NCBI GenBank assembly: GCA_963662465.1 | Contig: OY759599.1 | Span: 4,448,001 to 4,512,000, forward strand | Source of the DNA: Desulfatiglandales bacterium | Lineage (GTDB): Bacteria > Desulfobacterota > DSM-4660 > Desulfatiglandales > Desulfatiglandaceae | Direction: 5' to 3' | DNA: 64,000 nucleotides | Part shown: in pieces, positions 1 to 64,000 of the stretch | Position numbering within the stretch: the first letter of the stretch is position 1 | How the letters are laid out: the number at the start of each line of letters is the position of its first letter | Notes under the pieces: generated by a model | What the model was told of the DNA's origin: nothing | What the model saw: the letters and a program-made list of their open reading frames with translations, nothing else | Databases searched by the model: none | Translations under genes and position numbers: made by a program

Positions 1-150
1 ACTCATTTCAACATGCCCATTATAGGTGCTGGGCCCATCGATAGCTTCTTTTAGGTCTTTTCAAGGCATTGAAGGTAATGTCGGGATATTGGCAGATTGT
101 CAGGCTCGAATCAAGCATTTTCCATACCAAGTATTAGACAATTACAAATT

Positions 151-251
151 GAGGGTCCCGTAAAAAGTCAAAAAACCGAAATTCGCACCTAATGATATCA
201 ATGGTTTAGAGGTGCTAAAAAGACTAAAATCGGACTTTTTACGAGACCATC
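151..251. mobile_element. MITE-like element (101 bp)
   Basis: 19-bp imperfect terminal inverted repeats (gagggtcccgtaaaaagtc / gactttttacgagaccatc) flanked by direct repeat acaaatt at 144-150 and 252-258. Confidence 0.8.
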
Positions 252-348
252 ACAAATTAATTCCTGTGTAAAAAACACAAGAAGTTTCATGGAAAATTCA
301 ACTGTCCCTTAAACACCGATTTTCGCGTTGCGATGCGGCGAATAGAAA

Positions 349-417
349 TCCTTCAACGAATGGCATATCCTCGACATCAGCCAGGCCATTTGCCTGTACC
401 GCAAGCGGCAAAAGATC
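349..417 (+). pseudogene. pgm: Tiny fragment of phosphoglucomutase
   Basis: Translates SFNEWHILDISQAICLYRKRQKI, resembling the N-terminal region of alpha-D-glucose-phosphate-specific Pgm; no start and no remainder. Confidence 0.6.
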
Positions 418-555
418 GTTCGAGGACTCCAAATGTTTTGCTGAAGGAGGCTTCCTTGTGATCAGGCAAGAAATTGATACTCCTGGCATTGTAGTCCTTT
501 GCCTCTCAACAATCATCCAATCCGGGAACTTCAAACTGACTTTTTCCTCATCCTT

Positions 556-930
556 CTATTTCTTCCACAAACCATGGAGATTGCAGTATTCTCTTGCCGT
601 CACCTGGGCAGCATCGATCTTGAAAACCGCTTCCGGGGCAGCACCGGGTTTTAGAAACTGTCGGTACGCCTTTCCATCCGCGATAAGCTCAATCCACTCA
701 ATGTAATGTTTTTCTTCCATTGGGTGCGCCACTTCACCCACGGTGACTTTATAGCCATCCTGGGTTTTTTCCACCACGGGAACGTGTTTTTCCTTGGCAG
801 CATCCACTGTATTCTCTGTGAATTTCTTCATGGGCTGGCCGCAACAGACCAGTTCCCCTTCTCCACCGTGTAAAACCTCTATGATGTTTCCACACGCTTC
901 ACACTTATAAATCTCAAGTTTTTCCGCCAT
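556..930 (-). CDS. dfx: Desulfoferrodoxin (superoxide reductase)
   Basis: YKCEACGN...LVCCG desulforedoxin domain; [14 protein letters not shown] and YCNLHGLW motifs; ATG at 930 preceded by AAGGAG. Confidence 0.95.
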
Positions 931-1403
931 TTGTTTCTCCTTTTTCAAAAATGATTTGGTTCTTGCAGCCGATGGAACGGCTTTTTGCATATGAATACTT
1001 AGCTCCGAAATTTGACTTCCAGTTTACGAGCCGGATTTTCAAAAGGAAATGGGGTCAAGGCTGTATTTTTGCGTATTTTAAAATACACGATGCACCCCAT
1101 GTTTTCATCCGGGTTCTGGAATACACTTTATTTTCCTTTTTTATACCGTCTCCACCCCATTTACTTCTGCGCACTAAGGAGCCAGAATAATGTTGATTAT
1201 TTATGGTGGTAGGTCTTTAAAGTTTTTGTATTTATTACGGGTTTCGATGATGAGGTGGGATGCGAAAAAATGAGCGTTTTCCAAATGCCTTTTTGTTCAA
1301 GCCAGACGGCCATAAGCGCGGAACAGGCCAGAGCGGATAGCCTGGATGAACCCTGTGACGATGCCAGAGGGGGAGCGTAAAGCACCGTACTATTTTTGAA
1401 GGG

Positions 1404-1784
1404 ATGAGCTTTAGCGAAAAATATCAAACTGAAGGACATGTGCTCTATGTAATCGAAGACCTGGGGCATCACGCACCATGGTATGGTGAATTTGATCACT
1501 CCCACATTGAAAAAATCCACGAATGGGAACGTGAAACCGCGAAAAAACGGCTGGGAGATATCTGCGAGAAATATTTAAAAGGATGCCCTCTGTTTATCAA
1601 ACACATCGCCATCGGCGATCCCGCCACGGAAATCCTGAAGCTTGCCAATGACAAAGACATGGATATGATCATCATGGCCTCGCACGGGCGAAGAGGTCAG
1701 TTTGCCTTCGGAAGCGTTTCGGAAAAGGTCGTGAAGAATTCGAGGGTGCCCGTCGTTACGATCCCCACCACACCTAAAGGATAA
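1404..1784 (+). pseudogene. Universal stress protein, probably 5'-truncated
   Basis: GDPATEIL, MIIMASHG...FGSVSEKVV motifs; the first USP beta strand (ILxPTDFS) is absent. Confidence 0.7.
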
Positions 1785-1795
1785 TCAAGTATTGC

Positions 1796-1826
1796 ACAGG
1801 GGTCACCGGGACCCCTGTCACTTTTC
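1796..1826 (+). terminator. Putative intrinsic terminator
   Basis: 9-bp stem acaggggtc/gacccctgt with 5-nt loop and short T tract just after the USP stop. Confidence 0.55.
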
Positions 1827-2083
1827 ACCTTTCCACACCAAGCTTCAATTCTCCTTCACGGAATTTATGACAGAACGCAATCAGTACAACTTCACAGCTG
1901 TCCTGGGGAATCCTCCTTACACATGCGGGTTTCCGGATTCATACTATCATGGCGGCAAGGGACCGCCAAAGGAAAAGTATTCAAACGCTTATTCCATTTG
2001 CAATTAACAGACATGAAAGTTATGCTGAAGACGTTCCGGCAAATCTCAAATAATAGAACCCGTATAAACCGAGTCAGCGGACC

Positions 2084-4177
2084 GTGGGCAAAAAGGTTTC
2101 ATACCCCATATTAGGAAGTCTCCTCCTCGCTGCATTGTATGCTTGCAGCATCTACAACTATCTCCTTTTCCATAGTATCGCTGAAATTTTCTCCGTGGTG
2201 ATCGCCGGCGCTATTTTCGTCATCACTTGGAATACGAGGCAGTATCTCAGCAATAACTTTCTCCTTTTTCTGGGGATCGCCTACCTGTTTGTCGGGGGTC
2301 TCGATCTCATTCATACCCTTTCCTACAAAGGGATCGCCATATTTGAGGGGTACAATGCTGATCTAGCAACCCAGCTATGGATCGCAGCCCGGTTTTTTGA
2401 GAGCCTCTCAATCCTTGCGGCCTTTCTGTTTTTGGAAAGAAAATTCAGGGTCAGATCGGTATTTCTACTGTATGCCGCCATTTTTGCCATTTTGCTTTTA
2501 TCTATCTTTTGCTGGCGTGTATTTCCGGTCTGTTTTGTGGAAGGTGTAGGCCTTACGCCGTTTAAGAAAATCAGTGAATACATCATCTCTTTTTGTCTCC
2601 TTTCTTCCGCCGCCCTGTTGGTGGTTTATCGCGAAAAATTCGACGACAGCGTCCGTCGATGGATTATGGGTTCCATCGGTCTCAGCATCGCCTCGGAACT
2701 GACTTTCACCACCTATGTGACCGCCTACGGGCTACCCAATCTATTGGGGCATTATTTCAAAATCTTATCCTTTTGGTGCATCTACAAGGCGCTGGTCGAA
2801 ACCGGGCTCAGAAAACCATATTCGCTGTTTTTCAGGGAGTTGAAACAGAGCGAGGAGCAGTATCGTTCTCTTTTTACGAACATGTTCAGTGGGTTTGCCA
2901 AGCATAAGGCGTTGTTTGACGAAAATGGGAAACCGGTTGATTATGTATTTCTCCAGGTGAATAGGGCCTTCGAAAAAATCACGGGGCTTCGGGAAAAAGA
3001 CGTCATCGGAAAAAAAGTGACGGAGGCACTGCCAGGTATCACCGAAGATCCCGCCGACTGGATAGGCAACTTCGGCAGGGTTGCCCTGACCGGAGAACCA
3101 GCCCGCATGGAAGACTACGCGGGGCCGCTGAACCGATGGTATTCAGTAAGCGCTTATAGTCCGGAAAAGGGTCTTTTCGTAACGGTATTTGATGATATTA
3201 CCCAGCGAAAACAAAATGAGGAAGCGCTCCAAACGGCCAGTGAGATGCTGGAGATTCGCGTTCAAGAGCGAACAGCCGAACTCAGTCGTGCAAAAGAACT
3301 TTTCCAGACCATCATTGACAATATCCCCGTTATGATCTGCCTTTTTGATTCTCATGGGGATGTGAGAGTCTTGAACAGCTATTACAAAAGCCTGATCGGC
3401 TGGGACCCTGAGAAAAATGGAGACATGGACCTGGCAGAGGCATGTAAAATTGATTCCACCATCTGTGGAGAGATCTGGTCGCAAATGAAACAAAGAAAAC
3501 CGGTCTGGAAGGATATCATTCTTCACACAACACATGGAAAGGAGCTGGAAACCTCTTGGGCCTCAGTCGGACTGTCGGATAGGTCTCTCATCGCCATCGG
3601 CATCGACATCACTGAAAGGAAAAGCGCCGAAAAACAGACGGAAATTTATCTGGAACAACTGAAACGGAGCAACAAAGAACTTCAGAATTTTGCTTTTGTT
3701 GCATCCCATGATCTTCAGGAGCCTCTCCGGAAGATTCAGAGTTTCGGAGATCTGTTGGTCACCGAATTCAGCGATTCCATCTCTGAAGAGGGCCGGGATT
3801 TTCTGATGCGGATGCAGGATGCGGCAACAAGAATGCGTGTTTTGATCGACTCTCTCCTGGCCTATTCCCGCGTGACCACCAAAACCCAACAGTTCTTTCA
3901 AGTAAACCTGGTTGAGGCAGTGGAAGAGGCTCTGGCAAACCTTGCAATTCTTAAGGAAGAGAAAAATGCATCGGTTGAGGTGGGTGGACTCCCCACCGTG
4001 GAAGGGGATAAGATCCAAATGATACAGCTCTTTCAGAACCTCATCGGCAATGCCCTGAAATTCCACCGAAAGGGAGAGTCGCCGGAAGTAAAGATCTATG
4101 GCCACGGAAGCCATAAGGGCCGAATTGTATACTTCATGAAAGGGTTGCGAATACAGGATTTACCCTATTGTTTTTAG
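2084..4177 (+). pseudogene. MASE3-PAS sensor histidine kinase, C-terminally truncated
   Basis: N-terminal multi-TM MASE3-type region (NYLLFHSIAEIFS), PAS domains, H-box ASHDLQEPLR, N-box NLIGNALKF; G1/F/G2 boxes missing after ~4100. Confidence 0.8.
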
Positions 4178-4281
4178 AGGATCAAAATCGGTAAATATCA
4201 ATAGAAAAGCATTAAAAGGGTTAAGATGAAAGTGCCAATTTTGCCTGGTCGGTTCGGAGGATCAGAAAAAAGTAAATCCTT

Positions 4282-5525
4282 TTGTCCATGGAGACAATGA
4301 TTGTGACGAACGTCAAAAAAAACGGCTCCGAGGGTAAATTAAAAATCCTTCTGGTAGAAGACGACGCTGATGACCATGTTATCATACGGCACCATCTGTC
4401 CAAAATGCCCGGCAATGGTTTTTTCATGGACTGGGTCACCGATTATGATGAGGCCATGGCGGCGTTGGAATCTGACGGATATGATCTCTGTTTGCTCGAT
4501 TATCGCCTGGGCGTCCATACGGGGCTGGAGTTATTGGATCGGATCGGATGTGAAAATTGGCATACACCCATCATTTTCCTGACGGGACAGGGCGAATATG
4601 ATGTTGATATCCAGGCCATGAACCTGGGAGCGGCGGATTATCTTGTCAAGGATCATTTGACAAGTGATCTGCTGAACGATCCATCCGTTACACCCTTGAG
4701 AGAGAGGCCTCCCGGAGGGCGCTGCAAAACGCTAACCAAGTTCTGGAGCTACGGGTCCGGGAGAAAACCGCCGATCTGGCTGAAGCCAATAGGCAGTTAC
4801 ATCGGGAATCGGAGAAAATCAAGCTCTTTGCCTATTCGGTCTCTCATGATCTCAAGAACCCGGTCATCAGTCTCTATGGGCTGACGAAACGGTTATTTCA
4901 AAATTATGGAGATATACTCGACGAAAAGGGCCAGGCCCATTGCAGACATATCATGCAATCCGCACGGCAGATTGCCGCCCTCACCGAAGGAATCAATGCG
5001 TTCATCGCTTCTAAAGAGACCCCCATGAACACCATAGATCTGGACCTTGAAAAAACCGTGACCCATATCGGTCACGAATTTTCGGAACGTCTCCGGTTGC
5101 GAAACATCAAATGGTCATGCCCTGAACGTCTCCCCGTTATTCATGCCGACGCCCTTTCCCTGGAAAGAGTTTTAAGGAACCTTGTTGACAACGCTTTGAA
5201 ATACGGCGGCAAGGGACTCAAAGAGATTCGGATCGAATTCAGGGAGACGAAGGATTTCTGGATTATGTCGGTAAGCGATGACGGAATGGGCATCAGGACG
5301 GAAGATCCCAACAGCATATTTGGACCCTTCATGAGAATCGGATCATCACGGAAAGTAGACGGGTTGGGTCTGGGGCTGGCCATTGTAAAGGAAATTGCAG
5401 ACCGACACAAAGGAGAGGCCTGGGCGGAACGGGGCACCCTCGGCGGGGCGAGCATATCGGTCTCCTTCTCTAAAGGAATTGCTCAGAGCAAAACGGGGCC
5501 GAATGTCGCGGCGCCTTCAGAATGA
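4282..5525 (+). pseudogene. Hybrid receiver-histidine kinase, frameshifted near 4675
   Basis: Receiver (ILLVEDD, LLDYRL) in ORF 4282-4884; the shifted frame carries SHDLKNP and the HATPase (NLVDNALKY, DDGMG, GLGLGLAIV). Confidence 0.8.
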
Positions 5526-5557
5526 TTTTCTAAAAAATAAACCTAAAAGGCGAACCC

Positions 5558-8044
5558 ATGGACTTTAAAAAAATCAGCAGTCAAGAAGCCGAAAAAAAAA
5601 GCATTGAGGAAATTTACCATATTTTTGAGAGCAGTCCTGAGGGACTCAGCGGGTCCGAGGTCCGGAAAAGGTTGGAAACCTACGGACCCAATGCACTTGA
5701 GGAAAAAAAGGGAAACCCCCTCCTCAAGTTTCTGGACTATTTCTGGGGACCCATCCCCTGGATGATCGAAATCGCCGCAATTCTCTCCTTTGCGGTTCGC
5801 CATTGGGCCGATTTCATCATCATCATGGTCTTGCTCCTGTTTAATGCGGTGATCGGTTTCTGGGAGGAGTACCAGGCATCCAACGCCCTTGAAGCCCTGA
5901 AAGAGCAGCTGGCCCTCAAGGCCCGGGTGCGACGGGAAGGGAAGTGGCAAAATCTCCCCGCACGGGAACTCGTGCCGGGAGATATTATCCGTATGCGACC
6001 CGGAGACATTGTCCCGGCCGACGTGAAGCTCATAGATGGAGATTATCTGAGCGTCGATCAATCCGCACTCACGGGCGAGTCCCTGCCCGTGGAAAAAAAG
6101 ATGAGCGAAATCGTCTATTCGGGGTCCATTGCCAAACAGGGAGAGATGGTGGGGTTGGTGACCTCAACGGGTTCAAACACCTACTTCGGCCGCACGGCAA
6201 AACTGGTAGAGAGTGCGGGGGCCGTTTCCCATTTCCAGAAAGCGGTTCTTCGGGTCGGCAACTTTCTCATCTTCATGGCCCTCGGGCTCAGTATCATCCT
6301 GGTACTGGTGGAGTTAATGCGCGGTGTCAGCATTCTCGATCTCCTTCAGTTTGTCCTGATCCTGGTGGTGGCCTCCATCCCCGTAGCCATGCCGGCTGTC
6401 CTCTCGGTAACCATGGCCCTGGGCGCCCTCGCCCTCTCCCGAAAGAAAGCCATCGTTTCCCGGCTTCAGTCCATTGAGGAAATGGCGGGAGTCGACATCC
6501 TCTGTTGCGATAAAACCGGAACGTTGACCCAAAACAAGCTCACTTTAGGGGACCCGGTCCCCTTTAAAGCCGGAAATCCTCAGGAATTGATCCTGGCAGG
6601 CTCCCTGGCGTCAAAAGAAGAGGATCAGGATGCCATTGATCAGGCCGTCATGGGAGGGTTGGAGAGTCCTGATGCGCTCAAGCGCTACCAGCAGGTCAAG
6701 TTTGTTCCATTCGATCCGGTGGGCAAACGTACCGAAGCCACGGTCAAAGACGATCAGGGCAACACCTTCAAGGTCTCCAAAGGCGCACCCCAGGTGATGC
6801 TCGATTTGTGCCCCATGGACAAGGAAACCAGAGACAGGGCGCAGAAAACGGTGGATGAATTCGCAGCCAAAGGATACCGCACCCTGGGGGTTGCCAAAAG
6901 TGAAGAAGGCAAAGATTGGCAATTTTTAGGCATCCTTCCCTTGTATGATCCCCCCAGAGAAGACTCCACTGAAACCGTCACCCAGGTGAAAAAATACGGC
7001 ATCAAAATGAAAATGTTAACCGGAGACGACGTAGCCATCGGCCGAGAGACCGCCCGTCAACTGGGAATGGGAACCAACATTCAGGCGGCCGACAAACTCT
7101 TCGGAGGGGAAGGAGACACGCTGCATCTCAGCCACGATGCGGCCCTCAAGATAGAAGCCGCGGATGGGTTTGCCCGAGTCTTTCCTGAACACAAATACAG
7201 TATTGTTAAAGCCTTGCAGGAACGCAACCATATCGTGGCCATGACCGGGGACGGAGTGAACGATGCCCCCGCGCTGAAGCAGGCGGATGCGGGCGTGGCG
7301 GTCTCAGGCGCCACCAATGCCGCTCAGTCGGCGGCGTCCCTCGTCCTGACGGCGCCCGGACTTTCAGTCATCATCAAGGCGGTGGAGGAAGCACGACAAA
7401 TCTTTGAACGGATGATGAGCTACACCATCTACCGCATCGCCATGACCATCGACATTATGTTTTTTGTGGTTCTGGCCATGATCCTTTTCAACTATTTCCC
7501 TCTCACTCCCGTCATGATCATTCTCCTGGCACTGCTCGACGACATCCCCATTATGGCCATCGCCTATGACAACACCTGGCTCAGCCAAAAACCGGTGAGA
7601 TGGGAAATGCAGCGGGTACTTTCCGTTTCGAGCATCCTGGGATTTCTGGCCATTCTGGAAAGCTTCGGGTTACTCCTCATCGGCAAGGAAGTATTTCACC
7701 TGAATACGCCTCAGCTCCAAACCTTGATTTTTCTTCAATTAGTGGCGGGAGGTCACCTCATGCTTTTCCTCACCCGCACGAAAAAAGCCTTCTGGCACCC
7801 TCCCTACCCTTCCTGGCAGCTTTTCTGGGCCATTGTGGGAACCCAGGTTTTGGCCGTTCTGATGACGGGATTCGGCTGGCTGGTCCCCGCCCTCGCCTGG
7901 AAAGTGGTCGGTTTGGTCTGGGTCTATAATCTGGTCTGGATGGTGATTCAAGATGGCATAAAACTGGGCGTCTACCGGCTTATCGAGAACCGCACCAGAC
8001 ATCACCGAAACTTTCTAAAAACCATGAATCAGCCGCTTCATTAA
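5558..8044 (+). CDS. Plasma-membrane proton-efflux P-type ATPase (type IIIA)
   Basis: FWGPIPWMIE, LTGES, IPVAMPAV, DKTGTLT, KGAP, MTGDGVNDAPALK motifs; 828 aa, intact. Confidence 0.93.
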   Translation: MDFKKISSQEAEKKSIEEIYHIFESSPEGLSGSEVRKRLETYGPNALEEKKGNPLLKFLDYFWGPIPWMIEIAAILSFAVRHWADFIIIMVLLLFNAVIGFWEEYQASNALEALKEQLALKARVRREGKWQNLPARELVPGDIIRMRPGDIVPADVKLIDGDYLSVDQSALTGESLPVEKKMSEIVYSGSIAKQGEMVGLVTSTGSNTYFGRTAKLVESAGAVSHFQKAVLRVGNFLIFMALGLSIILVLVELMRGVSILDLLQFVLILVVASIPVAMPAVLSVTMALGALALSRKKAIVSRLQSIEEMAGVDILCCDKTGTLTQNKLTLGDPVPFKAGNPQELILAGSLASKEEDQDAIDQAVMGGLESPDALKRYQQVKFVPFDPVGKRTEATVKDDQGNTFKVSKGAPQVMLDLCPMDKETRDRAQKTVDEFAAKGYRTLGVAKSEEGKDWQFLGILPLYDPPREDSTETVTQVKKYGIKMKMLTGDDVAIGRETARQLGMGTNIQAADKLFGGEGDTLHLSHDAALKIEAADGFARVFPEHKYSIVKALQERNHIVAMTGDGVNDAPALKQADAGVAVSGATNAAQSAASLVLTAPGLSVIIKAVEEARQIFERMMSYTIYRIAMTIDIMFFVVLAMILFNYFPLTPVMIILLALLDDIPIMAIAYDNTWLSQKPVRWEMQRVLSVSSILGFLAILESFGLLLIGKEVFHLNTPQLQTLIFLQLVAGGHLMLFLTRTKKAFWHPPYPSWQLFWAIVGTQVLAVLMTGFGWLVPALAWKVVGLVWVYNLVWMVIQDGIKLGVYRLIENRTRHHRNFLKTMNQPLH

Positions 8045-8168
8045 TCAGGGATTTCCGAAAGAGGTGATTTCCGGTTATATTGGTGGAACCGAGTCAATAG
8101 GAAACCCAACCCCGATTCAATATGGGGTTGACACAGGTATTTCAGGCGTTTCATGATAAGGAGAATCC

Positions 8169-8738
8169 ATGAATGATAAACCAGCAGCTGCCGGAAAGAG
8201 CAGTTTTGATCTAATCGATAGCGCAAAAGTATTTGCAATGATGGATGTAGAGCCTGGCTCAACTTTTCTTGATTTGGCCTGCGGTATCGGCAATTACAGC
8301 ATTGCAATGGCAAAAAATATGAAGGGAAAAGGTGTTATTTACTCGATTGACCTTTGGCGGGAGAGCATAGAAAGCTTAGACCAGGAAATCGAAACAAAGG
8401 GCATAAAAAACATCAAGCCCATGGTAGCAGATATCCGCGAAAAACTGCCGTTTGAAGAGAATTCCGTAGACGCCTGCCTGCTGGCAACCGTATTGCATGA
8501 CCTGTCAAAAAATGATCAAAAAGCCATTCTCAAAGAAATCGCCCGTGTTGTAAAACCTGGGGGGATGGTCAACATCCTCGAATTCAAAAAAATTGATAAA
8601 GGCCCCGGTCCGCCGGCTGGCATAAGGATGCATGAGGAAGATGTTGAGAACCTTGTCGCGCCATATGGCTTCAGGAAGGTTGACAGAGGCGAAGTGGGGG
8701 AATTCAACTACTTACTGAAATACAAAAGCATTCGATAG
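8169..8738 (+). CDS. Class I SAM-dependent methyltransferase
   Basis: FLDLACGIG motif I; RVVKPGG; AGGAG RBS. Confidence 0.85.
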   Translation: MNDKPAAAGKSSFDLIDSAKVFAMMDVEPGSTFLDLACGIGNYSIAMAKNMKGKGVIYSIDLWRESIESLDQEIETKGIKNIKPMVADIREKLPFEENSVDACLLATVLHDLSKNDQKAILKEIARVVKPGGMVNILEFKKIDKGPGPPAGIRMHEEDVENLVAPYGFRKVDRGEVGEFNYLLKYKSIR

Positions 8739-8745
8739 TGACTCT

Positions 8746-8860
8746 ATGAGTGGATCCAAACCGAAAAAATAGGATATTGGGAGGTCACCGCCATTGGGAT
8801 CGGCGGGTGAGCGACGGCATCTTTGCAGCCGTCAATGGCGCCAATGTGATATTCGCCCAA
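8746..8860 (+). pseudogene. Collapsed remnant of an APC-family amino acid permease
   Basis: KIGYWEVTAIGIGG (first TM) followed almost directly by GIFAAVNGANV (late TM-like); about 100 bp left. Confidence 0.45.
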
Positions 8861-9166
8861 GGACCCAAAGTAAAAGATGCTTTCACTATTGGGTGTTGGG
8901 TTGGGAAATGACCTACAAAAAATCAGTGTTTTCCTGATTGACCTGCTCTCATGTCCCGAGCATAATCCTTTTTAAAGAATTCATTTCTGTTGAAATTGAT
9001 AAATAAATGTGTTTATAACTAACCCTTGGATTAAGGAAGAGCCTGTTAATCGAGCAGGCAATGCCTTTGTCTTGAAGCAGTTGCCCGATACACCCCACTC
9101 GTGGAAAAGATTTTCGAGTTCTTTCCTGATAACATATTGAACCCGAAACGCATAAGCGGAGGGTAG

Positions 9167-9631
9167 ATGGAAAGGAATACGAGGAGTCAAAATAGAGGGC
9201 ATGTTGTGCCCCCAACGATTCTCGTAGCCGAAGACGATCCGGATGACAGATTCCTAATGGGACGAGCCTTCCGGGAGCTGGATGTCCGTGCGGCTCTTCG
9301 TTTTGTGGGGGACGGGGAAGAGCTCATGCGTTATTTAGCCGGCGATGACGCGGATAGGAATCCTGAAGAGTGCTTTTCACCGCCGGGTTTGCTTTTTCTG
9401 GATCTGAATATGCCCAAAAAGGATGGTCGTGAAGCCCTTTTAGCAATCAGATCGGATCCGCGCTTCCGAGATTTAGCCATCGTCGTATGGACCACTTCAA
9501 ACCGTGCGGTAGATAAGGCCTTTTGTAAAGAAAACGGCGCCAGTTCCTATGTCACAAAACCACACACCTACACGGAACTGGTTAAGGCAATCCAAAAGGT
9601 CGTGAGCGAGTGGCTACCGCTTTCCGGTTAA
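9167..9631 (+). CDS. Single-domain response regulator (Rcp1-like)
   Basis: ILVAEDDPDD, FLDLNMPKKDGRE, WTTS, YVTKP. Confidence 0.9.
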   Translation: MERNTRSQNRGHVVPPTILVAEDDPDDRFLMGRAFRELDVRAALRFVGDGEELMRYLAGDDADRNPEECFSPPGLLFLDLNMPKKDGREALLAIRSDPRFRDLAIVVWTTSNRAVDKAFCKENGASSYVTKPHTYTELVKAIQKVVSEWLPLSG

Positions 9632-10049
9632 ACCATGTTACGGACTCAAGGCGTGGTGGAAAAGCTTAAAAGAATGGAAACCCTTGCAAGAACCCATCGT
9701 CTTTGCTTCTTGAGAAACAGTCCGTAAACCTCCCCAATGCGCGTTGGAAGGTAATCCTAATCCCAGCATTATACGTTCCTACGGCAACACCGGGGTCAAA
9801 CCCGTGAGGCGGGAAGTGCAAACAAACGGTGCCATTTAATTTAGCGTGCATACTGGTTCTTTTTGATAAAAATACAGGGTAACCGTTCACGGTTTACGGT
9901 TGCCGGTTTACGGTTGAAAAAGAGAGGATAACGGAAGAGTATGGGGGTCCTCTTGTGAAGATTTAAAAAATTGCGGTTATCAATCCCAACATAATTCCGC
10001 ATCCTTCATTACCCCATTTATGTGGAAGATGAATTGCGTCTCGGGATAC

Positions 10050-10105
10050 CGGTCACCACCATCATTCAGATCGTGGTCTTTGGGTATGCCGCCACCTTCG
10101 ACCTC
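10050..10105 (+). pseudogene. ABC-2 permease fragment
   Basis: IIQIVVFGYAATFDL, same motif as the fragment near 22850. Confidence 0.5.
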
Positions 10106-11259
10106 GAACGGATGCCCTCGATCTCAAATTCACCCGCAATCTTTTGTTGCGCCGTCCCACGTCGATTCAGGTCATCGTCTGCTCTGGCCATAGTACTGAC
10201 CCATGATGCTGATCGGGCTTATTACCCTGACTTTTGCGGGCATTTTGTTCCGGCATCACCTTTACTGAGAAGAATGTTTATCTGAAGTACACTCTGAAAT
10301 GCCCATGAATGCAGGATACACCCCATTGCTTTCACATGGAAAACCCCATAGACTCAATTCCGTAAACATTAAGGAGGCGCACCCATTTTCATAGAAGGAG
10401 CTTGCCCATGCAACAACAAACCATCATACGATCTCCAGTGGGACCCATGGCCTGGGAGTTCCGGGCAGGGTCTCAGGAAAACCCATATCCGGATTTTCGA
10501 AATTTCAGCGTACCAGACCCGAAACTACCCGAAATCCGATTAACGCTCCCCCTACCCATCCCCATAAACGACGAGGCTTGCCGCCTTTCGCGGTACGGGT
10601 ATCTCCAGACATTCCCCAATCGGAATCCAATGTACGGTTCGGGCCTGACCGGTTTTTAAAAGACTTTGGCTTGTTGGGAGAGCCACAATTTTATACACAC
10701 AAGAGAAGATCCGCAGTTTGACGGTAGAATTTGGGAGCAGTCCGCAACAAAATCCAGATCAGAGGAGGAGCACCATGGAAGATATGGAAGGATACCGAAC
10801 CCAAATCGAAGCGCAAATGACCGATTTTAACGAAAATCTTGAACAGGTCATTGCCAAAGCAAAGGAGAAGAAAAATACCCATTCACAGGTTCATGTCCAA
10901 AATCTTCTGAAAAAATAGGAAGATTTGTCCTTTGTGCATTGTTTTATCATCAATCCCAAATCCGGTTCCATATATCAATAATCAATGAACTGTTACGGCA
11001 TTCTCCCATAAATACGCTTTCACCCGGAAATTGAAATGGGTTGTATCCAGTATTTCTGATCCGGGAATGGAGTATTGCCTGAAAAAGCCAATTTTTCTTT
11101 AAGAGTTCACATGTTACCATTTTTTCAACCATAGCAGTCGGGATTTTTATGTGGAGTTTTTAGCCCTTAAAATACTCTCGCCACCCCATTGCATCTCAAT
11201 ATCCTCTTTTGATAATATCAAACTGGATAAAGAAAACATTTTCGACAGGAGGTCAGTTC

Positions 11260-11877
11260 ATGAAAATTTTGATTGTCTATTACTCCATGTACGGCCATGT
11301 ATTTCAAATGGCCCGGGCCGTGGAAAAAGGGGTTCAGTCTGTTGCGGATGCGGAGGTGCAGCTCAGACGGGTTGAGGAATTCCCGGAAAACATGGCGCAC
11401 ATCCGCGAGAGCGATCATGCCCGTCCGGTGTGGGAGGAACAGGAAAAAATTCCCGTATGCTCCCTGGATGATTTGCGGACGGCCGATGGTATTCTGTTCG
11501 GAACCCCCACCCGTTTTGGAAACATGGCCGCGCAAATGAAGCGGTTCATCGACTCCACGGCCCAACTCTGGCTTGAAGGCGCCCTGGAAAGCAAACCGGC
11601 CGGCATTTTTACCTCGACGGCCACGGCACACGGCGGACAAGAGACTACAGCGCTAACGTTCATGGTCCCCCTGCTCCATCTGGGAATGCTCATCGTGGGA
11701 GTCCCCTACTCCACCCCCGGCATGCTTCACACGGAAGGCCGCGGCGGCACCCCTTACGGGGCTTCCACCCTGGCCGGTTCCCAAAACCAATTGAACCCTG
11801 CCCCGGAGGATCTGGAAATCGCCACTGCCCAGGGTCGGAGGGTGGCCCTCATCGCTTCAAAACTCAAAACGGACTAA
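11260..11877 (+). CDS. wrbA: NAD(P)H:quinone oxidoreductase WrbA
   Basis: YYSMYGH, GTPTRFGNM, HGGQETT, GGTPYGAS; AGGAGG RBS. Confidence 0.95.
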   Translation: MKILIVYYSMYGHVFQMARAVEKGVQSVADAEVQLRRVEEFPENMAHIRESDHARPVWEEQEKIPVCSLDDLRTADGILFGTPTRFGNMAAQMKRFIDSTAQLWLEGALESKPAGIFTSTATAHGGQETTALTFMVPLLHLGMLIVGVPYSTPGMLHTEGRGGTPYGASTLAGSQNQLNPAPEDLEIATAQGRRVALIASKLKTD

Positions 11878-12244
11878 AACGGTCGGACGCCGTTTTAGAT
11901 GAACCCTTAAGAACGCTACGGATGGGTCAGGAGCCCCTTGCCTGACCTTATCCGCGCGGTCGTCGCCAATCAAAATAGTTCCGGAATTGGCCAACAGATC
12001 CACTTCCGTGACGTCACCGGAAATCAATTCGTTAAGCCGGATACGATAATAAAAGGGCAGATCATGTATTTTCGAGGCAGAAAACCCCCGGCACAAATGA
12101 TCCGCTTCTATTTCCGGCTCGCCAAAGCACAACAGAATTTGTAACCATTTACGGGTTCAAAGGTCCGGACCGATGATGCCAACTATGACCGAGAGATGTT
12201 ATACAAGCCTGCGAATGCACACACTGAGAACCTTCCAGCGGGTC

Positions 12245-13363
12245 TCACCAAGGCCTGCGCTGAACCCGTGAACGGTTACGTGCGGACTCAACCCATTCGA
12301 TTTCTCGAGAAATGGAATCGGTCACCATCTCGCAGCGAAGTTCGGCGGGCAATACCGCCCAGGTATAAGTTTCCACTTCCATGGGGGTCCCATCGGGAAA
12401 AAGGGGAAGGATCCGATCGAGGAAAAACCGGGTGGTGCCACACTCCGTTGTGGCCCCGAGAAACACCGGGACATGGAAATGGACCCGCCACTCCTCCACG
12501 TTATCCGGGGCGGCCGCAATGGCCTGATCAAGGTCGGCAAAGCGCAGCAACTCTCCCGCTTTCGTTTTGGCTACCGTCTGATGCAGATAACATGATTCGC
12601 AAAATCGGCTGAGCCGCCCGATATCAGGATGTGTCAGGCGAAGGGCCGAAGAGACCTGAACATGACCGATCCTGATCTCGTGGGCGGCAAGCTGATGTAA
12701 CGATTCGGCCGGATCTTCATACTGAAGGGCCTGGTGGCAGCAGTCATAGCAAACCGCCAGCAGGGAACGCTGAGACGGGGACAACTCGAGGCGGCTGAAA
12801 AAGGCGATCACATCAGCGGTCGTTTCGAGCAGGCAACCCGGTTCCGGTTCCAAAGAGAGCAGAATCTCCTTGCCGCTTTTCCGGCGTAACGCCTCCAGAT
12901 AATCAAGCGCAGACACAAGATGTTTTTTAATCTCAGGGAAATCCTCTTCGCTGAGGCTTGTACGAAAACCGCCGGGCACCGTAGAAATGGAACCCGTCAT
13001 TCCGTCGGGCAACCACTGCTCCAGCAGTGTAGCAACCTTTTTGGTGTAAGCGAGACGTTTCGGATAACGCCAGTCCGGCAGATAAACGGATTGTTTGACC
13101 GGGGTATGGTGGAACATTCCGAAAGGAAAGGCGTTAATGGTAGCCACATAGATATTATTGCCCCGGCACCAGCCATAAAATTCATCCGCATCTCGTTCGC
13201 TCATCTCTTCAGCTGCTCTTCCGGAAAGGCGCAGTCCCAACGGAAACGGTACATCGGGGGAGACTCGCTCTTTGACGACCGGGACATGGCGACGGACTGC
13301 CAGGAAGATCTCCTGCCAACTTTCACCAGGATGGATGTTGGTGCAGTATGAGGTTGTTGCCAT
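12245..13363 (-). CDS. eboE: EboE family TIM-barrel protein
   Basis: SYCTNIHPGE, GLRLS, NAFPFGMFH...VKQSVYLPDW, LEPEPGC, WRVHFHVP, EVETYTW. Confidence 0.88.
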   Translation of the reverse strand: MATTSYCTNIHPGESWQEIFLAVRRHVPVVKERVSPDVPFPLGLRLSGRAAEEMSERDADEFYGWCRGNNIYVATINAFPFGMFHHTPVKQSVYLPDWRYPKRLAYTKKVATLLEQWLPDGMTGSISTVPGGFRTSLSEEDFPEIKKHLVSALDYLEALRRKSGKEILLSLEPEPGCLLETTADVIAFFSRLELSPSQRSLLAVCYDCCHQALQYEDPAESLHQLAAHEIRIGHVQVSSALRLTHPDIGRLSRFCESCYLHQTVAKTKAGELLRFADLDQAIAAAPDNVEEWRVHFHVPVFLGATTECGTTRFFLDRILPLFPDGTPMEVETYTWAVLPAELRCEMVTDSISREIEWVESARNRSRVQRRPW

Positions 13364-13517
13364 CAATTGCCCTCCGAGACCTTTGCAAAACGTACCCGCC
13401 GACGCATAACCCCAAAAACATTTTGACTCATGGAACGCCGACAAGTATCTTATATTAAAGTTTCAAATTTATGCAACAATTGGGAGCATCGGTTTCCGGA
13501 CCGAAAGAATTTATTTA

Positions 13518-13979
13518 ATGATCACAACAAACCTCATCTTGAACCTTCTTCTGATTCTCTCGGTGGCCTGGATCCTTGGCTCCATCTTTTCCCGTTTCAG
13601 CCTACCCGCCATGCTGGGTGAACTCCTGGCAGGGGTTATCCTGGGACCTCCCATCTTGGGTGTCGTTCTTTCCTCTGATGCGATCGAACTGTTGGCGGAA
13701 CTCGGGATATTTTTTGTCATGTTCCACTCAGGAATGGAAATGGACCCGAAGGAACTTCTGGAACACAAATGGCCTTCTTTAGGGGTGGCGCTGGGAGGAT
13801 TTGTAATTCCTTACACCATAGGCTTTCTGACAGCGAAGGCATTTGGCGCTACCCTCTTCCAGGCCCTGGTCATCGGCATGGGCGTCTCTGTTATGACCAT
13901 TGCCGTTCAAGTTGAACTCGTGATTGCCACGGTGGTTCTCAAAAAAACCAAACGAAACCATTGGAGGTCATTTACATGA
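13518..13979 (+). pseudogene. Cation:proton antiporter (CPA2), N-terminal fragment
   Basis: LGELLAGVILGP, LAELGIFFVMFHSGME; ends after about 5 TM segments. Confidence 0.75.
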
Positions 13980-14698
13980 AGGAATTCGAACTGGAAAAGC
14001 TGCGGAAGTTTGACGGAAAGGACGGTAAGCCCGCATACGTCGCCTGCAATGGCAAGGTTTACAATGTGAGTGACAGCAAACGCTGGCAGGGCGGTCTTCA
14101 CATGAACCGGCACCATGCCGGAAACAACCTGACCGCCGACATTCAGGCGGCGCCCCATGAACCGAGCGTGCTCGAAAGATATCCGCAAGTGGGGACTTTG
14201 AAAAAGGAAGAACAAACAGAGGGTCAACTGCCGCCGGCGCTTTCCCGGTTTCTGGAAAGAATGCCCTTTTTTAGAAGACACCCGCACCCCATGACCATTC
14301 ATTTTCCCATTGCCTTCACCTTTGCCACCCTTGCCTTCACCTTCCTTTATCTGATAACAAAAATAGAACAATTTGAAATCACGGCATTTTGTTGCCTGGG
14401 AACCGCCGTTTTCTTTACACCGATCGCTATTCTGACCGGCTTCTACACCTGGTGGGTGAACTACGGCGCCAAGTCCATTCGGCCGGTGAAGATCAAGCAA
14501 AAGCTCTCATTTCTCCTCCTTTTCATCGAAATCGGCCTCTTCATCTGGCGGTGGAAAAACCCGGTCCTTCTTCAATCCCTGGGATGGCAGACCCTCCTCT
14601 ACCTTCTCCTCGTTCTTTCCATGTTCTTTGTGGTGACCATGATCGGTTGGTTCGGCGCCAGTCTGACATTTCCCCTTGAAAAACCGAAAACCAGATAA
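13976..14698 (+). CDS. Cytochrome b5-like heme domain fused to DUF2231-like membrane domain
   Basis: FDGKDGKPAYVACNGKVYNVS..W..G.H..H.AG..LT; HPHPMTIHFPIA and 4 TM segments. Confidence 0.8.
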   Translation: MKEFELEKLRKFDGKDGKPAYVACNGKVYNVSDSKRWQGGLHMNRHHAGNNLTADIQAAPHEPSVLERYPQVGTLKKEEQTEGQLPPALSRFLERMPFFRRHPHPMTIHFPIAFTFATLAFTFLYLITKIEQFEITAFCCLGTAVFFTPIAILTGFYTWWVNYGAKSIRPVKIKQKLSFLLLFIEIGLFIWRWKNPVLLQSLGWQTLLYLLLVLSMFFVVTMIGWFGASLTFPLEKPKTR

Positions 14699-14834
14699 GC
14701 TAATTTAAGGAAATACCGCCCATAAAGGATGCAAATACACCCTTTACCCCATTCCATTTAATTCGGAAATGCGGTATATTGCCATAGTAATTTTTGACAT
14801 TGGCAATGCATCTTATAGATAAGGAGGCAACACC

Positions 14835-15175
14835 ATGAAAAGAAAACTGTTTATCATTTTTTTGGCGATTCTTGTGGGAAACGTCCTTCCAATAATCACC
14901 AATTCTTATGGGGGGAGGTTGACCAGGGGAAAACCCTTTATGATTCCAAATGCGTGATCTGCCATGGGGCCGACGGAAAAGGGGACGGGCCGGCGGCGGC
15001 AGCTTTGAATCCCTCTCCCAGGAATTTTCAGGAGCCCCAGTTCTGGCAGGAAAATGCGAACCAGGACATTGCGGAAACCATCCGCAACGGTCTTTCCCCC
15101 ATGCCGGCCTTCGATTTGCCTGATGCTGAAACCAAGGCCATCATTGATTATATGAAACACACATTCAAGAAATAG
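14835..15175 (+). pseudogene. Monoheme cytochrome c, frameshifted in a G6 run
   Basis: AAGGAGG RBS and signal peptide from 14835; CVICH and MPAF lie in another frame; one extra G at 14910-14915 restores the ORF. Confidence 0.75.
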
Positions 15176-15269
15176 ATGAAGAAGACGATGGTGACCCATT
15201 TCTCTACAGCCCCGATCCCGTGTATGGAAACCGCACCGGAAGCCCCTGAGAGTGAAAGGGAAATGAACC

Positions 15270-15380
15270 ATGATCAATGAGTTCTACGACGTTCTCAACA
15301 GGCTGGGCTACCATCATCCTTTTCACCCAACGGAAGTGCATATACCCATCGGATTGGTTTCCGGCGCCCTTATTTTTAAT
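15270..15380 (+). pseudogene. DUF2231-like N-terminal fragment
   Basis: HPFHPTEVHIPIGLV, then homology is lost. Confidence 0.5.
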
Positions 15381-15495
15381 GAAGAAATAAAGCGGAAACC
15401 GATTCCCTTTTCACAACCAATTATGGGGGACTTTTATTCGCAACTGTGTTAAGAATTGCAGCAATGGTTTCATCCCAATGCAGTCAAAATAACCG

Positions 15496-16437
15496 ATGAT
15501 GGATTTCTCTTCACAAAGACAGATCAGCGGCATATCACGGCTGGGGCTCTTTCTGGCCCTCTCCCGGACCCCCCACGCTTTGTTGGACATGACGACCCCC
15601 GGCCTGGCAGCGTTATTGTGGCTGGGTGCGTTTCCACCGCTTAAGGTGGTGTTGGTGGGACTCTTGACCGTTTTCGCCGGTTACAGTGCCGTTTACGCCT
15701 TAAACGATCTCGTTGATTACCGTTCCGATAAGAAGAAAATGGAAGAAGGTCTTTTTCAGGATACGGAGAATTACCTGGATGGCGCCATGGTACGGCATCC
15801 GGTGGCCCAGGGTTTGCTGAAGTTCCGGGAAGGACTCGGCTGGACTTTGGGATGGGCCCTGGTGGCGGTGGTGGGCGCGTTCATTTTGAACCCGACCTGT
15901 GTCGTGATTTTCATCGGCGGCTGCCTTCTGGAAGCCGTCTATTGCCTCATGTGGCGACTCAGCTGGACACGGACCATCGTCAGCGGCGGGGTCAAAACCT
16001 CGGGCGCTATTGCCGCCGTCTACGCGGTGGATCCAGAACCTTCCTTCGGCCTTTTGCTGATCCTCTTCTTGTGGCTCTTTTTCTGGGAAATCGGCGGGCA
16101 GAATATTCCCAACGATTGGGAGGATCTGGAGAGAGACAAACATCTTCGGGCCAAAACCGTTCCCGTCCGGTTCGGGCCTGAAATTTCGTCTCTGCTGGTC
16201 ATGTGCTGTCTCGTCACAACCCTGATCATGAGCGGTCTTCTTTTATGGGCGACGCCCTTTCCCCTTAACTGGCCGTTTTTAGTGAGTGTTTTCATGGTCG
16301 GCATCTATCTGCTCATACTCCCTGCCTACCAACTCTATCAGGCAAAAGACCGCCCAAAAGCCATCAACCTTTTCAACAAAGCCAGCTATTATCCCCCCGT
16401 ATTGTTCGTGGTAGTCGTGATTCAGTACCTACTGTAA
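15496..16437 (+). CDS. UbiA family prenyltransferase
   Basis: Multi-TM; aspartate-rich motifs NDLVDYRSD and NDWEDLERD. Confidence 0.85.
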   Translation: MMDFSSQRQISGISRLGLFLALSRTPHALLDMTTPGLAALLWLGAFPPLKVVLVGLLTVFAGYSAVYALNDLVDYRSDKKKMEEGLFQDTENYLDGAMVRHPVAQGLLKFREGLGWTLGWALVAVVGAFILNPTCVVIFIGGCLLEAVYCLMWRLSWTRTIVSGGVKTSGAIAAVYAVDPEPSFGLLLILFLWLFFWEIGGQNIPNDWEDLERDKHLRAKTVPVRFGPEISSLLVMCCLVTTLIMSGLLLWATPFPLNWPFLVSVFMVGIYLLILPAYQLYQAKDRPKAINLFNKASYYPPVLFVVVVIQYLL

Positions 16438-16517
16438 CACTCATTTAAACGGATTTTACGCGTTCGTACTGTTTCGGCCAGGGGACGTCCCCCCTCAGGC
16501 TTTGCGTCTTGCGGGTT

Positions 16518-16820
16518 TTATTTAAAAGGCTCCAGTCTCAGGGCAGCTTGTATTTTGTCCCGTTGCTCCGGATTTACGCGCGACTCATCCGCATAGTCCC
16601 ACCATCGCGCTACAACATCCCTCACTTCATCAATGATCGTTTTCGCACGTCCGCGCTTCATCGAAGCGCTATTTGCACACGCTTTGAAATCCTCCAGAGT
16701 AAATCCACTCCGCTTGCCATTCATCGTCATTTGATGACTCGATGTCCATTTTCCGCCTGGTTGATAGCTGTAGGTCATGTCGAACGCGGGTGAAAGTGAC
16801 CAGTTTCCCGACCGGTCCAT
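16518..16820 (-). pseudogene. hipA: HipA-family kinase toxin, C-terminal fragment
   Basis: WSLSPAFDMTYSY...HQMTMNGKR; truncated next to the repeat at 16850. Confidence 0.75.
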
Positions 16821-16849
16821 CAGGAAGGCAAGGGAATCTTGGGAATCTT

Positions 16850-16974
16850 GGGGACGTTCGTCAGTTTATAAGTTACTCAAAAGCTTTCGGTTATTTCCCT
16901 TTAATTGAGTACTCTTCTATACTCCTCTTTACGAGTTTCGCGTGACATATAAACTTATAATCTGAAGTACCCCC
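16850..16974. mobile_element. MITE-like repeat, copy 1
   Basis: Near-identical to 63325-63438; ends ggggacgttcgtcagtttataa ... ttataatctgaagta are imperfect inverted repeats. Confidence 0.7.
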
Positions 16975-16984
16975 ACTCACCTTG

Positions 16985-17302
16985 TTATGCGCTTAACTTC
17001 TTTAACTCTGCTGCGTATGCCCCATACTCGCCCAGGTGGGCGAGCATCAGGCTCTTCCATAGTTTTCCATGGTTTGGAACAAAGGAGTGCAGCAACTCGT
17101 GGACGATGACATAGTCCCATAGCTCAGTTTTCAAGTCGAGCAGATCGGCGTTGAAGTTCAAGTGGCCGCTGGTGGAGCACGAGGCCCATTTGTTGCTCAT
17201 CGGCCACACCCCAAGCCAAACGACATCCACATCGAGCTTCTCCGCCCAATGCCGTACACGGCTCTTGAACGCTCGCTTCTGATTCATAGCCGCTACGGTC
17301 AT
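16985..17302 (-). CDS. YgjP/M48-like metal-dependent hydrolase associated with type I R-M
   Basis: KWASCS, DYVIVHELLH (HExxH), NHGKLW; overlaps the hsdR stop. Confidence 0.85.
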   Translation of the reverse strand: MTVAAMNQKRAFKSRVRHWAEKLDVDVVWLGVWPMSNKWASCSTSGHLNFNADLLDLKTELWDYVIVHELLHSFVPNHGKLWKSLMLAHLGEYGAYAAELKKLSA

Positions 17303-19545
17303 ATCTTGTCCGCCTTCTCTAACAGCATGAACAGTTCTTCCACCATCGCCGTTACGCGATCCAGATCATCAATTTCTCCAAAGATTGCGAAGGTCACCTT
17401 CTTCCGCAGCTCGCGAAGTGAGTTCTCGCTCTTCTTCCAGTTCGGGAATTCTGCGAACGCCTTGCGAATCTTCCGGCTCAATTCCTCCGCATTCTCGATC
17501 TTCGCATCGATCAAACTGCGATAGACAAAGTAGGTCAGGCCATCGAACGCTTTTTCGGCCTGCTCCTTTTTCCGGGTTTCGTTGGATTCGACCTCGTTCA
17601 ACAGTTCTTCCAACGCTTCGGCGGTGGACTTCTGGCGTTGTTCGAAATTCTCCTGCACAGCCAACGCGCGCTCGGCCATTGCAATCAAAAACGGATCGTC
17701 GCTGTGCTCGTCGGCGAGTGTCTGGATACTCTTCACCAGGTTGATGACTTTGGTACTGTCGCCGCCTTTCTTCTTCTTGATCAACTCGACTGTGTCGGCG
17801 TTGATCTCAACTATTCCTCCGACCGGCTGCATGCCGTAACTACCCACCTGCTCCTGCACCAACAGGTTCGTCTTCTTCTGGAAATCTTTGTCGACGTAAA
17901 CGGTTTTCGTATAGGCCTTGCGAACAACGGCATAGATTCCTGACAACGTGCCGTAGTCAGCGATATACGGCCGCAGGAAGGCATCGGGCGAGATGATCTC
18001 GTAGAGCATCTCGATCTCCTTGTATTCCTTGAAAAACTCCTTGCGCCGCGCAGGATCGCGAAAGTGCTCGATGAGGGTATCGACGTCCTTGTCGTCGAAG
18101 TTGCGCTCAATCAGGCCCAGATACGCCGGCGCCTTGCTCTCCATCATATTTTTGAAGAGCACCTTCAGGAGCTTCAGGTCCTTGACGATGGCGTTGATCT
18201 CGTCGCTGTCGAAGGCAAGGGCCTTTTCCAGCTTGTCAAAGACGCCGACGAAATCCAAAACAAAGCCGTGGGGCTTGACCATCTCCCGGGCCTCGTTCTC
18301 GTAGGGGCGGTTCACCCGGGCGATGGCTTGCAACAGGGTGTGGCCCCGCATCGGCTTGTCGAGATACATGGCGTAGAGCACGGGCGCGTCAAAGCCGGTG
18401 AGCAGTTTCTCGGTGACGATGAGGATCTTCGGCTGCTGGTCGAGCTTGCCGAAGCTCTTGCGGATCTGCCGCTCCTTCTTCGGGTCGAGGTGGAATTCTT
18501 TCAGCAGGGCCGAGTCGTTGTTGCTGCCGGTGTAGACAACCTCGGAATACTCGGGCGGCAGGAATTGATCGAGGGCGTGCTTGTAGTGGGCGCAGGCTTC
18601 GCGGTCCACGCCGACGAGGAATGCCTTGTAGCCGAGCGGCTCGACGTTCTCACGGTAGTGTTCGGCGACGAACTGCGCCACCTTCCGTATCCGCTCCTTG
18701 CCCGTGAGGAAGTTTTTCAGGTTTACTGCCCGATCGAGGATCTTGTTCAGCTCCTCGATGTCGGCCACACCTTCGGCTTCGGCGAGGGAGAGGAATTCCG
18801 CATCCAGCGTCTCGTGCGGGACGAGCATTTCATTGGGGGCGAGCTGATAGTAGAGCGGCAGGGTGGTGCCGTCTTCGTGGATCATCGTCACGATGATGCC
18901 CCGGTAGTCGTTCTTCAGCAGCCGGTTGAGCCGGGCGATGCTGCCGGCGTGCTCCAGGTTGCCCAGGCCGAGCGCGGCCAGGTTCTTGAGCATCTGGTCT
19001 TCCAGCTCGTTGCGGTCGATCATCAGCAGGACGGTGGGCTTGTCCGCCTCGGGCGCGCGAAAGAGCCGTTCCGCCGCACCATGTTCCAGGTCACCCCGTA
19101 GGAAAAGCCGATGGCGTCGGTGGCGGTGAAGAGCTGCTGCGACACGAACAGCTCGGGCATCTCGCGGTGGTAGCGGCGGATCTGGTCCACCCCCAGAGCA
19201 ATCGCCTCGTCCTTGTTGGCGTTCTTGCACTCAATCACCAGCACCGGGATGCCGTTGATGAGAAAGACGACATCCTCCCGCGTGCCGTAGTGGCCGTTGT
19301 GAAAGGCCCACTCCTCGGTGACTTCAAAAACGTTCTTTGCCAGGTCGTCGTAAGCGATCAGGATCAGGTCGCGCTCGCGCTTCTCCTCGTGGTCGAAGAA
19401 TTTGCCCCGGCTGCGCAGGTGCTCGACGAATTCCCGGTTGCCGTAAATGTCGGTGTGGAGATGGCGGAGCTGCCCAGGCAACGCGCCCTCGGCCTCGGCA
19501 TAGCGCGGGTTGAATTCCCGCACCTTGGCATCGAGCAGATCGCGG
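17299..19545 (-). pseudogene. hsdR: Type I restriction subunit R with internal deletions
   Basis: Nuclease DVVFLINGIP..IECK, LLTGFDAP, LLQAIARVNR are present; Walker A region and DEAH box are missing (junctions near 19075 and 18880); 5' end is fused to hsdS. Confidence 0.85.
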
Positions 19546-20759
19546 ATCTTCGCGGTCATCAGTTCATGAAGGAGCGTGCGGAAGAGGTCTTTGAGTGCGC
19601 CGAGTTTTCGTTGGTGCCCAGCATGCTTTTGATCAGCCGTATCAAGCACGGCAATGATTTCGGCCTGCTCGTTAGGCGGTGGAACAGGGACCAGTAGGGG
19701 CTTGAGCTTGATTTCTGGAAGGTGTGCGATCGTGGTTCTAGTTCCGGTCACGCCATAGGTGTTCGTAAGAAGGAACGCGAACATCATCCAGTGAACCATG
19801 AACTCGTTAGTGATTTGGTCAGTCTTCGGCCGCAGTCTGTGAAGAGCCTTCTGGTAATAGCAGTCGACGATGCTGCCATCCCAAAGTGCAGCGCGCCCTA
19901 CCTCTCCGCCTTCGCACACCATGAGATCACCTTTTCGCAATTGGAACTTCACTGCCTCGCGATCATTGAAGTCCATTCGAAGGAGATCTTCAGTTTCGAT
20001 TCGACCCCATTGAACGTTCTTGTTTCGCAGATAAAGCTTTGGTGAATCCCCAACCTTTGCTTTCTGGGAAAGCATCTTTCCAAGTTGTGTCTCGAAAAGA
20101 TCGCCAATGGGAAGAAGCTCCCAACTCTCAGGAACGGGGCCGATTTCGGTTTGTTTTTGGGGTTCGTTGCGGAGGCCTTCGGTGAAGAGCTTGTGCATGA
20201 GGGCCTTTTTCAGCTCGGTGGTGGTCTGAATGATCCGCTCCTGCGCTTCGATCGCCCGCTGCACCGTCGAAAGGATGTGCGAGATCTTCTTCTACTCGGG
20301 GAGTGGGGGGAGCGGGAGCTCGATGGCCCGAAAGTCCGATTTCTTGAAAAATCCTCGCGCCTGGTCTTCGCTCTCACCGAGAAGCTCGGGGACCTTGTAG
20401 CGCAAGAAAAAGAAAAAGAAATCACGGTCGAGTCCACCATTCGTCGGAACGACCCTCCACATGTTCTGATTCATCAGAGCCGGAAGAATGTGCGGGGGAA
20501 TCTGGCCGAGTTTGCCGCGGGTAGCACCCACCATCACGAAAAGAATATCTCCTTCTTCGAGGAGATACTGGGAGTGTGAATCCGTGAACTCCGCAGGTAG
20601 ATACTTCCTGTCATTAGAGATATTTACCGTTCCATCCCAGTTGATGTTGACGACACGGAAATTCAGGACGCCATCAGCGACATAGTCCTCGCTCTTGAAA
20701 GCGTAACCGTTCTTCAGATCGCAGAAGTTGCCAAGCGCTTTGTATTCCCAATCGATCAT
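19546..20759 (-). pseudogene. hsdS: Type I specificity subunit S with premature TAG
   Basis: Two TRDs and conserved helices (PLPPLPE*KKISHIL; LKKALMHKLFT; LFRTLLHELMT); TAG at 20292-20294; no own stop, reads into hsdR. Confidence 0.88.
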
Positions 20760-20761
20760 CG

Positions 20762-20819
20762 TTAGTTGGCTCCGATCTTCTCCAGAATCTCCTTCAAGGC
20801 TTTGTCCGTCTCCCTCGCC
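20762..20819 (-). pseudogene. Second hsdM-like C-terminal tail
   Basis: ARETDKALKEILEKIGAN*, similar to AKETDKALNKILKQLGVGA* at 22511. Confidence 0.65.
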
Positions 20820-20822
20820 GGA

Positions 20823-20908
20823 TGGCTGGTTTTCCAGCCCGCCATGAGGCTTTGCCGGGGACTGGAAAGTCCCCCCTCAGTTTCGCAGACAGGAATGTCC
20901 GCCCTCCT
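20823..20908. repeat. Cluster of REP-like short palindromes
   Basis: Related hairpin units ggctggttttccagcc, gggactggaaagtccc, gcagacaggaatgtccgc. Confidence 0.5.
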
Positions 20909-21017
20909 TTGCTGAACCTCTCTGGCGGTGACTCTGGCTGTCCGTCGACTGGTGGCGTGACTTGGGCCTCTTGGGCCTCGACTTGTCCGCTCACTTGTCC
21001 GGTAGCTACACTGTTCT

Positions 21018-22514
21018 TCATGGACGGCCCCTTTCCTTTTCCAATTGTTCCAGCAATCTGCGGCCTTTTTCCGTGAGCCGGTATTTCTGGAGGCGACTGG
21101 TGGGTTTTTCGGGGATGGTGCGCTCTACCAGTCCGTCTGCAAGGGCTGGGTCGATGTAGGTGTCGCGTAGGCGTCGACGACTTTTAAGGCCGAAGGCGAC
21201 GAGAATGTCGGCGTTGGAGAGGGCGACGCGATCTGCCAGCAAAACAAGAAGTCGAGTGACGTATTCTCCAACTGGTGCCGTGACTGGTGCCGTAACTGGT
21301 GCCAATTTGGTCCCTGCCTCAGGCTTTTTCCTCCTGATCGTCAACACAAAAAACCCTCCGTCAATCCTGATTTCAGGTTCAGGAAGCCTGGCTTTCTGGC
21401 ATCGCCGGAACATATCACGAATACCGGTTCCCATGCGCTCGATGTACTTGGTCAGGTACATGGGCTCGGCAAGAAGCGGATTATAAGGAACGGAGGCATG
21501 GGGGCCTCGCAGTTTTTCAAGGGTCAGGGTCGGCGGCAGCGTGCCGGGATTCCAGACTTCAAGCCGATCCTTAAAGAGCATGACCTGTACGCTGGCATTG
21601 CTGGTGTAGTCGCGATGTACGACGGCATTGACGATGGCTTCCTGCGGAATTTCGTATTTCGTCGGCGCCCGGGTGCTTTCCGCTCTCGTGCCCACCCAGA
21701 GGTCTATCTTGGAGAGCACGAAATCCTTGGCCTGATCCACGAGATCGAAAACCGTGCCTTTGTACACCTGATAAGAGGGAATGGGTTTTGCCACTTCATA
21801 GCCGTGAAAATGGGCGCATTTCACCTCGGAGGTGATCAGAAAACGTTGCGGCTGTTTGCCGAACAACAACATAGCGGCATTGGTCGGCCGTCCTTTGTCG
21901 AGCAGGTTGAGATGCACCAGCACCTCATGCGGCGGCGTATCTCCCGGCAATGGGAAATTGCGACCGAGCCGGGAGAGAACAAGAAAACGGGTGATCTTGT
22001 CTTCGTCAAGGTCGTCGGGCGAAGCGTTTCAGCAGAACGTGGCATCAAACGGACCGAAACGGATCAGTTCACGCTCTTCGAGAATCCGAACGAGACTCGC
22101 ATACACCGCGGCAATAAGCTCCTCGGAGGAATTGATCCGACGTCGGATAAGGCTGCCGGCGGCATCACTTATCAGGGCGCTTATTTTCGGATGCCGAACG
22201 CCGTCATCGGACCCCTTGACGAAGATCAGGCGGGTTTTGCCCTTTTCGGTGGCCCGATTGAACTCACGGTGTGTCGGTGAAAGCCCCTCGGCATCTTCCC
22301 AACCATACTCATTGCCGAAAATACCGAGATAGATATCGCAACGATCCACCTCGTCGAGGTAGCACTGGTCCGCTCGCTGATCGGCCGCCGGCTGATCTTC
22401 GAACCGAAAATATTCGAAAAAGCGCCGCAGCAGCGGATCGCCTGCAAGGTATTCGGCCAGCGCTTTGCGCTCCGTGGCGAATTCTTTTTGAACGCTGCTG
22501 ATGAAGATCTTCAT
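21018..22514 (-). pseudogene. DUF4062 domain plus RecG-C-terminal-like (HATPase_c_4)/HTH protein, frameshifted near 22030
   Basis: KIFISSVQKEF..ER (DUF4062); EAIVNAVVHRDY, DRLEVWNPG, IERMGTGI, PEKPTSRLQKYRLT. Confidence 0.75.
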
Positions 22515-22755
22515 GCGCCGACTCCAAGTTGCTTGAGGATTTTGTTGAGGGCCTTGTCGGTCTCTTTCGCCTCGGCCTCGATGGCTTTCAGTTCCGTCAC
22601 AATCTCCGCAATCGGCCGGTAGATCTCGGCGTCGCCGGTGTGGATATAGCGGCTGGGGGAGATGTTGTAGTCGTTTTTCGCAAGCTCGGCGTGATCGACG
22701 ATGCGGCTGAGTTTTTCAGTCTCGGTCCACTTGATAAGGGTGTCGGGGATTCTCC
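22511..22755 (-). pseudogene. hsdM: Type I methyltransferase M, C-terminal fragment
   Basis: LSRIVDHAELAKNDYNISPSRYI; the rest of the gene is absent. Confidence 0.8.
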
Positions 22756-22789
22756 GCCAATACAGGTTCACCTAAACCACCGAGCCTCT

Positions 22790-23240
22790 TTGGATGGGCT
22801 TTCGTTGTAAACCGCAAAGGGAACATCCGTCAGATCAAAGGTGGCGGCATATCCGAAAACGAGAAGCTGGATCACCGACGGTCCGATAATGACAAAACGG
22901 CTTTTGGGATCTTTGAGCAGGACCAGTAATTCCTTGATGACCAGGGCGATTCCCAGGCTGCTGGGATCGCGAAAAGCCTGCAGAAATCCCTTACGTATCA
23001 GGCCGCGCAGGCGCATCAGGGTGCGGCTTGTGGAGGGTACTCGGGTGTCAGGTGCTTGATGGTGATCCGGGGTCATGGGTTATTTTCCGCTCCCCTCGAT
23101 TGAATGACATGCACAAAGGCATCTTCCATGGTCAGCTCGGGGCTGTCATCTGAACGCGCGGGTGCCTTGATTTCCGACGGGGTACCCAGGGCGATAATTT
23201 GACCGGGCACCATGATGGCCAGGCGGTCGCAATACTCGGA
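22790..23240 (-). pseudogene. Fragments of a YbhF/S/R-like ABC exporter (ATPase tail plus two fused permease starts)
   Basis: ESEYCDRLAIM...TMEDAFV; RLRGLIRKGFLQAFRDPSS fused to ALVIKELL..LKDPKSR..VFGYAATFDL. Confidence 0.7.
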
Positions 23241-23499
23241 TTCCTCTTTGCCGCCTTGAAGTTCCCATGTCACTTGCCAGAAAACCGAACGTCCCCGTCA
23301 GGGACAAGAAAACCAAGAGGCCGACTCATTCACGAACGGATAGCAAAAGGAGCGTTTTTCAATCTTGACAAACAGACCTGTATTCACTAAGGTTTTTTTC
23401 AAGAATAGTGCTTTTTTTTACACGGTTGGCGTCTACCGGCATCTACGGACCTTTTTGCAATTCAGCTGATTCTTATTTTTTAGATGAAAGAGGTGAAAA

Positions 23500-23724
23500 T
23501 TGAAACAAGGAAAATGCCCAAAATGCGGTTCTAATGAGGTTTATTGCGGTTCCGACATCAAGCCCAAAAGCGGGCCCTTCGGGAGCAATTCCATCCCGGT
23601 CAGCTTGACCTCCATTGCGGCGCTGGATAACTACGTGTGTACGCAGTGCGGCTATGTGGAAAGTTACATTTCGGATCCGTCAAAGCTCAAAGAAATGTCC
23701 ATAAAATGGCCCAAAGTGGGTTGA
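23500..23724 (+). CDS. Small zinc-ribbon protein
   Basis: CPKCGS...YVCTQCGYVE; GAGGTG RBS before TTG. Confidence 0.7.
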   Translation: MKQGKCPKCGSNEVYCGSDIKPKSGPFGSNSIPVSLTSIAALDNYVCTQCGYVESYISDPSKLKEMSIKWPKVG

Positions 23725-23739
23725 CAATAACAGGGTCGC

Positions 23740-25440
23740 ATGAAACATGAGCAGGATTTCATTGGCATCAATGGCCTGAAGCGTTTCGCCGGCATCACCC
23801 GGGTACTGGTTCGGAACGGTTTCGGCATGTTGGCCGACGCCCTGGTCAAACGTTCAGCAGCAGAAAAGCTTGCCGGAAGACGCCCGTCAATATCCCTTCC
23901 TTCACCCCATCGATTGCGCCGTCTGCTGACGGAACTGGGCCCCAGTTTCATCAAACTCGGGCAGCTCATGAGTGTTCGGGCGGATCTCTTTCCTCCGGAA
24001 TACATCGAGGAACTGACAAAGCTTCAGGACCAGGTTCCGCCACAGCCTTTCAAAAGCATCAAACCTTTTATTGAAAAGCAGCTGGGACAACCCCTCGCCC
24101 GAGCATTCAAGCGGTTCGATGAGAATGCCATCGCTTCCGCCTCCATCGCTCAGGTTTACAAAGCCGAACTCAATACCGGCGAGCAGGTGGCCGTTAAGGT
24201 GGTACGCCCAGGCATTCTAAAGCAGATTCGCAGTGATATACGAGTGATGTATTACACGGCCCGCAAGTTTGAAAAGATGTTTGAACTGGCCCGGGTCATC
24301 GGTGCAAGGAATGTGGTGGAAGAGTTCGAAAGATCGATTTTCAACGAGTTGGACATGCACATCGAGGCCGGCAGCATCGAAAAATTCTCTCGTTATTACA
24401 GACATATTGAGGACATCTGCATCCCGAAAGTCTATTGGGAACTGACCGCTAAATCCGTTCTGGTGATGTCGTTTATTCCAGGCGTCAAAGTGAATCAGGT
24501 GCCGGCCATCAGGGAAATGGGCATCGATCCAAAAGGGATTGCCATGATCGGCCTGCGCAGCCTCTCCCGGCAACTGATGGAATTTGGATTCGTGCACGCC
24601 GATCCCCACCCGGGCAACACCATCGTCATGCCCGACGGGCGCGTCGGACTTGTGGATTTCGGCATTACCGCTCACCTGGACGAGGAGTTGATGCTCCAGA
24701 TCGCCCGTTTGTTTCTGGGGTATGCCGAGCATGATTACAACCTGGTTATGGATTCGCTTTTGGATACGGGCATCATTGATGAGGGAATTGACCTGCGAGC
24801 CTTTCGCGATGACCTCAAGGAGATGAGTGAACCGTTTTATGGAAGAACGCTTCAGACCATCTCCGTGGTGGATGTTTACGACCAGGTCATCCGGTTGCTT
24901 TTTAAGTACCATATCCGGCTGCCCCGAAACCTGCTCCTGCTGCTCAAAACCTTTATTCAAACCGAATCGCTGGGTAAGATTCTGGGCAGTGACGCCAGCA
25001 TCCTGGAGGTGATCCGGCCCTACGCCAGGACCATGCTGGCGCGTGGATACGATTCGAAAAAAGTTTTGCGGGCCATGGGAAGGGATGCCTGGGCCTCCGG
25101 ACGAATTTTGAGGCTTGCCCCCAAGCTCTTTTATGACATCCTGAGACAGACCGCCTCGGGGAAACAACGACTCGAGCTTCGACACAGCGGATTCGACGAC
25201 ATGGGCAGTCGTCTGGAAAAAGGGCTCAATCGACTGATTTTAGGCATCGTCCTTGCCGCCTCCATCATTGCCGGCGCTCTGGTACTCGACGCATCCGAAA
25301 AACTGTTCGTTTTCACCATAAACATTCTGGGGAACCACGCCGTCTCCCTGACATCCCTTTTGGGGCTTCTGGGGTATACCATCGCCACGGTTTTGGGTAT
25401 CTGGCTCATCATTTCCATCTTCCGATCCGGCAAGATGTGA
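23740..25440 (+). CDS. ubiB: UbiB/ABC1/AarF family kinase-like protein
   Basis: ELGPSFIKLGQ, ASASIAQV, VAVKV, HADPHPGN, DFG; C-terminal TM segments. Confidence 0.88.
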   Translation: MKHEQDFIGINGLKRFAGITRVLVRNGFGMLADALVKRSAAEKLAGRRPSISLPSPHRLRRLLTELGPSFIKLGQLMSVRADLFPPEYIEELTKLQDQVPPQPFKSIKPFIEKQLGQPLARAFKRFDENAIASASIAQVYKAELNTGEQVAVKVVRPGILKQIRSDIRVMYYTARKFEKMFELARVIGARNVVEEFERSIFNELDMHIEAGSIEKFSRYYRHIEDICIPKVYWELTAKSVLVMSFIPGVKVNQVPAIREMGIDPKGIAMIGLRSLSRQLMEFGFVHADPHPGNTIVMPDGRVGLVDFGITAHLDEELMLQIARLFLGYAEHDYNLVMDSLLDTGIIDEGIDLRAFRDDLKEMSEPFYGRTLQTISVVDVYDQVIRLLFKYHIRLPRNLLLLLKTFIQTESLGKILGSDASILEVIRPYARTMLARGYDSKKVLRAMGRDAWASGRILRLAPKLFYDILRQTASGKQRLELRHSGFDDMGSRLEKGLNRLILGIVLAASIIAGALVLDASEKLFVFTINILGNHAVSLTSLLGLLGYTIATVLGIWLIISIFRSGKM

Positions 25441-25467
25441 GTACACTATCCGGCGAGACGGCGTCTC

Positions 25468-26175
25468 TTAACGGGCTGAGCCCCGTTTCTTGAAATGTGA
25501 CAAATAATTCACGCTTGTATCTGAAGTCAGAAAGCATCCATGGGTGAAAGGGTTGTACCCAAATCCGGTCAAATGCCGTAACTCCAAGCCAAATTCTTCC
25601 GCCCATGCCGACAACTCCAGGGGCCTGATAAACCTGGAATGGCGGTGGGACCCAACGGGCAGAAGGCGAAAGATATATTCCGCACCGATGATGACAAAGA
25701 GGAAAGACCTGATATTTCGATTGATGGTGGCAAAGACAAGATCTCCATCCGGCTTCGCGAGTCGGGAACAGGACCGGACCACGGATCGAGGATCAGGGAC
25801 GTGTTCCAGCAGCTCCATACAGGTCACCAGATCGTAACATCCTGTTGCCGATGATGTCAGCGCCTCCACCGTTTTTTGTTGGTAATCGATCTTCAATCCG
25901 GCCATATGGGCGTGATGGCGGGCCGCGTTCAAGGCCTCGGCCCCCAGATCGATCCCCGTGACATCAGCGCCATCAACGGCCATGGCCTCGCTGAGGATTC
26001 CGCCGCCACACCCCACATCCAGCACCTTCGCGCCTTTCAGAGTGGTCCGCTCGTGAATATACCTCAACCGCAAGGGGTTAATCCGGTGAAGCGATTTTAA
26101 AACCCCTGACGGGTTCCACCAGCGGGATGCCAGGCGATCAAATTTAGCGACTTCGGTCTCATCCACATTGCCCAT
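25468..26175 (-). CDS. ubiG: Ubiquinone O-methyltransferase UbiG
   Basis: NVDETEVAKF..LASRWW, LHRINPLRL, LDVGCGGGILSE, CMELLEHVPDP, ATINR, GAEY. Confidence 0.92.
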   Translation of the reverse strand: MGNVDETEVAKFDRLASRWWNPSGVLKSLHRINPLRLRYIHERTTLKGAKVLDVGCGGGILSEAMAVDGADVTGIDLGAEALNAARHHAHMAGLKIDYQQKTVEALTSSATGCYDLVTCMELLEHVPDPRSVVRSCSRLAKPDGDLVFATINRNIRSFLFVIIGAEYIFRLLPVGSHRHSRFIRPLELSAWAEEFGLELRHLTGFGYNPFTHGCFLTSDTSVNYLSHFKKRGSAR

Positions 26176-26187
26176 AACGGTTTACCC

Positions 26188-26994
26188 CTATTTTACCGCC
26201 CTGTGAGCCACGGCAATGCCATTGGTCATTCTCCGGTAGTGAACATTTGACAGCCCCACTTCCCTGAAAATGCTTGACAGCTCGTGGGGTAGCAAAAACA
26301 ACCGGATGGTTTCCGGCAAGCAGCTGTAGGCCTTTTTGTTTCCCGCGATGGCATTTCCCAGCGCCGGCATGATGTAAAAAGAGTAGAAGTCGTAGAGCCG
26401 TCTGAACCAGGGCCGGACGGGCCTTGAAAATTCAAGGCAGAGAAACAGGCCTCCGGGCCTTAGAACGCGAACCATCTCTTCAAAAGCCTGTTTCATGTGG
26501 GTAATGTTTCGTACCGCAAATCCGATCATGACCACATCAAAGGTATTGTCTTGAAACGCTATTTTTTCAGCGTCGCCCTGAACATAGAGGATGCTTCGGC
26601 GGGCCGCTGCGTTGGTCCGTTTTTGCCGACCGGCAGCAATCATAGCCCTGTTGATATCATACAAAACGACCCGGCCCGTCTGTCCCACCACCCGGCGTGA
26701 CAGAACGGAAAGATCCCCCGTGCCCCCGCTTACATCCAGCACCCGATCTCCGGGCTTCAAATCCAGCATTGCAATGGCCCGGTGTTTCCACAGATAATGG
26801 GCGCCGAAACTGAGCAGGGTATTCATCAGGTCATATTTTCCGGCCACTGCGTCGAAATGACGGCGGACCCGGTCAGCTTTCTCCGCCTCGCTCAATTCTT
26901 CTGAACCGAAGCGGGCGCGGTTTTCTTTTCTAATCGATTCGTCCAGTTGTTTCAGGCGTTCATTTCGCTCCTCCCAGTCATGACGCAATCCCAT
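26188..26994 (-). CDS. ubiE: Quinone C-methyltransferase UbiE/MenG
   Basis: FDAVAGKYDLMN..LSFG.H..WK, GGTGD, GDAE, CLEFS, YDFYSF. Confidence 0.9.
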   Translation of the reverse strand: MGLRHDWEERNERLKQLDESIRKENRARFGSEELSEAEKADRVRRHFDAVAGKYDLMNTLLSFGAHYLWKHRAIAMLDLKPGDRVLDVSGGTGDLSVLSRRVVGQTGRVVLYDINRAMIAAGRQKRTNAAARRSILYVQGDAEKIAFQDNTFDVVMIGFAVRNITHMKQAFEEMVRVLRPGGLFLCLEFSRPVRPWFRRLYDFYSFYIMPALGNAIAGNKKAYSCLPETIRLFLLPHELSSIFREVGLSNVHYRRMTNGIAVAHRAVK

Positions 26995-27132
26995 ATTCCC
27001 CCCATCTTCCAGCTTTCATTTCTTTTCGAAAATAAATCGCCCTATTCGAAATAACCAGGAATTTCTTTCACCGGCAACCAGGGTTTTATCACTTTATTAC
27101 TCTATTTGCCAGCCATTAAGGTTAGACTTAGA

Positions 27133-27376
27133 AGGGCGGGTCGAGGAACAACCAAACCAACAGACAGCATCTATATCCCAGGACCGGAGCGCATTACACC
27201 CTTTGCGGATATCACAAGCCACATACTTTTTTGTAATCATCAAAATACATGATGCACCCTACTTCAATCGCAAAAACGCTTCTCTATATTGGGACCGAGT
27301 AAGATAGGGCAAAATGAAATTGGAAGCCGGGAGGATCGGCATGGCCGCACACGGTGTCATTTCGAGTTTTTCACCA
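27133..27376 (+). repeat. 244-bp direct repeat, copy 1 (nuoA upstream region plus 5' end)
   Basis: High identity to 33006-33249. Confidence 0.92.
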
Positions 27377-27556
27377 TGGGAGGCCGGCATATTGAGTCTG
27401 GCACTTTATACCGCCATGGTTCTGGCGTTGGTCGGAGTGCTTTTATTTCTCTGTGGCCGGCTGGGGGAACGAAAAACAGCCGCTGAAAAAGCAACCCCTT
27501 ACGAATGCGGTATCATTCCCACCGGCAACGCGCGGTTCCGCTATAGTCGATCGTAA
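27314..27556 (+). pseudogene. nuoA: NADH-quinone oxidoreductase subunit A, 3'-truncated
   Basis: One TM then KATPYECGIIPTGNARFRY; the last two TMs are absent. Confidence 0.85.
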
Positions 27557-27592
27557 AAAAACAGAGCCTTATCACCTCGCCAAAAAAAGCTT

Positions 27593-28229
27593 ATGCAATT
27601 AGACGCTTCATTGTCCCCTTTGATCATTACCTTTCTACTTTCGTCATTTTATGGCGTTATAAGACAGCTTACCCATAAGCCAATCGGTTTCGGAACATTT
27701 ACCTTCGTTTCCACCGGCTCATGTGCTCTGGCGATTATCTCGATTCGTATAAGCCCTTCAAATCCATTACCCCTATTGGGAGCAATTGTTACCGGTATCG
27801 GTTTTTTAGGAGCCGGCGCACTTATAAAGACAAGTGAAAAAGTGGCGGGTTTTACTTCAGCTGCTCTTATATGGATTTTTGCCGTCTTTGGTCTGGTGAT
27901 GGGTACGGGTGAATATATAACCGCGGGCATTACGTATGCTATTATCATTTGGATCGTAACAGGCAGGGTACGACCGCAATCTTGAAAAGCGGGGTATAGG
28001 ATCGTATCATCGCAAGATTACCATCATTACGAATAAAATCATTCCCGAACAGGAAATTCGGGACACTTTATTCGGTAACCGCAGACATGCTCTTGTGGAC
28101 CTTCATGGCGATAAAGAACATGACAGCCTTACTGTTACGTATTCGATAGAGGGCTCACAAGTCCATATTGATGAAATGTCAAGAATCTTAGAGCAATGGG
28201 AGTGGTGTGCGTCTTATTCAATCGAGTAA
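27593..28229 (+). pseudogene. MgtC/SapB family protein, frameshifted
   Basis: GFGTFTFVSTGS, IVTGIGFLGAG, GFTSAALIW; the soluble C-terminal part lies in another frame. Confidence 0.7.
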
Positions 28230-28379
28230 CTGATCTTATAATCCTATCTTGATGCGGTGAAATGTCAAATATCATTGGTTAACTTTTTGAGATCAGAGCC
28301 CATCCATGAAGAATCGAGATAAGGAATATAAACCCCATCTGTTCGGCAAGGTGTTGCGAAGGCTCATCGGTGCGCCCCG

Positions 28380-29475
28380 GGTGGAAGACCTGGCGGACGC
28401 CCGGTTTTCGCAGAAAATTTCCCAGCTGCCGGGGGTGGGACTGGTCAGTATCAGCGGCGGCCGGCGGCCGGCGGCCGGCGGTTCGGATTCAGGCCAACCC
28501 CACCACCCTGGCCGCCTACGGCCTGACCCTTGAAGACCTTCGTACAGCCATTGTCACTGCCAATGTGAATCAGGCAAAGGGAGGGTTCGACGGTCCGCGC
28601 CGGTCCTTCGTTATCGGGGCCAACGACCAACTCCTTTCCAGCAGGGACTACCGGCCCGTCATTATCGCCTACCGAGAAGGCGCTCCGGTGCGTATCTCCG
28701 ATGTGGCGGATGTCATCGATGATACGAAAAACGTAAACCAGGCGGCATGGATGAACGAAACCCCGGCGGTTATCGTCAACGTCCAGCGTCAACCCGGCGC
28801 CAACGTCATCCAGGTGGCGGTGGAAAGCCTGTCCAGTTTCATCGGAGTGGACGGCACCAACACAACCCTTAACAGCGGCAGGATCTTGATCAATCTGAAA
28901 CCCCGGGAGAATCGGAATGCAAGCGCTGGAGAAGTTATCGAAAGACTCCAGCGGGAACTGGCCAAAGTTTCGGGAATTTCCCTGTTCATGCAGCCGGTGC
29001 AAGACCTGACCGTCGACGCCAAGGTCAGCCGTACCCGGTTCCAGTACACACTGGAAGACCCCGACTTCGACGAGCTGAACAGATGGGCGCCCCGGCTGGT
29101 TGATTCACTGCGCGCGCTCCGAGTTGCGCGACATAGGCAGCGACCAGCTTGACAAGGGATTGAGAGTGTCGCTCCACATCGACCGCGGGACCGCCTCCCG
29201 TCTGGGAATTACCCCGCGGATGATCGACGACACACTGTACGACGCATACGGGCAGCGGCAGGTCTCCATTATCTACACCCTTCTAAACCAGTACCATGTG
29301 GTAATGGAGGTGGCGCCCCCCTTCCAGCAGCGCCCTGAAACGCTGCATGACATCTACGTCCCCGCTTCAAACGGAGCGCCGGCGCCGCTGAGCGCCTTCA
29401 CCCATTACGAGACGACCGCCACCCCGCTGGCCGTAAACCACCAGAGACAGTTTCCGTCCGTGACGATTTCAGGCT
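28380..29475 (+). pseudogene. mdtB: RND efflux permease (MdtB-like) internal fragments
   Basis: [26 protein letters not shown] fused to VESLSSFIGVDG, PLAVNHQ.QFPSVTIS; both termini missing. Confidence 0.8.
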
Positions 29476-29479
29476 ATCG

Positions 29480-30157
29480 GTGGAGGCTGGAATTCCGCAT
29501 TGGGTGGCAGTAGCGGTTATGGGAATATCGGTCGCGGGTTGCATGTCGCCCCAGGGAGTGCCGGATTACACGGCCTCCGGAGCTTTGGCCGGCGGGGCCA
29601 CGGGCGCCATCGTCGGGAGCTTGACCCGGAACCCGGCAGCCGGTGCACTCGTCGGCGGGGCCGCGGGCGCGCTGGTCGGAGGTCTCATCGGACACGGCAT
29701 GGAGCAGGCCCAGGAAGCACAGTTGAAGGCGCAGGCTCCCCAAACTCTGCAACGGGTGGAACAGGGGCAACCATTGACGGTGGCGGATGTCCAATCGCTG
29801 GCGAAGGCCGGGATCAGCGACGACCTTATCCTTAGTCAAATTCGCAACTCCCGAACAGTCTATCACCTCGCCACAGCGGACATTATCGCATTGAAGAATG
29901 CGGGAGTCAGTGAAAAGGTCATCGACTTCATGATCAATACGCCCACCCAGATTACCTCCGCCGAAGTGGGGGGCGTGGTAGGGACCTCGCCGCCGTCGCC
30001 GCCCGAACAGATAATCGTTGCTCCGGGTCCGGGCTATTTCTGGGTGGGGAATGCGTGGGGGTGGTTCGGGGGCCGCTGGGTATGGCGCCCCGGCTATTGG
30101 CACAGGCCGATGCATCCCTATGGGTACTATGGGTACAGGCGCCCCTACTGGCGGTAG
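29480..30157 (+). CDS. Glycine-zipper lipoprotein with Trp/Gly-rich (YXWGXW-like) tail
   Basis: Lipobox VAGC, GALAGGATGAIVG zipper, PGPGYFWVGNAWGW; exact start uncertain. Confidence 0.7.
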   Translation: MEAGIPHWVAVAVMGISVAGCMSPQGVPDYTASGALAGGATGAIVGSLTRNPAAGALVGGAAGALVGGLIGHGMEQAQEAQLKAQAPQTLQRVEQGQPLTVADVQSLAKAGISDDLILSQIRNSRTVYHLATADIIALKNAGVSEKVIDFMINTPTQITSAEVGGVVGTSPPSPPEQIIVAPGPGYFWVGNAWGWFGGRWVWRPGYWHRPMHPYGYYGYRRPYWR

Positions 30158-30280
30158 GCGGTTTAACAGGGCCGTGGAAGCCATGCAATTTTCTTAAGCT
30201 GAGCTTATGGATTTTAAATCCGCACGGCAATACATTGCGCTTCATCACGGATTAAGCCAATTAAAAGGAGAAGGCCTATT

Positions 30281-30960
30281 ATGGAACCCCATTCCGTGCG
30301 ATCCAAGAAGGCTCCCGAATCGAAGCCCAATGCGAACGATGACCTGAAATCCATTCCCATGCCGGAACTGCAAACCAAGTTGGGGTCGTCGCCGGACGGC
30401 CTCAGTCAAGCCGCGGCGGAAAAACGGCTGGCCCAATATGGACCGAACGAGATTGAAGAGCGGAAAACCAGGACGCCATCAATCTCGCCGTGCTGGGGGA
30501 GCTGAAAAATGATCAGGCATTGGAAGGCTACCAGATGGTTCATTTTCAGCCCTTCGATCCGGTGCATAAGCGCACCGAAGTCAGCGTCAAGGGCACGGAC
30601 GGAAAGGCGTTCAAGGCAACCAAGGGCGCGCCGCAGGTGATCCTGGAGCTGTCGGCCAAATGCAGAAGAGGTCAAACCCGCCATCGAGAAGGCTGTCAAC
30701 GAATTTGCTGCACGCGGCTTCCGCTCGCTGGGCGTAGCGCGGACCGAGGGAGAAGGCCCATGGCGGTTTATCGGCGTGCTGCCGCTTTTCGATCCGCCCC
30801 GGGAACAAATCAAAGCGACCATCGCGACTGCCCGACAGATGATTGAATAAAAACCTGTCGATGTAACACCGCAGATCGTCCAACGAGCCTATGAAATTTA
30901 CGAGCAACAAGGCCGCCAAGACGGCAAAGCAGTTCAGGACTGGAAGAAGTCGGAGAGAAA
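30281..30960 (+). pseudogene. Collapsed second proton-efflux P-type ATPase
   Basis: GLSQAAAEKRLAQYGPNEIEE fused to QDAI..PFDPVHKRTE..KGAPQVI..PLFDPPRE, then a short RAYEIYEQQGRQDG tail; paralog of 5558-8044. Confidence 0.8.
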
Positions 30961-30966
30961 AACCCC

Positions 30967-31695
30967 ATGGACGTTCATAAACCGGGCCATGACGCCCATT
31001 GCCAGATCTGCGGCGGGAAGGCCTCTGACCTGGAGCTTTTACCCGCCGTTCTTGTAAGGCCCGTTATTGCAGGCTTAATTGTCAAAACCAATCCGAAGTG
31101 GTCGTTTGACGGATATATCTGCGTCGATGATCTGAACAGGTTCAGGTACGATTACATCCGTTCCGTTCTCGAAATAGAAAAAGGCGAACTGTCGGACCTG
31201 GACAGGGAGGTGCTCGAAAGCCTCCAAAAGCATGAAATCCTTTCCTCCAATACCGAACAGGATTACGAGTCTGTACTGACTTTCGGAGAAAAACTCTCGG
31301 ACAGGATAGCCGCATTTGGGGGCAGTTGGAGATTCATCATCATATTTGCCTGCATTCTGTTTGTATGGTTGCTGATCAATTCAATCGTCTTGCTGTTCAA
31401 ACCGTTTGACCCGTATCCTTACATCTTGTTAAATCTGGTTCTGTCCTGCCTGGCTGCTATTCAGGCTCCCGTCATTATGATGAGTCAGAACCGGCAGGAG
31501 TCAAAGGACCGTCTTCGCGCATCCCATGACTATCAAATCAACCTCAAGGCGGAACTTGAAATCCGGAATCTGCACCAGAAGATCGACCACCTTCTGTCCC
31601 GCCAGTGGGAACGTCTCGTGGAAATCCAGGGAATACAACTTGAAGTCTTGGAAGAGATACGCACCAAATCCTCGCAAACGGGCTCTTTCAAATAG
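30967..31695 (+). CDS. DUF1003 domain membrane protein
   Basis: FGGSWRFI, FDPYPYILLNLVLSCLAAIQAPVIMMSQNRQ. Confidence 0.9.
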   Translation: MDVHKPGHDAHCQICGGKASDLELLPAVLVRPVIAGLIVKTNPKWSFDGYICVDDLNRFRYDYIRSVLEIEKGELSDLDREVLESLQKHEILSSNTEQDYESVLTFGEKLSDRIAAFGGSWRFIIIFACILFVWLLINSIVLLFKPFDPYPYILLNLVLSCLAAIQAPVIMMSQNRQESKDRLRASHDYQINLKAELEIRNLHQKIDHLLSRQWERLVEIQGIQLEVLEEIRTKSSQTGSFK

Positions 31696-31870
31696 ATGGC
31701 GTCATGACCCAATTTGGAAACCATGCAGCTTTTTTATACCGCATATCAAAGAGAGTTCGACAATGAGTAATATCCTCAAAATCGGACGTATTTCGGTTAT
31801 GATATTTATCAGATCCATTTTTTTATTGTCACTGCGATCTATTAAACAAATTAACTTGGTAAGTTGGAAC

Positions 31871-32759
31871 TCAAGTTTCCCGCTGAACATCCGCACTTTG
31901 GATGTGGATATCCCTTTGCGGAAAGGGAATCTCGATTCCGGCCATTTTGAACTTTTCAAAGATCTCAAAATAAAGCGCACTGCGAACATTTCGCCGCGGC
32001 GTTACCCGGACGTCTATCCATACGAGCAGCTCAAAATTGATCGAGCTGTCGCCATATTGAATAAACGTAACCATGGGTTTATGGGATTTTGAAACCATGG
32101 GCTCTTTCTCCGCAATCTTCAGCAATATCTCCTTAACCTGCCGGGTGTCGGCATGATAGAAAACCCCCACCGGCAGGGCAATGCGAATCATGGGGGACGA
32201 CAACGAATAATTTACAATCGTGTTCGAAATCAGGTTGGCGTTGGGAACAATGCATTTTGCCGCCGAATATGATCGCAAAACCGCTGATGATATTGGCGGC
32301 CGTGTGCTGCAGTCCCAAGCCGATTCCGATGCCGGCGGCGCCCGCAAAAATCAGAAGAAACCGAAGATCAAGTCCCACAACCTCCAAGGTAATCATTGAC
32401 AATATTGTGGCGTACAACAGCATTTTTCTAAAAGGATGAAACAAAAACAGGATCACAACTATGGAAACCGAGATCGCAAATTTCAGCAGGTCGATCACAT
32501 CGGGCCGAACCTGAAAGCCTCCCGCGCCCTGAGTTACCGCGGCGCCGACCAGGCCATATAGAAGGGCCAGGCGTGCCAGGTGAAAAATATTCTTCCCATA
32601 GCGGGATGTTGCCTTGAAAAGATCCTGGGTCAGTGACTCACGCAGGAAACTGATGACCAGGGAGCCAATAACCCAGAGAATCAGGAATTTCCCGGTCAGC
32701 TGAAACCAAACCGCCTGATAGTGGATCATGGCTTTGATCAGGGAAGTGGCGCACCTCAT
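31871..32759 (-). pseudogene. MscS mechanosensitive channel fragments
   Basis: GIGIGLGLQ..AANIISG joined to IVPNANLIS...GIEIPFPQRDIH, with deletions and frameshifts. Confidence 0.75.
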
Positions 32760-32834
32760 TGAATCCGCCGACGCTCAAATTGAAATCGGTTATGCGGACT
32801 ACCACGATATGATGGTCTCTTTGGCCGCCGAACT

Positions 32835-33000
32835 GATCAGGCCCGACTGGCTCCAGATCGGCACACTGATCAATCCCATGCGCCATATTATCGTCGCACT
32901 GCGCAATATATTTCTGGAAGGCGCCGGGGCCGGATTAGTCTGGCCGCAGATCTGGCCGCTTTTGCTGGCGGCGTGGTTGTTTCGGCATCGATCGCAGTGA
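32835..33000 (+). pseudogene. ABC-2 permease C-terminal fragment
   Basis: PDWLQIGTLINPMRH...IFLEG. Confidence 0.6.
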
Positions 33001-33005
33001 TCAGC

Positions 33006-33249
33006 AGGGCGGGTCGAGGGACAACCAAACAACAGACAGCATCTATATCCCAGAACCGGAGCGCATTACGCCCTTTGCGGATATCACAAGCCACATACTT
33101 TTTTGTAATCATCAAAATACATGATGCACCCTATTTCAATCGCAAAAACGCTTCTCTATAATTGGGGCCGAGTAAGATAGGGCAAAATGAAGTTGGAAGC
33201 CGGGAGGATCGGCATGGCCGCACACGATGTCATTTCAAGCTTTTCACCA
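33006..33249 (+). repeat. 244-bp direct repeat, copy 2
   Basis: High identity to 27133-27376; runs directly into a nuoD internal fragment. Confidence 0.92.
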
Positions 33250-33600
33250 GGGGATGGAAAGAACCGGTGGATGATTTTGTCCGTGTTTTCCCGAGCCGCA
33301 TCAAGGCCTATGAATCCTTGCTGACGCACAATGCCATTTTTAAGGGCCGCACCAAAGGGATCGGCCGTCTTTCTCTGGACGACGCCATCGAATAGGGAAT
33401 TACAGGCCCTATGCTGCGGGGAAGCGGGCTCAACTGGGATGTCAGGAAAAACATGCCCTACTCGGGGTATGAAGCCTTTGACTTTGATATTCCCTGCTTC
33501 AGCGAGGGAGACTGCTACGCCCGCTATTGGGTCCGAATCGAGGAAATGCGCCAGAGCCTGAGAATCATTGAACAAGCGGCACGGAACATGCCCCCCGGGA
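33250..33600 (+). pseudogene. nuoD: NuoD (NuoCD) internal fragment
   Basis: [45 protein letters not shown]; in-frame TAG at 33393. Confidence 0.85.
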
Positions 33601-34030
33601 ACAAGCCATCCATGTCATGTACGCGCTGCAGAACCATTACGGTTATCTGAGCGATGCGGCCGTTGGCGAAGCCGCTGATCTTCTGGGCATGACGCCCCTT
33701 GAAATTGACGAACTGGCCACCTTTTATGACTTCATCTACCGGGAACCGGTGGGTAAGTATGTAATTCATGTGTGCGACAGCATTATCTGCTGGATGTTCG
33801 GAGAAGAATCCGTCATGGAATATCTTTCCGGAAAACTGGGGATCAATCCGGGGGAAACCACGCCGGATGGGCTCTTCACCATTTTACCCGCCTGCTGCGT
33901 AGGCTATTGCGACCATGCACCGGCCATGCTCGTCAATGGAAAACCCTACGGCCCCCTGACGCCCGCTTTCATCGACCTCACCCTGGAAGCCCTCAGGCAA
34001 CAGCATCCTGAATCTCAGGAGGTCCGATAA
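33594..34030 (+). pseudogene. nuoE: NuoE, 5'-truncated
   Basis: ATFY, VCDSIIC, CCVGYCDHAP; N-terminus replaced by nuoD sequence. Confidence 0.8.
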
Positions 34031-35370
34031 TGGCCTGGGAACCCTTTTTGCTTCCCCAAAACAGGGACCGGACCCTGTCCCTGGATGATTACCGCCAAAG
34101 GGGCGGCTATGAGGGACTCCTCAAAATGCTTCGGCACTACTCCCCAGCCGAGACCCGGAAAATCGTGACGGACTCAGGGTTGCAGGGCCGTGGGGGAGCG
34201 GGATCTCCCGCGGGCCAAAAATGGGACCTCTTGAAGGATGACGCCCCCCATCCCCGTTACATTGTGGCCAACACGGATGAAATGGAGCCGGGGACCTTTA
34301 AGGATCGCGTACTTCTTTCCCTGAATCCCCACACGGTCATCGAAGGAATGATCATTGCCGGCTATGCCAATGCCGCCCAAAAAGGGTATTTCTTCATTCG
34401 ACCCTCCTACCACTGGGTGGCCCTGGAATTTGAAAAAGCCCTTCAGGAAGCCAGGGCGTCAGGCTTTTTGGGCCATCATATCCTGGGAACGGATTATACC
34501 TTTGATATCGTCGTTCACCGGAGCGCGGGCCGGTATATCTGCGGGGAGGCCAAGGGATTGATCCATGCCCTTGAGGGTCAAAGACCCCACCCCACCATTC
34601 CGGGCCACCTGACCGATGAGGGACTCTGGGGTAAACCCACCATTGTCAACAATGCGGAGACCCTGGCCTGCGTGCCGCATATCATCCGCAACGGTCTGGA
34701 ATGGTTCAAGAATCTGAGGAAACACGACAAGGCCCCCGGGAACAAGATCTACAGCGTAAGCGGACGGGTCAACCGTCCCGGAGCCTTTGAACTCCCCTTT
34801 GGAACCCCCCTGGGAGAGATCATCCGGGAACACGCCGGCGGCATGATTTCAGGATGCCGATTCAAGCCCTGTCTTCCCAGCGGGGCCTCCACCCGGTATT
34901 TGAAAGAGGAATTTTTTCACGTCCCCATGGACTTTGAATCCATGGCCGGGATCGGCCGCGGACATCGACTGGGGACGGGCGCCGTCATGGTATTGGATCA
35001 GGACACGTGCCTGGTGGCGGCCACCCTGAACCTGATACGGTTTTTCGCCAGGGAATCCTACGGCTGGTGCACCCCCTTCCGGGAGGGAATCCCCTATATG
35101 GAGACCCTGCCTTCAGCCATTGAAAACGGAGAAGGAAAACCATCCTTCACCCCCCTTCTTCGGGAGATATGCGGCCACATGAGACGGGCCTACTGCGCCT
35201 TTGCCATGGGGGCGGCAGCTCCCGTGCAGGCCCTGCTGGAAGATTTTTCAGAAGAGGTGCAGGCCCACATAAGCCTCAAGAAATGCCCATTTGAACATAG
35301 GGCCAAAGACCATTGGCCTATCAAAGAGAATCCAACAGGACCCGGGAGCGTTCCGGATCTTGAACCGTGA
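34030..35370 (+). CDS. nuoF: NuoF, full length but with degenerate Fe-S ligands
   Basis: GLQGRGGAG, DEMEPGTFKDR, YICGE; cluster motif reads ESYGWCTPFREG instead of ESCGxCxPCREG. Confidence 0.85.
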   Translation: MAWEPFLLPQNRDRTLSLDDYRQRGGYEGLLKMLRHYSPAETRKIVTDSGLQGRGGAGSPAGQKWDLLKDDAPHPRYIVANTDEMEPGTFKDRVLLSLNPHTVIEGMIIAGYANAAQKGYFFIRPSYHWVALEFEKALQEARASGFLGHHILGTDYTFDIVVHRSAGRYICGEAKGLIHALEGQRPHPTIPGHLTDEGLWGKPTIVNNAETLACVPHIIRNGLEWFKNLRKHDKAPGNKIYSVSGRVNRPGAFELPFGTPLGEIIREHAGGMISGCRFKPCLPSGASTRYLKEEFFHVPMDFESMAGIGRGHRLGTGAVMVLDQDTCLVAATLNLIRFFARESYGWCTPFREGIPYMETLPSAIENGEGKPSFTPLLREICGHMRRAYCAFAMGAAAPVQALLEDFSEEVQAHISLKKCPFEHRAKDHWPIKENPTGPGSVPDLEP

Positions 35371-35380
35371 GCTGTCAAAA

Positions 35381-36550
35381 ATGCCGAAACTGATCATTGA
35401 CGACCGGGAAATTGAAGTTCCCAAAGGAACCAAGGTGATTGAGGCGGCCGAGCGCCTGGGGATCATGATCCCCAGATTCTGCTACCATGAAGCCCTGGGT
35501 TCCGTGGGGGCGTGCCGCATGTGCGCCGTGAAATTCCTGGAAGGCCCCCGCAAAGGGATTGACATGAGCTGCATGGTGGAGGCCAAAGACGGCGCGGATC
35601 TTGCCGGGCTTCTTCATGAAGGGGCTGAAAGCGCGGGTCTTTTCTACCTTCTGCCCGGACCCAATGCCTTTGGCGCCGGGTTGTTGTCTCCCACACAAGA
35701 TCAGGAATCGGTACTTAAAACCATTGAATCTGGAAAGGTCGACGCCCTGATTCTCGTGGAGCAGGATACTTTTTGGTTCTATCCGGATTCCCAACGACTC
35801 GATCAGGCCTTAAACAAGCTGAGTTTTCTTCTCGTTCTCGATTATCTTCCTTCTCCCTCCGCCAAAAGAGCCCATGGGGTTCTGCCCACAACCCCCCATT
35901 TTGAGCGTACCTCCGGCAGTTTCGTGAATCAAGAGGGAAGACTTCAGAAAGCACTCCCCATCCACCGTGGAGGAACGCCCATCTCCCAGATCAGCGGGGG
36001 ACACCCCCCCCCAGGACATTCCTGGACCATATCCCCGGCGGAGACCCAAAGGCGGCCCATGAGGTATTGGCCGAACTCTATGCCGCCATATCAGGTCAAG
36101 CGGAAGGGACGCTTCTAAAGGATCTTTGGGCTTGGATGGCTGAGGAAAAACCGATTTTCAATGCGCTTTCATTCTCGACCGATGGAATTCGCCTGGTTCC
36201 CCACAGCGCCCCGGAAGATAATATTTTCTCCTGGAGGGCCGGGGAAGCACAACTCCGAAACGCGGGATTGGAACTCCTGCTCACCGATTGGACCTTCGGG
36301 ACGGAAGAGCTGTCCTCTTATTCCTGTCCTGCCGGAAAAGGGGAAGCAATCCCGACGCTATCGATGCATCCTGACGATGCCGCGCGGTTGAACCTGGCCG
36401 ATCGAGACAGGGTCGCCCTTGACCTGGATAAAGGAGAAGCGGTTTTGGAACTTTGCATTCGATCCAACATGGCGCCGGGCGTGGTCATACCCCCCAGGCA
36501 TCGTCAGGTAAAATGGCGGAAGTTAAAACAGTGGCCGGTGTTCCTGCCGG
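35381..36550 (+). pseudogene. nuoG: NuoG with large internal deletion and frameshift
   Basis: IPRFCYH..GACRMC..SC joined near 35590 to the C-terminal part (FVNQEGR, molybdopterin-binding-like tail). Confidence 0.85.
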
Positions 36551-36882
36551 AGGCGGAAAACGAACTGGTGGCCGGCTACCACACGGAGTACAGCGGCATG
36601 CGCTTCGGTCTCTTTTTTCTGGGAGAATATGTCGCCATGATTGTTCTGGGCGCCCTGGCGACGGTCTTTTTTCTGGGCGGGTGGCATGGTCCGGTTCTGC
36701 CTTCCATGGTGTGGTTTTTGGGGAAGACCGCCGTCATTGTCTTTGTAATGGTGTGGATACGGGCCACGCTGCCCAGGTTGAGATACGATCAACTCATGCA
36801 CCTGGGGTGGAAAGTCCTGATGCCGGCAGCCCTTTTGAACATCATCATAACAGGGGCCATTATTCTGCTAATCAGAGTTTGA
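36544..36882 (+). pseudogene. nuoH: NuoH C-terminal third fused in frame to nuoG
   Basis: [31 protein letters not shown]. Confidence 0.88.
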
Positions 36883-36895
36883 GCAAGGACAGGGA

Positions 36896-37453
36896 ATGAA
36901 CAACGGAAAAGAGGGCTACGTTAAAGAAACCATGGAGATTTTCAGCGGGCTGGCCCGGGGATTAATGACCACCCTGGCCCACCTGTTCAGGGGAAAGGTC
37001 AGCGAGGAATATCCTGAATACAAGCGACTGTTGCCCGAGCGGACCCGGGCCAGGATCATCCTCACCCGCGACCCGGAGGGCGAGGAACGCTGTGTGGCCT
37101 GTTATCTCTGTGCGGGCGCCTGCCCGGTGAGCTGCATCTCCATGGAAGGGGCGGAGCGAGAGGACGGCAGGCGTTGGGCCGCATGGTTTCGCATCAATTT
37201 TGCCCGGTGTATCTATTGCGGGCTGTGCGAGGAAGCCTGCCCCACCCTGGCCATACAACTGACCTCTCATTTTGAGTTCTGCGACAACGATATTTTAAAA
37301 CTGGTGGCGGAAAAAGAAGACCTCCTGGTGGATCACGGTGGAAAGAACAGCGAATATAATTTTTACCGTCATGCGGGTGTGGCCATGGTAGAAGGCAAAG
37401 GCGCCCATATCAATGAAAACGCACCGGTGAATGTAAAGAGCAACATGCCTTAA
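36896..37453 (+). CDS. nuoI: NADH-quinone oxidoreductase subunit I
   Basis: CVACYLCAGACP and CIYCGLCEEACP. Confidence 0.93.
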   Translation: MNNGKEGYVKETMEIFSGLARGLMTTLAHLFRGKVSEEYPEYKRLLPERTRARIILTRDPEGEERCVACYLCAGACPVSCISMEGAEREDGRRWAAWFRINFARCIYCGLCEEACPTLAIQLTSHFEFCDNDILKLVAEKEDLLVDHGGKNSEYNFYRHAGVAMVEGKGAHINENAPVNVKSNMP

Positions 37454-37475
37454 GCGGGACAAGGAGCATTAGACC

Positions 37476-38013
37476 ATGACATCATACGGCATCCTATTTT
37501 ATCTCCTGGCGGGTCTTCTACTGGTCTCAACGGCCCTGGCGGTTTCCCGCACAAGGCTGGTGCATACCATACGTTTACCTGGTCATTTCTTTTTTCGCCA
37601 CCGCCCTGCTCTTTTATCTGTTGGGCGCGCCTTTTTTGGCAGCCCTGGAAATGATCATCTATGCGGGCGCCATCATGGTCATGTTTCTTTTCATCATCAT
37701 GACCCTGCGACTGGAGGGAGATAAAGAACAGGACGGATCTTCTTTTCGGCGCTGGATTCCAGCCATCGTTCTGGGCGGCATCTCGCTGGTCCTCCTGACA
37801 GCGCTCATATGGGTGGGTCCGGGTCATGGACTTTTCTTGAAACCGGCCATGGCCTCCCCAAAGGAATTTGGGGGCTACCTCTTCAGGGAATTCTGGTTTC
37901 CCGTGGAAATCGCCTCCTTCCTTCTGTTCGTGGCGCTGGCAGGAGCGTTGTATCTGGGAAGAGAAAAGACAACCGGGGGGAAAACAACCGATCCTGAACG
38001 GGAGGCATCATGA
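37476..38013 (+). pseudogene. nuoJ: NuoJ, frameshifted near 37575
   Basis: N-terminal TM in ORF 37476; GAPFLAALEMIIYAGAIMVMFLF in ORF 37621. Confidence 0.85.
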
Positions 38014-38315
38014 TGGTTTCTTACAGCCATGTCCTCATCTTAGCTGCGATTCTGTTTTTCATGGGCGCGGGGTGCGCACTGGCGCGCCGAAATCTGATCA
38101 TGATTCTCGTCGGTGTGGAGATCATGCTGAACGCGGCTGGGATTGCCTTTGTGGGGGCCTCCCTGAGATGGGAGTCGCTTGTCGGTCAGGGTTTTGTACT
38201 TTTTATCATGACCGTGGCCGCCTCCGAGGTGGCCGTCGGCCTTGCCTTGATCATTTATGTGCGCAGGCGGACAGGGTCGATCAACGCCGATGAATACAGC
38301 TTACTGAAAGGATAA
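38010..38315 (+). CDS. nuoK: NADH-quinone oxidoreductase subunit K
   Basis: RRNLI..L..VEIMLNA, VAASEVAVGLA. Confidence 0.93.
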   Translation: MMVSYSHVLILAAILFFMGAGCALARRNLIMILVGVEIMLNAAGIAFVGASLRWESLVGQGFVLFIMTVAASEVAVGLALIIYVRRRTGSINADEYSLLKG

Positions 38316-38326
38316 GGGGAACCCGG

Positions 38327-39309
38327 TTGAAAACAACCCTTTTTCTGTTGATTATTTTCCCTCTAACGGGAGCAGCCATTAACGAGATCTTCGGTCGGCG
38401 GCTCCCCAGAAAACTGGTGGAGGTCATCGCCTGTGCCGTCCTTTTGCTTAGCCTTGCCATGGCAACAACCGCCATTGTCAGGATCGGCGGCGACACCTGC
38501 GACTTCACTTTATTTCAGTGGTTCAAAGCGGGAGATCTCTCGGTGGCCATGGACATCCACTATGATGCCCTTGCCGCCATAATGGCGCTGATGGTCACTT
38601 TTGTGGCTTCCATTATTCATCTTTACTCCATCTCCTTCATGCGGGAAGACACGGATTACGGTCGCTATTTCTGTTACCTGAACCTCTTCGTCTTTTCCAT
38701 GCTGGTCATCGCGCTGGCCAACAATCTTATTTTTTTGTATCTGGGATGGGAAGGGGTGGGGTTCTGCTCCTACGCCCTGATCGGTTTCTGGTACGGGGAC
38801 CCGGTTAAGGCCACGGCCGGCAAAAAGGCATTCATCATGACCCGGGTGGGCGACATCGGCTTTGGTGTGGCCGTGGCCGTCTTATTTACGCATTTCGGAA
38901 CATTCTCCATCACCCATATCAACCCCCAGGCCGTGTCCTTGAATACTGAAACGGCCACGCTGCCAACCCTCCTGTTTCTATTTGAGGAACACGACATCTT
39001 TAAGATGGGCAACCTGAGCCGGCGCCTTCCCGGCGTATTTTAGCTCATGCTGGCAGGCGCCCTTTGTCTGAGTGCCTTTCCCACCCTGGGAGGGTATTTC
39101 AGCAAGGACCGGATCCTTCTGTCCACTTTCATCCACCCGACGACAAACGCATTAACCAAAGCCTGGAGAATTTCGCCGTCGGTTTTAATGTCGCAAGCCT
39201 CATGATGAGGCTATGTACAACGGGCAAGATCTCCACTTATCTTATCGCTTTCCTGGTGGGACTGGTGGGACTTCTCAGCGTCTTGGCGGTCCGGGTCGCC
39301 CTCTGGTAG
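38327..39309 (+). pseudogene. nuoL: NuoL with at least two internal deletions
   Basis: LGWEGVG.CSY.LIGFW, KAFIMTRVGD joined to HDIFKMG, GYFSKD, then C-terminal TTGKISTYL. Confidence 0.88.
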
Positions 39310-40598
39310 TGGAGGACTACGCCTGGATCCCTTCAGTGGGAATTCGTTATACGCTGGCGATGGATGGTGTGAGTCTCATGCTGCTTCTTTTGACCACTTT
39401 TCTGGGAGCGCTTTGCATTCTCGTCTCCTGGAAACAGATCCAACGCAAGGTCAGCAGTTATTATTTCTTTCTTCTCACGACGCTTACCGGGATTTCAGGG
39501 GTGTTTTTAGCCACGGATCTCTTTCTCTTTTACTTTTTCTGGGAAATTCAGATGATTCCCATGTTCTTCCTGGTGGGCATCTGGGGACATGAACAACGCA
39601 CCCGAACGGCTATGAAATTCTTCCTTTTCACCATGCCCGGCAGTCTCTTCATGCTGCTTGCCATTATCGGTCTCTACGTCATTCATGGTCGTCAAACCGG
39701 AATTTACACCTTCGCCCTTCCCAGCCTACTCGGCACTTCCCTTTCAATCAGTGCCGAGGGGTGGCTTTATGCCGCCTTCATGCTCGCTTTCGGCATCAAA
39801 ATCCCCATGGTACCGCTGCACACCTGGCTTCCGGACACCCATACCCAGGCGCCCACGGCAGGGAGCGTGATTCTGGCGGGCCTCCTTTTGAAGACCGGCA
39901 TTTATGGTGTTTTTCGCTTCGCTTTGCCCCTTTTCCCGATGGCATTCAAGGCTTCCGTGCCCCTGCTCATGGTTCTGGACCTGATCGCATTGTTTTATGC
40001 CTCATGGATCGCCCTTTCCCAAGCGGACATCAAACGTCTCATTGCCTATTCCAGCATCGGCCACATGGGTCTGGTGGTGCTGGGGCTGGCCGTCTTCAAT
40101 GCCATCACCCTCAGCGGATCACTCCTTCAGATGATCAATCACGGCATTTCCGCTTCCGCTCTGTTTATCCTGGTGGGCATGCTCAATGAACGGATTGATT
40201 CCCGGCAGTTTAAAGACTTTGGAGGCCTGTGGAAAGCAATGCCGGTGTTTGGGGCCTTTTTCCTCTTTTTTTCCATGGCGGCACTGGGGCTGCCGGGGCT
40301 CAATAATTTCGTGGGCGAAATTTTCATTTTGGTCGGCACATACAGGGTATACCCCGTGGCCGCCGCTTTCGGGTTTGCGGGTCTGCTTTTCGGCGTCATT
40401 TACGTGCTGAGAATGGTTCAAGATACCCTTTTCGGAGAATTTAAGGGGGAAACATCGGCCCTTTGGGACGTGGATGTCCGTGAAACCGTAATTTTGGGGG
40501 CACTTGCCTTGAGCGTCCTCTTTCTGGGACTGTGGCCCAAACCGGTCCTCGACCTCTTTGAAGGGCCCGTGAATGCATTGATCGGCAACGTTTCCTGA
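39306..40598 (+). pseudogene. nuoM: NuoM, 5'-truncated
   Basis: Starts at EDYAWIP; FFWEIQMIPM, KIPMVPLHTWLP, AYSSIGHMG, LPGLNNFVGE; first TMs missing. Confidence 0.85.
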
Positions 40599-40617
40599 AA
40601 GAACGTTAGGAGTTAAC

Positions 40618-42051
40618 ATGGGAAGCACATGGATTGCTATTTTTCCGGAAATCATTCTGGCAACGGGAGGGCTTCTGATTTTCTGCACCGGCGCCTTCCT
40701 GCAACGTCGGCCCGGACCACTGCTTTTTTTCATGGCCCTGATCTTTTTGGGAAGCGCCATCGGGGCTTTTGCATCCCTTCCCATTTCCGGCATATGCCTG
40801 AACGGCATGCTGGATGGCGGCGGCTACGCCCGGCTTTTCAGTACACTGATTGCCGCCATCGCGTTCATATGTCTCCTTTTCTCTTCACGATACGCCGGTA
40901 ACCGGGGTTTTGAAAACGATGAATATTACGGCATTCTCCTTTTTGCCGTTCTCGGTATGGATCTGGCGGCCATAGCCGCCCACTGGCTCATCTTCTTTTT
41001 GGGCCTGGAACTTTTGTCCATTTCCCTCTATATCCTGATTACCATCCGCGGGGAGGATCCTTTTTTTCGAGAAGCGAGCCTCAAATACCTGATCACGGGC
41101 GCCGTGGCCGGTGCGTTCCTCGCCTTCGGCATCGGCCTCTGGTATGCGGGGACCGGATCGTTATCGGTGATCACCCATCTCGCATCCGGCGCCGAACGCG
41201 TAGACATCCCGCTTATGCCGGCGGCGCCGGCGTTTATCCTGGTGGGGATCGGCTTCAAAATCTCAATGGCCCCCTTTCATCTATGGACGTCGGATGTTTA
41301 TCAGGGCTCCCCCGCGCCGGTCACCGCATTTTTGGCCGCGGGATCAAAAGTGGCGATATTCGCTTTCCTCATCCGCTTTTGTTTTCACATGCAGGCCCCG
41401 CTCTGGGAGGCGTTTAAGCCGATCCTCTGGATAGGGGCCTTTCTGACCCTGATAGCGGGCACGCTGACCGCCATCAGTCAGTCCGACCTCAAACGCCTTC
41501 TGGCCTATTCCTCCGTGGCGCAGATGGGATATCTCCTCATGACGCTTCTGGCCGTGAAAATGGAAAGCGGACGCTTTGCCCTGGCCTTCTATCTGATGGT
41601 GTACGCGGCCATGGATCTGGGCGCCTTCGGGATCATCGCCTCGCTGTCCCACGAAAAAAAGGACCGCGACGCCCTTGAAGCGTATCAGGGTCTCGGTTAC
41701 ACTCACCCCTGGCGTTCCGCCATCCTCACCCTCTGCCTTCTTTCTCTGGCAGGGCTTCCCCCGACCGCGGGGTTCGTTGGGAAGGTAATCCTTTTTAAGG
41801 CGGTGCTTCAGGCGGGAGAACTGTCTCTTGCCGTCATTGCCATCGCCATGGCGGTGCTCTCCATATACCTGTATATGAAGGTGGTAATCACTCTTTACAT
41901 GCGACCTGGCGAGGCAGTCGGGCACGCCCCCGCAATGGGCTCTTATGAACGGATGGGCGGAGTTCTGATTCTCCTCTTTCTCCTGTGGGCGGGAATTGCT
42001 CCCTCGCCCTTGCTGACCCTTATTGCCAGCATTGTTCCTTCAGGAGGATAG
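40618..42051 (+). CDS. nuoN: NADH-quinone oxidoreductase subunit N
   Basis: GLELLS, EASLKY, FKISMAPFHLW, KRLLAYSS, LSLAGLPPTAGF. Confidence 0.92.
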   Translation: MGSTWIAIFPEIILATGGLLIFCTGAFLQRRPGPLLFFMALIFLGSAIGAFASLPISGICLNGMLDGGGYARLFSTLIAAIAFICLLFSSRYAGNRGFENDEYYGILLFAVLGMDLAAIAAHWLIFFLGLELLSISLYILITIRGEDPFFREASLKYLITGAVAGAFLAFGIGLWYAGTGSLSVITHLASGAERVDIPLMPAAPAFILVGIGFKISMAPFHLWTSDVYQGSPAPVTAFLAAGSKVAIFAFLIRFCFHMQAPLWEAFKPILWIGAFLTLIAGTLTAISQSDLKRLLAYSSVAQMGYLLMTLLAVKMESGRFALAFYLMVYAAMDLGAFGIIASLSHEKKDRDALEAYQGLGYTHPWRSAILTLCLLSLAGLPPTAGFVGKVILFKAVLQAGELSLAVIAIAMAVLSIYLYMKVVITLYMRPGEAVGHAPAMGSYERMGGVLILLFLLWAGIAPSPLLTLIASIVPSGG

Positions 42052-42052
42052 A
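42011..42052 (+). repeat. 42-bp direct repeat, left copy (nuoN 3' end; attL-like)
   Basis: tgctgacccttattgccagcattgttccttcaggaggataga; 41/42 identical to 59790-59831. Confidence 0.9.
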
Positions 42053-42134
42053 AGTTTCGCTGTCTAATCGACGATATCACACTATTTGCATTGGTTGGGA
42101 GTTATCCCTGCAAACACAGGTTTACCAAGACCAA

Positions 42135-42285
42135 TATACGTTGGAGGTATACCCAGCTGGTGTCATCCAAAAAACGGCCAGTTTAAGGCATCTCCCAACC
42201 CTCATTCCGCTCCCATGCCAACGATGATATCACAGGCATTCGGCTGCGAGAAATCGGTTGAGATATCCATTCCGACCGAACAGCA
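42135..42285. repeat. Conserved intergenic module, segment III
   Basis: atacgttggaggtatacccag...tgtcatccaaaaaacgg...gatgatatcacaggcattcggctg; homologous to 47053, 52596 and 55226. Confidence 0.85.
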
Positions 42286-42451
42286 TTCTGCAATCAACAA
42301 AACTGGCGGGGAGGTGGTGACCCTGACCTTTTAAGCCACCTGACGATTGTTTATATCGTTGGCAGGCCAATCCTGTCAGCAATTTTGACCTTTGACCTTT
42401 CTCGTCTCTCCCCATAATTTTTAGCCAATCCGTCTTGTCTTGGCCATAAAT

Positions 42452-45400
42452 TTACTTCACATTGATCATTTCGGATTTCAAAGACCCGCTCGATGCCTTA
42501 ATGGTCGTTGGACCGGGGGCATCAATAATGGTCATATTGGGCGCCTGATGATCATATTCGTTTGAATCGTACCCCCCTTTGATCAAAATTGATCTGCCGC
42601 CGCTCGCGCTTAAGGACTCCTCATAGGTTCCGCCTTTGACCTTAATGACCGATCCGGTCACGGCATCATCGATGGCATCCTGGATTTTGCGGTAGCAGGG
42701 TGTTTTAGTTCCGCAGTCGCCATTGCTGCTGACGTAGAAAGTGCCGGAGTAGGTTGGGTTTGTTTCAGCACCAAAAACGCCTGAAACATAGATCTGATAA
42801 AAATGGTAACCGTCTTCAACCGGTATGGTCACAACCTTTTCCGTCTCGCCGTTTTCGAGTACTACAGTCCCGGCATAGCGACTGACAATTTCAGTTCCTG
42901 TGTTGCTCTCTATATTCATGGTTATCGTTACAAACACAGCCCCTGAGCTGCCCTGAACTCGATTAACAGGAACCGACACGGAGCGGTTTCCGTTATTGAC
43001 CTGCTCGACAGGTGTCCCCAGATTGACCGTACCCGCTGGGCCCTCTTTAATCCACCGGTAGCCTTTGGACTGCACGCCTTCCTGGCTTTCAATCCCGTTG
43101 GTGTTCACCGATTTGACCATCCATCTGTACTCCCCGGCCTCCGAAATCCAGTCTTTATAAATAAAGGTGCCGGCATTAACCGTGTTTAGGAACTGAAAAC
43201 CTGAACCGGCGTCCCGGTATATCCTGAAGCCGGAAAGTGTGTTGCTCTGAGGGGGATCCCATCTAAGTTCAACTGAATTTCCATCCTGGTAACATGTCAG
43301 CCCCGTCGGTGGCGCCGGCTTTCCATCATACAGTGCCGGTCCCGCATATACCGGTGCGGCGCTGTCCCCCAGAATACTGTATGCCGCAAGGCGATACCAA
43401 TATTGTTTTCCAGCCGTTACCTTCTTATCCAGGTAACCGGATTGGCAAAGATACTGCCCATTAAGAAGATCTTCCCATAGACCGCCTGAGGCCTCGCTCC
43501 TCTCCAGCTTCCAGAAGACGGTGGCAGGCCAGCTATCATCAAACAAAACCCGAATACCCTGATATTCCGCCTGCAATTGCAGATTCGCAGGTGTGACAAG
43601 TGGCAAACCATACTCCCTGGTCGCCTCTACCATCTGAATCGAATTGGACCAATCGCTTATCTCTCCGCCGGTATATACCGACCTGACTCTGTACCAGTAT
43701 GGCGCAGTCGGCGTCTCACCCGTCCAGTCATCGAGCCATACCGGCTGGGGATACCGTTGTTGGCCAATCAGAACAAAAGGGCCGTTTTCCGATTCACTTC
43801 TTTCTAAATCATAACCCGCAATATCCGGATAATTCGAAGGGGACCAGCGTAAGACCGTTTTCTTTGCCGCGGAATAGGCCAAAGCCTCGATCCTGTCGGG
43901 AGGAGCGGCAAAGGCATCTTCTGCAACATTCAATGTGGCGGATATTTGGTGACGAACAGAACGATTCGCCTCCATTAAAAAACCTTCCAGAAGATTGCTG
44001 CCGGCATGAAAAGCAAGAGATTCCGGCACAGGCACCTCAACAGTGTTGTTCCCTATTTCCCCATGATTGGTGATGAGCGTACCATTCAGCCTGATTTCCA
44101 GATAGTCACGGTTGATGGGACAATCCGTAGTGTAGAGAGGAGAATCATAACTAAGCCAGAGATCCGGAGTTCGAGTATGAATCTCACTACCATCGGCCGG
44201 GCTCCAGCGTGCCGAGAGGCCCATCCAGAGATTATTAATGGTATACCCTTCGGTGCCGGGAGTGGAAATATAAGCGTCGCTTCGGGCCATGTCGCCCACG
44301 GTACTGCTTCCTTCTGGCAGGGTCGCTTGTGCGGTTCCGCCTGCATCCAGAGATACCATCCCCTTAACGGGGGTAACCAGTATCTTGTCATCGGGGAACA
44401 AATTGACAACGGTATACGATTCCTGATTTGACAGGGAAGAGGTATCGGCATCTGCTGAGCGCAAAAGAGCGTTCTGAGGTGCACGACTGTCCCCGACCTT
44501 TTTGAGTATATAATTCGTGCCATTTTCGGCAGCTTTGTTGAACACCCAATTCGCCACGCTGCCAGAACCGGGTGCAACCACGTTAGCGATCGCCTCACTC
44601 AGACCATCAATAAGTACAACTTTGCCATATCCTCTAGGGTCATTCTGAACATTGTAAGCCAGATTTTTTAGCTTAAAAAAGATTGAAGAACGCTCTAAAA
44701 CAATACCCCCTTCGATTTTGCCTAAAACGATTCTGGTGCCCCACTGTGAGTCTGGGACCCCCACTGACTGGCCATTGCAAAAACGAACGGACAAAGGTCC
44801 ACCAATGACTTCAAGCGCATCTCCCGGAAAGAGCTTCTCATTTACCTCCAACTCTCGAGGGTCTATAAACCCATTTACTCTAGACATCAGCTTCACCACG
44901 GGATTAACTCTGGTGGCCCGGGCGAATGGAAGACTGACGAATGTGCCGAGGTTTCCGGATTTATTACCATCTTTAGCGCTAATCTTTATCTCACCGTTGA
45001 TGTTTCCGTAGGTATCGGTATCCGACGTCAATAGGGCCGTCATATTGAAATGGGCGTTTTTAAAATTGGGACCCCAATCTGTAAAAGCAAAATAAAACGG
45101 CCCGGCATCATCTATGGTCGCCGAGAAATTAGATACGTCCTTATATTTAACGTTTAGGCCGTCATTTCCAAATCCATCGATTTCCTTGACACTAATGCTA
45201 AGTTGCTGATCTTTATCGTAAGAAGAGGGAACGGTACCGGCATAGACCATTAACTGCTCTCCCATGATCAAATGATCATCGAAAGTTGCACTTTTATTCG
45301 GATCTTGATTGGGATGCGAATAATCTGTATAATTTACTAAACCGTTTATATTAAGTTTAAAGGTATATTTGTGCACCCATGGTTTCGAAGGATCAGGCGC

Positions 45401-45862
45401 AACTGGGCAAAGCGAATTGACTCCGACCTCAACTGCATAACTATACTCAGAGAGCGCTTCCCACTCATTTTTAATATCGTCTCCTGTTGGATTCAAAGTG
45501 AAGCTTTCTATTCCCCCACTTCCCTCTGGACCCGTGAATTCAGCTGTAACGGTTATCGTTATCTGAGGTCCTTTATCCGGGTCCTGTCCAAGTTCTCCGG
45601 GCTCAAAGGTCATTATGTGGTTATAAATATGCGCGCCTCCATAATTAATATCCGAAGACCAGTAGTGACTGGTGTCGGGCGTGACCTCAACAGTCAGGCT
45701 AACGTATCTGCCTTCTCCGCCTTCTAGGGTGTAGGTCAGAGCGCAAACAGCCTCAGGACGGAATAAAAAACACCCCTGTACAATGAAAAGAAGAAGAATG
45801 GAAATTAAGAATAGCGAAAAGACTTTTTCTGTTTGAGCATCGATCAACGGGTATGGTTTCAT
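42452..45862 (-). CDS. Large secreted protein with fibronectin type III-like repeats, Calx-beta-like domain and conserved C-terminal domain
   Basis: Hydrophobic N-terminal signal; LRW...GY.LERS...YWYRVRS repeats; C-terminal YVSSNGDCGTKTPCYRKIQDAID. Confidence 0.8.
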   Translation of the reverse strand: MKPYPLIDAQTEKVFSLFLISILLLFIVQGCFLFRPEAVCALTYTLEGGEGRYVSLTVEVTPDTSHYWSSDINYGGAHIYNHIMTFEPGELGQDPDKGPQITITVTAEFTGPEGSGGIESFTLNPTGDDIKNEWEALSEYSYAVEVGVNSLCPVAPDPSKPWVHKYTFKLNINGLVNYTDYSHPNQDPNKSATFDDHLIMGEQLMVYAGTVPSSYDKDQQLSISVKEIDGFGNDGLNVKYKDVSNFSATIDDAGPFYFAFTDWGPNFKNAHFNMTALLTSDTDTYGNINGEIKISAKDGNKSGNLGTFVSLPFARATRVNPVVKLMSRVNGFIDPRELEVNEKLFPGDALEVIGGPLSVRFCNGQSVGVPDSQWGTRIVLGKIEGGIVLERSSIFFKLKNLAYNVQNDPRGYGKVVLIDGLSEAIANVVAPGSGSVANWVFNKAAENGTNYILKKVGDSRAPQNALLRSADADTSSLSNQESYTVVNLFPDDKILVTPVKGMVSLDAGGTAQATLPEGSSTVGDMARSDAYISTPGTEGYTINNLWMGLSARWSPADGSEIHTRTPDLWLSYDSPLYTTDCPINRDYLEIRLNGTLITNHGEIGNNTVEVPVPESLAFHAGSNLLEGFLMEANRSVRHQISATLNVAEDAFAAPPDRIEALAYSAAKKTVLRWSPSNYPDIAGYDLERSESENGPFVLIGQQRYPQPVWLDDWTGETPTAPYWYRVRSVYTGGEISDWSNSIQMVEATREYGLPLVTPANLQLQAEYQGIRVLFDDSWPATVFWKLERSEASGGLWEDLLNGQYLCQSGYLDKKVTAGKQYWYRLAAYSILGDSAAPVYAGPALYDGKPAPPTGLTCYQDGNSVELRWDPPQSNTLSGFRIYRDAGSGFQFLNTVNAGTFIYKDWISEAGEYRWMVKSVNTNGIESQEGVQSKGYRWIKEGPAGTVNLGTPVEQVNNGNRSVSVPVNRVQGSSGAVFVTITMNIESNTGTEIVSRYAGTVVLENGETEKVVTIPVEDGYHFYQIYVSGVFGAETNPTYSGTFYVSSNGDCGTKTPCYRKIQDAIDDAVTGSVIKVKGGTYEESLSASGGRSILIKGGYDSNEYDHQAPNMTIIDAPGPTTIKASSGSLKSEMINVK

Positions 45863-46752
45863 AATCCGATATATCCCCTCTGTTTGACTTTAGGCTACGC
45901 CTGTAAAAGTTATAATTACCTTGCCTCCTGAGGGGCAAACTTGAGTTGTCCGTATTGGCTTATTAATATTGTGGAGCTTCTGACCCTTGCGCCTCAGTTT
46001 CTTGGTATTTTACATATTTGCGTTTCATTTCTGTATCCAAACCAACAGCAACAACACACTATCTTCTAGCCCAATTAATTTCGGCAATAGGGTGCTACGC
46101 AAATTTTTCGTCCAGATGGTTGAAGCCGGCACATCTAGCAGGAAATTTTCAAGGAAAATTGGGCAATCCAGAGACTGCTGCCTCGAACACAAGCTGATCG
46201 GCTGAGTTAACGGCATTCTGACGAGGAATGGAATCACGAAACTTATTCAGGGGGGGACGAGTAAAGTTCTTTAGCTTTGGAAAGTTTGAGGTGAATGGAT
46301 TTGCAGATATACTGATGAAAGATATAAAACGATCAGTCGAAAAAACTTGGCAGGAATTTAACAACAAAAATATTTGATTGAAAGAATTATTGTCTTCGTG
46401 ATCAGGATAAGCAAAGCCAATAGTGACAATGGAAAATATGGGTATAAAAAAAAGTATTACCCGTTTATGACTAATATTCATTGTAAATTTCTATTTGAGA
46501 TGGATGAGACATAGGTTATCAGATTTTGGTTATAGATAATTATCTATTTCAGTCAAGGAGTTGTGTTGTATGTATTATGTTAATTAATCCAGGGTAACGC
46601 CTCGGCTGTGCCGGAGGTACAGTGAATTGATTTGCAAAAATTTTATCTTTCCGAAATCCAAACATTTGGGCATTTGGACACGCCCGGAACCTGCCGCATG
46701 CCTTACTTATCCTTAAGACCCAGCAGATCACAAAAGCATGGATGAAGTTCTT

Positions 46753-47150
46753 ATCACCCCTACATACAGAGGTCAATCAATTTGCCAACAAATCGTTTGC
46801 GGTCGGGGTTACGTGTATCATCTTTCACCGCAACGCCAAGAAAATCGTTCAAGGCTGACAGATCAATCTTACACTATTTCCCCATGAAATCAAACGAATG
46901 CTGCATATAGGAAGTCTTCACTTTTCGATTAACAGTCTGAAAAGGGCGCGACCACAATATGTAGTGGCATTGGGTAATAAGAGAAATGGCAAATTCAATC
47001 TTTACTCGGATGAGATATTGAACTCATATCACAACGTGGTCTTTGGTTGTGGTACGTTGGAGTAACCTGTAGGTCTTGCGTGATCCAAAACATGCATCTC
47101 TGGAACCTCAGTTTACCCCGTTCCCGATGATGATATCTCAAGTATCCGGC
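46753..47150. repeat. Conserved intergenic module, segments I+II+III (degenerate)
   Basis: ttacgtgtatca...gctgacagatcaatcttacac (I); ttcacttttcgattaacagtctgaaaagg...catatcacaac (II); tacgttggag...gatgatgatatc (III). Confidence 0.8.
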
Positions 47151-47184
47151 TTCCAAAAATTGGATCAAACGGATGTGCCAAGAA

Positions 47185-50100
47185 TTACTTCACGGTCAAC
47201 GTACTCCCATCCATCTTCCAGTATAACCCTGATGGGTCATAGGGATTGGAATAGAATTTCAGGGTGAATCCATATTGATTGCCATTGTACGAAACACAGT
47301 CCAAGGGGATACTCAGGTCTGTGCCAATTGGTATGCAATAAGTACCCGTTCCTGTCGTCAATGTTCCCATGACCAACTTCCAATAGTAGCCGGAGGGGTC
47401 ATCGGGATGGCGGTAGAAATCAAGCATAAAGCCGTATGGATTTCCATTATAATCGACACAATGAACATTGATGCCTAAACCAGCGCCAACTGCAAGACAA
47501 TCTGTATTTCCAGGTACAGTAACCGATGTTTGGTACGGTAGCGATAGAATCCCTTTGCGATCACGGGCAAAGACAGCTACGTTGTAAATCCCCTGAGTAG
47601 TAAATCCGTTATAAGTGCCACTGTAGCAGTCGTTTCCAACGGCAATCAAGTTGATCGTTGGCAGATCAGTTACGGGATTATCGGGAGACCCACTGGAATA
47701 GTTGGGGGCTTTGATGACTGCAAATACTTCCTGAATGCCATCCGCATCCACTACGTTTTTGGCTTGGATAAATGCGGATGTTTCACCTCCTAAAAGTGTT
47801 TGAGGCGCAGATACATCCTGAATGCTAGGAATATCACCTGCTGTTTTGGTTTCATTGCCAATCTTGATGATGTTAGCAATCTCTTGATCCGCCTTTTCGT
47901 TTCCCACGCCGTTAGCGTTGGCCTCAAGCAGTGGATTTTGTTTGTCGTTGTAGGTGGTCTTGACGCAGTTTTTGGCGATGACGAAGGAATCGTAGAAGGT
48001 GCTGCCGTTAAACAGCTGAGCGAAAAACTGGAAACCAAAGGATAAACTCCCGTCCACTTCAAAAATAGCGGGTTCATTTGGGGATGTGCTCGTGGCCAAG
48101 ATTCTCGTTTTTCCGGCGGGGGGAAGCAAATAGGAGACAAAGCTGCCGGAATGGCACCCATCGTAAAGGATGGTGATGAAATCAGTGATGCTTTGCTGTG
48201 CGGAATCCAGCCAGGAATCCAGAAGCGATGCCTCCAGCATTTCATATTCCCCCATACGAAATGTCCCTTCGCCCCCATGACCCACCATGTAAATAACCAG
48301 ACTGTCCGCATCAGACGCCCAGGTTTTAAGGGCGTACTCAAAATTAGCATTGGTTGCATCGCCATCAACGTCCGGGTAACCGTCGTTGTCCAGATCCACG
48401 TCCGTGTCGGAGGAGAGATAATATATGGTATCTCTTGTATAACCTTGGTATGAAAGTGCTCGGTAGGCATAGTTGGCACACATCTGAGTCGCATCCCAGA
48501 GGGTGTTGGTGGAGTATGGACCACTTCCGGCAACAATGATGGCTTTGTTGGTGGGGCCGGTAGTGAACGGTTTGAAAACCTTAACACGGTCGCAACCGGG
48601 ATCCGAAAAATTCAACTTGCCTTGCGAGTTTATAGCAAAATTATAGGACAGACCTAAATCTCCAGGCCCCTGACCTTCTGACCAGAGAAACTTTGAAATG
48701 AAGGTTCCATCAGATGAGAATACCTGCATACGTCTGAGGCTGAATTGGTCGTCCATGCCTATTAATTCAGGACAAAGCATATCCAAAACATAGATGCCCC
48801 CCGCGTTACCGATTGCAATATCCTTAACCTCTAGAAATTTCCCATCCCCAGCACCAAAGCTACCCCATTTGCTGATAAACTCCCCGGACGAAGTGAATTT
48901 TTGAATGCGAAAATTATTGGGATCTGTCACATAGACATTGTCTTCCGCGTCTAAAGCTATGGCGGCGCCGTGGACATCAAAGGCGAATTGACCGTCACCA
49001 GTTCCCGTACCTCCCCATTCGGTGACAAACTCTCCTGACGATGTAAACTTTATAATCCGTTCGTTCGAGCTAAATATATATACATTTCCAACGCTATCTG
49101 TTGCTATGGAACTTGCGTAAAAGGCGCCAATATCGGCCTGGTCCAACTTAAGAGACTCTCCTGACGATGTAAACTTTTGGATGCATCCGCTTGCCGCATA
49201 GACATTTCCAAAAACATCTATTGCTAGATCAAGAGGGTAATCGCCGCTAATGCTCCATTTAAGCAGGAACTTCCCTGAAGGCGTGAATTTTTGTACACGG
49301 CTATTTCCATATCCATAGTCAGCTACATAGACATTGTCAGCATTGTCTATTGCTATGCCAAGAGGATAATCAAATTGGCCATCTTCGATGCCTGCACTAG
49401 CCCACTTTGTCAAAAAATCACCTGTTGATGAGAACTTTTGGATTCGACTGTTCCCGAATTCAGCCACATAAACGTTTCCGGTATCATCTGTAGCCAAGCC
49501 CATGGCCCAATAAAATTCACCATCTCCGAAACCACCGCTCCCCCATTTGGTTATAAACTCTCCAGTGGATGTGAATTTTTGAATAAAGGACTCCTGAGAT
49601 ACATAAATGTTTCCCTCATTGTCTATTGCTATGCCCTTTACGTTATTGAGTTCGCCATCACCATAACCAAAGTTGCCCCATTTGGTAATAAATTCCCCGT
49701 TGGATGAAAATTTCTGTATTCGGGGGTTTATGGAATTGAGTGCAGATACATACCCATTATCAGCTACATACACATTGTTTTCATACATACCATTTGGTAA
49801 TAAATTCCCCGTTGGATGAAAATTTCATTCGGGGGTTTATGGAATTTGCAGATACATCATTATCAGCTACATACACATTGTTTTCAGCATCTACGGCAAT
49901 GCCCCACGGAGAACAGAATTCTCCGTCTCCGCTCCCTTCACTTCCCCATTTCGTGATAAAATCCCCTGAGGACGTAAATTTCTGGATGCGGTCGTTTCCG
50001 GCGTCGGCAACATACACGTTGCCCATATTATCTATAGCTATGGACTGAGGATAATCGAATTCCCCGTCACCGGTTCCATAACTGCCCCATTTGTTGATGA

Positions 50101-50374
50101 AAGTGCCCGATAGTGTAAATTTTTGGATACACTCATTATAAGTGTCCGCAACATAAACATTTCCAGAAGCATCTATCTCGACATCGCTGGGATTCTGAAA
50201 ATACCATGGCTGCTCCAGCACCGGCCACATCCGCTCAAATACGTATTCTTCCGCTGCTGAATTGCTAACAGAAATGATGCTTAGAAGCAGAAAACCCAAA
50301 AACAAGAAAACTGTGGATTGTCGATGATTGTTTCCGTATTTCATTCTTCCATCCGTGAAAGTAGATTTTCTCAA
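47185..50374 (-). pseudogene. Secreted NHL-repeat protein with clan CD (C13/caspase-like) peptidase domain; frameshift near 49785
   Basis: ORF 49781-50374 (signal peptide, NHL) plus ORF 47185-49788 (NHL, YMVGHG, YDGCHSGSF, two Cys-containing C-terminal repeats). Confidence 0.8.
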
Positions 50375-50835
50375 AATTACACCACCACATGGTGATTCGT
50401 CACAAAAAAATGAACCTAATTTTCGATTTCTGCATTATCATATACAAACCTTGAACAGGGTGAAGAGTCAACAATGCGAAGATTATGTGAGTCATTGATA
50501 TATCGACTTGCAATCACAAGCAAATCAGAACGGCAAGACCTTGTGAGCTGCCTTACACCCTTGGAAACAGCAGTTTCCTCGGACTAGAAAATATTTCAGC
50601 CGCCCCCTGCCTCACTTTCATGCCAAAAACCAAATATTATGGGAATCACAAAAGTTGAGATATCATAAAACTAGAACCCTGTGACTAACGCTGTAAGTTC
50701 TTCTGACACCTCAGGTTTGCCCGCAGTACAGGTTAATTGAGATAATCACCAGGATTCAACACCCTCAAAACCTTGTGATATCAATTACATATCTGTAAGT
50801 GTCCTCAGATTGCAGATTCTTAATCGAAAAATTTT

Positions 50836-50958
50836 ACCACCACAACATATGGGGGTCAACCCATTTTCCCACTATCCGGTCACAGAAAAAGGTTACGTGC
50901 ATCAATCCTCACCCCAACACCACCAAAATCGTGCAAGAATGCCAGATCAATCTTACAC
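50836..50958. repeat. Conserved intergenic module, segment I
   Basis: accacaacatatgggggtc...ttacgtgcatcaatcctcacccc...cagatcaatcttacac; homologous to 55091 and 46753. Confidence 0.85.
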
Positions 50959-51059
50959 CATCTGCTTCTGTAGGATAAAACATGATGCGGTAGATCGACA
51001 TTCCCCATGGGGTAAATCAAGTCGACCGCTGAAAATGTATGCAGTTTCCCTGCGAAATC

Positions 51060-51330
51060 CTAAACCGCCTCTTTCAGCTTCTTCCCTGCTTTAAATTTAA
51101 CGGCATTAGATGTCTTGATCTTGATCGGTTCTCCGGTACTCGGGTTTCGACCTTTCCGGGCTTTACTGTGGATTTTTGAGAATGTACCGAATCCAATCAC
51201 GGTTACTTTTCCATCCTTTTTCTTCAGCTCTTTCGTAATACTGTCGATAAATGAATTTAGCACCGCATTGGTAGCGGATTTGCTGATGTCTGCATCTTTA
51301 GCCATTTGCCCGACCAGTTCAGCTTTACCA
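51060..51330 (-). CDS. hup: HU family DNA-binding protein (start codon uncertain or lost)
   Basis: KAELV, GFGTF, ARKGRNPSTGEPIKI, KFKAGKKLKEAV. Confidence 0.85.
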
Positions 51331-51417
51331 ATATGTAATATGTAGTAATCTTGACCGCCAACAACCTGACTCAAATTGAATATTTAACTCAGAAGTTGTA
51401 ACTTTAACCAATAGGAT

Positions 51418-52305
51418 ATGTTGAGGTCAATTCATTTTTTATTAACCCTCAAAAAACGGGAGGTGCACTATGGAACTGTTGGAGGCCACGAATTTTTTTT
51501 TGATTATCAGAGAATGAATTCCAAAAAAAGCACATTGAAAAACTATGAGTTCGTTCTAACCAGATTCGAACACCATTTCGGCAACATTGAGTTGTCATCC
51601 GTAACCACAAAAAATGTCCTTTTTTTTCTCACAAAGATATCCAAAGAGACGAAGCAGTCAACTAAAAAACTCCGTTACTCCCTCCTGTCGACCTTTTTCA
51701 ATTTTATCAAGACCTCTTTCGACCCCAAAATTCAAAATCCTTGTGATTCCCCTACACTGAAGAACCTTTTCAAAGTCCAGAAACCGATCCATTGGAAGAT
51801 TTTGGAAAAAGACGTTGTGGATGAAATCATCTTCAGAACGGAAGACATCAGAAACCGTCTCATGCTCGAACTTATGGGACGTGGTGGCATGAGAGTAGGA
51901 GAAGTTCTGAAACTCACACCTGCTGACGTTGAAGACAGGAAGATATTCATCCGCGATCCCAAAAGCGGAAAAGAAATGGAGGTCGTTTTCATCCCCAAAA
52001 AAGTAGCTGACAGACTCAAGGAGTACATCCGAGAGAAAAGAATTCAGTCTGGTGAAAGAATTTTCCCTATAAGCTACTCCGCTGCGAGGATTGTTGTGAT
52101 GAAAGCCGGTAAGTTGGTTGGTGTCAGATTGAGGCCGCATGATCTGAGAAGGCATGCCGCAACTTTTGCCTCCCGGGCTGGAACTCCTTTGGAGATTGTC
52201 AGCAAGATCATCCTCCGCCATTCCAACCTGTCGACCACTCAAAGATATTTGGGAAAAGTCAGTGATATGGAGACCATGAGATGGATTGACAATATTCATG
52301 GATAA
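51418..52305 (+). CDS. Tyrosine recombinase/integrase (XerD-like)
   Basis: Catalytic residues GMRVGE, HDLRRH, LRHSN, TQRYL; the best RBS-ATG (51470) is out of frame across a T9 run. Confidence 0.9.
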   Translation: MLRSIHFLLTLKKREVHYGTVGGHEFFFDYQRMNSKKSTLKNYEFVLTRFEHHFGNIELSSVTTKNVLFFLTKISKETKQSTKKLRYSLLSTFFNFIKTSFDPKIQNPCDSPTLKNLFKVQKPIHWKILEKDVVDEIIFRTEDIRNRLMLELMGRGGMRVGEVLKLTPADVEDRKIFIRDPKSGKEMEVVFIPKKVADRLKEYIREKRIQSGERIFPISYSAARIVVMKAGKLVGVRLRPHDLRRHAATFASRAGTPLEIVSKIILRHSNLSTTQRYLGKVSDMETMRWIDNIHG

Positions 52306-52452
52306 AAGAGAAAAAGCCGGGTTGAGAGGCAAAACACCTCAGCCCGGAACCGTGAAGATTTGATCTGCCATCCTTTTCCATGCTGCACCAAAAAAAAGGG
52401 TCCCAGCCAGGTGCTTTCCCAGACCTCCGAGCTCCAGATCTGACAGCATATT

Positions 52453-52730
52453 CATATAGGTATTGTTCACTTTTGGATTAACAGCCTGAAAAGGACTCGA
52501 CCAGATGTAGTGGCATTGGATAATGAGAGAAATGGGAAATGCAATCTTGCTCGGATGTGATATGTGGTTCATATCACAACCCGGTAGTTGCCTGATATAC
52601 GTTGGAGATATACCCGGTCTTATGTCATCCAAAAAACTGTCAATTTCATGCGTCTCTCGACACTCCGAACAACCCCTCCCAATGATGATATCACAACCAT
52701 TCGACTGCGAGACATCTATGGTTGATATCA
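52453..52730. repeat. Conserved intergenic module, segments II+III
   Basis: catatagg..ttcacttttggattaacagcctgaaaagg...catatcacaac; atacgttggagatataccc...aatgatgatatcacaaccattcgactgcgaga. Confidence 0.85.
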
Positions 52731-54788
52731 TCTAACCACCAACGTGTTCATATCCATCTTCCAGTAGTACCCCGATGGGTCATAGGGGTTGGGGTAAAAC
52801 TGAAGCGTAAACCCATATTGTGTGCCGTTGTATGAAACACAATCCATGGGCATACTGAGGTCCGTTCCAATGGGTAAACAATATGAGCCTGTTCCAGTAG
52901 TCAAGGTGGGCATGACCAGTTTCCAATAAAAGCCAGAAAGATCGTCCGGATTGCGATAAAAATCGAAAACAAAGCCATACGAATTGCCGCTATATTCGGC
53001 ACAAGGGACATTGATACCTAAACTGGCACTGACAGATAGGCAATCCGTATCTACAGGCACGGTAACAGAAGTCTGATACGGTAAAGACAGGATTCCTTCT
53101 CCGTCACGGGCAAAAACCGTCACACTGTAGACCCCTTGAGAGGTAAACCCGTCATATGTGCCGCTGTAGCTGTTGTTTCCGACTGAAGTCAAAGTGATGG
53201 TAGGCAGATCGGTTACGGGGTTATCGGAAGAACCGCTGGAATAGTCCGGCGGTTTGATAACGGCAAAGACCTCTTGGATGCCATCTGCGTCAACAACATT
53301 CTGTGCATGGATAAATGCGGATGTGTCCCCTGCTGAAAGCGCCTGCGGTGCGGATACAGTCTGAATGCTGGGAATATCGGTCGCTGTTTTGGTCTCATTG
53401 CCGATCTTGATTGCATTTGCAATCTCTTGATCCGCCTTTTCATTTCCCACTCCGTTGCCGTTGGCCTCAAGCTGCGGATTTTGCTTATCCTCATAGGTGG
53501 CTTTGACGCAGTTCTTGGCGTCAACGAAAGATTTGTAGAAACTGGTGCCGTAAAACAGTTTGGAAAAAAACTGATACCCAAAAGATAGCTGGCCGTCCAC
53601 TTCAAAAATGGCGGGTTCATTGGGGGAGGTGCTCACCGCTACAATTCTCGTTTTGCCGGTCGGTGCAAGCAGATAAGACACAAAGCTTCCTGAACGACAA
53701 CCATCGTAAACCAGGGTCACGAATTCAGGAACACTTTCCTGCACAACATCCAGCCACGTGTCAAGCGCTGACGCTTCCAGAAGTTCGAATTCCCCCATCC
53801 GAAATGTGCCCTCACCTCCGTGGCCTACCATATAAATGAACAGACTGTCCGCATCGGCAGCCCAGGTTTTGATGGCGTACGCGAGATTGTCGTTGGTGGC
53901 ATCGCCATCCACGTCCGGGTATCCATCGTTGTTCAGATCCAGGTCGGTGCTGGCGGAAAGGTAGTAGATGTATTCTCCCGTGTACCCCTGGTAAGTCAGA
54001 GCACGGTGGGCATAGTTGGCGCACATTTGGGTTGCGTCCCAAAGTGTATTGGTGGCATATGGACCACTTCCGGCGATGATGATTGCCTTATTATTGAAGA
54101 CACTTGCATTCTCTTTCAAAACCTGTATGCGGTTATTGCCATTGTCAACAATGTATATTTTGCCATTGCCACTCACAGCAAGTCCAAATGGATTGTTCAC
54201 CAGCCCCGGATCGGATCCGAGTGCACACAATTCCGTTATAAACTGACCGGTGGAACTGAACTTCTGAATTCGGTCGTTACCATTGTCCGCCACATAGACG
54301 TTCCCTTCCGGGTCGATGGCAATTCCTCTAGGACTGTTAAACTGCCCATCGGCTGCGCCTTCACTTCCCCATTTAAGGATAAACTCACCCGAGGAACTGA
54401 ACTTCTGGATACGATCGTTATCAGTATCCGCCACATAGACGTTCCCTTCCGAGTCGATGGCGATTCCTTCAGGACTGTTAAACTGCCCATCGGCTGCGCC
54501 TTCACTTCCCCATTTAAGGATAAACTCACCCGAGGGACTGAACTTCTGAATTCGGTCGTTACCAGTATCCTCAACATAGAGGTTCCCTTCCGGGTCGATG
54601 GCAAAATCTAAAGGGCTACTAAAATACCACGGTTGATCCAGCACAGGCCACATGCGCTCAAAAACATATTTTTCCTCTGCTAACGATTTGGCAGGGAAAA
54701 TGGTCAAAAACACAAAACTCAATATCAAGGGAACAAAGATTTGACGCAAGTTAGACCGTTTCAATTCTTTCTCCTTTTCAGAATTCAT
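52728..54788 (-). CDS. Secreted NHL-repeat protein with clan CD (C13/caspase-like) peptidase domain, paralog 2
   Basis: Signal peptide, NHL repeats, YMVGHG, YDGCRSGSF, two C-terminal Cys repeats; C-terminal half closely similar to paralog 1. Confidence 0.85.
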   Translation of the reverse strand: MNSEKEKELKRSNLRQIFVPLILSFVFLTIFPAKSLAEEKYVFERMWPVLDQPWYFSSPLDFAIDPEGNLYVEDTGNDRIQKFSPSGEFILKWGSEGAADGQFNSPEGIAIDSEGNVYVADTDNDRIQKFSSSGEFILKWGSEGAADGQFNSPRGIAIDPEGNVYVADNGNDRIQKFSSTGQFITELCALGSDPGLVNNPFGLAVSGNGKIYIVDNGNNRIQVLKENASVFNNKAIIIAGSGPYATNTLWDATQMCANYAHRALTYQGYTGEYIYYLSASTDLDLNNDGYPDVDGDATNDNLAYAIKTWAADADSLFIYMVGHGGEGTFRMGEFELLEASALDTWLDVVQESVPEFVTLVYDGCRSGSFVSYLLAPTGKTRIVAVSTSPNEPAIFEVDGQLSFGYQFFSKLFYGTSFYKSFVDAKNCVKATYEDKQNPQLEANGNGVGNEKADQEIANAIKIGNETKTATDIPSIQTVSAPQALSAGDTSAFIHAQNVVDADGIQEVFAVIKPPDYSSGSSDNPVTDLPTITLTSVGNNSYSGTYDGFTSQGVYSVTVFARDGEGILSLPYQTSVTVPVDTDCLSVSASLGINVPCAEYSGNSYGFVFDFYRNPDDLSGFYWKLVMPTLTTGTGSYCLPIGTDLSMPMDCVSYNGTQYGFTLQFYPNPYDPSGYYWKMDMNTLVVR
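54240..54605. repeat. Near-identical 141-bp tandem repeats encoding NHL units
   Basis: aactgcccatcggctgcgccttcacttccccatttaaggataaactcacccgag recurs at 54340 and 54481. Confidence 0.9.
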
Positions 54789-55090
54789 TTACCAATCAAT
54801 ACACCGCACAGTATCTTTTCGTCACATTTGGAACAATCTCAATGTAAAACCCCTGCCGCTCTCTAACTCAAACTACCTGAACATAAGGATGTATCATCAG
54901 CCCAAAAAAACTGTGATATCATCAAATCCGAGGTCTTGAGTAAACGTTGAGATTGATCCCATCTCTCAGGGCCGGTCATGGTTGATATATATTGAGGTAT
55001 TCCCAAAAAATAGGCCCCCTCAAAATCTTGTGCTATGCTTCACATGTTCCTTCCTGCGCTTCAAACTCTGAAACCACTCTGGGAATTCTG

Positions 55091-55375
55091 ACAACCACAA
55101 CATATTGGGGTCCACCAATTTCCCGGCTATCCGCACCCAGAACAAGAGTACGTGCATCAATCTTCACCCCGACATCATCAAAATTGTGCGAGGCTGACAG
55201 AACAATCATTGAAGTCGAGCATGAGATATGTTGGAGGTATACCCAGTTAGTGTCACCCAAAAAACGGCAACTTTCATGCATCTACCAACCCTCACTCCGC
55301 CCCCTTCTCAATGATGATATCACAGGCATTCGGCTGGGAGGAATCGTTTGTGATATTATTCCGGTCGGAACCGTG
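55091..55375. repeat. Conserved intergenic module, segments I+III
   Basis: accacaacatattggggtc...tacgtgcatcaatcttcacccc...gctgacag, then gttggaggtatacccag...gatgatatcacaggcattcggctg. Confidence 0.85.
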
Positions 55376-55686
55376 GAATTGGCCTCATGAGATGTTTACA
55401 GCAGTTTGAATCATAATTTTGAGATTGGCTCATATCTGTAACTTTAAATCATTCCATATAGCTAAGTGATACCAACAATTTGCGCCTATCGCGGACGGGG
55501 AAATGTGGTCCTATTAGGGTTTACCTTTGCAACGGCTGTGGTGAAAAAGCGCCGTGCCGAATAGGGGTCCTCTGCTACAACCGGAAATATCGCAACCGCG
55601 GCGGCTCCATGACTCGGCAGCAGATAAGCGCTTACTTGAATCTGTCGGGTTCTCAAGACGCTGCCGTCAAACGATGATACAGCCCG

Positions 55687-57585
55687 TCAAGGTGTGATCC
55701 GCATTTCCGTAAGTGTCAAAGAGGAGCCCTCCTCCACACTGGGAGCCTGATTAAATACCGTTTTGCCGTCCTGATCCGCAAAGGTCCGACCCCAGTTTCC
55801 GCTGAAGGTCAGCTGCTTTGATCCTTTAACGCTTACGGTTTCCGAGTAGTTTCCTCCGGCAATGAATAGGGTGGACCCAGTAGAAGCCGCATCAACGGCC
55901 GCCTGAATGGTGGTGTAGCAGGGCAACTTGCCACCGCACTTTTTTTCGGTGTCGCTGCTGACGTAAAGGTGGTGCTGCGTCTGGCCCCCGCCGCCGCCCA
56001 AGTACCAGTCGAGCGTGGCGTTGTCGCCGAAGTCGTTGGGGCCCAGCGGGGCCGGGTTAACGCCGAGTATGGGAGGATCTCCCTTGGTTCCATAAAACCC
56101 CCACAGGTCCGTAGAGGGGTATAAATAGGCCGGTGCAACCTCCATCATGCGCATCAGTTCCAAATAGTAAGGATCCACCAAGTCATCGGCCGTTCGGCGA
56201 TCATCCTGGAGGTTGATCATGTCCTGACCTTTTAGAGCTCCGGTAAGTCCACCCGTTACCTGCCCCCCTTTGACCAGAATATAGAAATCATATGTGTCTT
56301 CACCGACAATATACGGCACATAACCGGACCACGCCGGGAGCTGCTTGTCATTCACGTATTCGTCCTTGTAGATAACCCCTGTAATGACGGCGTTGCCTAT
56401 GGCATAAAAAAGATTGGTACCCATCACATTGGTGAGCCATGTCGGCGCGGTCACAACATTGTTCACGCTGCTGGTCCAGATACATTCGAGCAGCCCCTGG
56501 TCTTCCGTCATTTCGTAGCCTTTCCCGCTGGCATTTGTCACGGCATTCCATATCTGTTCGCCCTGGCCTGACGCGTTATTTTTGTAAAGTGTAAAGTCCG
56601 TCAGCTTCATGGTGTATTTTCCAGAGACAGGATCCTTTTCAAAGGTAACGTATGTGGTCCAATGGTTTGAATCATGGTTCGTTCCCGTCTCGGGATCATT
56701 CTGGGGGGTGTTTCTGCCCACACGGAAACCCGCGGTAGTCCAGTTGGGTCCGGTACCCGGACTCCCGGGCTGCCATATATGGTTACATGCCTTGGTGGTG
56801 GCGATAATCTTATCTAGGGCACGGGTAAAACTGCCGATGCCCTTTGCCCAGCCATTGCCACTAGCTTGATGCAGCGTCCTCCACCCGATGGGATCGGTCG
56901 CACCCGGAAACGTGAGTTTCTTGGAAACGCCTCCTTCACCGGTGCTCAGCCAGGCAAACTGAGGTTGAGAGCAATAGGCTGCAATCACAGCACTCAAAGC
57001 GGCAGTGGATTTGCCCTGCGCTGCCCCAAAAACCCCTTTGGCGGATTTTTCAGGAAGGTTTGAAAACTCCATACGGGTGAGGAAATCCACCCGATCGATC
57101 CAACTCATGTCAAACGTCTGGCCTGCCGTGCCAAAAAAAGCCCACTCAAAATAGTTATATGGCATTGTCGTGGTCTCGTCAGACGGTTGCGTGGCCGGTG
57201 GCTCCGTATCGCTCAATATGGCGTAAAACCGCGTACCATTATTGGGGCGCATGATGCGTACCTTGCCCTGGTCGATTTTACTGAACTGTACAACGGCATA
57301 TGCACCTGGAACTGAAACTTGGTTTAAGGTTTTCCATACGCCGGATTCCTGATACTTCAACTCATAATCGGTCAACAGCCAGATTTGGTCATCTGTCGGA
57401 GTGGCGCCGTAAAACTCGCCCGGTCCAAAGTTGTTGTGCACGGTCATCTCGTAATAGGTGGTCGCACCGAATGCGCGGGGCGCCTGTGCCAGTGTCAACA
57501 TCAGCAATGCAGACAGGCAGGACAGAAAAATGGAAACCTTTCGTTGAAAAGCCGAATAAGACACAAAATCAAAGTACCATTTCAT
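55687..57585 (-). CDS. Secreted protein of unknown function with conserved C-terminal domain
   Basis: Signal peptide; GAGGAGG RBS; C-terminal YVSSDTEKKCGGKLPCYTTIQAAVD similar to that of 42452-45862. Confidence 0.8.
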   Translation of the reverse strand: MKWYFDFVSYSAFQRKVSIFLSCLSALLMLTLAQAPRAFGATTYYEMTVHNNFGPGEFYGATPTDDQIWLLTDYELKYQESGVWKTLNQVSVPGAYAVVQFSKIDQGKVRIMRPNNGTRFYAILSDTEPPATQPSDETTTMPYNYFEWAFFGTAGQTFDMSWIDRVDFLTRMEFSNLPEKSAKGVFGAAQGKSTAALSAVIAAYCSQPQFAWLSTGEGGVSKKLTFPGATDPIGWRTLHQASGNGWAKGIGSFTRALDKIIATTKACNHIWQPGSPGTGPNWTTAGFRVGRNTPQNDPETGTNHDSNHWTTYVTFEKDPVSGKYTMKLTDFTLYKNNASGQGEQIWNAVTNASGKGYEMTEDQGLLECIWTSSVNNVVTAPTWLTNVMGTNLFYAIGNAVITGVIYKDEYVNDKQLPAWSGYVPYIVGEDTYDFYILVKGGQVTGGLTGALKGQDMINLQDDRRTADDLVDPYYLELMRMMEVAPAYLYPSTDLWGFYGTKGDPPILGVNPAPLGPNDFGDNATLDWYLGGGGGQTQHHLYVSSDTEKKCGGKLPCYTTIQAAVDAASTGSTLFIAGGNYSETVSVKGSKQLTFSGNWGRTFADQDGKTVFNQAPSVEEGSSLTLTEMRITP

Positions 57586-57798
57586 CTTCCCCTCCTCAAT
57601 TGCTTAATAGAAAATTCTATATCATAAATTTTCTGTTGACACAAAATAAAACTCACACGCTGGTGTAAACCACGGCCAGTAAAAACACCTTGTATCGCGC
57701 ATAGTTATATATAACTACCCCTGACTACCTTTGGCACTTGCATGAAGCCAAAAAAGGCAAACCAAAAAAAGCTGTGATAAGTTTGGAGAGGTAAGATA

Positions 57799-58740
57799 AT
57801 GCATGATCAAAATTTCAAAAATCTGATTCTGGACTATCCCGTTCAAGCACTGGAGTTTTTTGCCGGGGAAGAAGCGGGATCAGATTTATCCGAAGCCAGA
57901 ATACTCCCCGTACGACAAGAACAACTGAAGGAGCGGTTGGGGGATCGTTTCCGTGAGTTGGATACGCCGCTTTTGGTGGAATGGTCGGATGGCCGAAGGG
58001 AAGCCATTTTGTTTGTGGTCGAAGAAGAAACCAAAACCAGCGAGTTTTCAATATATCGTTTAGCCCGCTATTGTTTGGATTTGGCGGAATTGATGGAAAC
58101 GGACCGTGTGGTTCCCGTTGTGATTTTTTTGAGAACGGGAGACCATCGGACCTATCTGAGACTGGGCAGCAATTCATGCGCCTATTTGGAATTTCGATAT
58201 CTGATGTGCGAACTCAAAGGCTTGTCATCAGCCCGATATTATGACAGCGACAATATTGTTGCGCGGTTGAATCTTCCCAATATGGCCTATCCTCCAGAGG
58301 ATCGTCTTGAGATGTATCCGGCGGCGCAAACCGGCTTGGCCCGGCTTGAGACGAGCCCGGAAAAGCAACAAAAATATGCAGACTTCATCGACTTTTATGC
58401 CGATTTGAGCGAAGAGGAAGTCACCCTCTATCGCGATCGCTATCTAAGCGAGAAAGGAGACATTATGGGACTGGCAAGTGTACTAAGAAAAGAGGGACGA
58501 GATGAAGGCATTGAGCAGGGCATGCAGCAGGGAACTATGAAACTTCTGTCCCGTCTAATTGCGAAGCGTTTTCAGGTCAGCGCTGATTCTGTTCATCCGA
58601 TTTTTGCCGGCTTGACAACAGAGCAGCTTGAAGAATTGGGAGAGAGATTTTTCGAGGCTGAGAGTTTGGAAGAGATTCGAAATTGGGCGGAGGAGAAACT
58701 GTCGGCAAAAGCTCAAAGGACCGAGGCATCTGTGGGATGA
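57799..58740 (+). CDS. Rpn/YhgA-like (PD-(D/E)XK-type) protein with DUF4351-like C-terminus
   Basis: HDQNFKNLI, ELDTPLLV, EGRDEGIEQGMQQG repeat, EQLEELGE. Confidence 0.7.
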   Translation: MHDQNFKNLILDYPVQALEFFAGEEAGSDLSEARILPVRQEQLKERLGDRFRELDTPLLVEWSDGRREAILFVVEEETKTSEFSIYRLARYCLDLAELMETDRVVPVVIFLRTGDHRTYLRLGSNSCAYLEFRYLMCELKGLSSARYYDSDNIVARLNLPNMAYPPEDRLEMYPAAQTGLARLETSPEKQQKYADFIDFYADLSEEEVTLYRDRYLSEKGDIMGLASVLRKEGRDEGIEQGMQQGTMKLLSRLIAKRFQVSADSVHPIFAGLTTEQLEELGERFFEAESLEEIRNWAEEKLSAKAQRTEASVG

Positions 58741-59053
58741 CCATGAAATTCTAAAAAAGTCTCTTGCCTCGGTTATACAAGAGAAACGGGGACAGGCACA
58801 TCATGATTCTCAAACCTAATCAATGCCTGTGAGTTGGATGAAAACAGATTTATAAAATTACAAAAAGGTCTCGTGCAAAAAGGCGTAGAGTTGGAGGGGA
58901 CAGGGGTCGAAGGAAGGAAGAGTAGATTTCGCGGTAGGCGACCATCAGCTTCCAGTTGCTTGCCTACCTTTGGATTGGAACACAGAACCGGGGTGGATGG
59001 GAAAGATGGAGTTCAACTGGCAGAGCCTCTGACAACTGACCTCTGGCTGTTTA

Positions 59054-59310
59054 CGCCTATATGGAATTTCGATATCTGATGTGCAAACTCAAAGGCTTAT
59101 CATCGGCCCGATATTATGACAGCGACAACATTGTTGCGCGGTTAAATCTTCCCAATATGGCCTATCCTCTAAAGGACCGTCTTGAGATGTATCCGGCGGT
59201 GCAAACCGGCTTGGCCCAGCTTGAGACGAGTCCGGAAAAGCAACGAAAATATGCAGACTTCATCGACTTTTATGCCGATTTGAGCGAAGAGGAAGTCATG
59301 CTCTATCGCG
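59054..59310 (+). pseudogene. Partial duplicate of the Rpn-like gene (copy of ~58179-58435)
   Basis: About 255 bp with scattered, mostly transition differences. Confidence 0.88.
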
Positions 59311-59319
59311 CGGCAAAAT

Positions 59320-59586
59320 CCTGATATCCAGCCATACGAGTGCGTGTGTGTCAAGAATCAGCATTGGAGGCGTCCCAGTCAATATCCAGGAATGCGATCA
59401 GATCGTCTTTGCTCTGCGTTTTTCCTTTGTGCAAACCAAAAAGCGTCTTCGGTATGGTGCGATAGGCCCTCAGGACAGAAACAGGTGTCCCGTTTTTTGT
59501 GATTGTGATTTCTTCCCCGTCCGGTTTACCTCATCCATCAGGTGCAGGCATTTTACTTTGAATTCCGATGCCTTTATTATTTGCAT
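59320..59586 (-). pseudogene. Phd/YefM antitoxin (frameshifted) plus VapC/PIN toxin N-terminal stub
   Basis: MQIIKASEFKVKCLHLMDEVNRTG / EITITKNGTPV from 59586; MLILDTHALVW from 59364, truncated. Confidence 0.75.
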
Positions 59587-59789
59587 GTTACAATCCTCCC
59601 ATGTATTCATCTCAATGGGGTAGCCAGGTTGTCCCGCCGTGTTTTGTGTTCGTATTCAAAAGAAGGAGAGCATTCCCCATGGCGTCTTTCACCTTAGTTG
59701 CCTATTGCAACCATGGTCATTATCATAGTCAAGATTGATTAAGGTCAACCGGCCCAAATGGTCAGACCTGAGAGAATGTGGTGTTCCTC

Positions 59790-59831
59790 TGCTGACCCTT
59801 ATTGCCCGCATTGTTCCTTCAGGAGGATAGA
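59790..59831 (+). repeat. 42-bp direct repeat, right copy (attR-like)
   Basis: tgctgacccttattgcccgcattgttccttcaggaggataga; one mismatch to 42011-42052. Confidence 0.9.
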
Positions 59832-59924
59832 CGCTTCTACCCTCCCACTACCAGCTGATGTACCAGAAATATTAACAGGTTTGTCTTCAAAAAAAATCGT
59901 AACATCGACGTAGGTCAGTGAGGC

Positions 59925-61124
59925 CTAACTCGTCATGATAAAGAGAGGTCTCATTTCAAAACTCTTGTATTGAGGACGCAGACGTTCGACATCGTAGTGT
60001 TCCTGCACGTTGACGATTTTTTTCGAACTTACGACAACCTCAATCGGCATGTTGTCATATCTTCCGTTTTTCAGCACCACGAGACGGCCGTGGGTTTTTC
60101 CGAGGATCAGATCCAATGCCAGGTTGCCGTAGGCCATGGGAACAATCGAATCTATGGCATCAGGGTCTCCGCATCGAACCAGATACCCCAGCTTTTGATT
60201 AATGATGTCGATGGGTTTTCCCTTGTTGTGCTTGGCAGCGCGTTCTCTCAATTCGGAAGAGACGAGGTCGCCGATGCCACCAAGCTTTTTGTGCCCGTAC
60301 ATATCCGTCCTCGCCTCCTTGAATATCATCTCGCCCCCCTCGAACATGGCGCCTTCCGAAACCAGCACAACAGAATACCTGCTGGGATTTTTAAACCGGT
60401 CCTGGGCTAGAAGCTCCGTGAGCAGTTCAACGTTGAATTTGTATTCGGGTATGACACAACGGTTCGATGCGCCCGCCATAGCGGGAAGCATCGCGGTAAA
60501 GCCGGCGTAACGCCCAAAGACCTCGAGTACCAGGAACCGTTCATGAGAACCCGCGGATGTACGCAGGCTGTTGGTCATGGAAATAGTCCGAGTAACGCAG
60601 GTGCTGAACCCGATACAGTAATCCGTTCCGGGGACATCGTTATCCATGGTTTTCGGGATGCCTACGATACGGACGCCCTCCTGGTGCAACCTCACGCCAT
60701 AACTGAGCGTATCGTCACCCCCGATCGGGATAAGATAATCCACGCCCAGAAAATCCAGATTTTTCAAGACCTCCGGTGTTAGATCATTTATCTCATTGTT
60801 GTATCTATTCTGTAAGTGGCCGGCGACATTACCCCTGGGAATATGGCTGGGACGGGTTCGGGAAGTGTGCAGGAAGGTGCCCCCCGTGCGTCCCACCTTA
60901 TTGACTATTTCTTCAGTAAGGACTTGATAGTGCTCTGTGTTATCGGCAGCCTTGTCGGGAATCATTTCAATAATTCCCTCCCAACCATGCCGGATTCCGA
61001 TAACCTGATACCCCTCACGAATGGCCCGGATTGTGACCGCTCGAATAGCGGGATTCAGACCCGGCACATCTCCTCCTCCCGTGAGGATTGCAATAACGCC
61101 TTTCTTTCTATTAATATTTGCCAT
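59925..61124 (-). CDS. pfkA: 6-phosphofructokinase, probably PPi-dependent
   Basis: LTGGGDVPGLN, GGDD and PKTMDND (Asp/Lys signature of PPi-type enzymes), EVFGR. Confidence 0.9.
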   Translation of the reverse strand: MANINRKKGVIAILTGGGDVPGLNPAIRAVTIRAIREGYQVIGIRHGWEGIIEMIPDKAADNTEHYQVLTEEIVNKVGRTGGTFLHTSRTRPSHIPRGNVAGHLQNRYNNEINDLTPEVLKNLDFLGVDYLIPIGGDDTLSYGVRLHQEGVRIVGIPKTMDNDVPGTDYCIGFSTCVTRTISMTNSLRTSAGSHERFLVLEVFGRYAGFTAMLPAMAGASNRCVIPEYKFNVELLTELLAQDRFKNPSRYSVVLVSEGAMFEGGEMIFKEARTDMYGHKKLGGIGDLVSSELRERAAKHNKGKPIDIINQKLGYLVRCGDPDAIDSIVPMAYGNLALDLILGKTHGRLVVLKNGRYDNMPIEVVVSSKKIVNVQEHYDVERLRPQYKSFEMRPLFIMTS

Positions 61125-61334
61125 TTTATAACCTCCGTTCACATCATGTTTCAAACATCGTGTATTGGTTTCAAGAGATCCCATCCATGAAACTGATTGT
61201 TATTCCCGTCTTTTAAATTTCTTTACATTTTATTGCGTGCCCCTTCGTCCCGTGACGGCAATCCAAAGGGAAGGCAAATACAGACGCTGGGGCCCTGAGG
61301 GAAATTGTCGGTACCTATATAAAATTTTAGAGTA

Positions 61335-62540
61335 TCACAACCTCTCATAATTCCAAAGATTAAATACAGTCGCGACCCTGTCCAGGTGGGATCGTTTTTT
61401 CGTGCCGAATTGTCGTTCAAGTTCGTCAATGCAGCGAGCCATCAGCGCCATGTCGATCCGCCGAACTTCCTCTTTGCAGCCGATCGATGTCAGCAGGGTA
61501 ATGCAGCGCTCCCCTCCGAGGTGTTCCTGAAACTCGGCCAGAGCCACCGGGACATCGAGCCTGGAAAGTGCAGGGTGGTACAGCGGCAGAGAGAGTTCCT
61601 CCAACAGGCAGAGAATCCGCTGCAATTCATTTTTTGTGATCATTCCGGCGAGGTGGGAATAGAGGGAGTCCAGGGCCATGCCGATGGCTACGGCCTCTCC
61701 GTGGCCCACGGAGCCACCAGTCATCTCCTCAAGCTTGTGGGCCGACCAGTGTCCGAAATCGAGGGGGCGGGCAGAGCCCATTTCAAAGGGGTCCCCGGCG
61801 CTGCCGATGTGCTCCATATGGAGGACTGCGCAACGATAGATCATCTCTGCCTCAGCAAACCGATCAAAAAGGGCCAGATCGTGCCGTTTTGAATAAAGGT
61901 AATCGAAAAAAGAGCGGTCCTTGATCAACGCGATCTTGACCGCTTCGGCAATGCCCGCCCGTCGCTCTCTGGGGTTGAGGGTATCAAGAAAGAGGCTGTC
62001 GTTGATCACGGCGTACGGCGGCGCAAAAGTGCCAAGAAAATTTTTGCGGCCCATGGCATTGATGGCGTTTTTGACTCCGACACCCGCATCGTTCTGAGCG
62101 AGTACGGTGGTTGGAAAACGGATAAGCCGGACGCCTCGGTGCGCGATGGCCGCGGCATAGCCCACTGCATCGAGTACGGCCCCGCCGCCAATCGCCAATA
62201 CGAAGGACTGTCGACAGACATGATGGCTCCGAATTGCTTCGATCACCCTATCGATTACGGAAGATCGGTCTTTACATCCTTCTCCGCCGGTCACTGTCAG
62301 GATCGGCTCGCAGAGCTCAATTACCTCACGGTTGACTTCGGCGTAGTTGATGATCTTCCTGCCAAAAGACGGCGTCGCGTCCATCACCCCTGAGTCGATG
62401 ACGAAGAGCGCTTTATGCCGTTTTGCCCCCGCCTGCGCGAGGAGTGAAGCAAGAATTCGGCAGCCGGGATGCAAAACATCCCGTTCAAAAAAAACAGGGT
62501 AGTCGTAGCGTAGGGTAAAATGCTGCTCCAGTGTGCGCAT
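61335..62540 (-). CDS. eboD: 3-dehydroquinate synthase homolog (EboD-type)
   Basis: GGEGCK, IGGGAVLD, HRGVRLIR.PTTVLAQNDAGVGVKN, DPFEMGSARPLDFGHW. Confidence 0.8.
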   Translation of the reverse strand: MRTLEQHFTLRYDYPVFFERDVLHPGCRILASLLAQAGAKRHKALFVIDSGVMDATPSFGRKIINYAEVNREVIELCEPILTVTGGEGCKDRSSVIDRVIEAIRSHHVCRQSFVLAIGGGAVLDAVGYAAAIAHRGVRLIRFPTTVLAQNDAGVGVKNAINAMGRKNFLGTFAPPYAVINDSLFLDTLNPRERRAGIAEAVKIALIKDRSFFDYLYSKRHDLALFDRFAEAEMIYRCAVLHMEHIGSAGDPFEMGSARPLDFGHWSAHKLEEMTGGSVGHGEAVAIGMALDSLYSHLAGMITKNELQRILCLLEELSLPLYHPALSRLDVPVALAEFQEHLGGERCITLLTSIGCKEEVRRIDMALMARCIDELERQFGTKKRSHLDRVATVFNLWNYERL

Positions 62541-62642
62541 GGGCAAACTCCGGTATTCTTTTCACATGCAGGCAAAAACGCCCGGTTTCAGGATTCTGGC
62601 GGCCGTGACACGCATTTTCTATGTTTAAACGTGCCTCTCTTC

Positions 62643-63320
62643 CTATTCCTGAGAGGTGGCTTTTCCACGGAACACCCGGTAGGTGTAGGTGGTGTAAAAC
62701 AAAATGACGAGAAGCAAAAGGCCTATGACGACCAGCATGAACATCAAAGTTTGCGGTGACGCCGCCCCTTCCCCGGGTCCATTGGTCTCCCAGTGGGCTT
62801 CCATGGCGCCCAGCTTCGTGGGCTGCGTTTCGGCCACTTCCCTTCCAGATCCGTCTCCCAGGTATATCTGGAGCGGCGTAATGATGACGGCCCCGATGAT
62901 GGTGATTTTAAAGGATTTGAGAAAAAAAATCCACCTGACGATTTTTCAACAAATACCATGCGCTGATGCCGCCGATCACGAAAACGCTGATTTCAAGACA
63001 GGCAAACCACATGTGGGAAACCGCCCACGGCATGTCGGGGTTAAAGATCACGGCCAGATTGTCGGTCACCCGGTACCGACCGTTCTCAAAGACGCCTCCG
63101 GCCGGCGTCTGCATCCAGGCATTGGCACTCATGATCCAAAAAGCCGAAAGCGATGTACCGAAAGCGACCATTGTTGTGGCAAATAAATGCATGGCCGGAG
63201 AGACCTTCTTCCAGCCCCAGATCATGATTCCCAGGAACGATGCTTCCAGCATGAACGTCATGGTCGCCTCGAAACCCAGCAAATGCCCGAAGATGTCCCC
63301 GTCTGCCTGGGAAAAAAGGA
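62643..63320 (-). pseudogene. cydA: cydA internal fragment fused to cydB C-terminus
   Basis: LEASFLGIM, WIMSANAWMQTP, QPTKLGAMEAHW joined to SPQTLMFML...YTYRVFRGK. Confidence 0.82.
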
Positions 63321-63324
63321 TCTA

Positions 63325-63438
63325 ACGTTCGTCAGATTATAAATTACTCAAAAGCTTTCGGTTCTTTCCCTTTAATTGAGTACTCCTCTTTACGAGTTTC
63401 GCGTGACATATAAACTTATAATCTGAAGTAACGTCCCC
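63325..63438. mobile_element. MITE-like repeat, copy 2
   Basis: Near-identical to 16850-16974; acgttcgtcagattataa ... ttataatctgaagtaacgtcccc. Confidence 0.7.
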
Positions 63439-63478
63439 CACTCCGCCCACTCCGCATGGATTCGGGACGATTCCCGGA

Positions 63479-64000
63479 CTATTTCCGGGCAATATCCATG
63501 TCCATGGGGCCCATGGGGGTTTCCAGGGTGCGGGATCGCACCCACCGAAATCCACATCTAAGGGCAGACTCCGCCACAACACCCTGATCCAGGGAAAAAT
63601 CGACCCCGGTTTTGAGCCGGTCCGCCAGATGGCCCAACATGGTCTCGGGCTTGGTGTGCTCATGGGTCATACCATCCTGAAAGCTGACAAAATACCCGCC
63701 CCGTTTCACGACCGCATGGATCTTCCGGATTAAAACGTCCAATTTCCATTTGGCGAAATTGAGCGTGGAACAAGCCCATATGAGGTCATAATCCGTCCCG
63801 ATATCATCGACCATGTAGTCCCCGGCCACAACATTCACCCGCTGAACCATGCCGTATTTTTCGATGAAATACCGGGCTATCTCCACCACCTGCGCCCGAT
63901 CAAAAACCGTCCCCTTCATGGTGGGGTGCTCGTTCACGATATAGAGCGCAAAAACACCATGCCCTCCCCCCAAATCCAGCATCTTCTCAAAACCTGAAAA
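63479..64000 (-). CDS. SAM-dependent methyltransferase (O-methyltransferase-like), partial at window edge
   Basis: LDLGGGHG, VFDR, AGDY. Confidence 0.8.
   Translation of the reverse strand, partial: FSGFEKMLDLGGGHGVFALYIVNEHPTMKGTVFDRAQVVEIARYFIEKYGMVQRVNVVAGDYMVDDIGTDYDLIWACSTLNFAKWKLDVLIRKIHAVVKRGGYFVSFQDGMTHEHTKPETMLGHLADRLKTGVDFSLDQGVVAESALRCGFRWVRSRTLETPMGPMDMDIARK

Follow-up and report, generated by a model that had tools for sequence, protein, structure and literature searches.

Alternating repeat-bounded units and a nested XerA-like recombinase beside secreted-protein genes of a Desulfatiglandales bacterium

Four large genes on the minus strand of a Desulfatiglandales chromosome each have a diverged copy of the same sequence near their stop codon, and a tyrosine recombinase gene lies among them. 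What these repeats are, and whether the enzyme acts on them, is the question raised by this locus, which we examined in a window of 64,000 nucleotides (contig OY759599.1, positions 4,448,001 to 4,512,000; coordinates below are positions in this window unless a genome or cluster is named). The first-pass annotation proposed that the repeat is a recombination or attachment site used to stack or swap surface-protein cassettes, an interpretation that is partly supported by our results. We consider it probable, with considerable room for doubt, that the repeats are the ends of two alternating kinds of unit and that the nested XerA-like recombinase recombines matching spacers, by which secreted-protein cassettes would be excised, stacked or exchanged.

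Layout of the array and its repeated segments

The four modules were recovered by nhmmer where they had first been described, i.e., at 42135-42265 (segment C) with 42272-42417 (D), 46623-47164 (A-B-C), 52354-52721 (B-C) and 54990-55355 (A-C), ending 35, 21, 7 and 332 bp from the minus-strand stops at 42452, 47185, 52728 and 55687, respectively. Identity among their 120-bp C segments is 55-86%, whereas shuffled sequences reach at most 48-52%, and all open with the 7-mer GTTGGAG in the same direction (42140, 47056, 52601 and 55230). All 12 segment matches of the window cluster lie on one strand, and the sites fall outside coding sequence. The fixed order of segments noted earlier held but their number did not: the module has five segments, E-A-B-C-D. 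Two E-A blocks (50515-50961 and 54846-55209) had also been missed.

The array starts on the left with a core site, S4 (42132..42154; arm, GTTGGAG at 42140-42146, arm), bordered on its left by host sequence after nuoN; all segments and core sites are given on the plus strand. Segment C (42135..42265) forms the inner end of the first cargo unit and carries a TGATGATATCAC half-site; it is followed by segment D (42272..42417), about 115-145 bp long with GGGGAGG/CCTCCCC ends, and by cargo gene 1 (42452..45862, minus strand; 1136 aa), which has a signal-peptide-like start and an fn3 domain. A carrier unit without recombinase comes next (46623..47039), in which a degenerate A is joined to B at CATATAG (46904) and core site S3 has its spacer at 47019-47025. 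The second S4 site (spacer 47056-47062, right arm degenerate) with its segment C (47048..47164) precedes cargo gene 2 (47185..50374, minus strand), with NHL repeats and a peptidase C13-like domain, which an extra 103 bp at ~49755-49857 divides between two ORFs, one of 197 aa with the signal peptide and one of 867 aa. The other inner end of this cargo unit is segment E (50515..50694), an imperfect inverted repeat of C. Then follow core site S1 (spacer ATTGAGA, 50736-50742) and segment A with core site S2 (spacer 50782-50788; together 50728..50961), the HU-like gene (51060..51332, minus strand), the recombinase gene (51459..52305, plus strand) and segment B (52354..52582), with its CATATAG junction at 52453 and a perfect S3 core, TGTGATAT, GTGGTTC (52564-52570), ATATCACA. 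The third S4 site (spacer 52601-52607) and segment C (52592..52721) end 7 bp from the stop of cargo gene 3 (52728..54788, minus strand; 686 aa), which has a signal-peptide-like start, NHL repeats and a peptidase C13-like domain. Segment E, an S1 site (spacer 54991-54997) and a short carrier unit of A only (54846..55209) lead to the fourth S4 site (spacer 55230-55236) with segment C (55222..55355) and to cargo gene 4 (55687..57585, minus strand; 632 aa), with a signal-peptide-like start and no Pfam match. A remnant of E (57758..57780) is truncated shortly before a multi-copy DUF4351 gene (57799-58740).

Signal peptides had been assigned to all four genes; genes 1, 3 and 4 have signal-peptide-like starts, and gene 2 is split. 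The suggestion that the modules follow genes of three unrelated architectures was not upheld: genes 2 and 3 are paralogous, and a C-terminal domain is common to genes 1 and 4 (37% identity over 78 aa, E 3e-11). For this domain, Atlas returned no more than a weak DUF1565 lead besides clusters without a name. The cargo represents many C-terminal-domain families, whose other members mostly lack modules (modules in 4/23 and 5/19), which rules out duplication of a single family together with its 3' flank as a full explanation.

Nor is this a single local array. The host genome holds 129 segment matches in 30 clusters, at about 30 chromosomal places that are unrelated to each other and have unique outer flanks; the order E<A<B<C<D is maintained in 36 of 38 adjacent pairs, and 28 of the 30 clusters lie on a single strand (2 are mixed). 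A cargo unit reads C(-D), a gene pointing back at C, then E, where C and E are imperfect inverted repeats of each other with cores at their outer ends. A carrier unit reads A...B, with the recombinase in some copies; most are empty or shortened (A, A-B or B-only). The modules are scattered genome-wide, and a link with secreted-protein genes is present: 32 of the 33 genes adjoining B, C or D point their 3' end at the module, and 21/33 have signal-peptide-like starts, against a background of 19%. Cargo genes measure 1-3.5 kb and mostly encode secreted proteins. Within the same family, modules occur in 8 of 36 genomes.

That no reading frame is conserved across the copies was confirmed. Most internal indels in the alignments of segments A, B, C and E have lengths that are not divisible by 3, and the overlapping ORFs of 130 and 132 aa gave no Pfam match, which rules out a decayed protein gene; by these features, the module is non-coding. 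No Rfam family fits it. Segment D folds better than shuffles (cargo strand, z about -2 to -2.6), with 2/28 pairs compensatory and a covariation term of +0.29 among 16 closely related sequences, and the folds of B and C are inconsistent (z -0.4 to -2.5). No known RNA accounts for the module, and the folding of D has little backing from covariation. As to MITE-like or IS ends, the imperfect C/E inverted repeats are present, and no clean empty site or target duplication was found at the clusters compared.

Core sites and traces of exchange

The units are joined at inverted-repeat cores with a 7-bp spacer, defined here to the base. The motif ATA[TC]-N7-[AG]TAT has 42 matches in the 33,861 bp of module DNA, a density of 1.24/kb as opposed to 0.066/kb genome-wide, and the same arms at other spacer lengths gave 3-14 matches; the exact S4 core pattern occurs 21 times in the genome, versus once for a backward control. 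C-side junctions mostly carry the spacer GTTGGAG (S4) and E-side junctions ATTGAG(A/T) (S1). Among 28 context-defined C ends GTTGGAG is found in 13, with shifted variants in several more, and conserved spacers occur even beside unique host DNA. The idea of a recombination site is supported by these core-like sites. That of a single repeated attachment site is not: the spacers fall into at least two classes, and units of two types alternate. S4-like cores also lie 55-95 bp after recombinase relatives in genomes G004 and G024. The N7 motif shows no enrichment in the 500 bp around distant relatives of the recombinase (downstream of 39 of these, 6 matches versus 9 for N5).

Flanks are exchanged reciprocally at S4 in 57 of 69 informative pairs (34/23) and at S1 in 50 of 59 (27/23), compared with mostly one-sided values of 0.01-0.59 for 13 control anchors, a statistic in which pairs are related and non-independent, anchors are hand-picked and the sites sit at segment borders. 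The cassette reading is further supported among relatives, where the same cassettes occur in other settings: a 2.6-kb cassette common to locus L037 of the sister genome G010 and G000:6578018-6580627 stops exactly at the S4 spacer, one of 1.5 kb (99.2% identical, L040 versus G000:2844912-2846428) stops at the A/B junction, and the homology of L043 stops at the left arm of S3. In the cluster at 2379.5-2383.8 kb, an inverted C-gene-E block is joined to A via a hybrid core, so that unlike spacers are joined. Of 775 sharp breakpoints, only 111 coincide with a strict core (58.5 +/- 7.1 in the shifted null), and exchange is also seen at CATATAG and GTGCAT motifs without good arms. In the assembled contigs of 4 of 12 runs, we found no clean excision or inversion junction, the recombinant products sought, and no circle; the joints there carry extra letters and fit other module copies. 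Of seven G000 clusters searched in relatives, three had syntenic flanks on both sides in G010; no clean empty junction was seen at these three, nor at six G010 arrays when set against G000. In G004 and G010, nuoN is followed by other genes, and those operons are only 70-74% identical.

The nested recombinase and its neighbours

The predicted enzyme, about 280 aa long and without an arm-binding domain, carries a PF00589 domain with intact R-K-H-R-H-Y catalytic motifs (superfamily R-K-H-R-H/W-Y), which make it a member of the tyrosine recombinase superfamily. Its best NCBIfam model is archaeal XerA (NF040815, 123 bits versus a cut-off of 220), and XerA is also its best solved structural relative (PDB 4a8e). 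Scores with the XerC and XerD models (TIGR02224, 60/335 bits; TIGR02225, 57/330 bits) are below cut-off as well, and since copies and sites are multiple rather than a single dif, a XerA, XerC or XerD chromosome-dimer resolvase was rejected. That it is not IntI stands, as its scores are far below the integron-integrase cut-offs (TIGR02249, 43 versus 265 bits; NF011946, 25 versus 435 bits).

The gene sits between A and B. Five copies or fragments occur in the genome, where segment B follows the recombinase stop in all four longer copies, so that the link between module and integrase holds; dN/dS values of 0.09-0.12 among the three full copies indicate purifying selection. The 295-aa recombinase ORF has a start that differs from the gene's homologous start (Shine-Dalgarno 51459, ATG 51470), and reading from this ribosome-binding site would require a -1 slip at a T9 run (51493-51501). 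To judge by the reading frames, all host copies would need a slip, and the start is out of frame in 25 of 32 informative loci. Copies of the T-run type form one clade (support 100/98).

The recombinase family has 4036 matches, mostly on short contigs; none was found in the plasmid collection or the viral contigs. Recombinase and modules co-occur only in part: at E<=1e-30, a match occurs in 3 of the 8 module-bearing same-family genomes, and 8 genomes with a recombinase gave no module match (S4 core versus recombinase presence, p=0.07). Modules without a recombinase match were found in G002 (66% complete), G003 (89%), G009 (93%) and G016 (93%); elsewhere it is interrupted. Assemblies in many fragments often lack repeats and multi-copy genes. 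The host genome has further tyrosine-recombinase genes, a first look giving 66 candidates.

The HU-like protein had been taken for an accessory factor. Its gene, however, is 5'-truncated, lacking both start codon and ribosome-binding site, and neighbours the recombinase in only 4/32 loci, which rules it out as a partner; it is probably a captured passenger in decay (dN/dS 0.24-0.38, from few changes and uninformative).

Segment A holds a conserved sigma-70-like promoter pattern that faces the cargo, in the window cargo gene 2 (TTGACC-17-TAAAAT, extended -10; 50831..50859, minus strand). Seven of its eight copies are followed by a same-strand ORF 236-646 bp away. Between the hexamers lies a 16-bp palindrome. 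It has 15 exact matches in the genome, of which 13 fall inside modules. These palindromes meet the six conserved NrdR positions, but an NrdR operator consists of two 16-bp boxes 15-16 bp apart (PMC13584703), and no partner box (5/6 or better) was present 31-32 bp from the module palindromes. The host has nrdR, and its RNR gene has a box pair. NrdR control of the modules was rejected, as they have single boxes and no operator pair.

Competing explanations and known systems

If the nested enzyme acts at the cores, recombination of S4 with S4 or of S1 with S1 would remove or insert a cargo-plus-carrier pair, and one exchange at each spacer class would swap a single cargo unit. In Cre/lox cassette exchange, with its heterospecific spacers, spacer identity sets partner choice. 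Rare mismatched events could invert one cargo unit (cf. the cluster at 2379.5-2383.8 kb), the promoter-like sequence in A may drive transcription of the cargo next to it in the manner of the integron promoter Pc, and slippage at T9 would keep recombinase levels low. We advance only tentatively, and would not be surprised to see it fail, the fuller proposal of a recoded XerA-like enzyme with two incompatible spacers that swaps entire genes for secreted proteins between docks at about 30 places on the chromosome, each dock supplying a promoter.

Tn916-type elements move by cut-and-paste with coupling sequences, and the segments might likewise be the termini of a small tyrosine-recombinase transposon family, non-autonomous derivatives included, whose units prefer each other's ends as targets. 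No genes for conjugation or for an excisionase were seen here. We hold the transposon reading to be unlikely, though not negligibly so, and likewise its corollary that units accumulate at each other's ends with no ordered cassette exchange. The inverted-repeat ends with outer cores, the dispersal over unrelated places with unique flanks, the shortened copies resembling miniature elements, the joining of unlike spacers by inversion and the large recombinase family on mostly short contigs all agree with it. Coupling sequences should vary, however, whereas the spacers are conserved by position even beside host DNA; unit order and strand are nearly fixed, and neither target duplications nor empty targets were found at the clusters searched. 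More improbable still is that the modules regulate secreted-protein genes as dispersed repeats (promoter, operator, 3' structure), made mosaic by homologous recombination or gene conversion among copies, and, to the same degree, that the palindromes are protein-binding sites and not crossover points. The 86% of sharp breakpoints outside strict cores, the promoter pattern and module-bound palindrome of A, the folding of D and shared cargo C-terminal domains that could seed recombination would be expected then. Against this, unrelated flanks share only about 7-15 bp at S4 and S1, the swaps at these two sites are reciprocal and exceed those at control motifs that are longer and conserved, the recombinase gene lies inside the module, and D has just 2/28 compensatory pairs.

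We give slightly less credence again to sites served by another host enzyme (XerC/D, an integron integrase or a RIT trio), the nested recombinase being cargo like HU. Modules in genomes where the recombinase was not found or is interrupted, the slip that all host copies would need and the use of host Xer enzymes by Acinetobacter dif modules (PMC13141974) speak for it. Purifying selection on the recombinase, the S4-like cores after its relatives in G004 and G024, the lack of attC box pairs and the gaps in fragmented assemblies speak against it, as does spacer length: dif has 6 bp between 11-bp arms (PMC2958812, PMC8371274), here it is 7.

Should the nested enzyme act, it would explain fast secreted-protein turnover in Thermodesulfobacteriota, offer genome engineering an enzyme of 280 aa together with naturally occurring, mutually orthogonal 7-bp spacers, and exemplify the limiting of recombinase output by slippage at a homopolymer, with the A run (+1) replaced by a T run (-1) in one clade. 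On the fuller, tentative proposal of docks and incompatible spacers, anaerobic sediment bacteria could remodel their surface and secreted proteins independently of integrons.

Of bacterial gene-cassette systems, two have been well studied, integrons and dif modules; the system described here is neither an integron nor the known dif-module system, using neither IntI/attC nor, by site geometry, XerCD/dif. In open-literature listings and abstract openings, no description of it was found. Shufflons and phase-variable inversion loci have several sites per locus and one tyrosine recombinase, and vary surface proteins. Here, the sites are almost all direct, whole genes move between loci and inversions are rare (2/30 mixed-strand clusters); a shufflon is ruled out, as all segment matches of the window cluster lie on one strand and the sites outside coding sequence. 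With integrons and CALINs (PMC4889954), the system shares units of one gene each, all oriented alike and with a site at every 3' end. It also shares a tyrosine recombinase, enzyme-less arrays elsewhere in the genome and a platform promoter facing the cargo (here a sequence pattern). Unlike integrons, its sites look like double-stranded cores, its genes are framed on both sides, and the recombinase gene lies within the array and occurs more than once. The earlier view that the module does not resemble attC was sustained: no R-box pairs were found by pattern search on either strand of 42001-58000, which speaks against attC sites.

In archaeal XerA/dif (4a8e; PMC2958812, PMC8371274), too, an enzyme of ~280 aa without an arm-binding domain acts singly on an inverted repeat. 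The present enzyme differs by its sub-threshold score (123 bits versus 220), by being multi-copy and patchy, and by many 7-bp-spacer sites in place of one 11-6-11 dif site. A dif site with XerC/XerD arms is ruled out by the spacer length, which peaks at 7 and not 6; a scan of G000 with bacterial dif patterns gave no match, an uninformative result.

The closest working analogue is the Acinetobacter dif modules (PMC13141974), in which host XerC/XerD act on asymmetric sites with 6-bp spacers, mainly on Rep_3 plasmids. These modules are of two alternating types with full sites only at junctions and exchange directed by spacers that are identical or nearly so, and inversions, loss of adjacent pairs, replacement of single modules via two sites and gene-less modules are described. 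All of these features have observed or proposed counterparts here, exchange at matching spacers by comparative evidence. In contrast, the present system has near-symmetric arms and 7-bp spacers, ends of 150-500 bp with extra half-sites and a promoter-like sequence, a chromosomal location at about 30 loci, one self-encoded recombinase, and cargo that consists mostly of large secreted proteins.

Anatomy and spread of the module

Contigs of read run X1, possibly the source sample, tiled window 41000-59131 at a depth of about 27-43x, with gaps at repeats and no more than one letter differing in any listed piece, and the region is therefore not an assembly artefact. The four module copies reported in the first-pass annotation are indeed present at their positions, above shuffled controls, and the segments are non-coding, as had been claimed; the fixed segment order also stood, while the number of segments rose from three to five (A-E) when profiles were used. 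No Rfam family matched any segment. Searched across the complete host genome (8.16 Mb, GC 49.5%), the profiles built from the window gave 49 matches for A, 23 for B, 27 for C, 11 for D and 19 for E, which form 30 clusters along the chromosome; 36 of 38 adjacent pairs follow the order E<A<B<C<D, and 28 of the 30 clusters used one strand only.

The window reads nuoN, C-D, gene 1, A-B-C, gene 2, E-A, HU, recombinase, B-C, gene 3, E-A-C, gene 4 and an E remnant (genes 1-4 on the minus strand, 42452-57585). Cargo units (C, gene, E) thus named alternate with carrier units (A...B), which hold the sub-terminal core sites S2 and S3. Segment C and the reverse-complemented E share an opening arm of the ATATACCC type and have TGATGATATCAC about 70-80 bp further in; outside this motif they align with a score of 35.2 versus 29.1 for shuffles (24 x 16 pairs), so that the cargo unit has imperfect inverted ends.

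The pattern ATA[TC]-N-[AG]TAT was enriched in module DNA only at N=7 (42 matches, 1.24/kb versus 0.066/kb in the genome), these matches being related copies rather than independent events. Such core sites, short inverted-repeat arms around a 7-bp spacer, fall into four classes: S1 (spacer ATTGAG(A/T)) where A begins, S2 within A, S3 at the end of B and S4 (spacer GTTGGAG) where C begins, 37 bp beyond S3. Exact matches to the S4 core number 21 in the host genome versus one for the control, and 33 versus 11 in 60 relatives.

Segment A also carries, on the cargo strand, TTGACC-17-TA(A/G)(A/G)AT with an extended -10 (window 50859-50831). The strict pattern has eight copies in the host, seven of them with a same-strand ORF 236-646 bp downstream; since a generic promoter scan of the region gave no excess (26 versus 24.4), conservation is the sole argument for a promoter. 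A 16-bp palindrome between the hexamers, present also in B (window 50839, 55094, 46951 and many A/B copies), matches the six conserved NrdR-box positions and resembles one box; modules hold 13 of its 15 exact matches in the genome. It is always single, no partner box having been found, and the host RNR gene has an NrdR box pair (G000:4875276/4875308).

Segment D (window 42272-42417) is 92-94% identical between the related genome G004 and other genomes of the genus, compared with about 75-80% for core genes of G004 and the host, which suggests recent spread or strong constraint. The last E segment of the window is cut off by a multi-copy DUF4351-tailed gene (57799-58740), which we take to be Rpn-like and of which a 257-bp partial duplicate lies at 59054-59324. 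Two unrelated pairs of direct repeats (16854-16922/63325-63393 and 27155-27381/33027-33254; 93-96% identical) lie outside the array. The nuoL-like gene at 38327-39064 ends at 238 aa versus 624 aa in its homologue in the relative G010, so that the nuo-like operon of the window looks partly deleted.

Exchange within and between genomes

At S4 and S1, near-identical left flanks are paired with unrelated right flanks, and vice versa. Over 155 module regions of the host and related genomes, S4 showed 57 swaps among 69 informative pairs and S1 50 among 59, in both directions. The swap fraction was 0.54-0.67 at S3 and at two motifs without good arms, CATATAG and GTGCAT, and 0.01-0.59, mostly one-sided, at 13 control anchors; S2 gave too few pairs. 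Strict cores account for only 111 of 775 sharp breakpoints (null 58.5 +/- 7.1, with 82 the highest value over 1000 shifts), and other routes or looser sites therefore also shape the mosaic. In the host cluster at 2379.5-2383.8 kb a C-gene-E unit is inverted between B and A, joined via a core with one arm from A and one from C.

Four cargo units shared by the host and its relatives occur in different settings, as would be expected under the proposed shuffling of cassettes. The common 2.6 kb around a 720-aa gene stops exactly at the S4 spacer; for a 405/421-aa gene, the shared 1.5 kb (99.2% identical) run up to the A/B junction; homology of a 501/524-aa gene begins at GTGCAT and that of a 533/557-aa gene (locus L005) about 25 bp inside C. 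The opposite ends lie near gene starts, not at sites. With one query, 25 module matches were found in G010, many of whose core proteins are 92-99% identical to those of the host, 4 in G004, 5 in G005 and none in G022 and G013; the arrays in G004 and G005 are built alike but hold other secreted genes. Three host clusters have syntenic flanks in G010 with other, module-free content between them, none being a clean empty site, and circles or fresh junctions, looked for in contigs of four runs, did not appear. In cluster 29 (G000:C1:7888164-7892921) the cassette lies between two copies of a small-gene region of approximately 260 bp that is single in G010.

Of 36 same-family genomes, 8 have modules and 11 the recombinase, and neither was found in 24 others; of 300 genomes sampled across the phylum, 21 had the recombinase. 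The suggested tie between module and integrase holds in the host, where segment B follows the four longer recombinase copies, while co-occurrence within the family, where most assemblies are fragmented, is only partial.

Cargo genes, recombinase and HU

When B, C and D are each paired with the next ORF lying no more than 900 bp away (minimum length 180 aa), 32 of 33 partners turn their 3' end toward the module (p 8e-9). A crude filter for signal peptides retains 21 of the 33 versus 888 of 4699 genome-wide (p 2e-8). Both results extend the reported link with 3' ends of secreted genes to the whole genome. Among 18 selected cargo proteins of the host and relatives, Pfam found domains unrelated to NHL, among them peptidase S74 chaperone, PKD, M23, beta-helix, laminin G, C39, IPTL-CTERM and pentapeptide repeats; four had no match, and two (YdjC and CNNM) are not of typical secreted families. 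Cargo is spread over many C-terminal-domain families, and in the two large secreted families a 3'-end module accompanies only 4 of 23 and 5 of 19 members. The module is therefore not the tail of one duplicated gene, in agreement with the earlier view that duplication alone falls short.

Several conserved C-terminal-domain families (23, 19, 7 and 4 members) occur among host secreted proteins, the one tested having no Pfam name; these domains are possible sorting signals. Gene 2 is split by an extra 103 bp of duplicated pieces (window 49755-49857); in run X3, a contig that otherwise agrees letter for letter over 367 bp is without them, its upstream part being a different sequence. Segment E is absent upstream of gene 1; a 110-aa minus-strand ORF lying there (46149-46481) begins with hydrophobic residues and is unmatched in Pfam. 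At locus L050 (G005:C181), A segments separate paralogous lipoprotein-like genes, next to the recombinase.

The window recombinase (51459..52305, plus strand; PF00589) is best matched among NCBIfam models by archaeal XerA (123 of 220 bits), the integron integrase model reaching 43 of 265 bits, and was thus rightly set apart from IntI. Its closest solved structure is 4a8e; 4036 homologues were counted. Relatives of the recombinase come from Thermodesulfobacteriota. In the host, three copies are near-full (96-97% identity to that of the window), besides one 3' half and one fragment; catalytic motifs are intact in the window copy, and dN/dS among the three full copies is 0.09-0.12. Behind the ribosome-binding site (51459) of the window copy, reading from the ATG (51470) yields MELLEATNFF, which is homologous to the N terminus of in-frame relatives but lies one base off the catalytic frame; slipping by -1 at T9 (51493-51501) would connect the two, and we infer that slippage does so. 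Of 37 loci surveyed, 5 were uninformative; among the other 32, a +1 shift is required in 20 (16 with an A run of at least 7), 5 are of the T-run type, which forms one clade (100/98), and 7 are in frame. Most relatives (L008-L120) have a GC-rich hairpin directly 3' of the stop, without a clear U tract.

The assistance to the recombinase once ascribed to HU was not supported: the frame has neither ATG nor ribosome-binding site in all three host copies, and HU lies at most 1.6 kb from the recombinase in only 4 of 32 loci. An intact relative adjoins segment E in G004, and HU is best read as captured cargo. In one copy, a 169-aa ORF, presumably IS200 transposase-like by its motifs, is inserted between HU and the recombinase ribosome-binding site (G000:C1:3848256-3848765).

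Mechanism and comparison with known systems

The comparisons establish how the modules are built and ordered, the geometry of their sites, that units reassort and move between genomes, and that the enzyme is nested in them and conserved. The modules are real and genome-wide, and they probably form a recombinase-driven cassette system of putative activity, among the tyrosine-recombinase gene-module systems. The nested XerA-like enzyme would cut the core sites and matching spacers would pair; an S4 x S4 or S1 x S1 event would take out or bring in one cargo-plus-carrier pair, and two events together, one per class, would swap one gene. Segment A would drive cargo transcription and slippage would limit the recombinase. 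As a whole, this enzyme-driven, spacer-matched reading, whose activity we infer, seems to us moderately probable. Nested non-autonomous transposons are an unlikely but serious alternative; regulatory repeats reshuffled through homologous recombination appear distinctly improbable, and action of another enzyme on the sites highly so.

Our literature searches found no paper on this cassette system. New are the two spacer classes with alternating units, the inverted C/E ends, the genome-wide measure of secreted-cargo bias, the promoter-like sequence in A, the T-run recoding clade with its putative slip, and HU as passenger. Shufflons, lox cassette exchange and Tn916 offer general comparisons. By the integron features described in PMC4889954 the system is not an integron, nor is the recombinase a dif resolvase as outlined in PMC2958812 and PMC8371274. 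Closest in working are the dif modules of Acinetobacter, of which two types alternate and exchange at identical spacers according to PMC13141974; the host sites fall outside the site definition given there.
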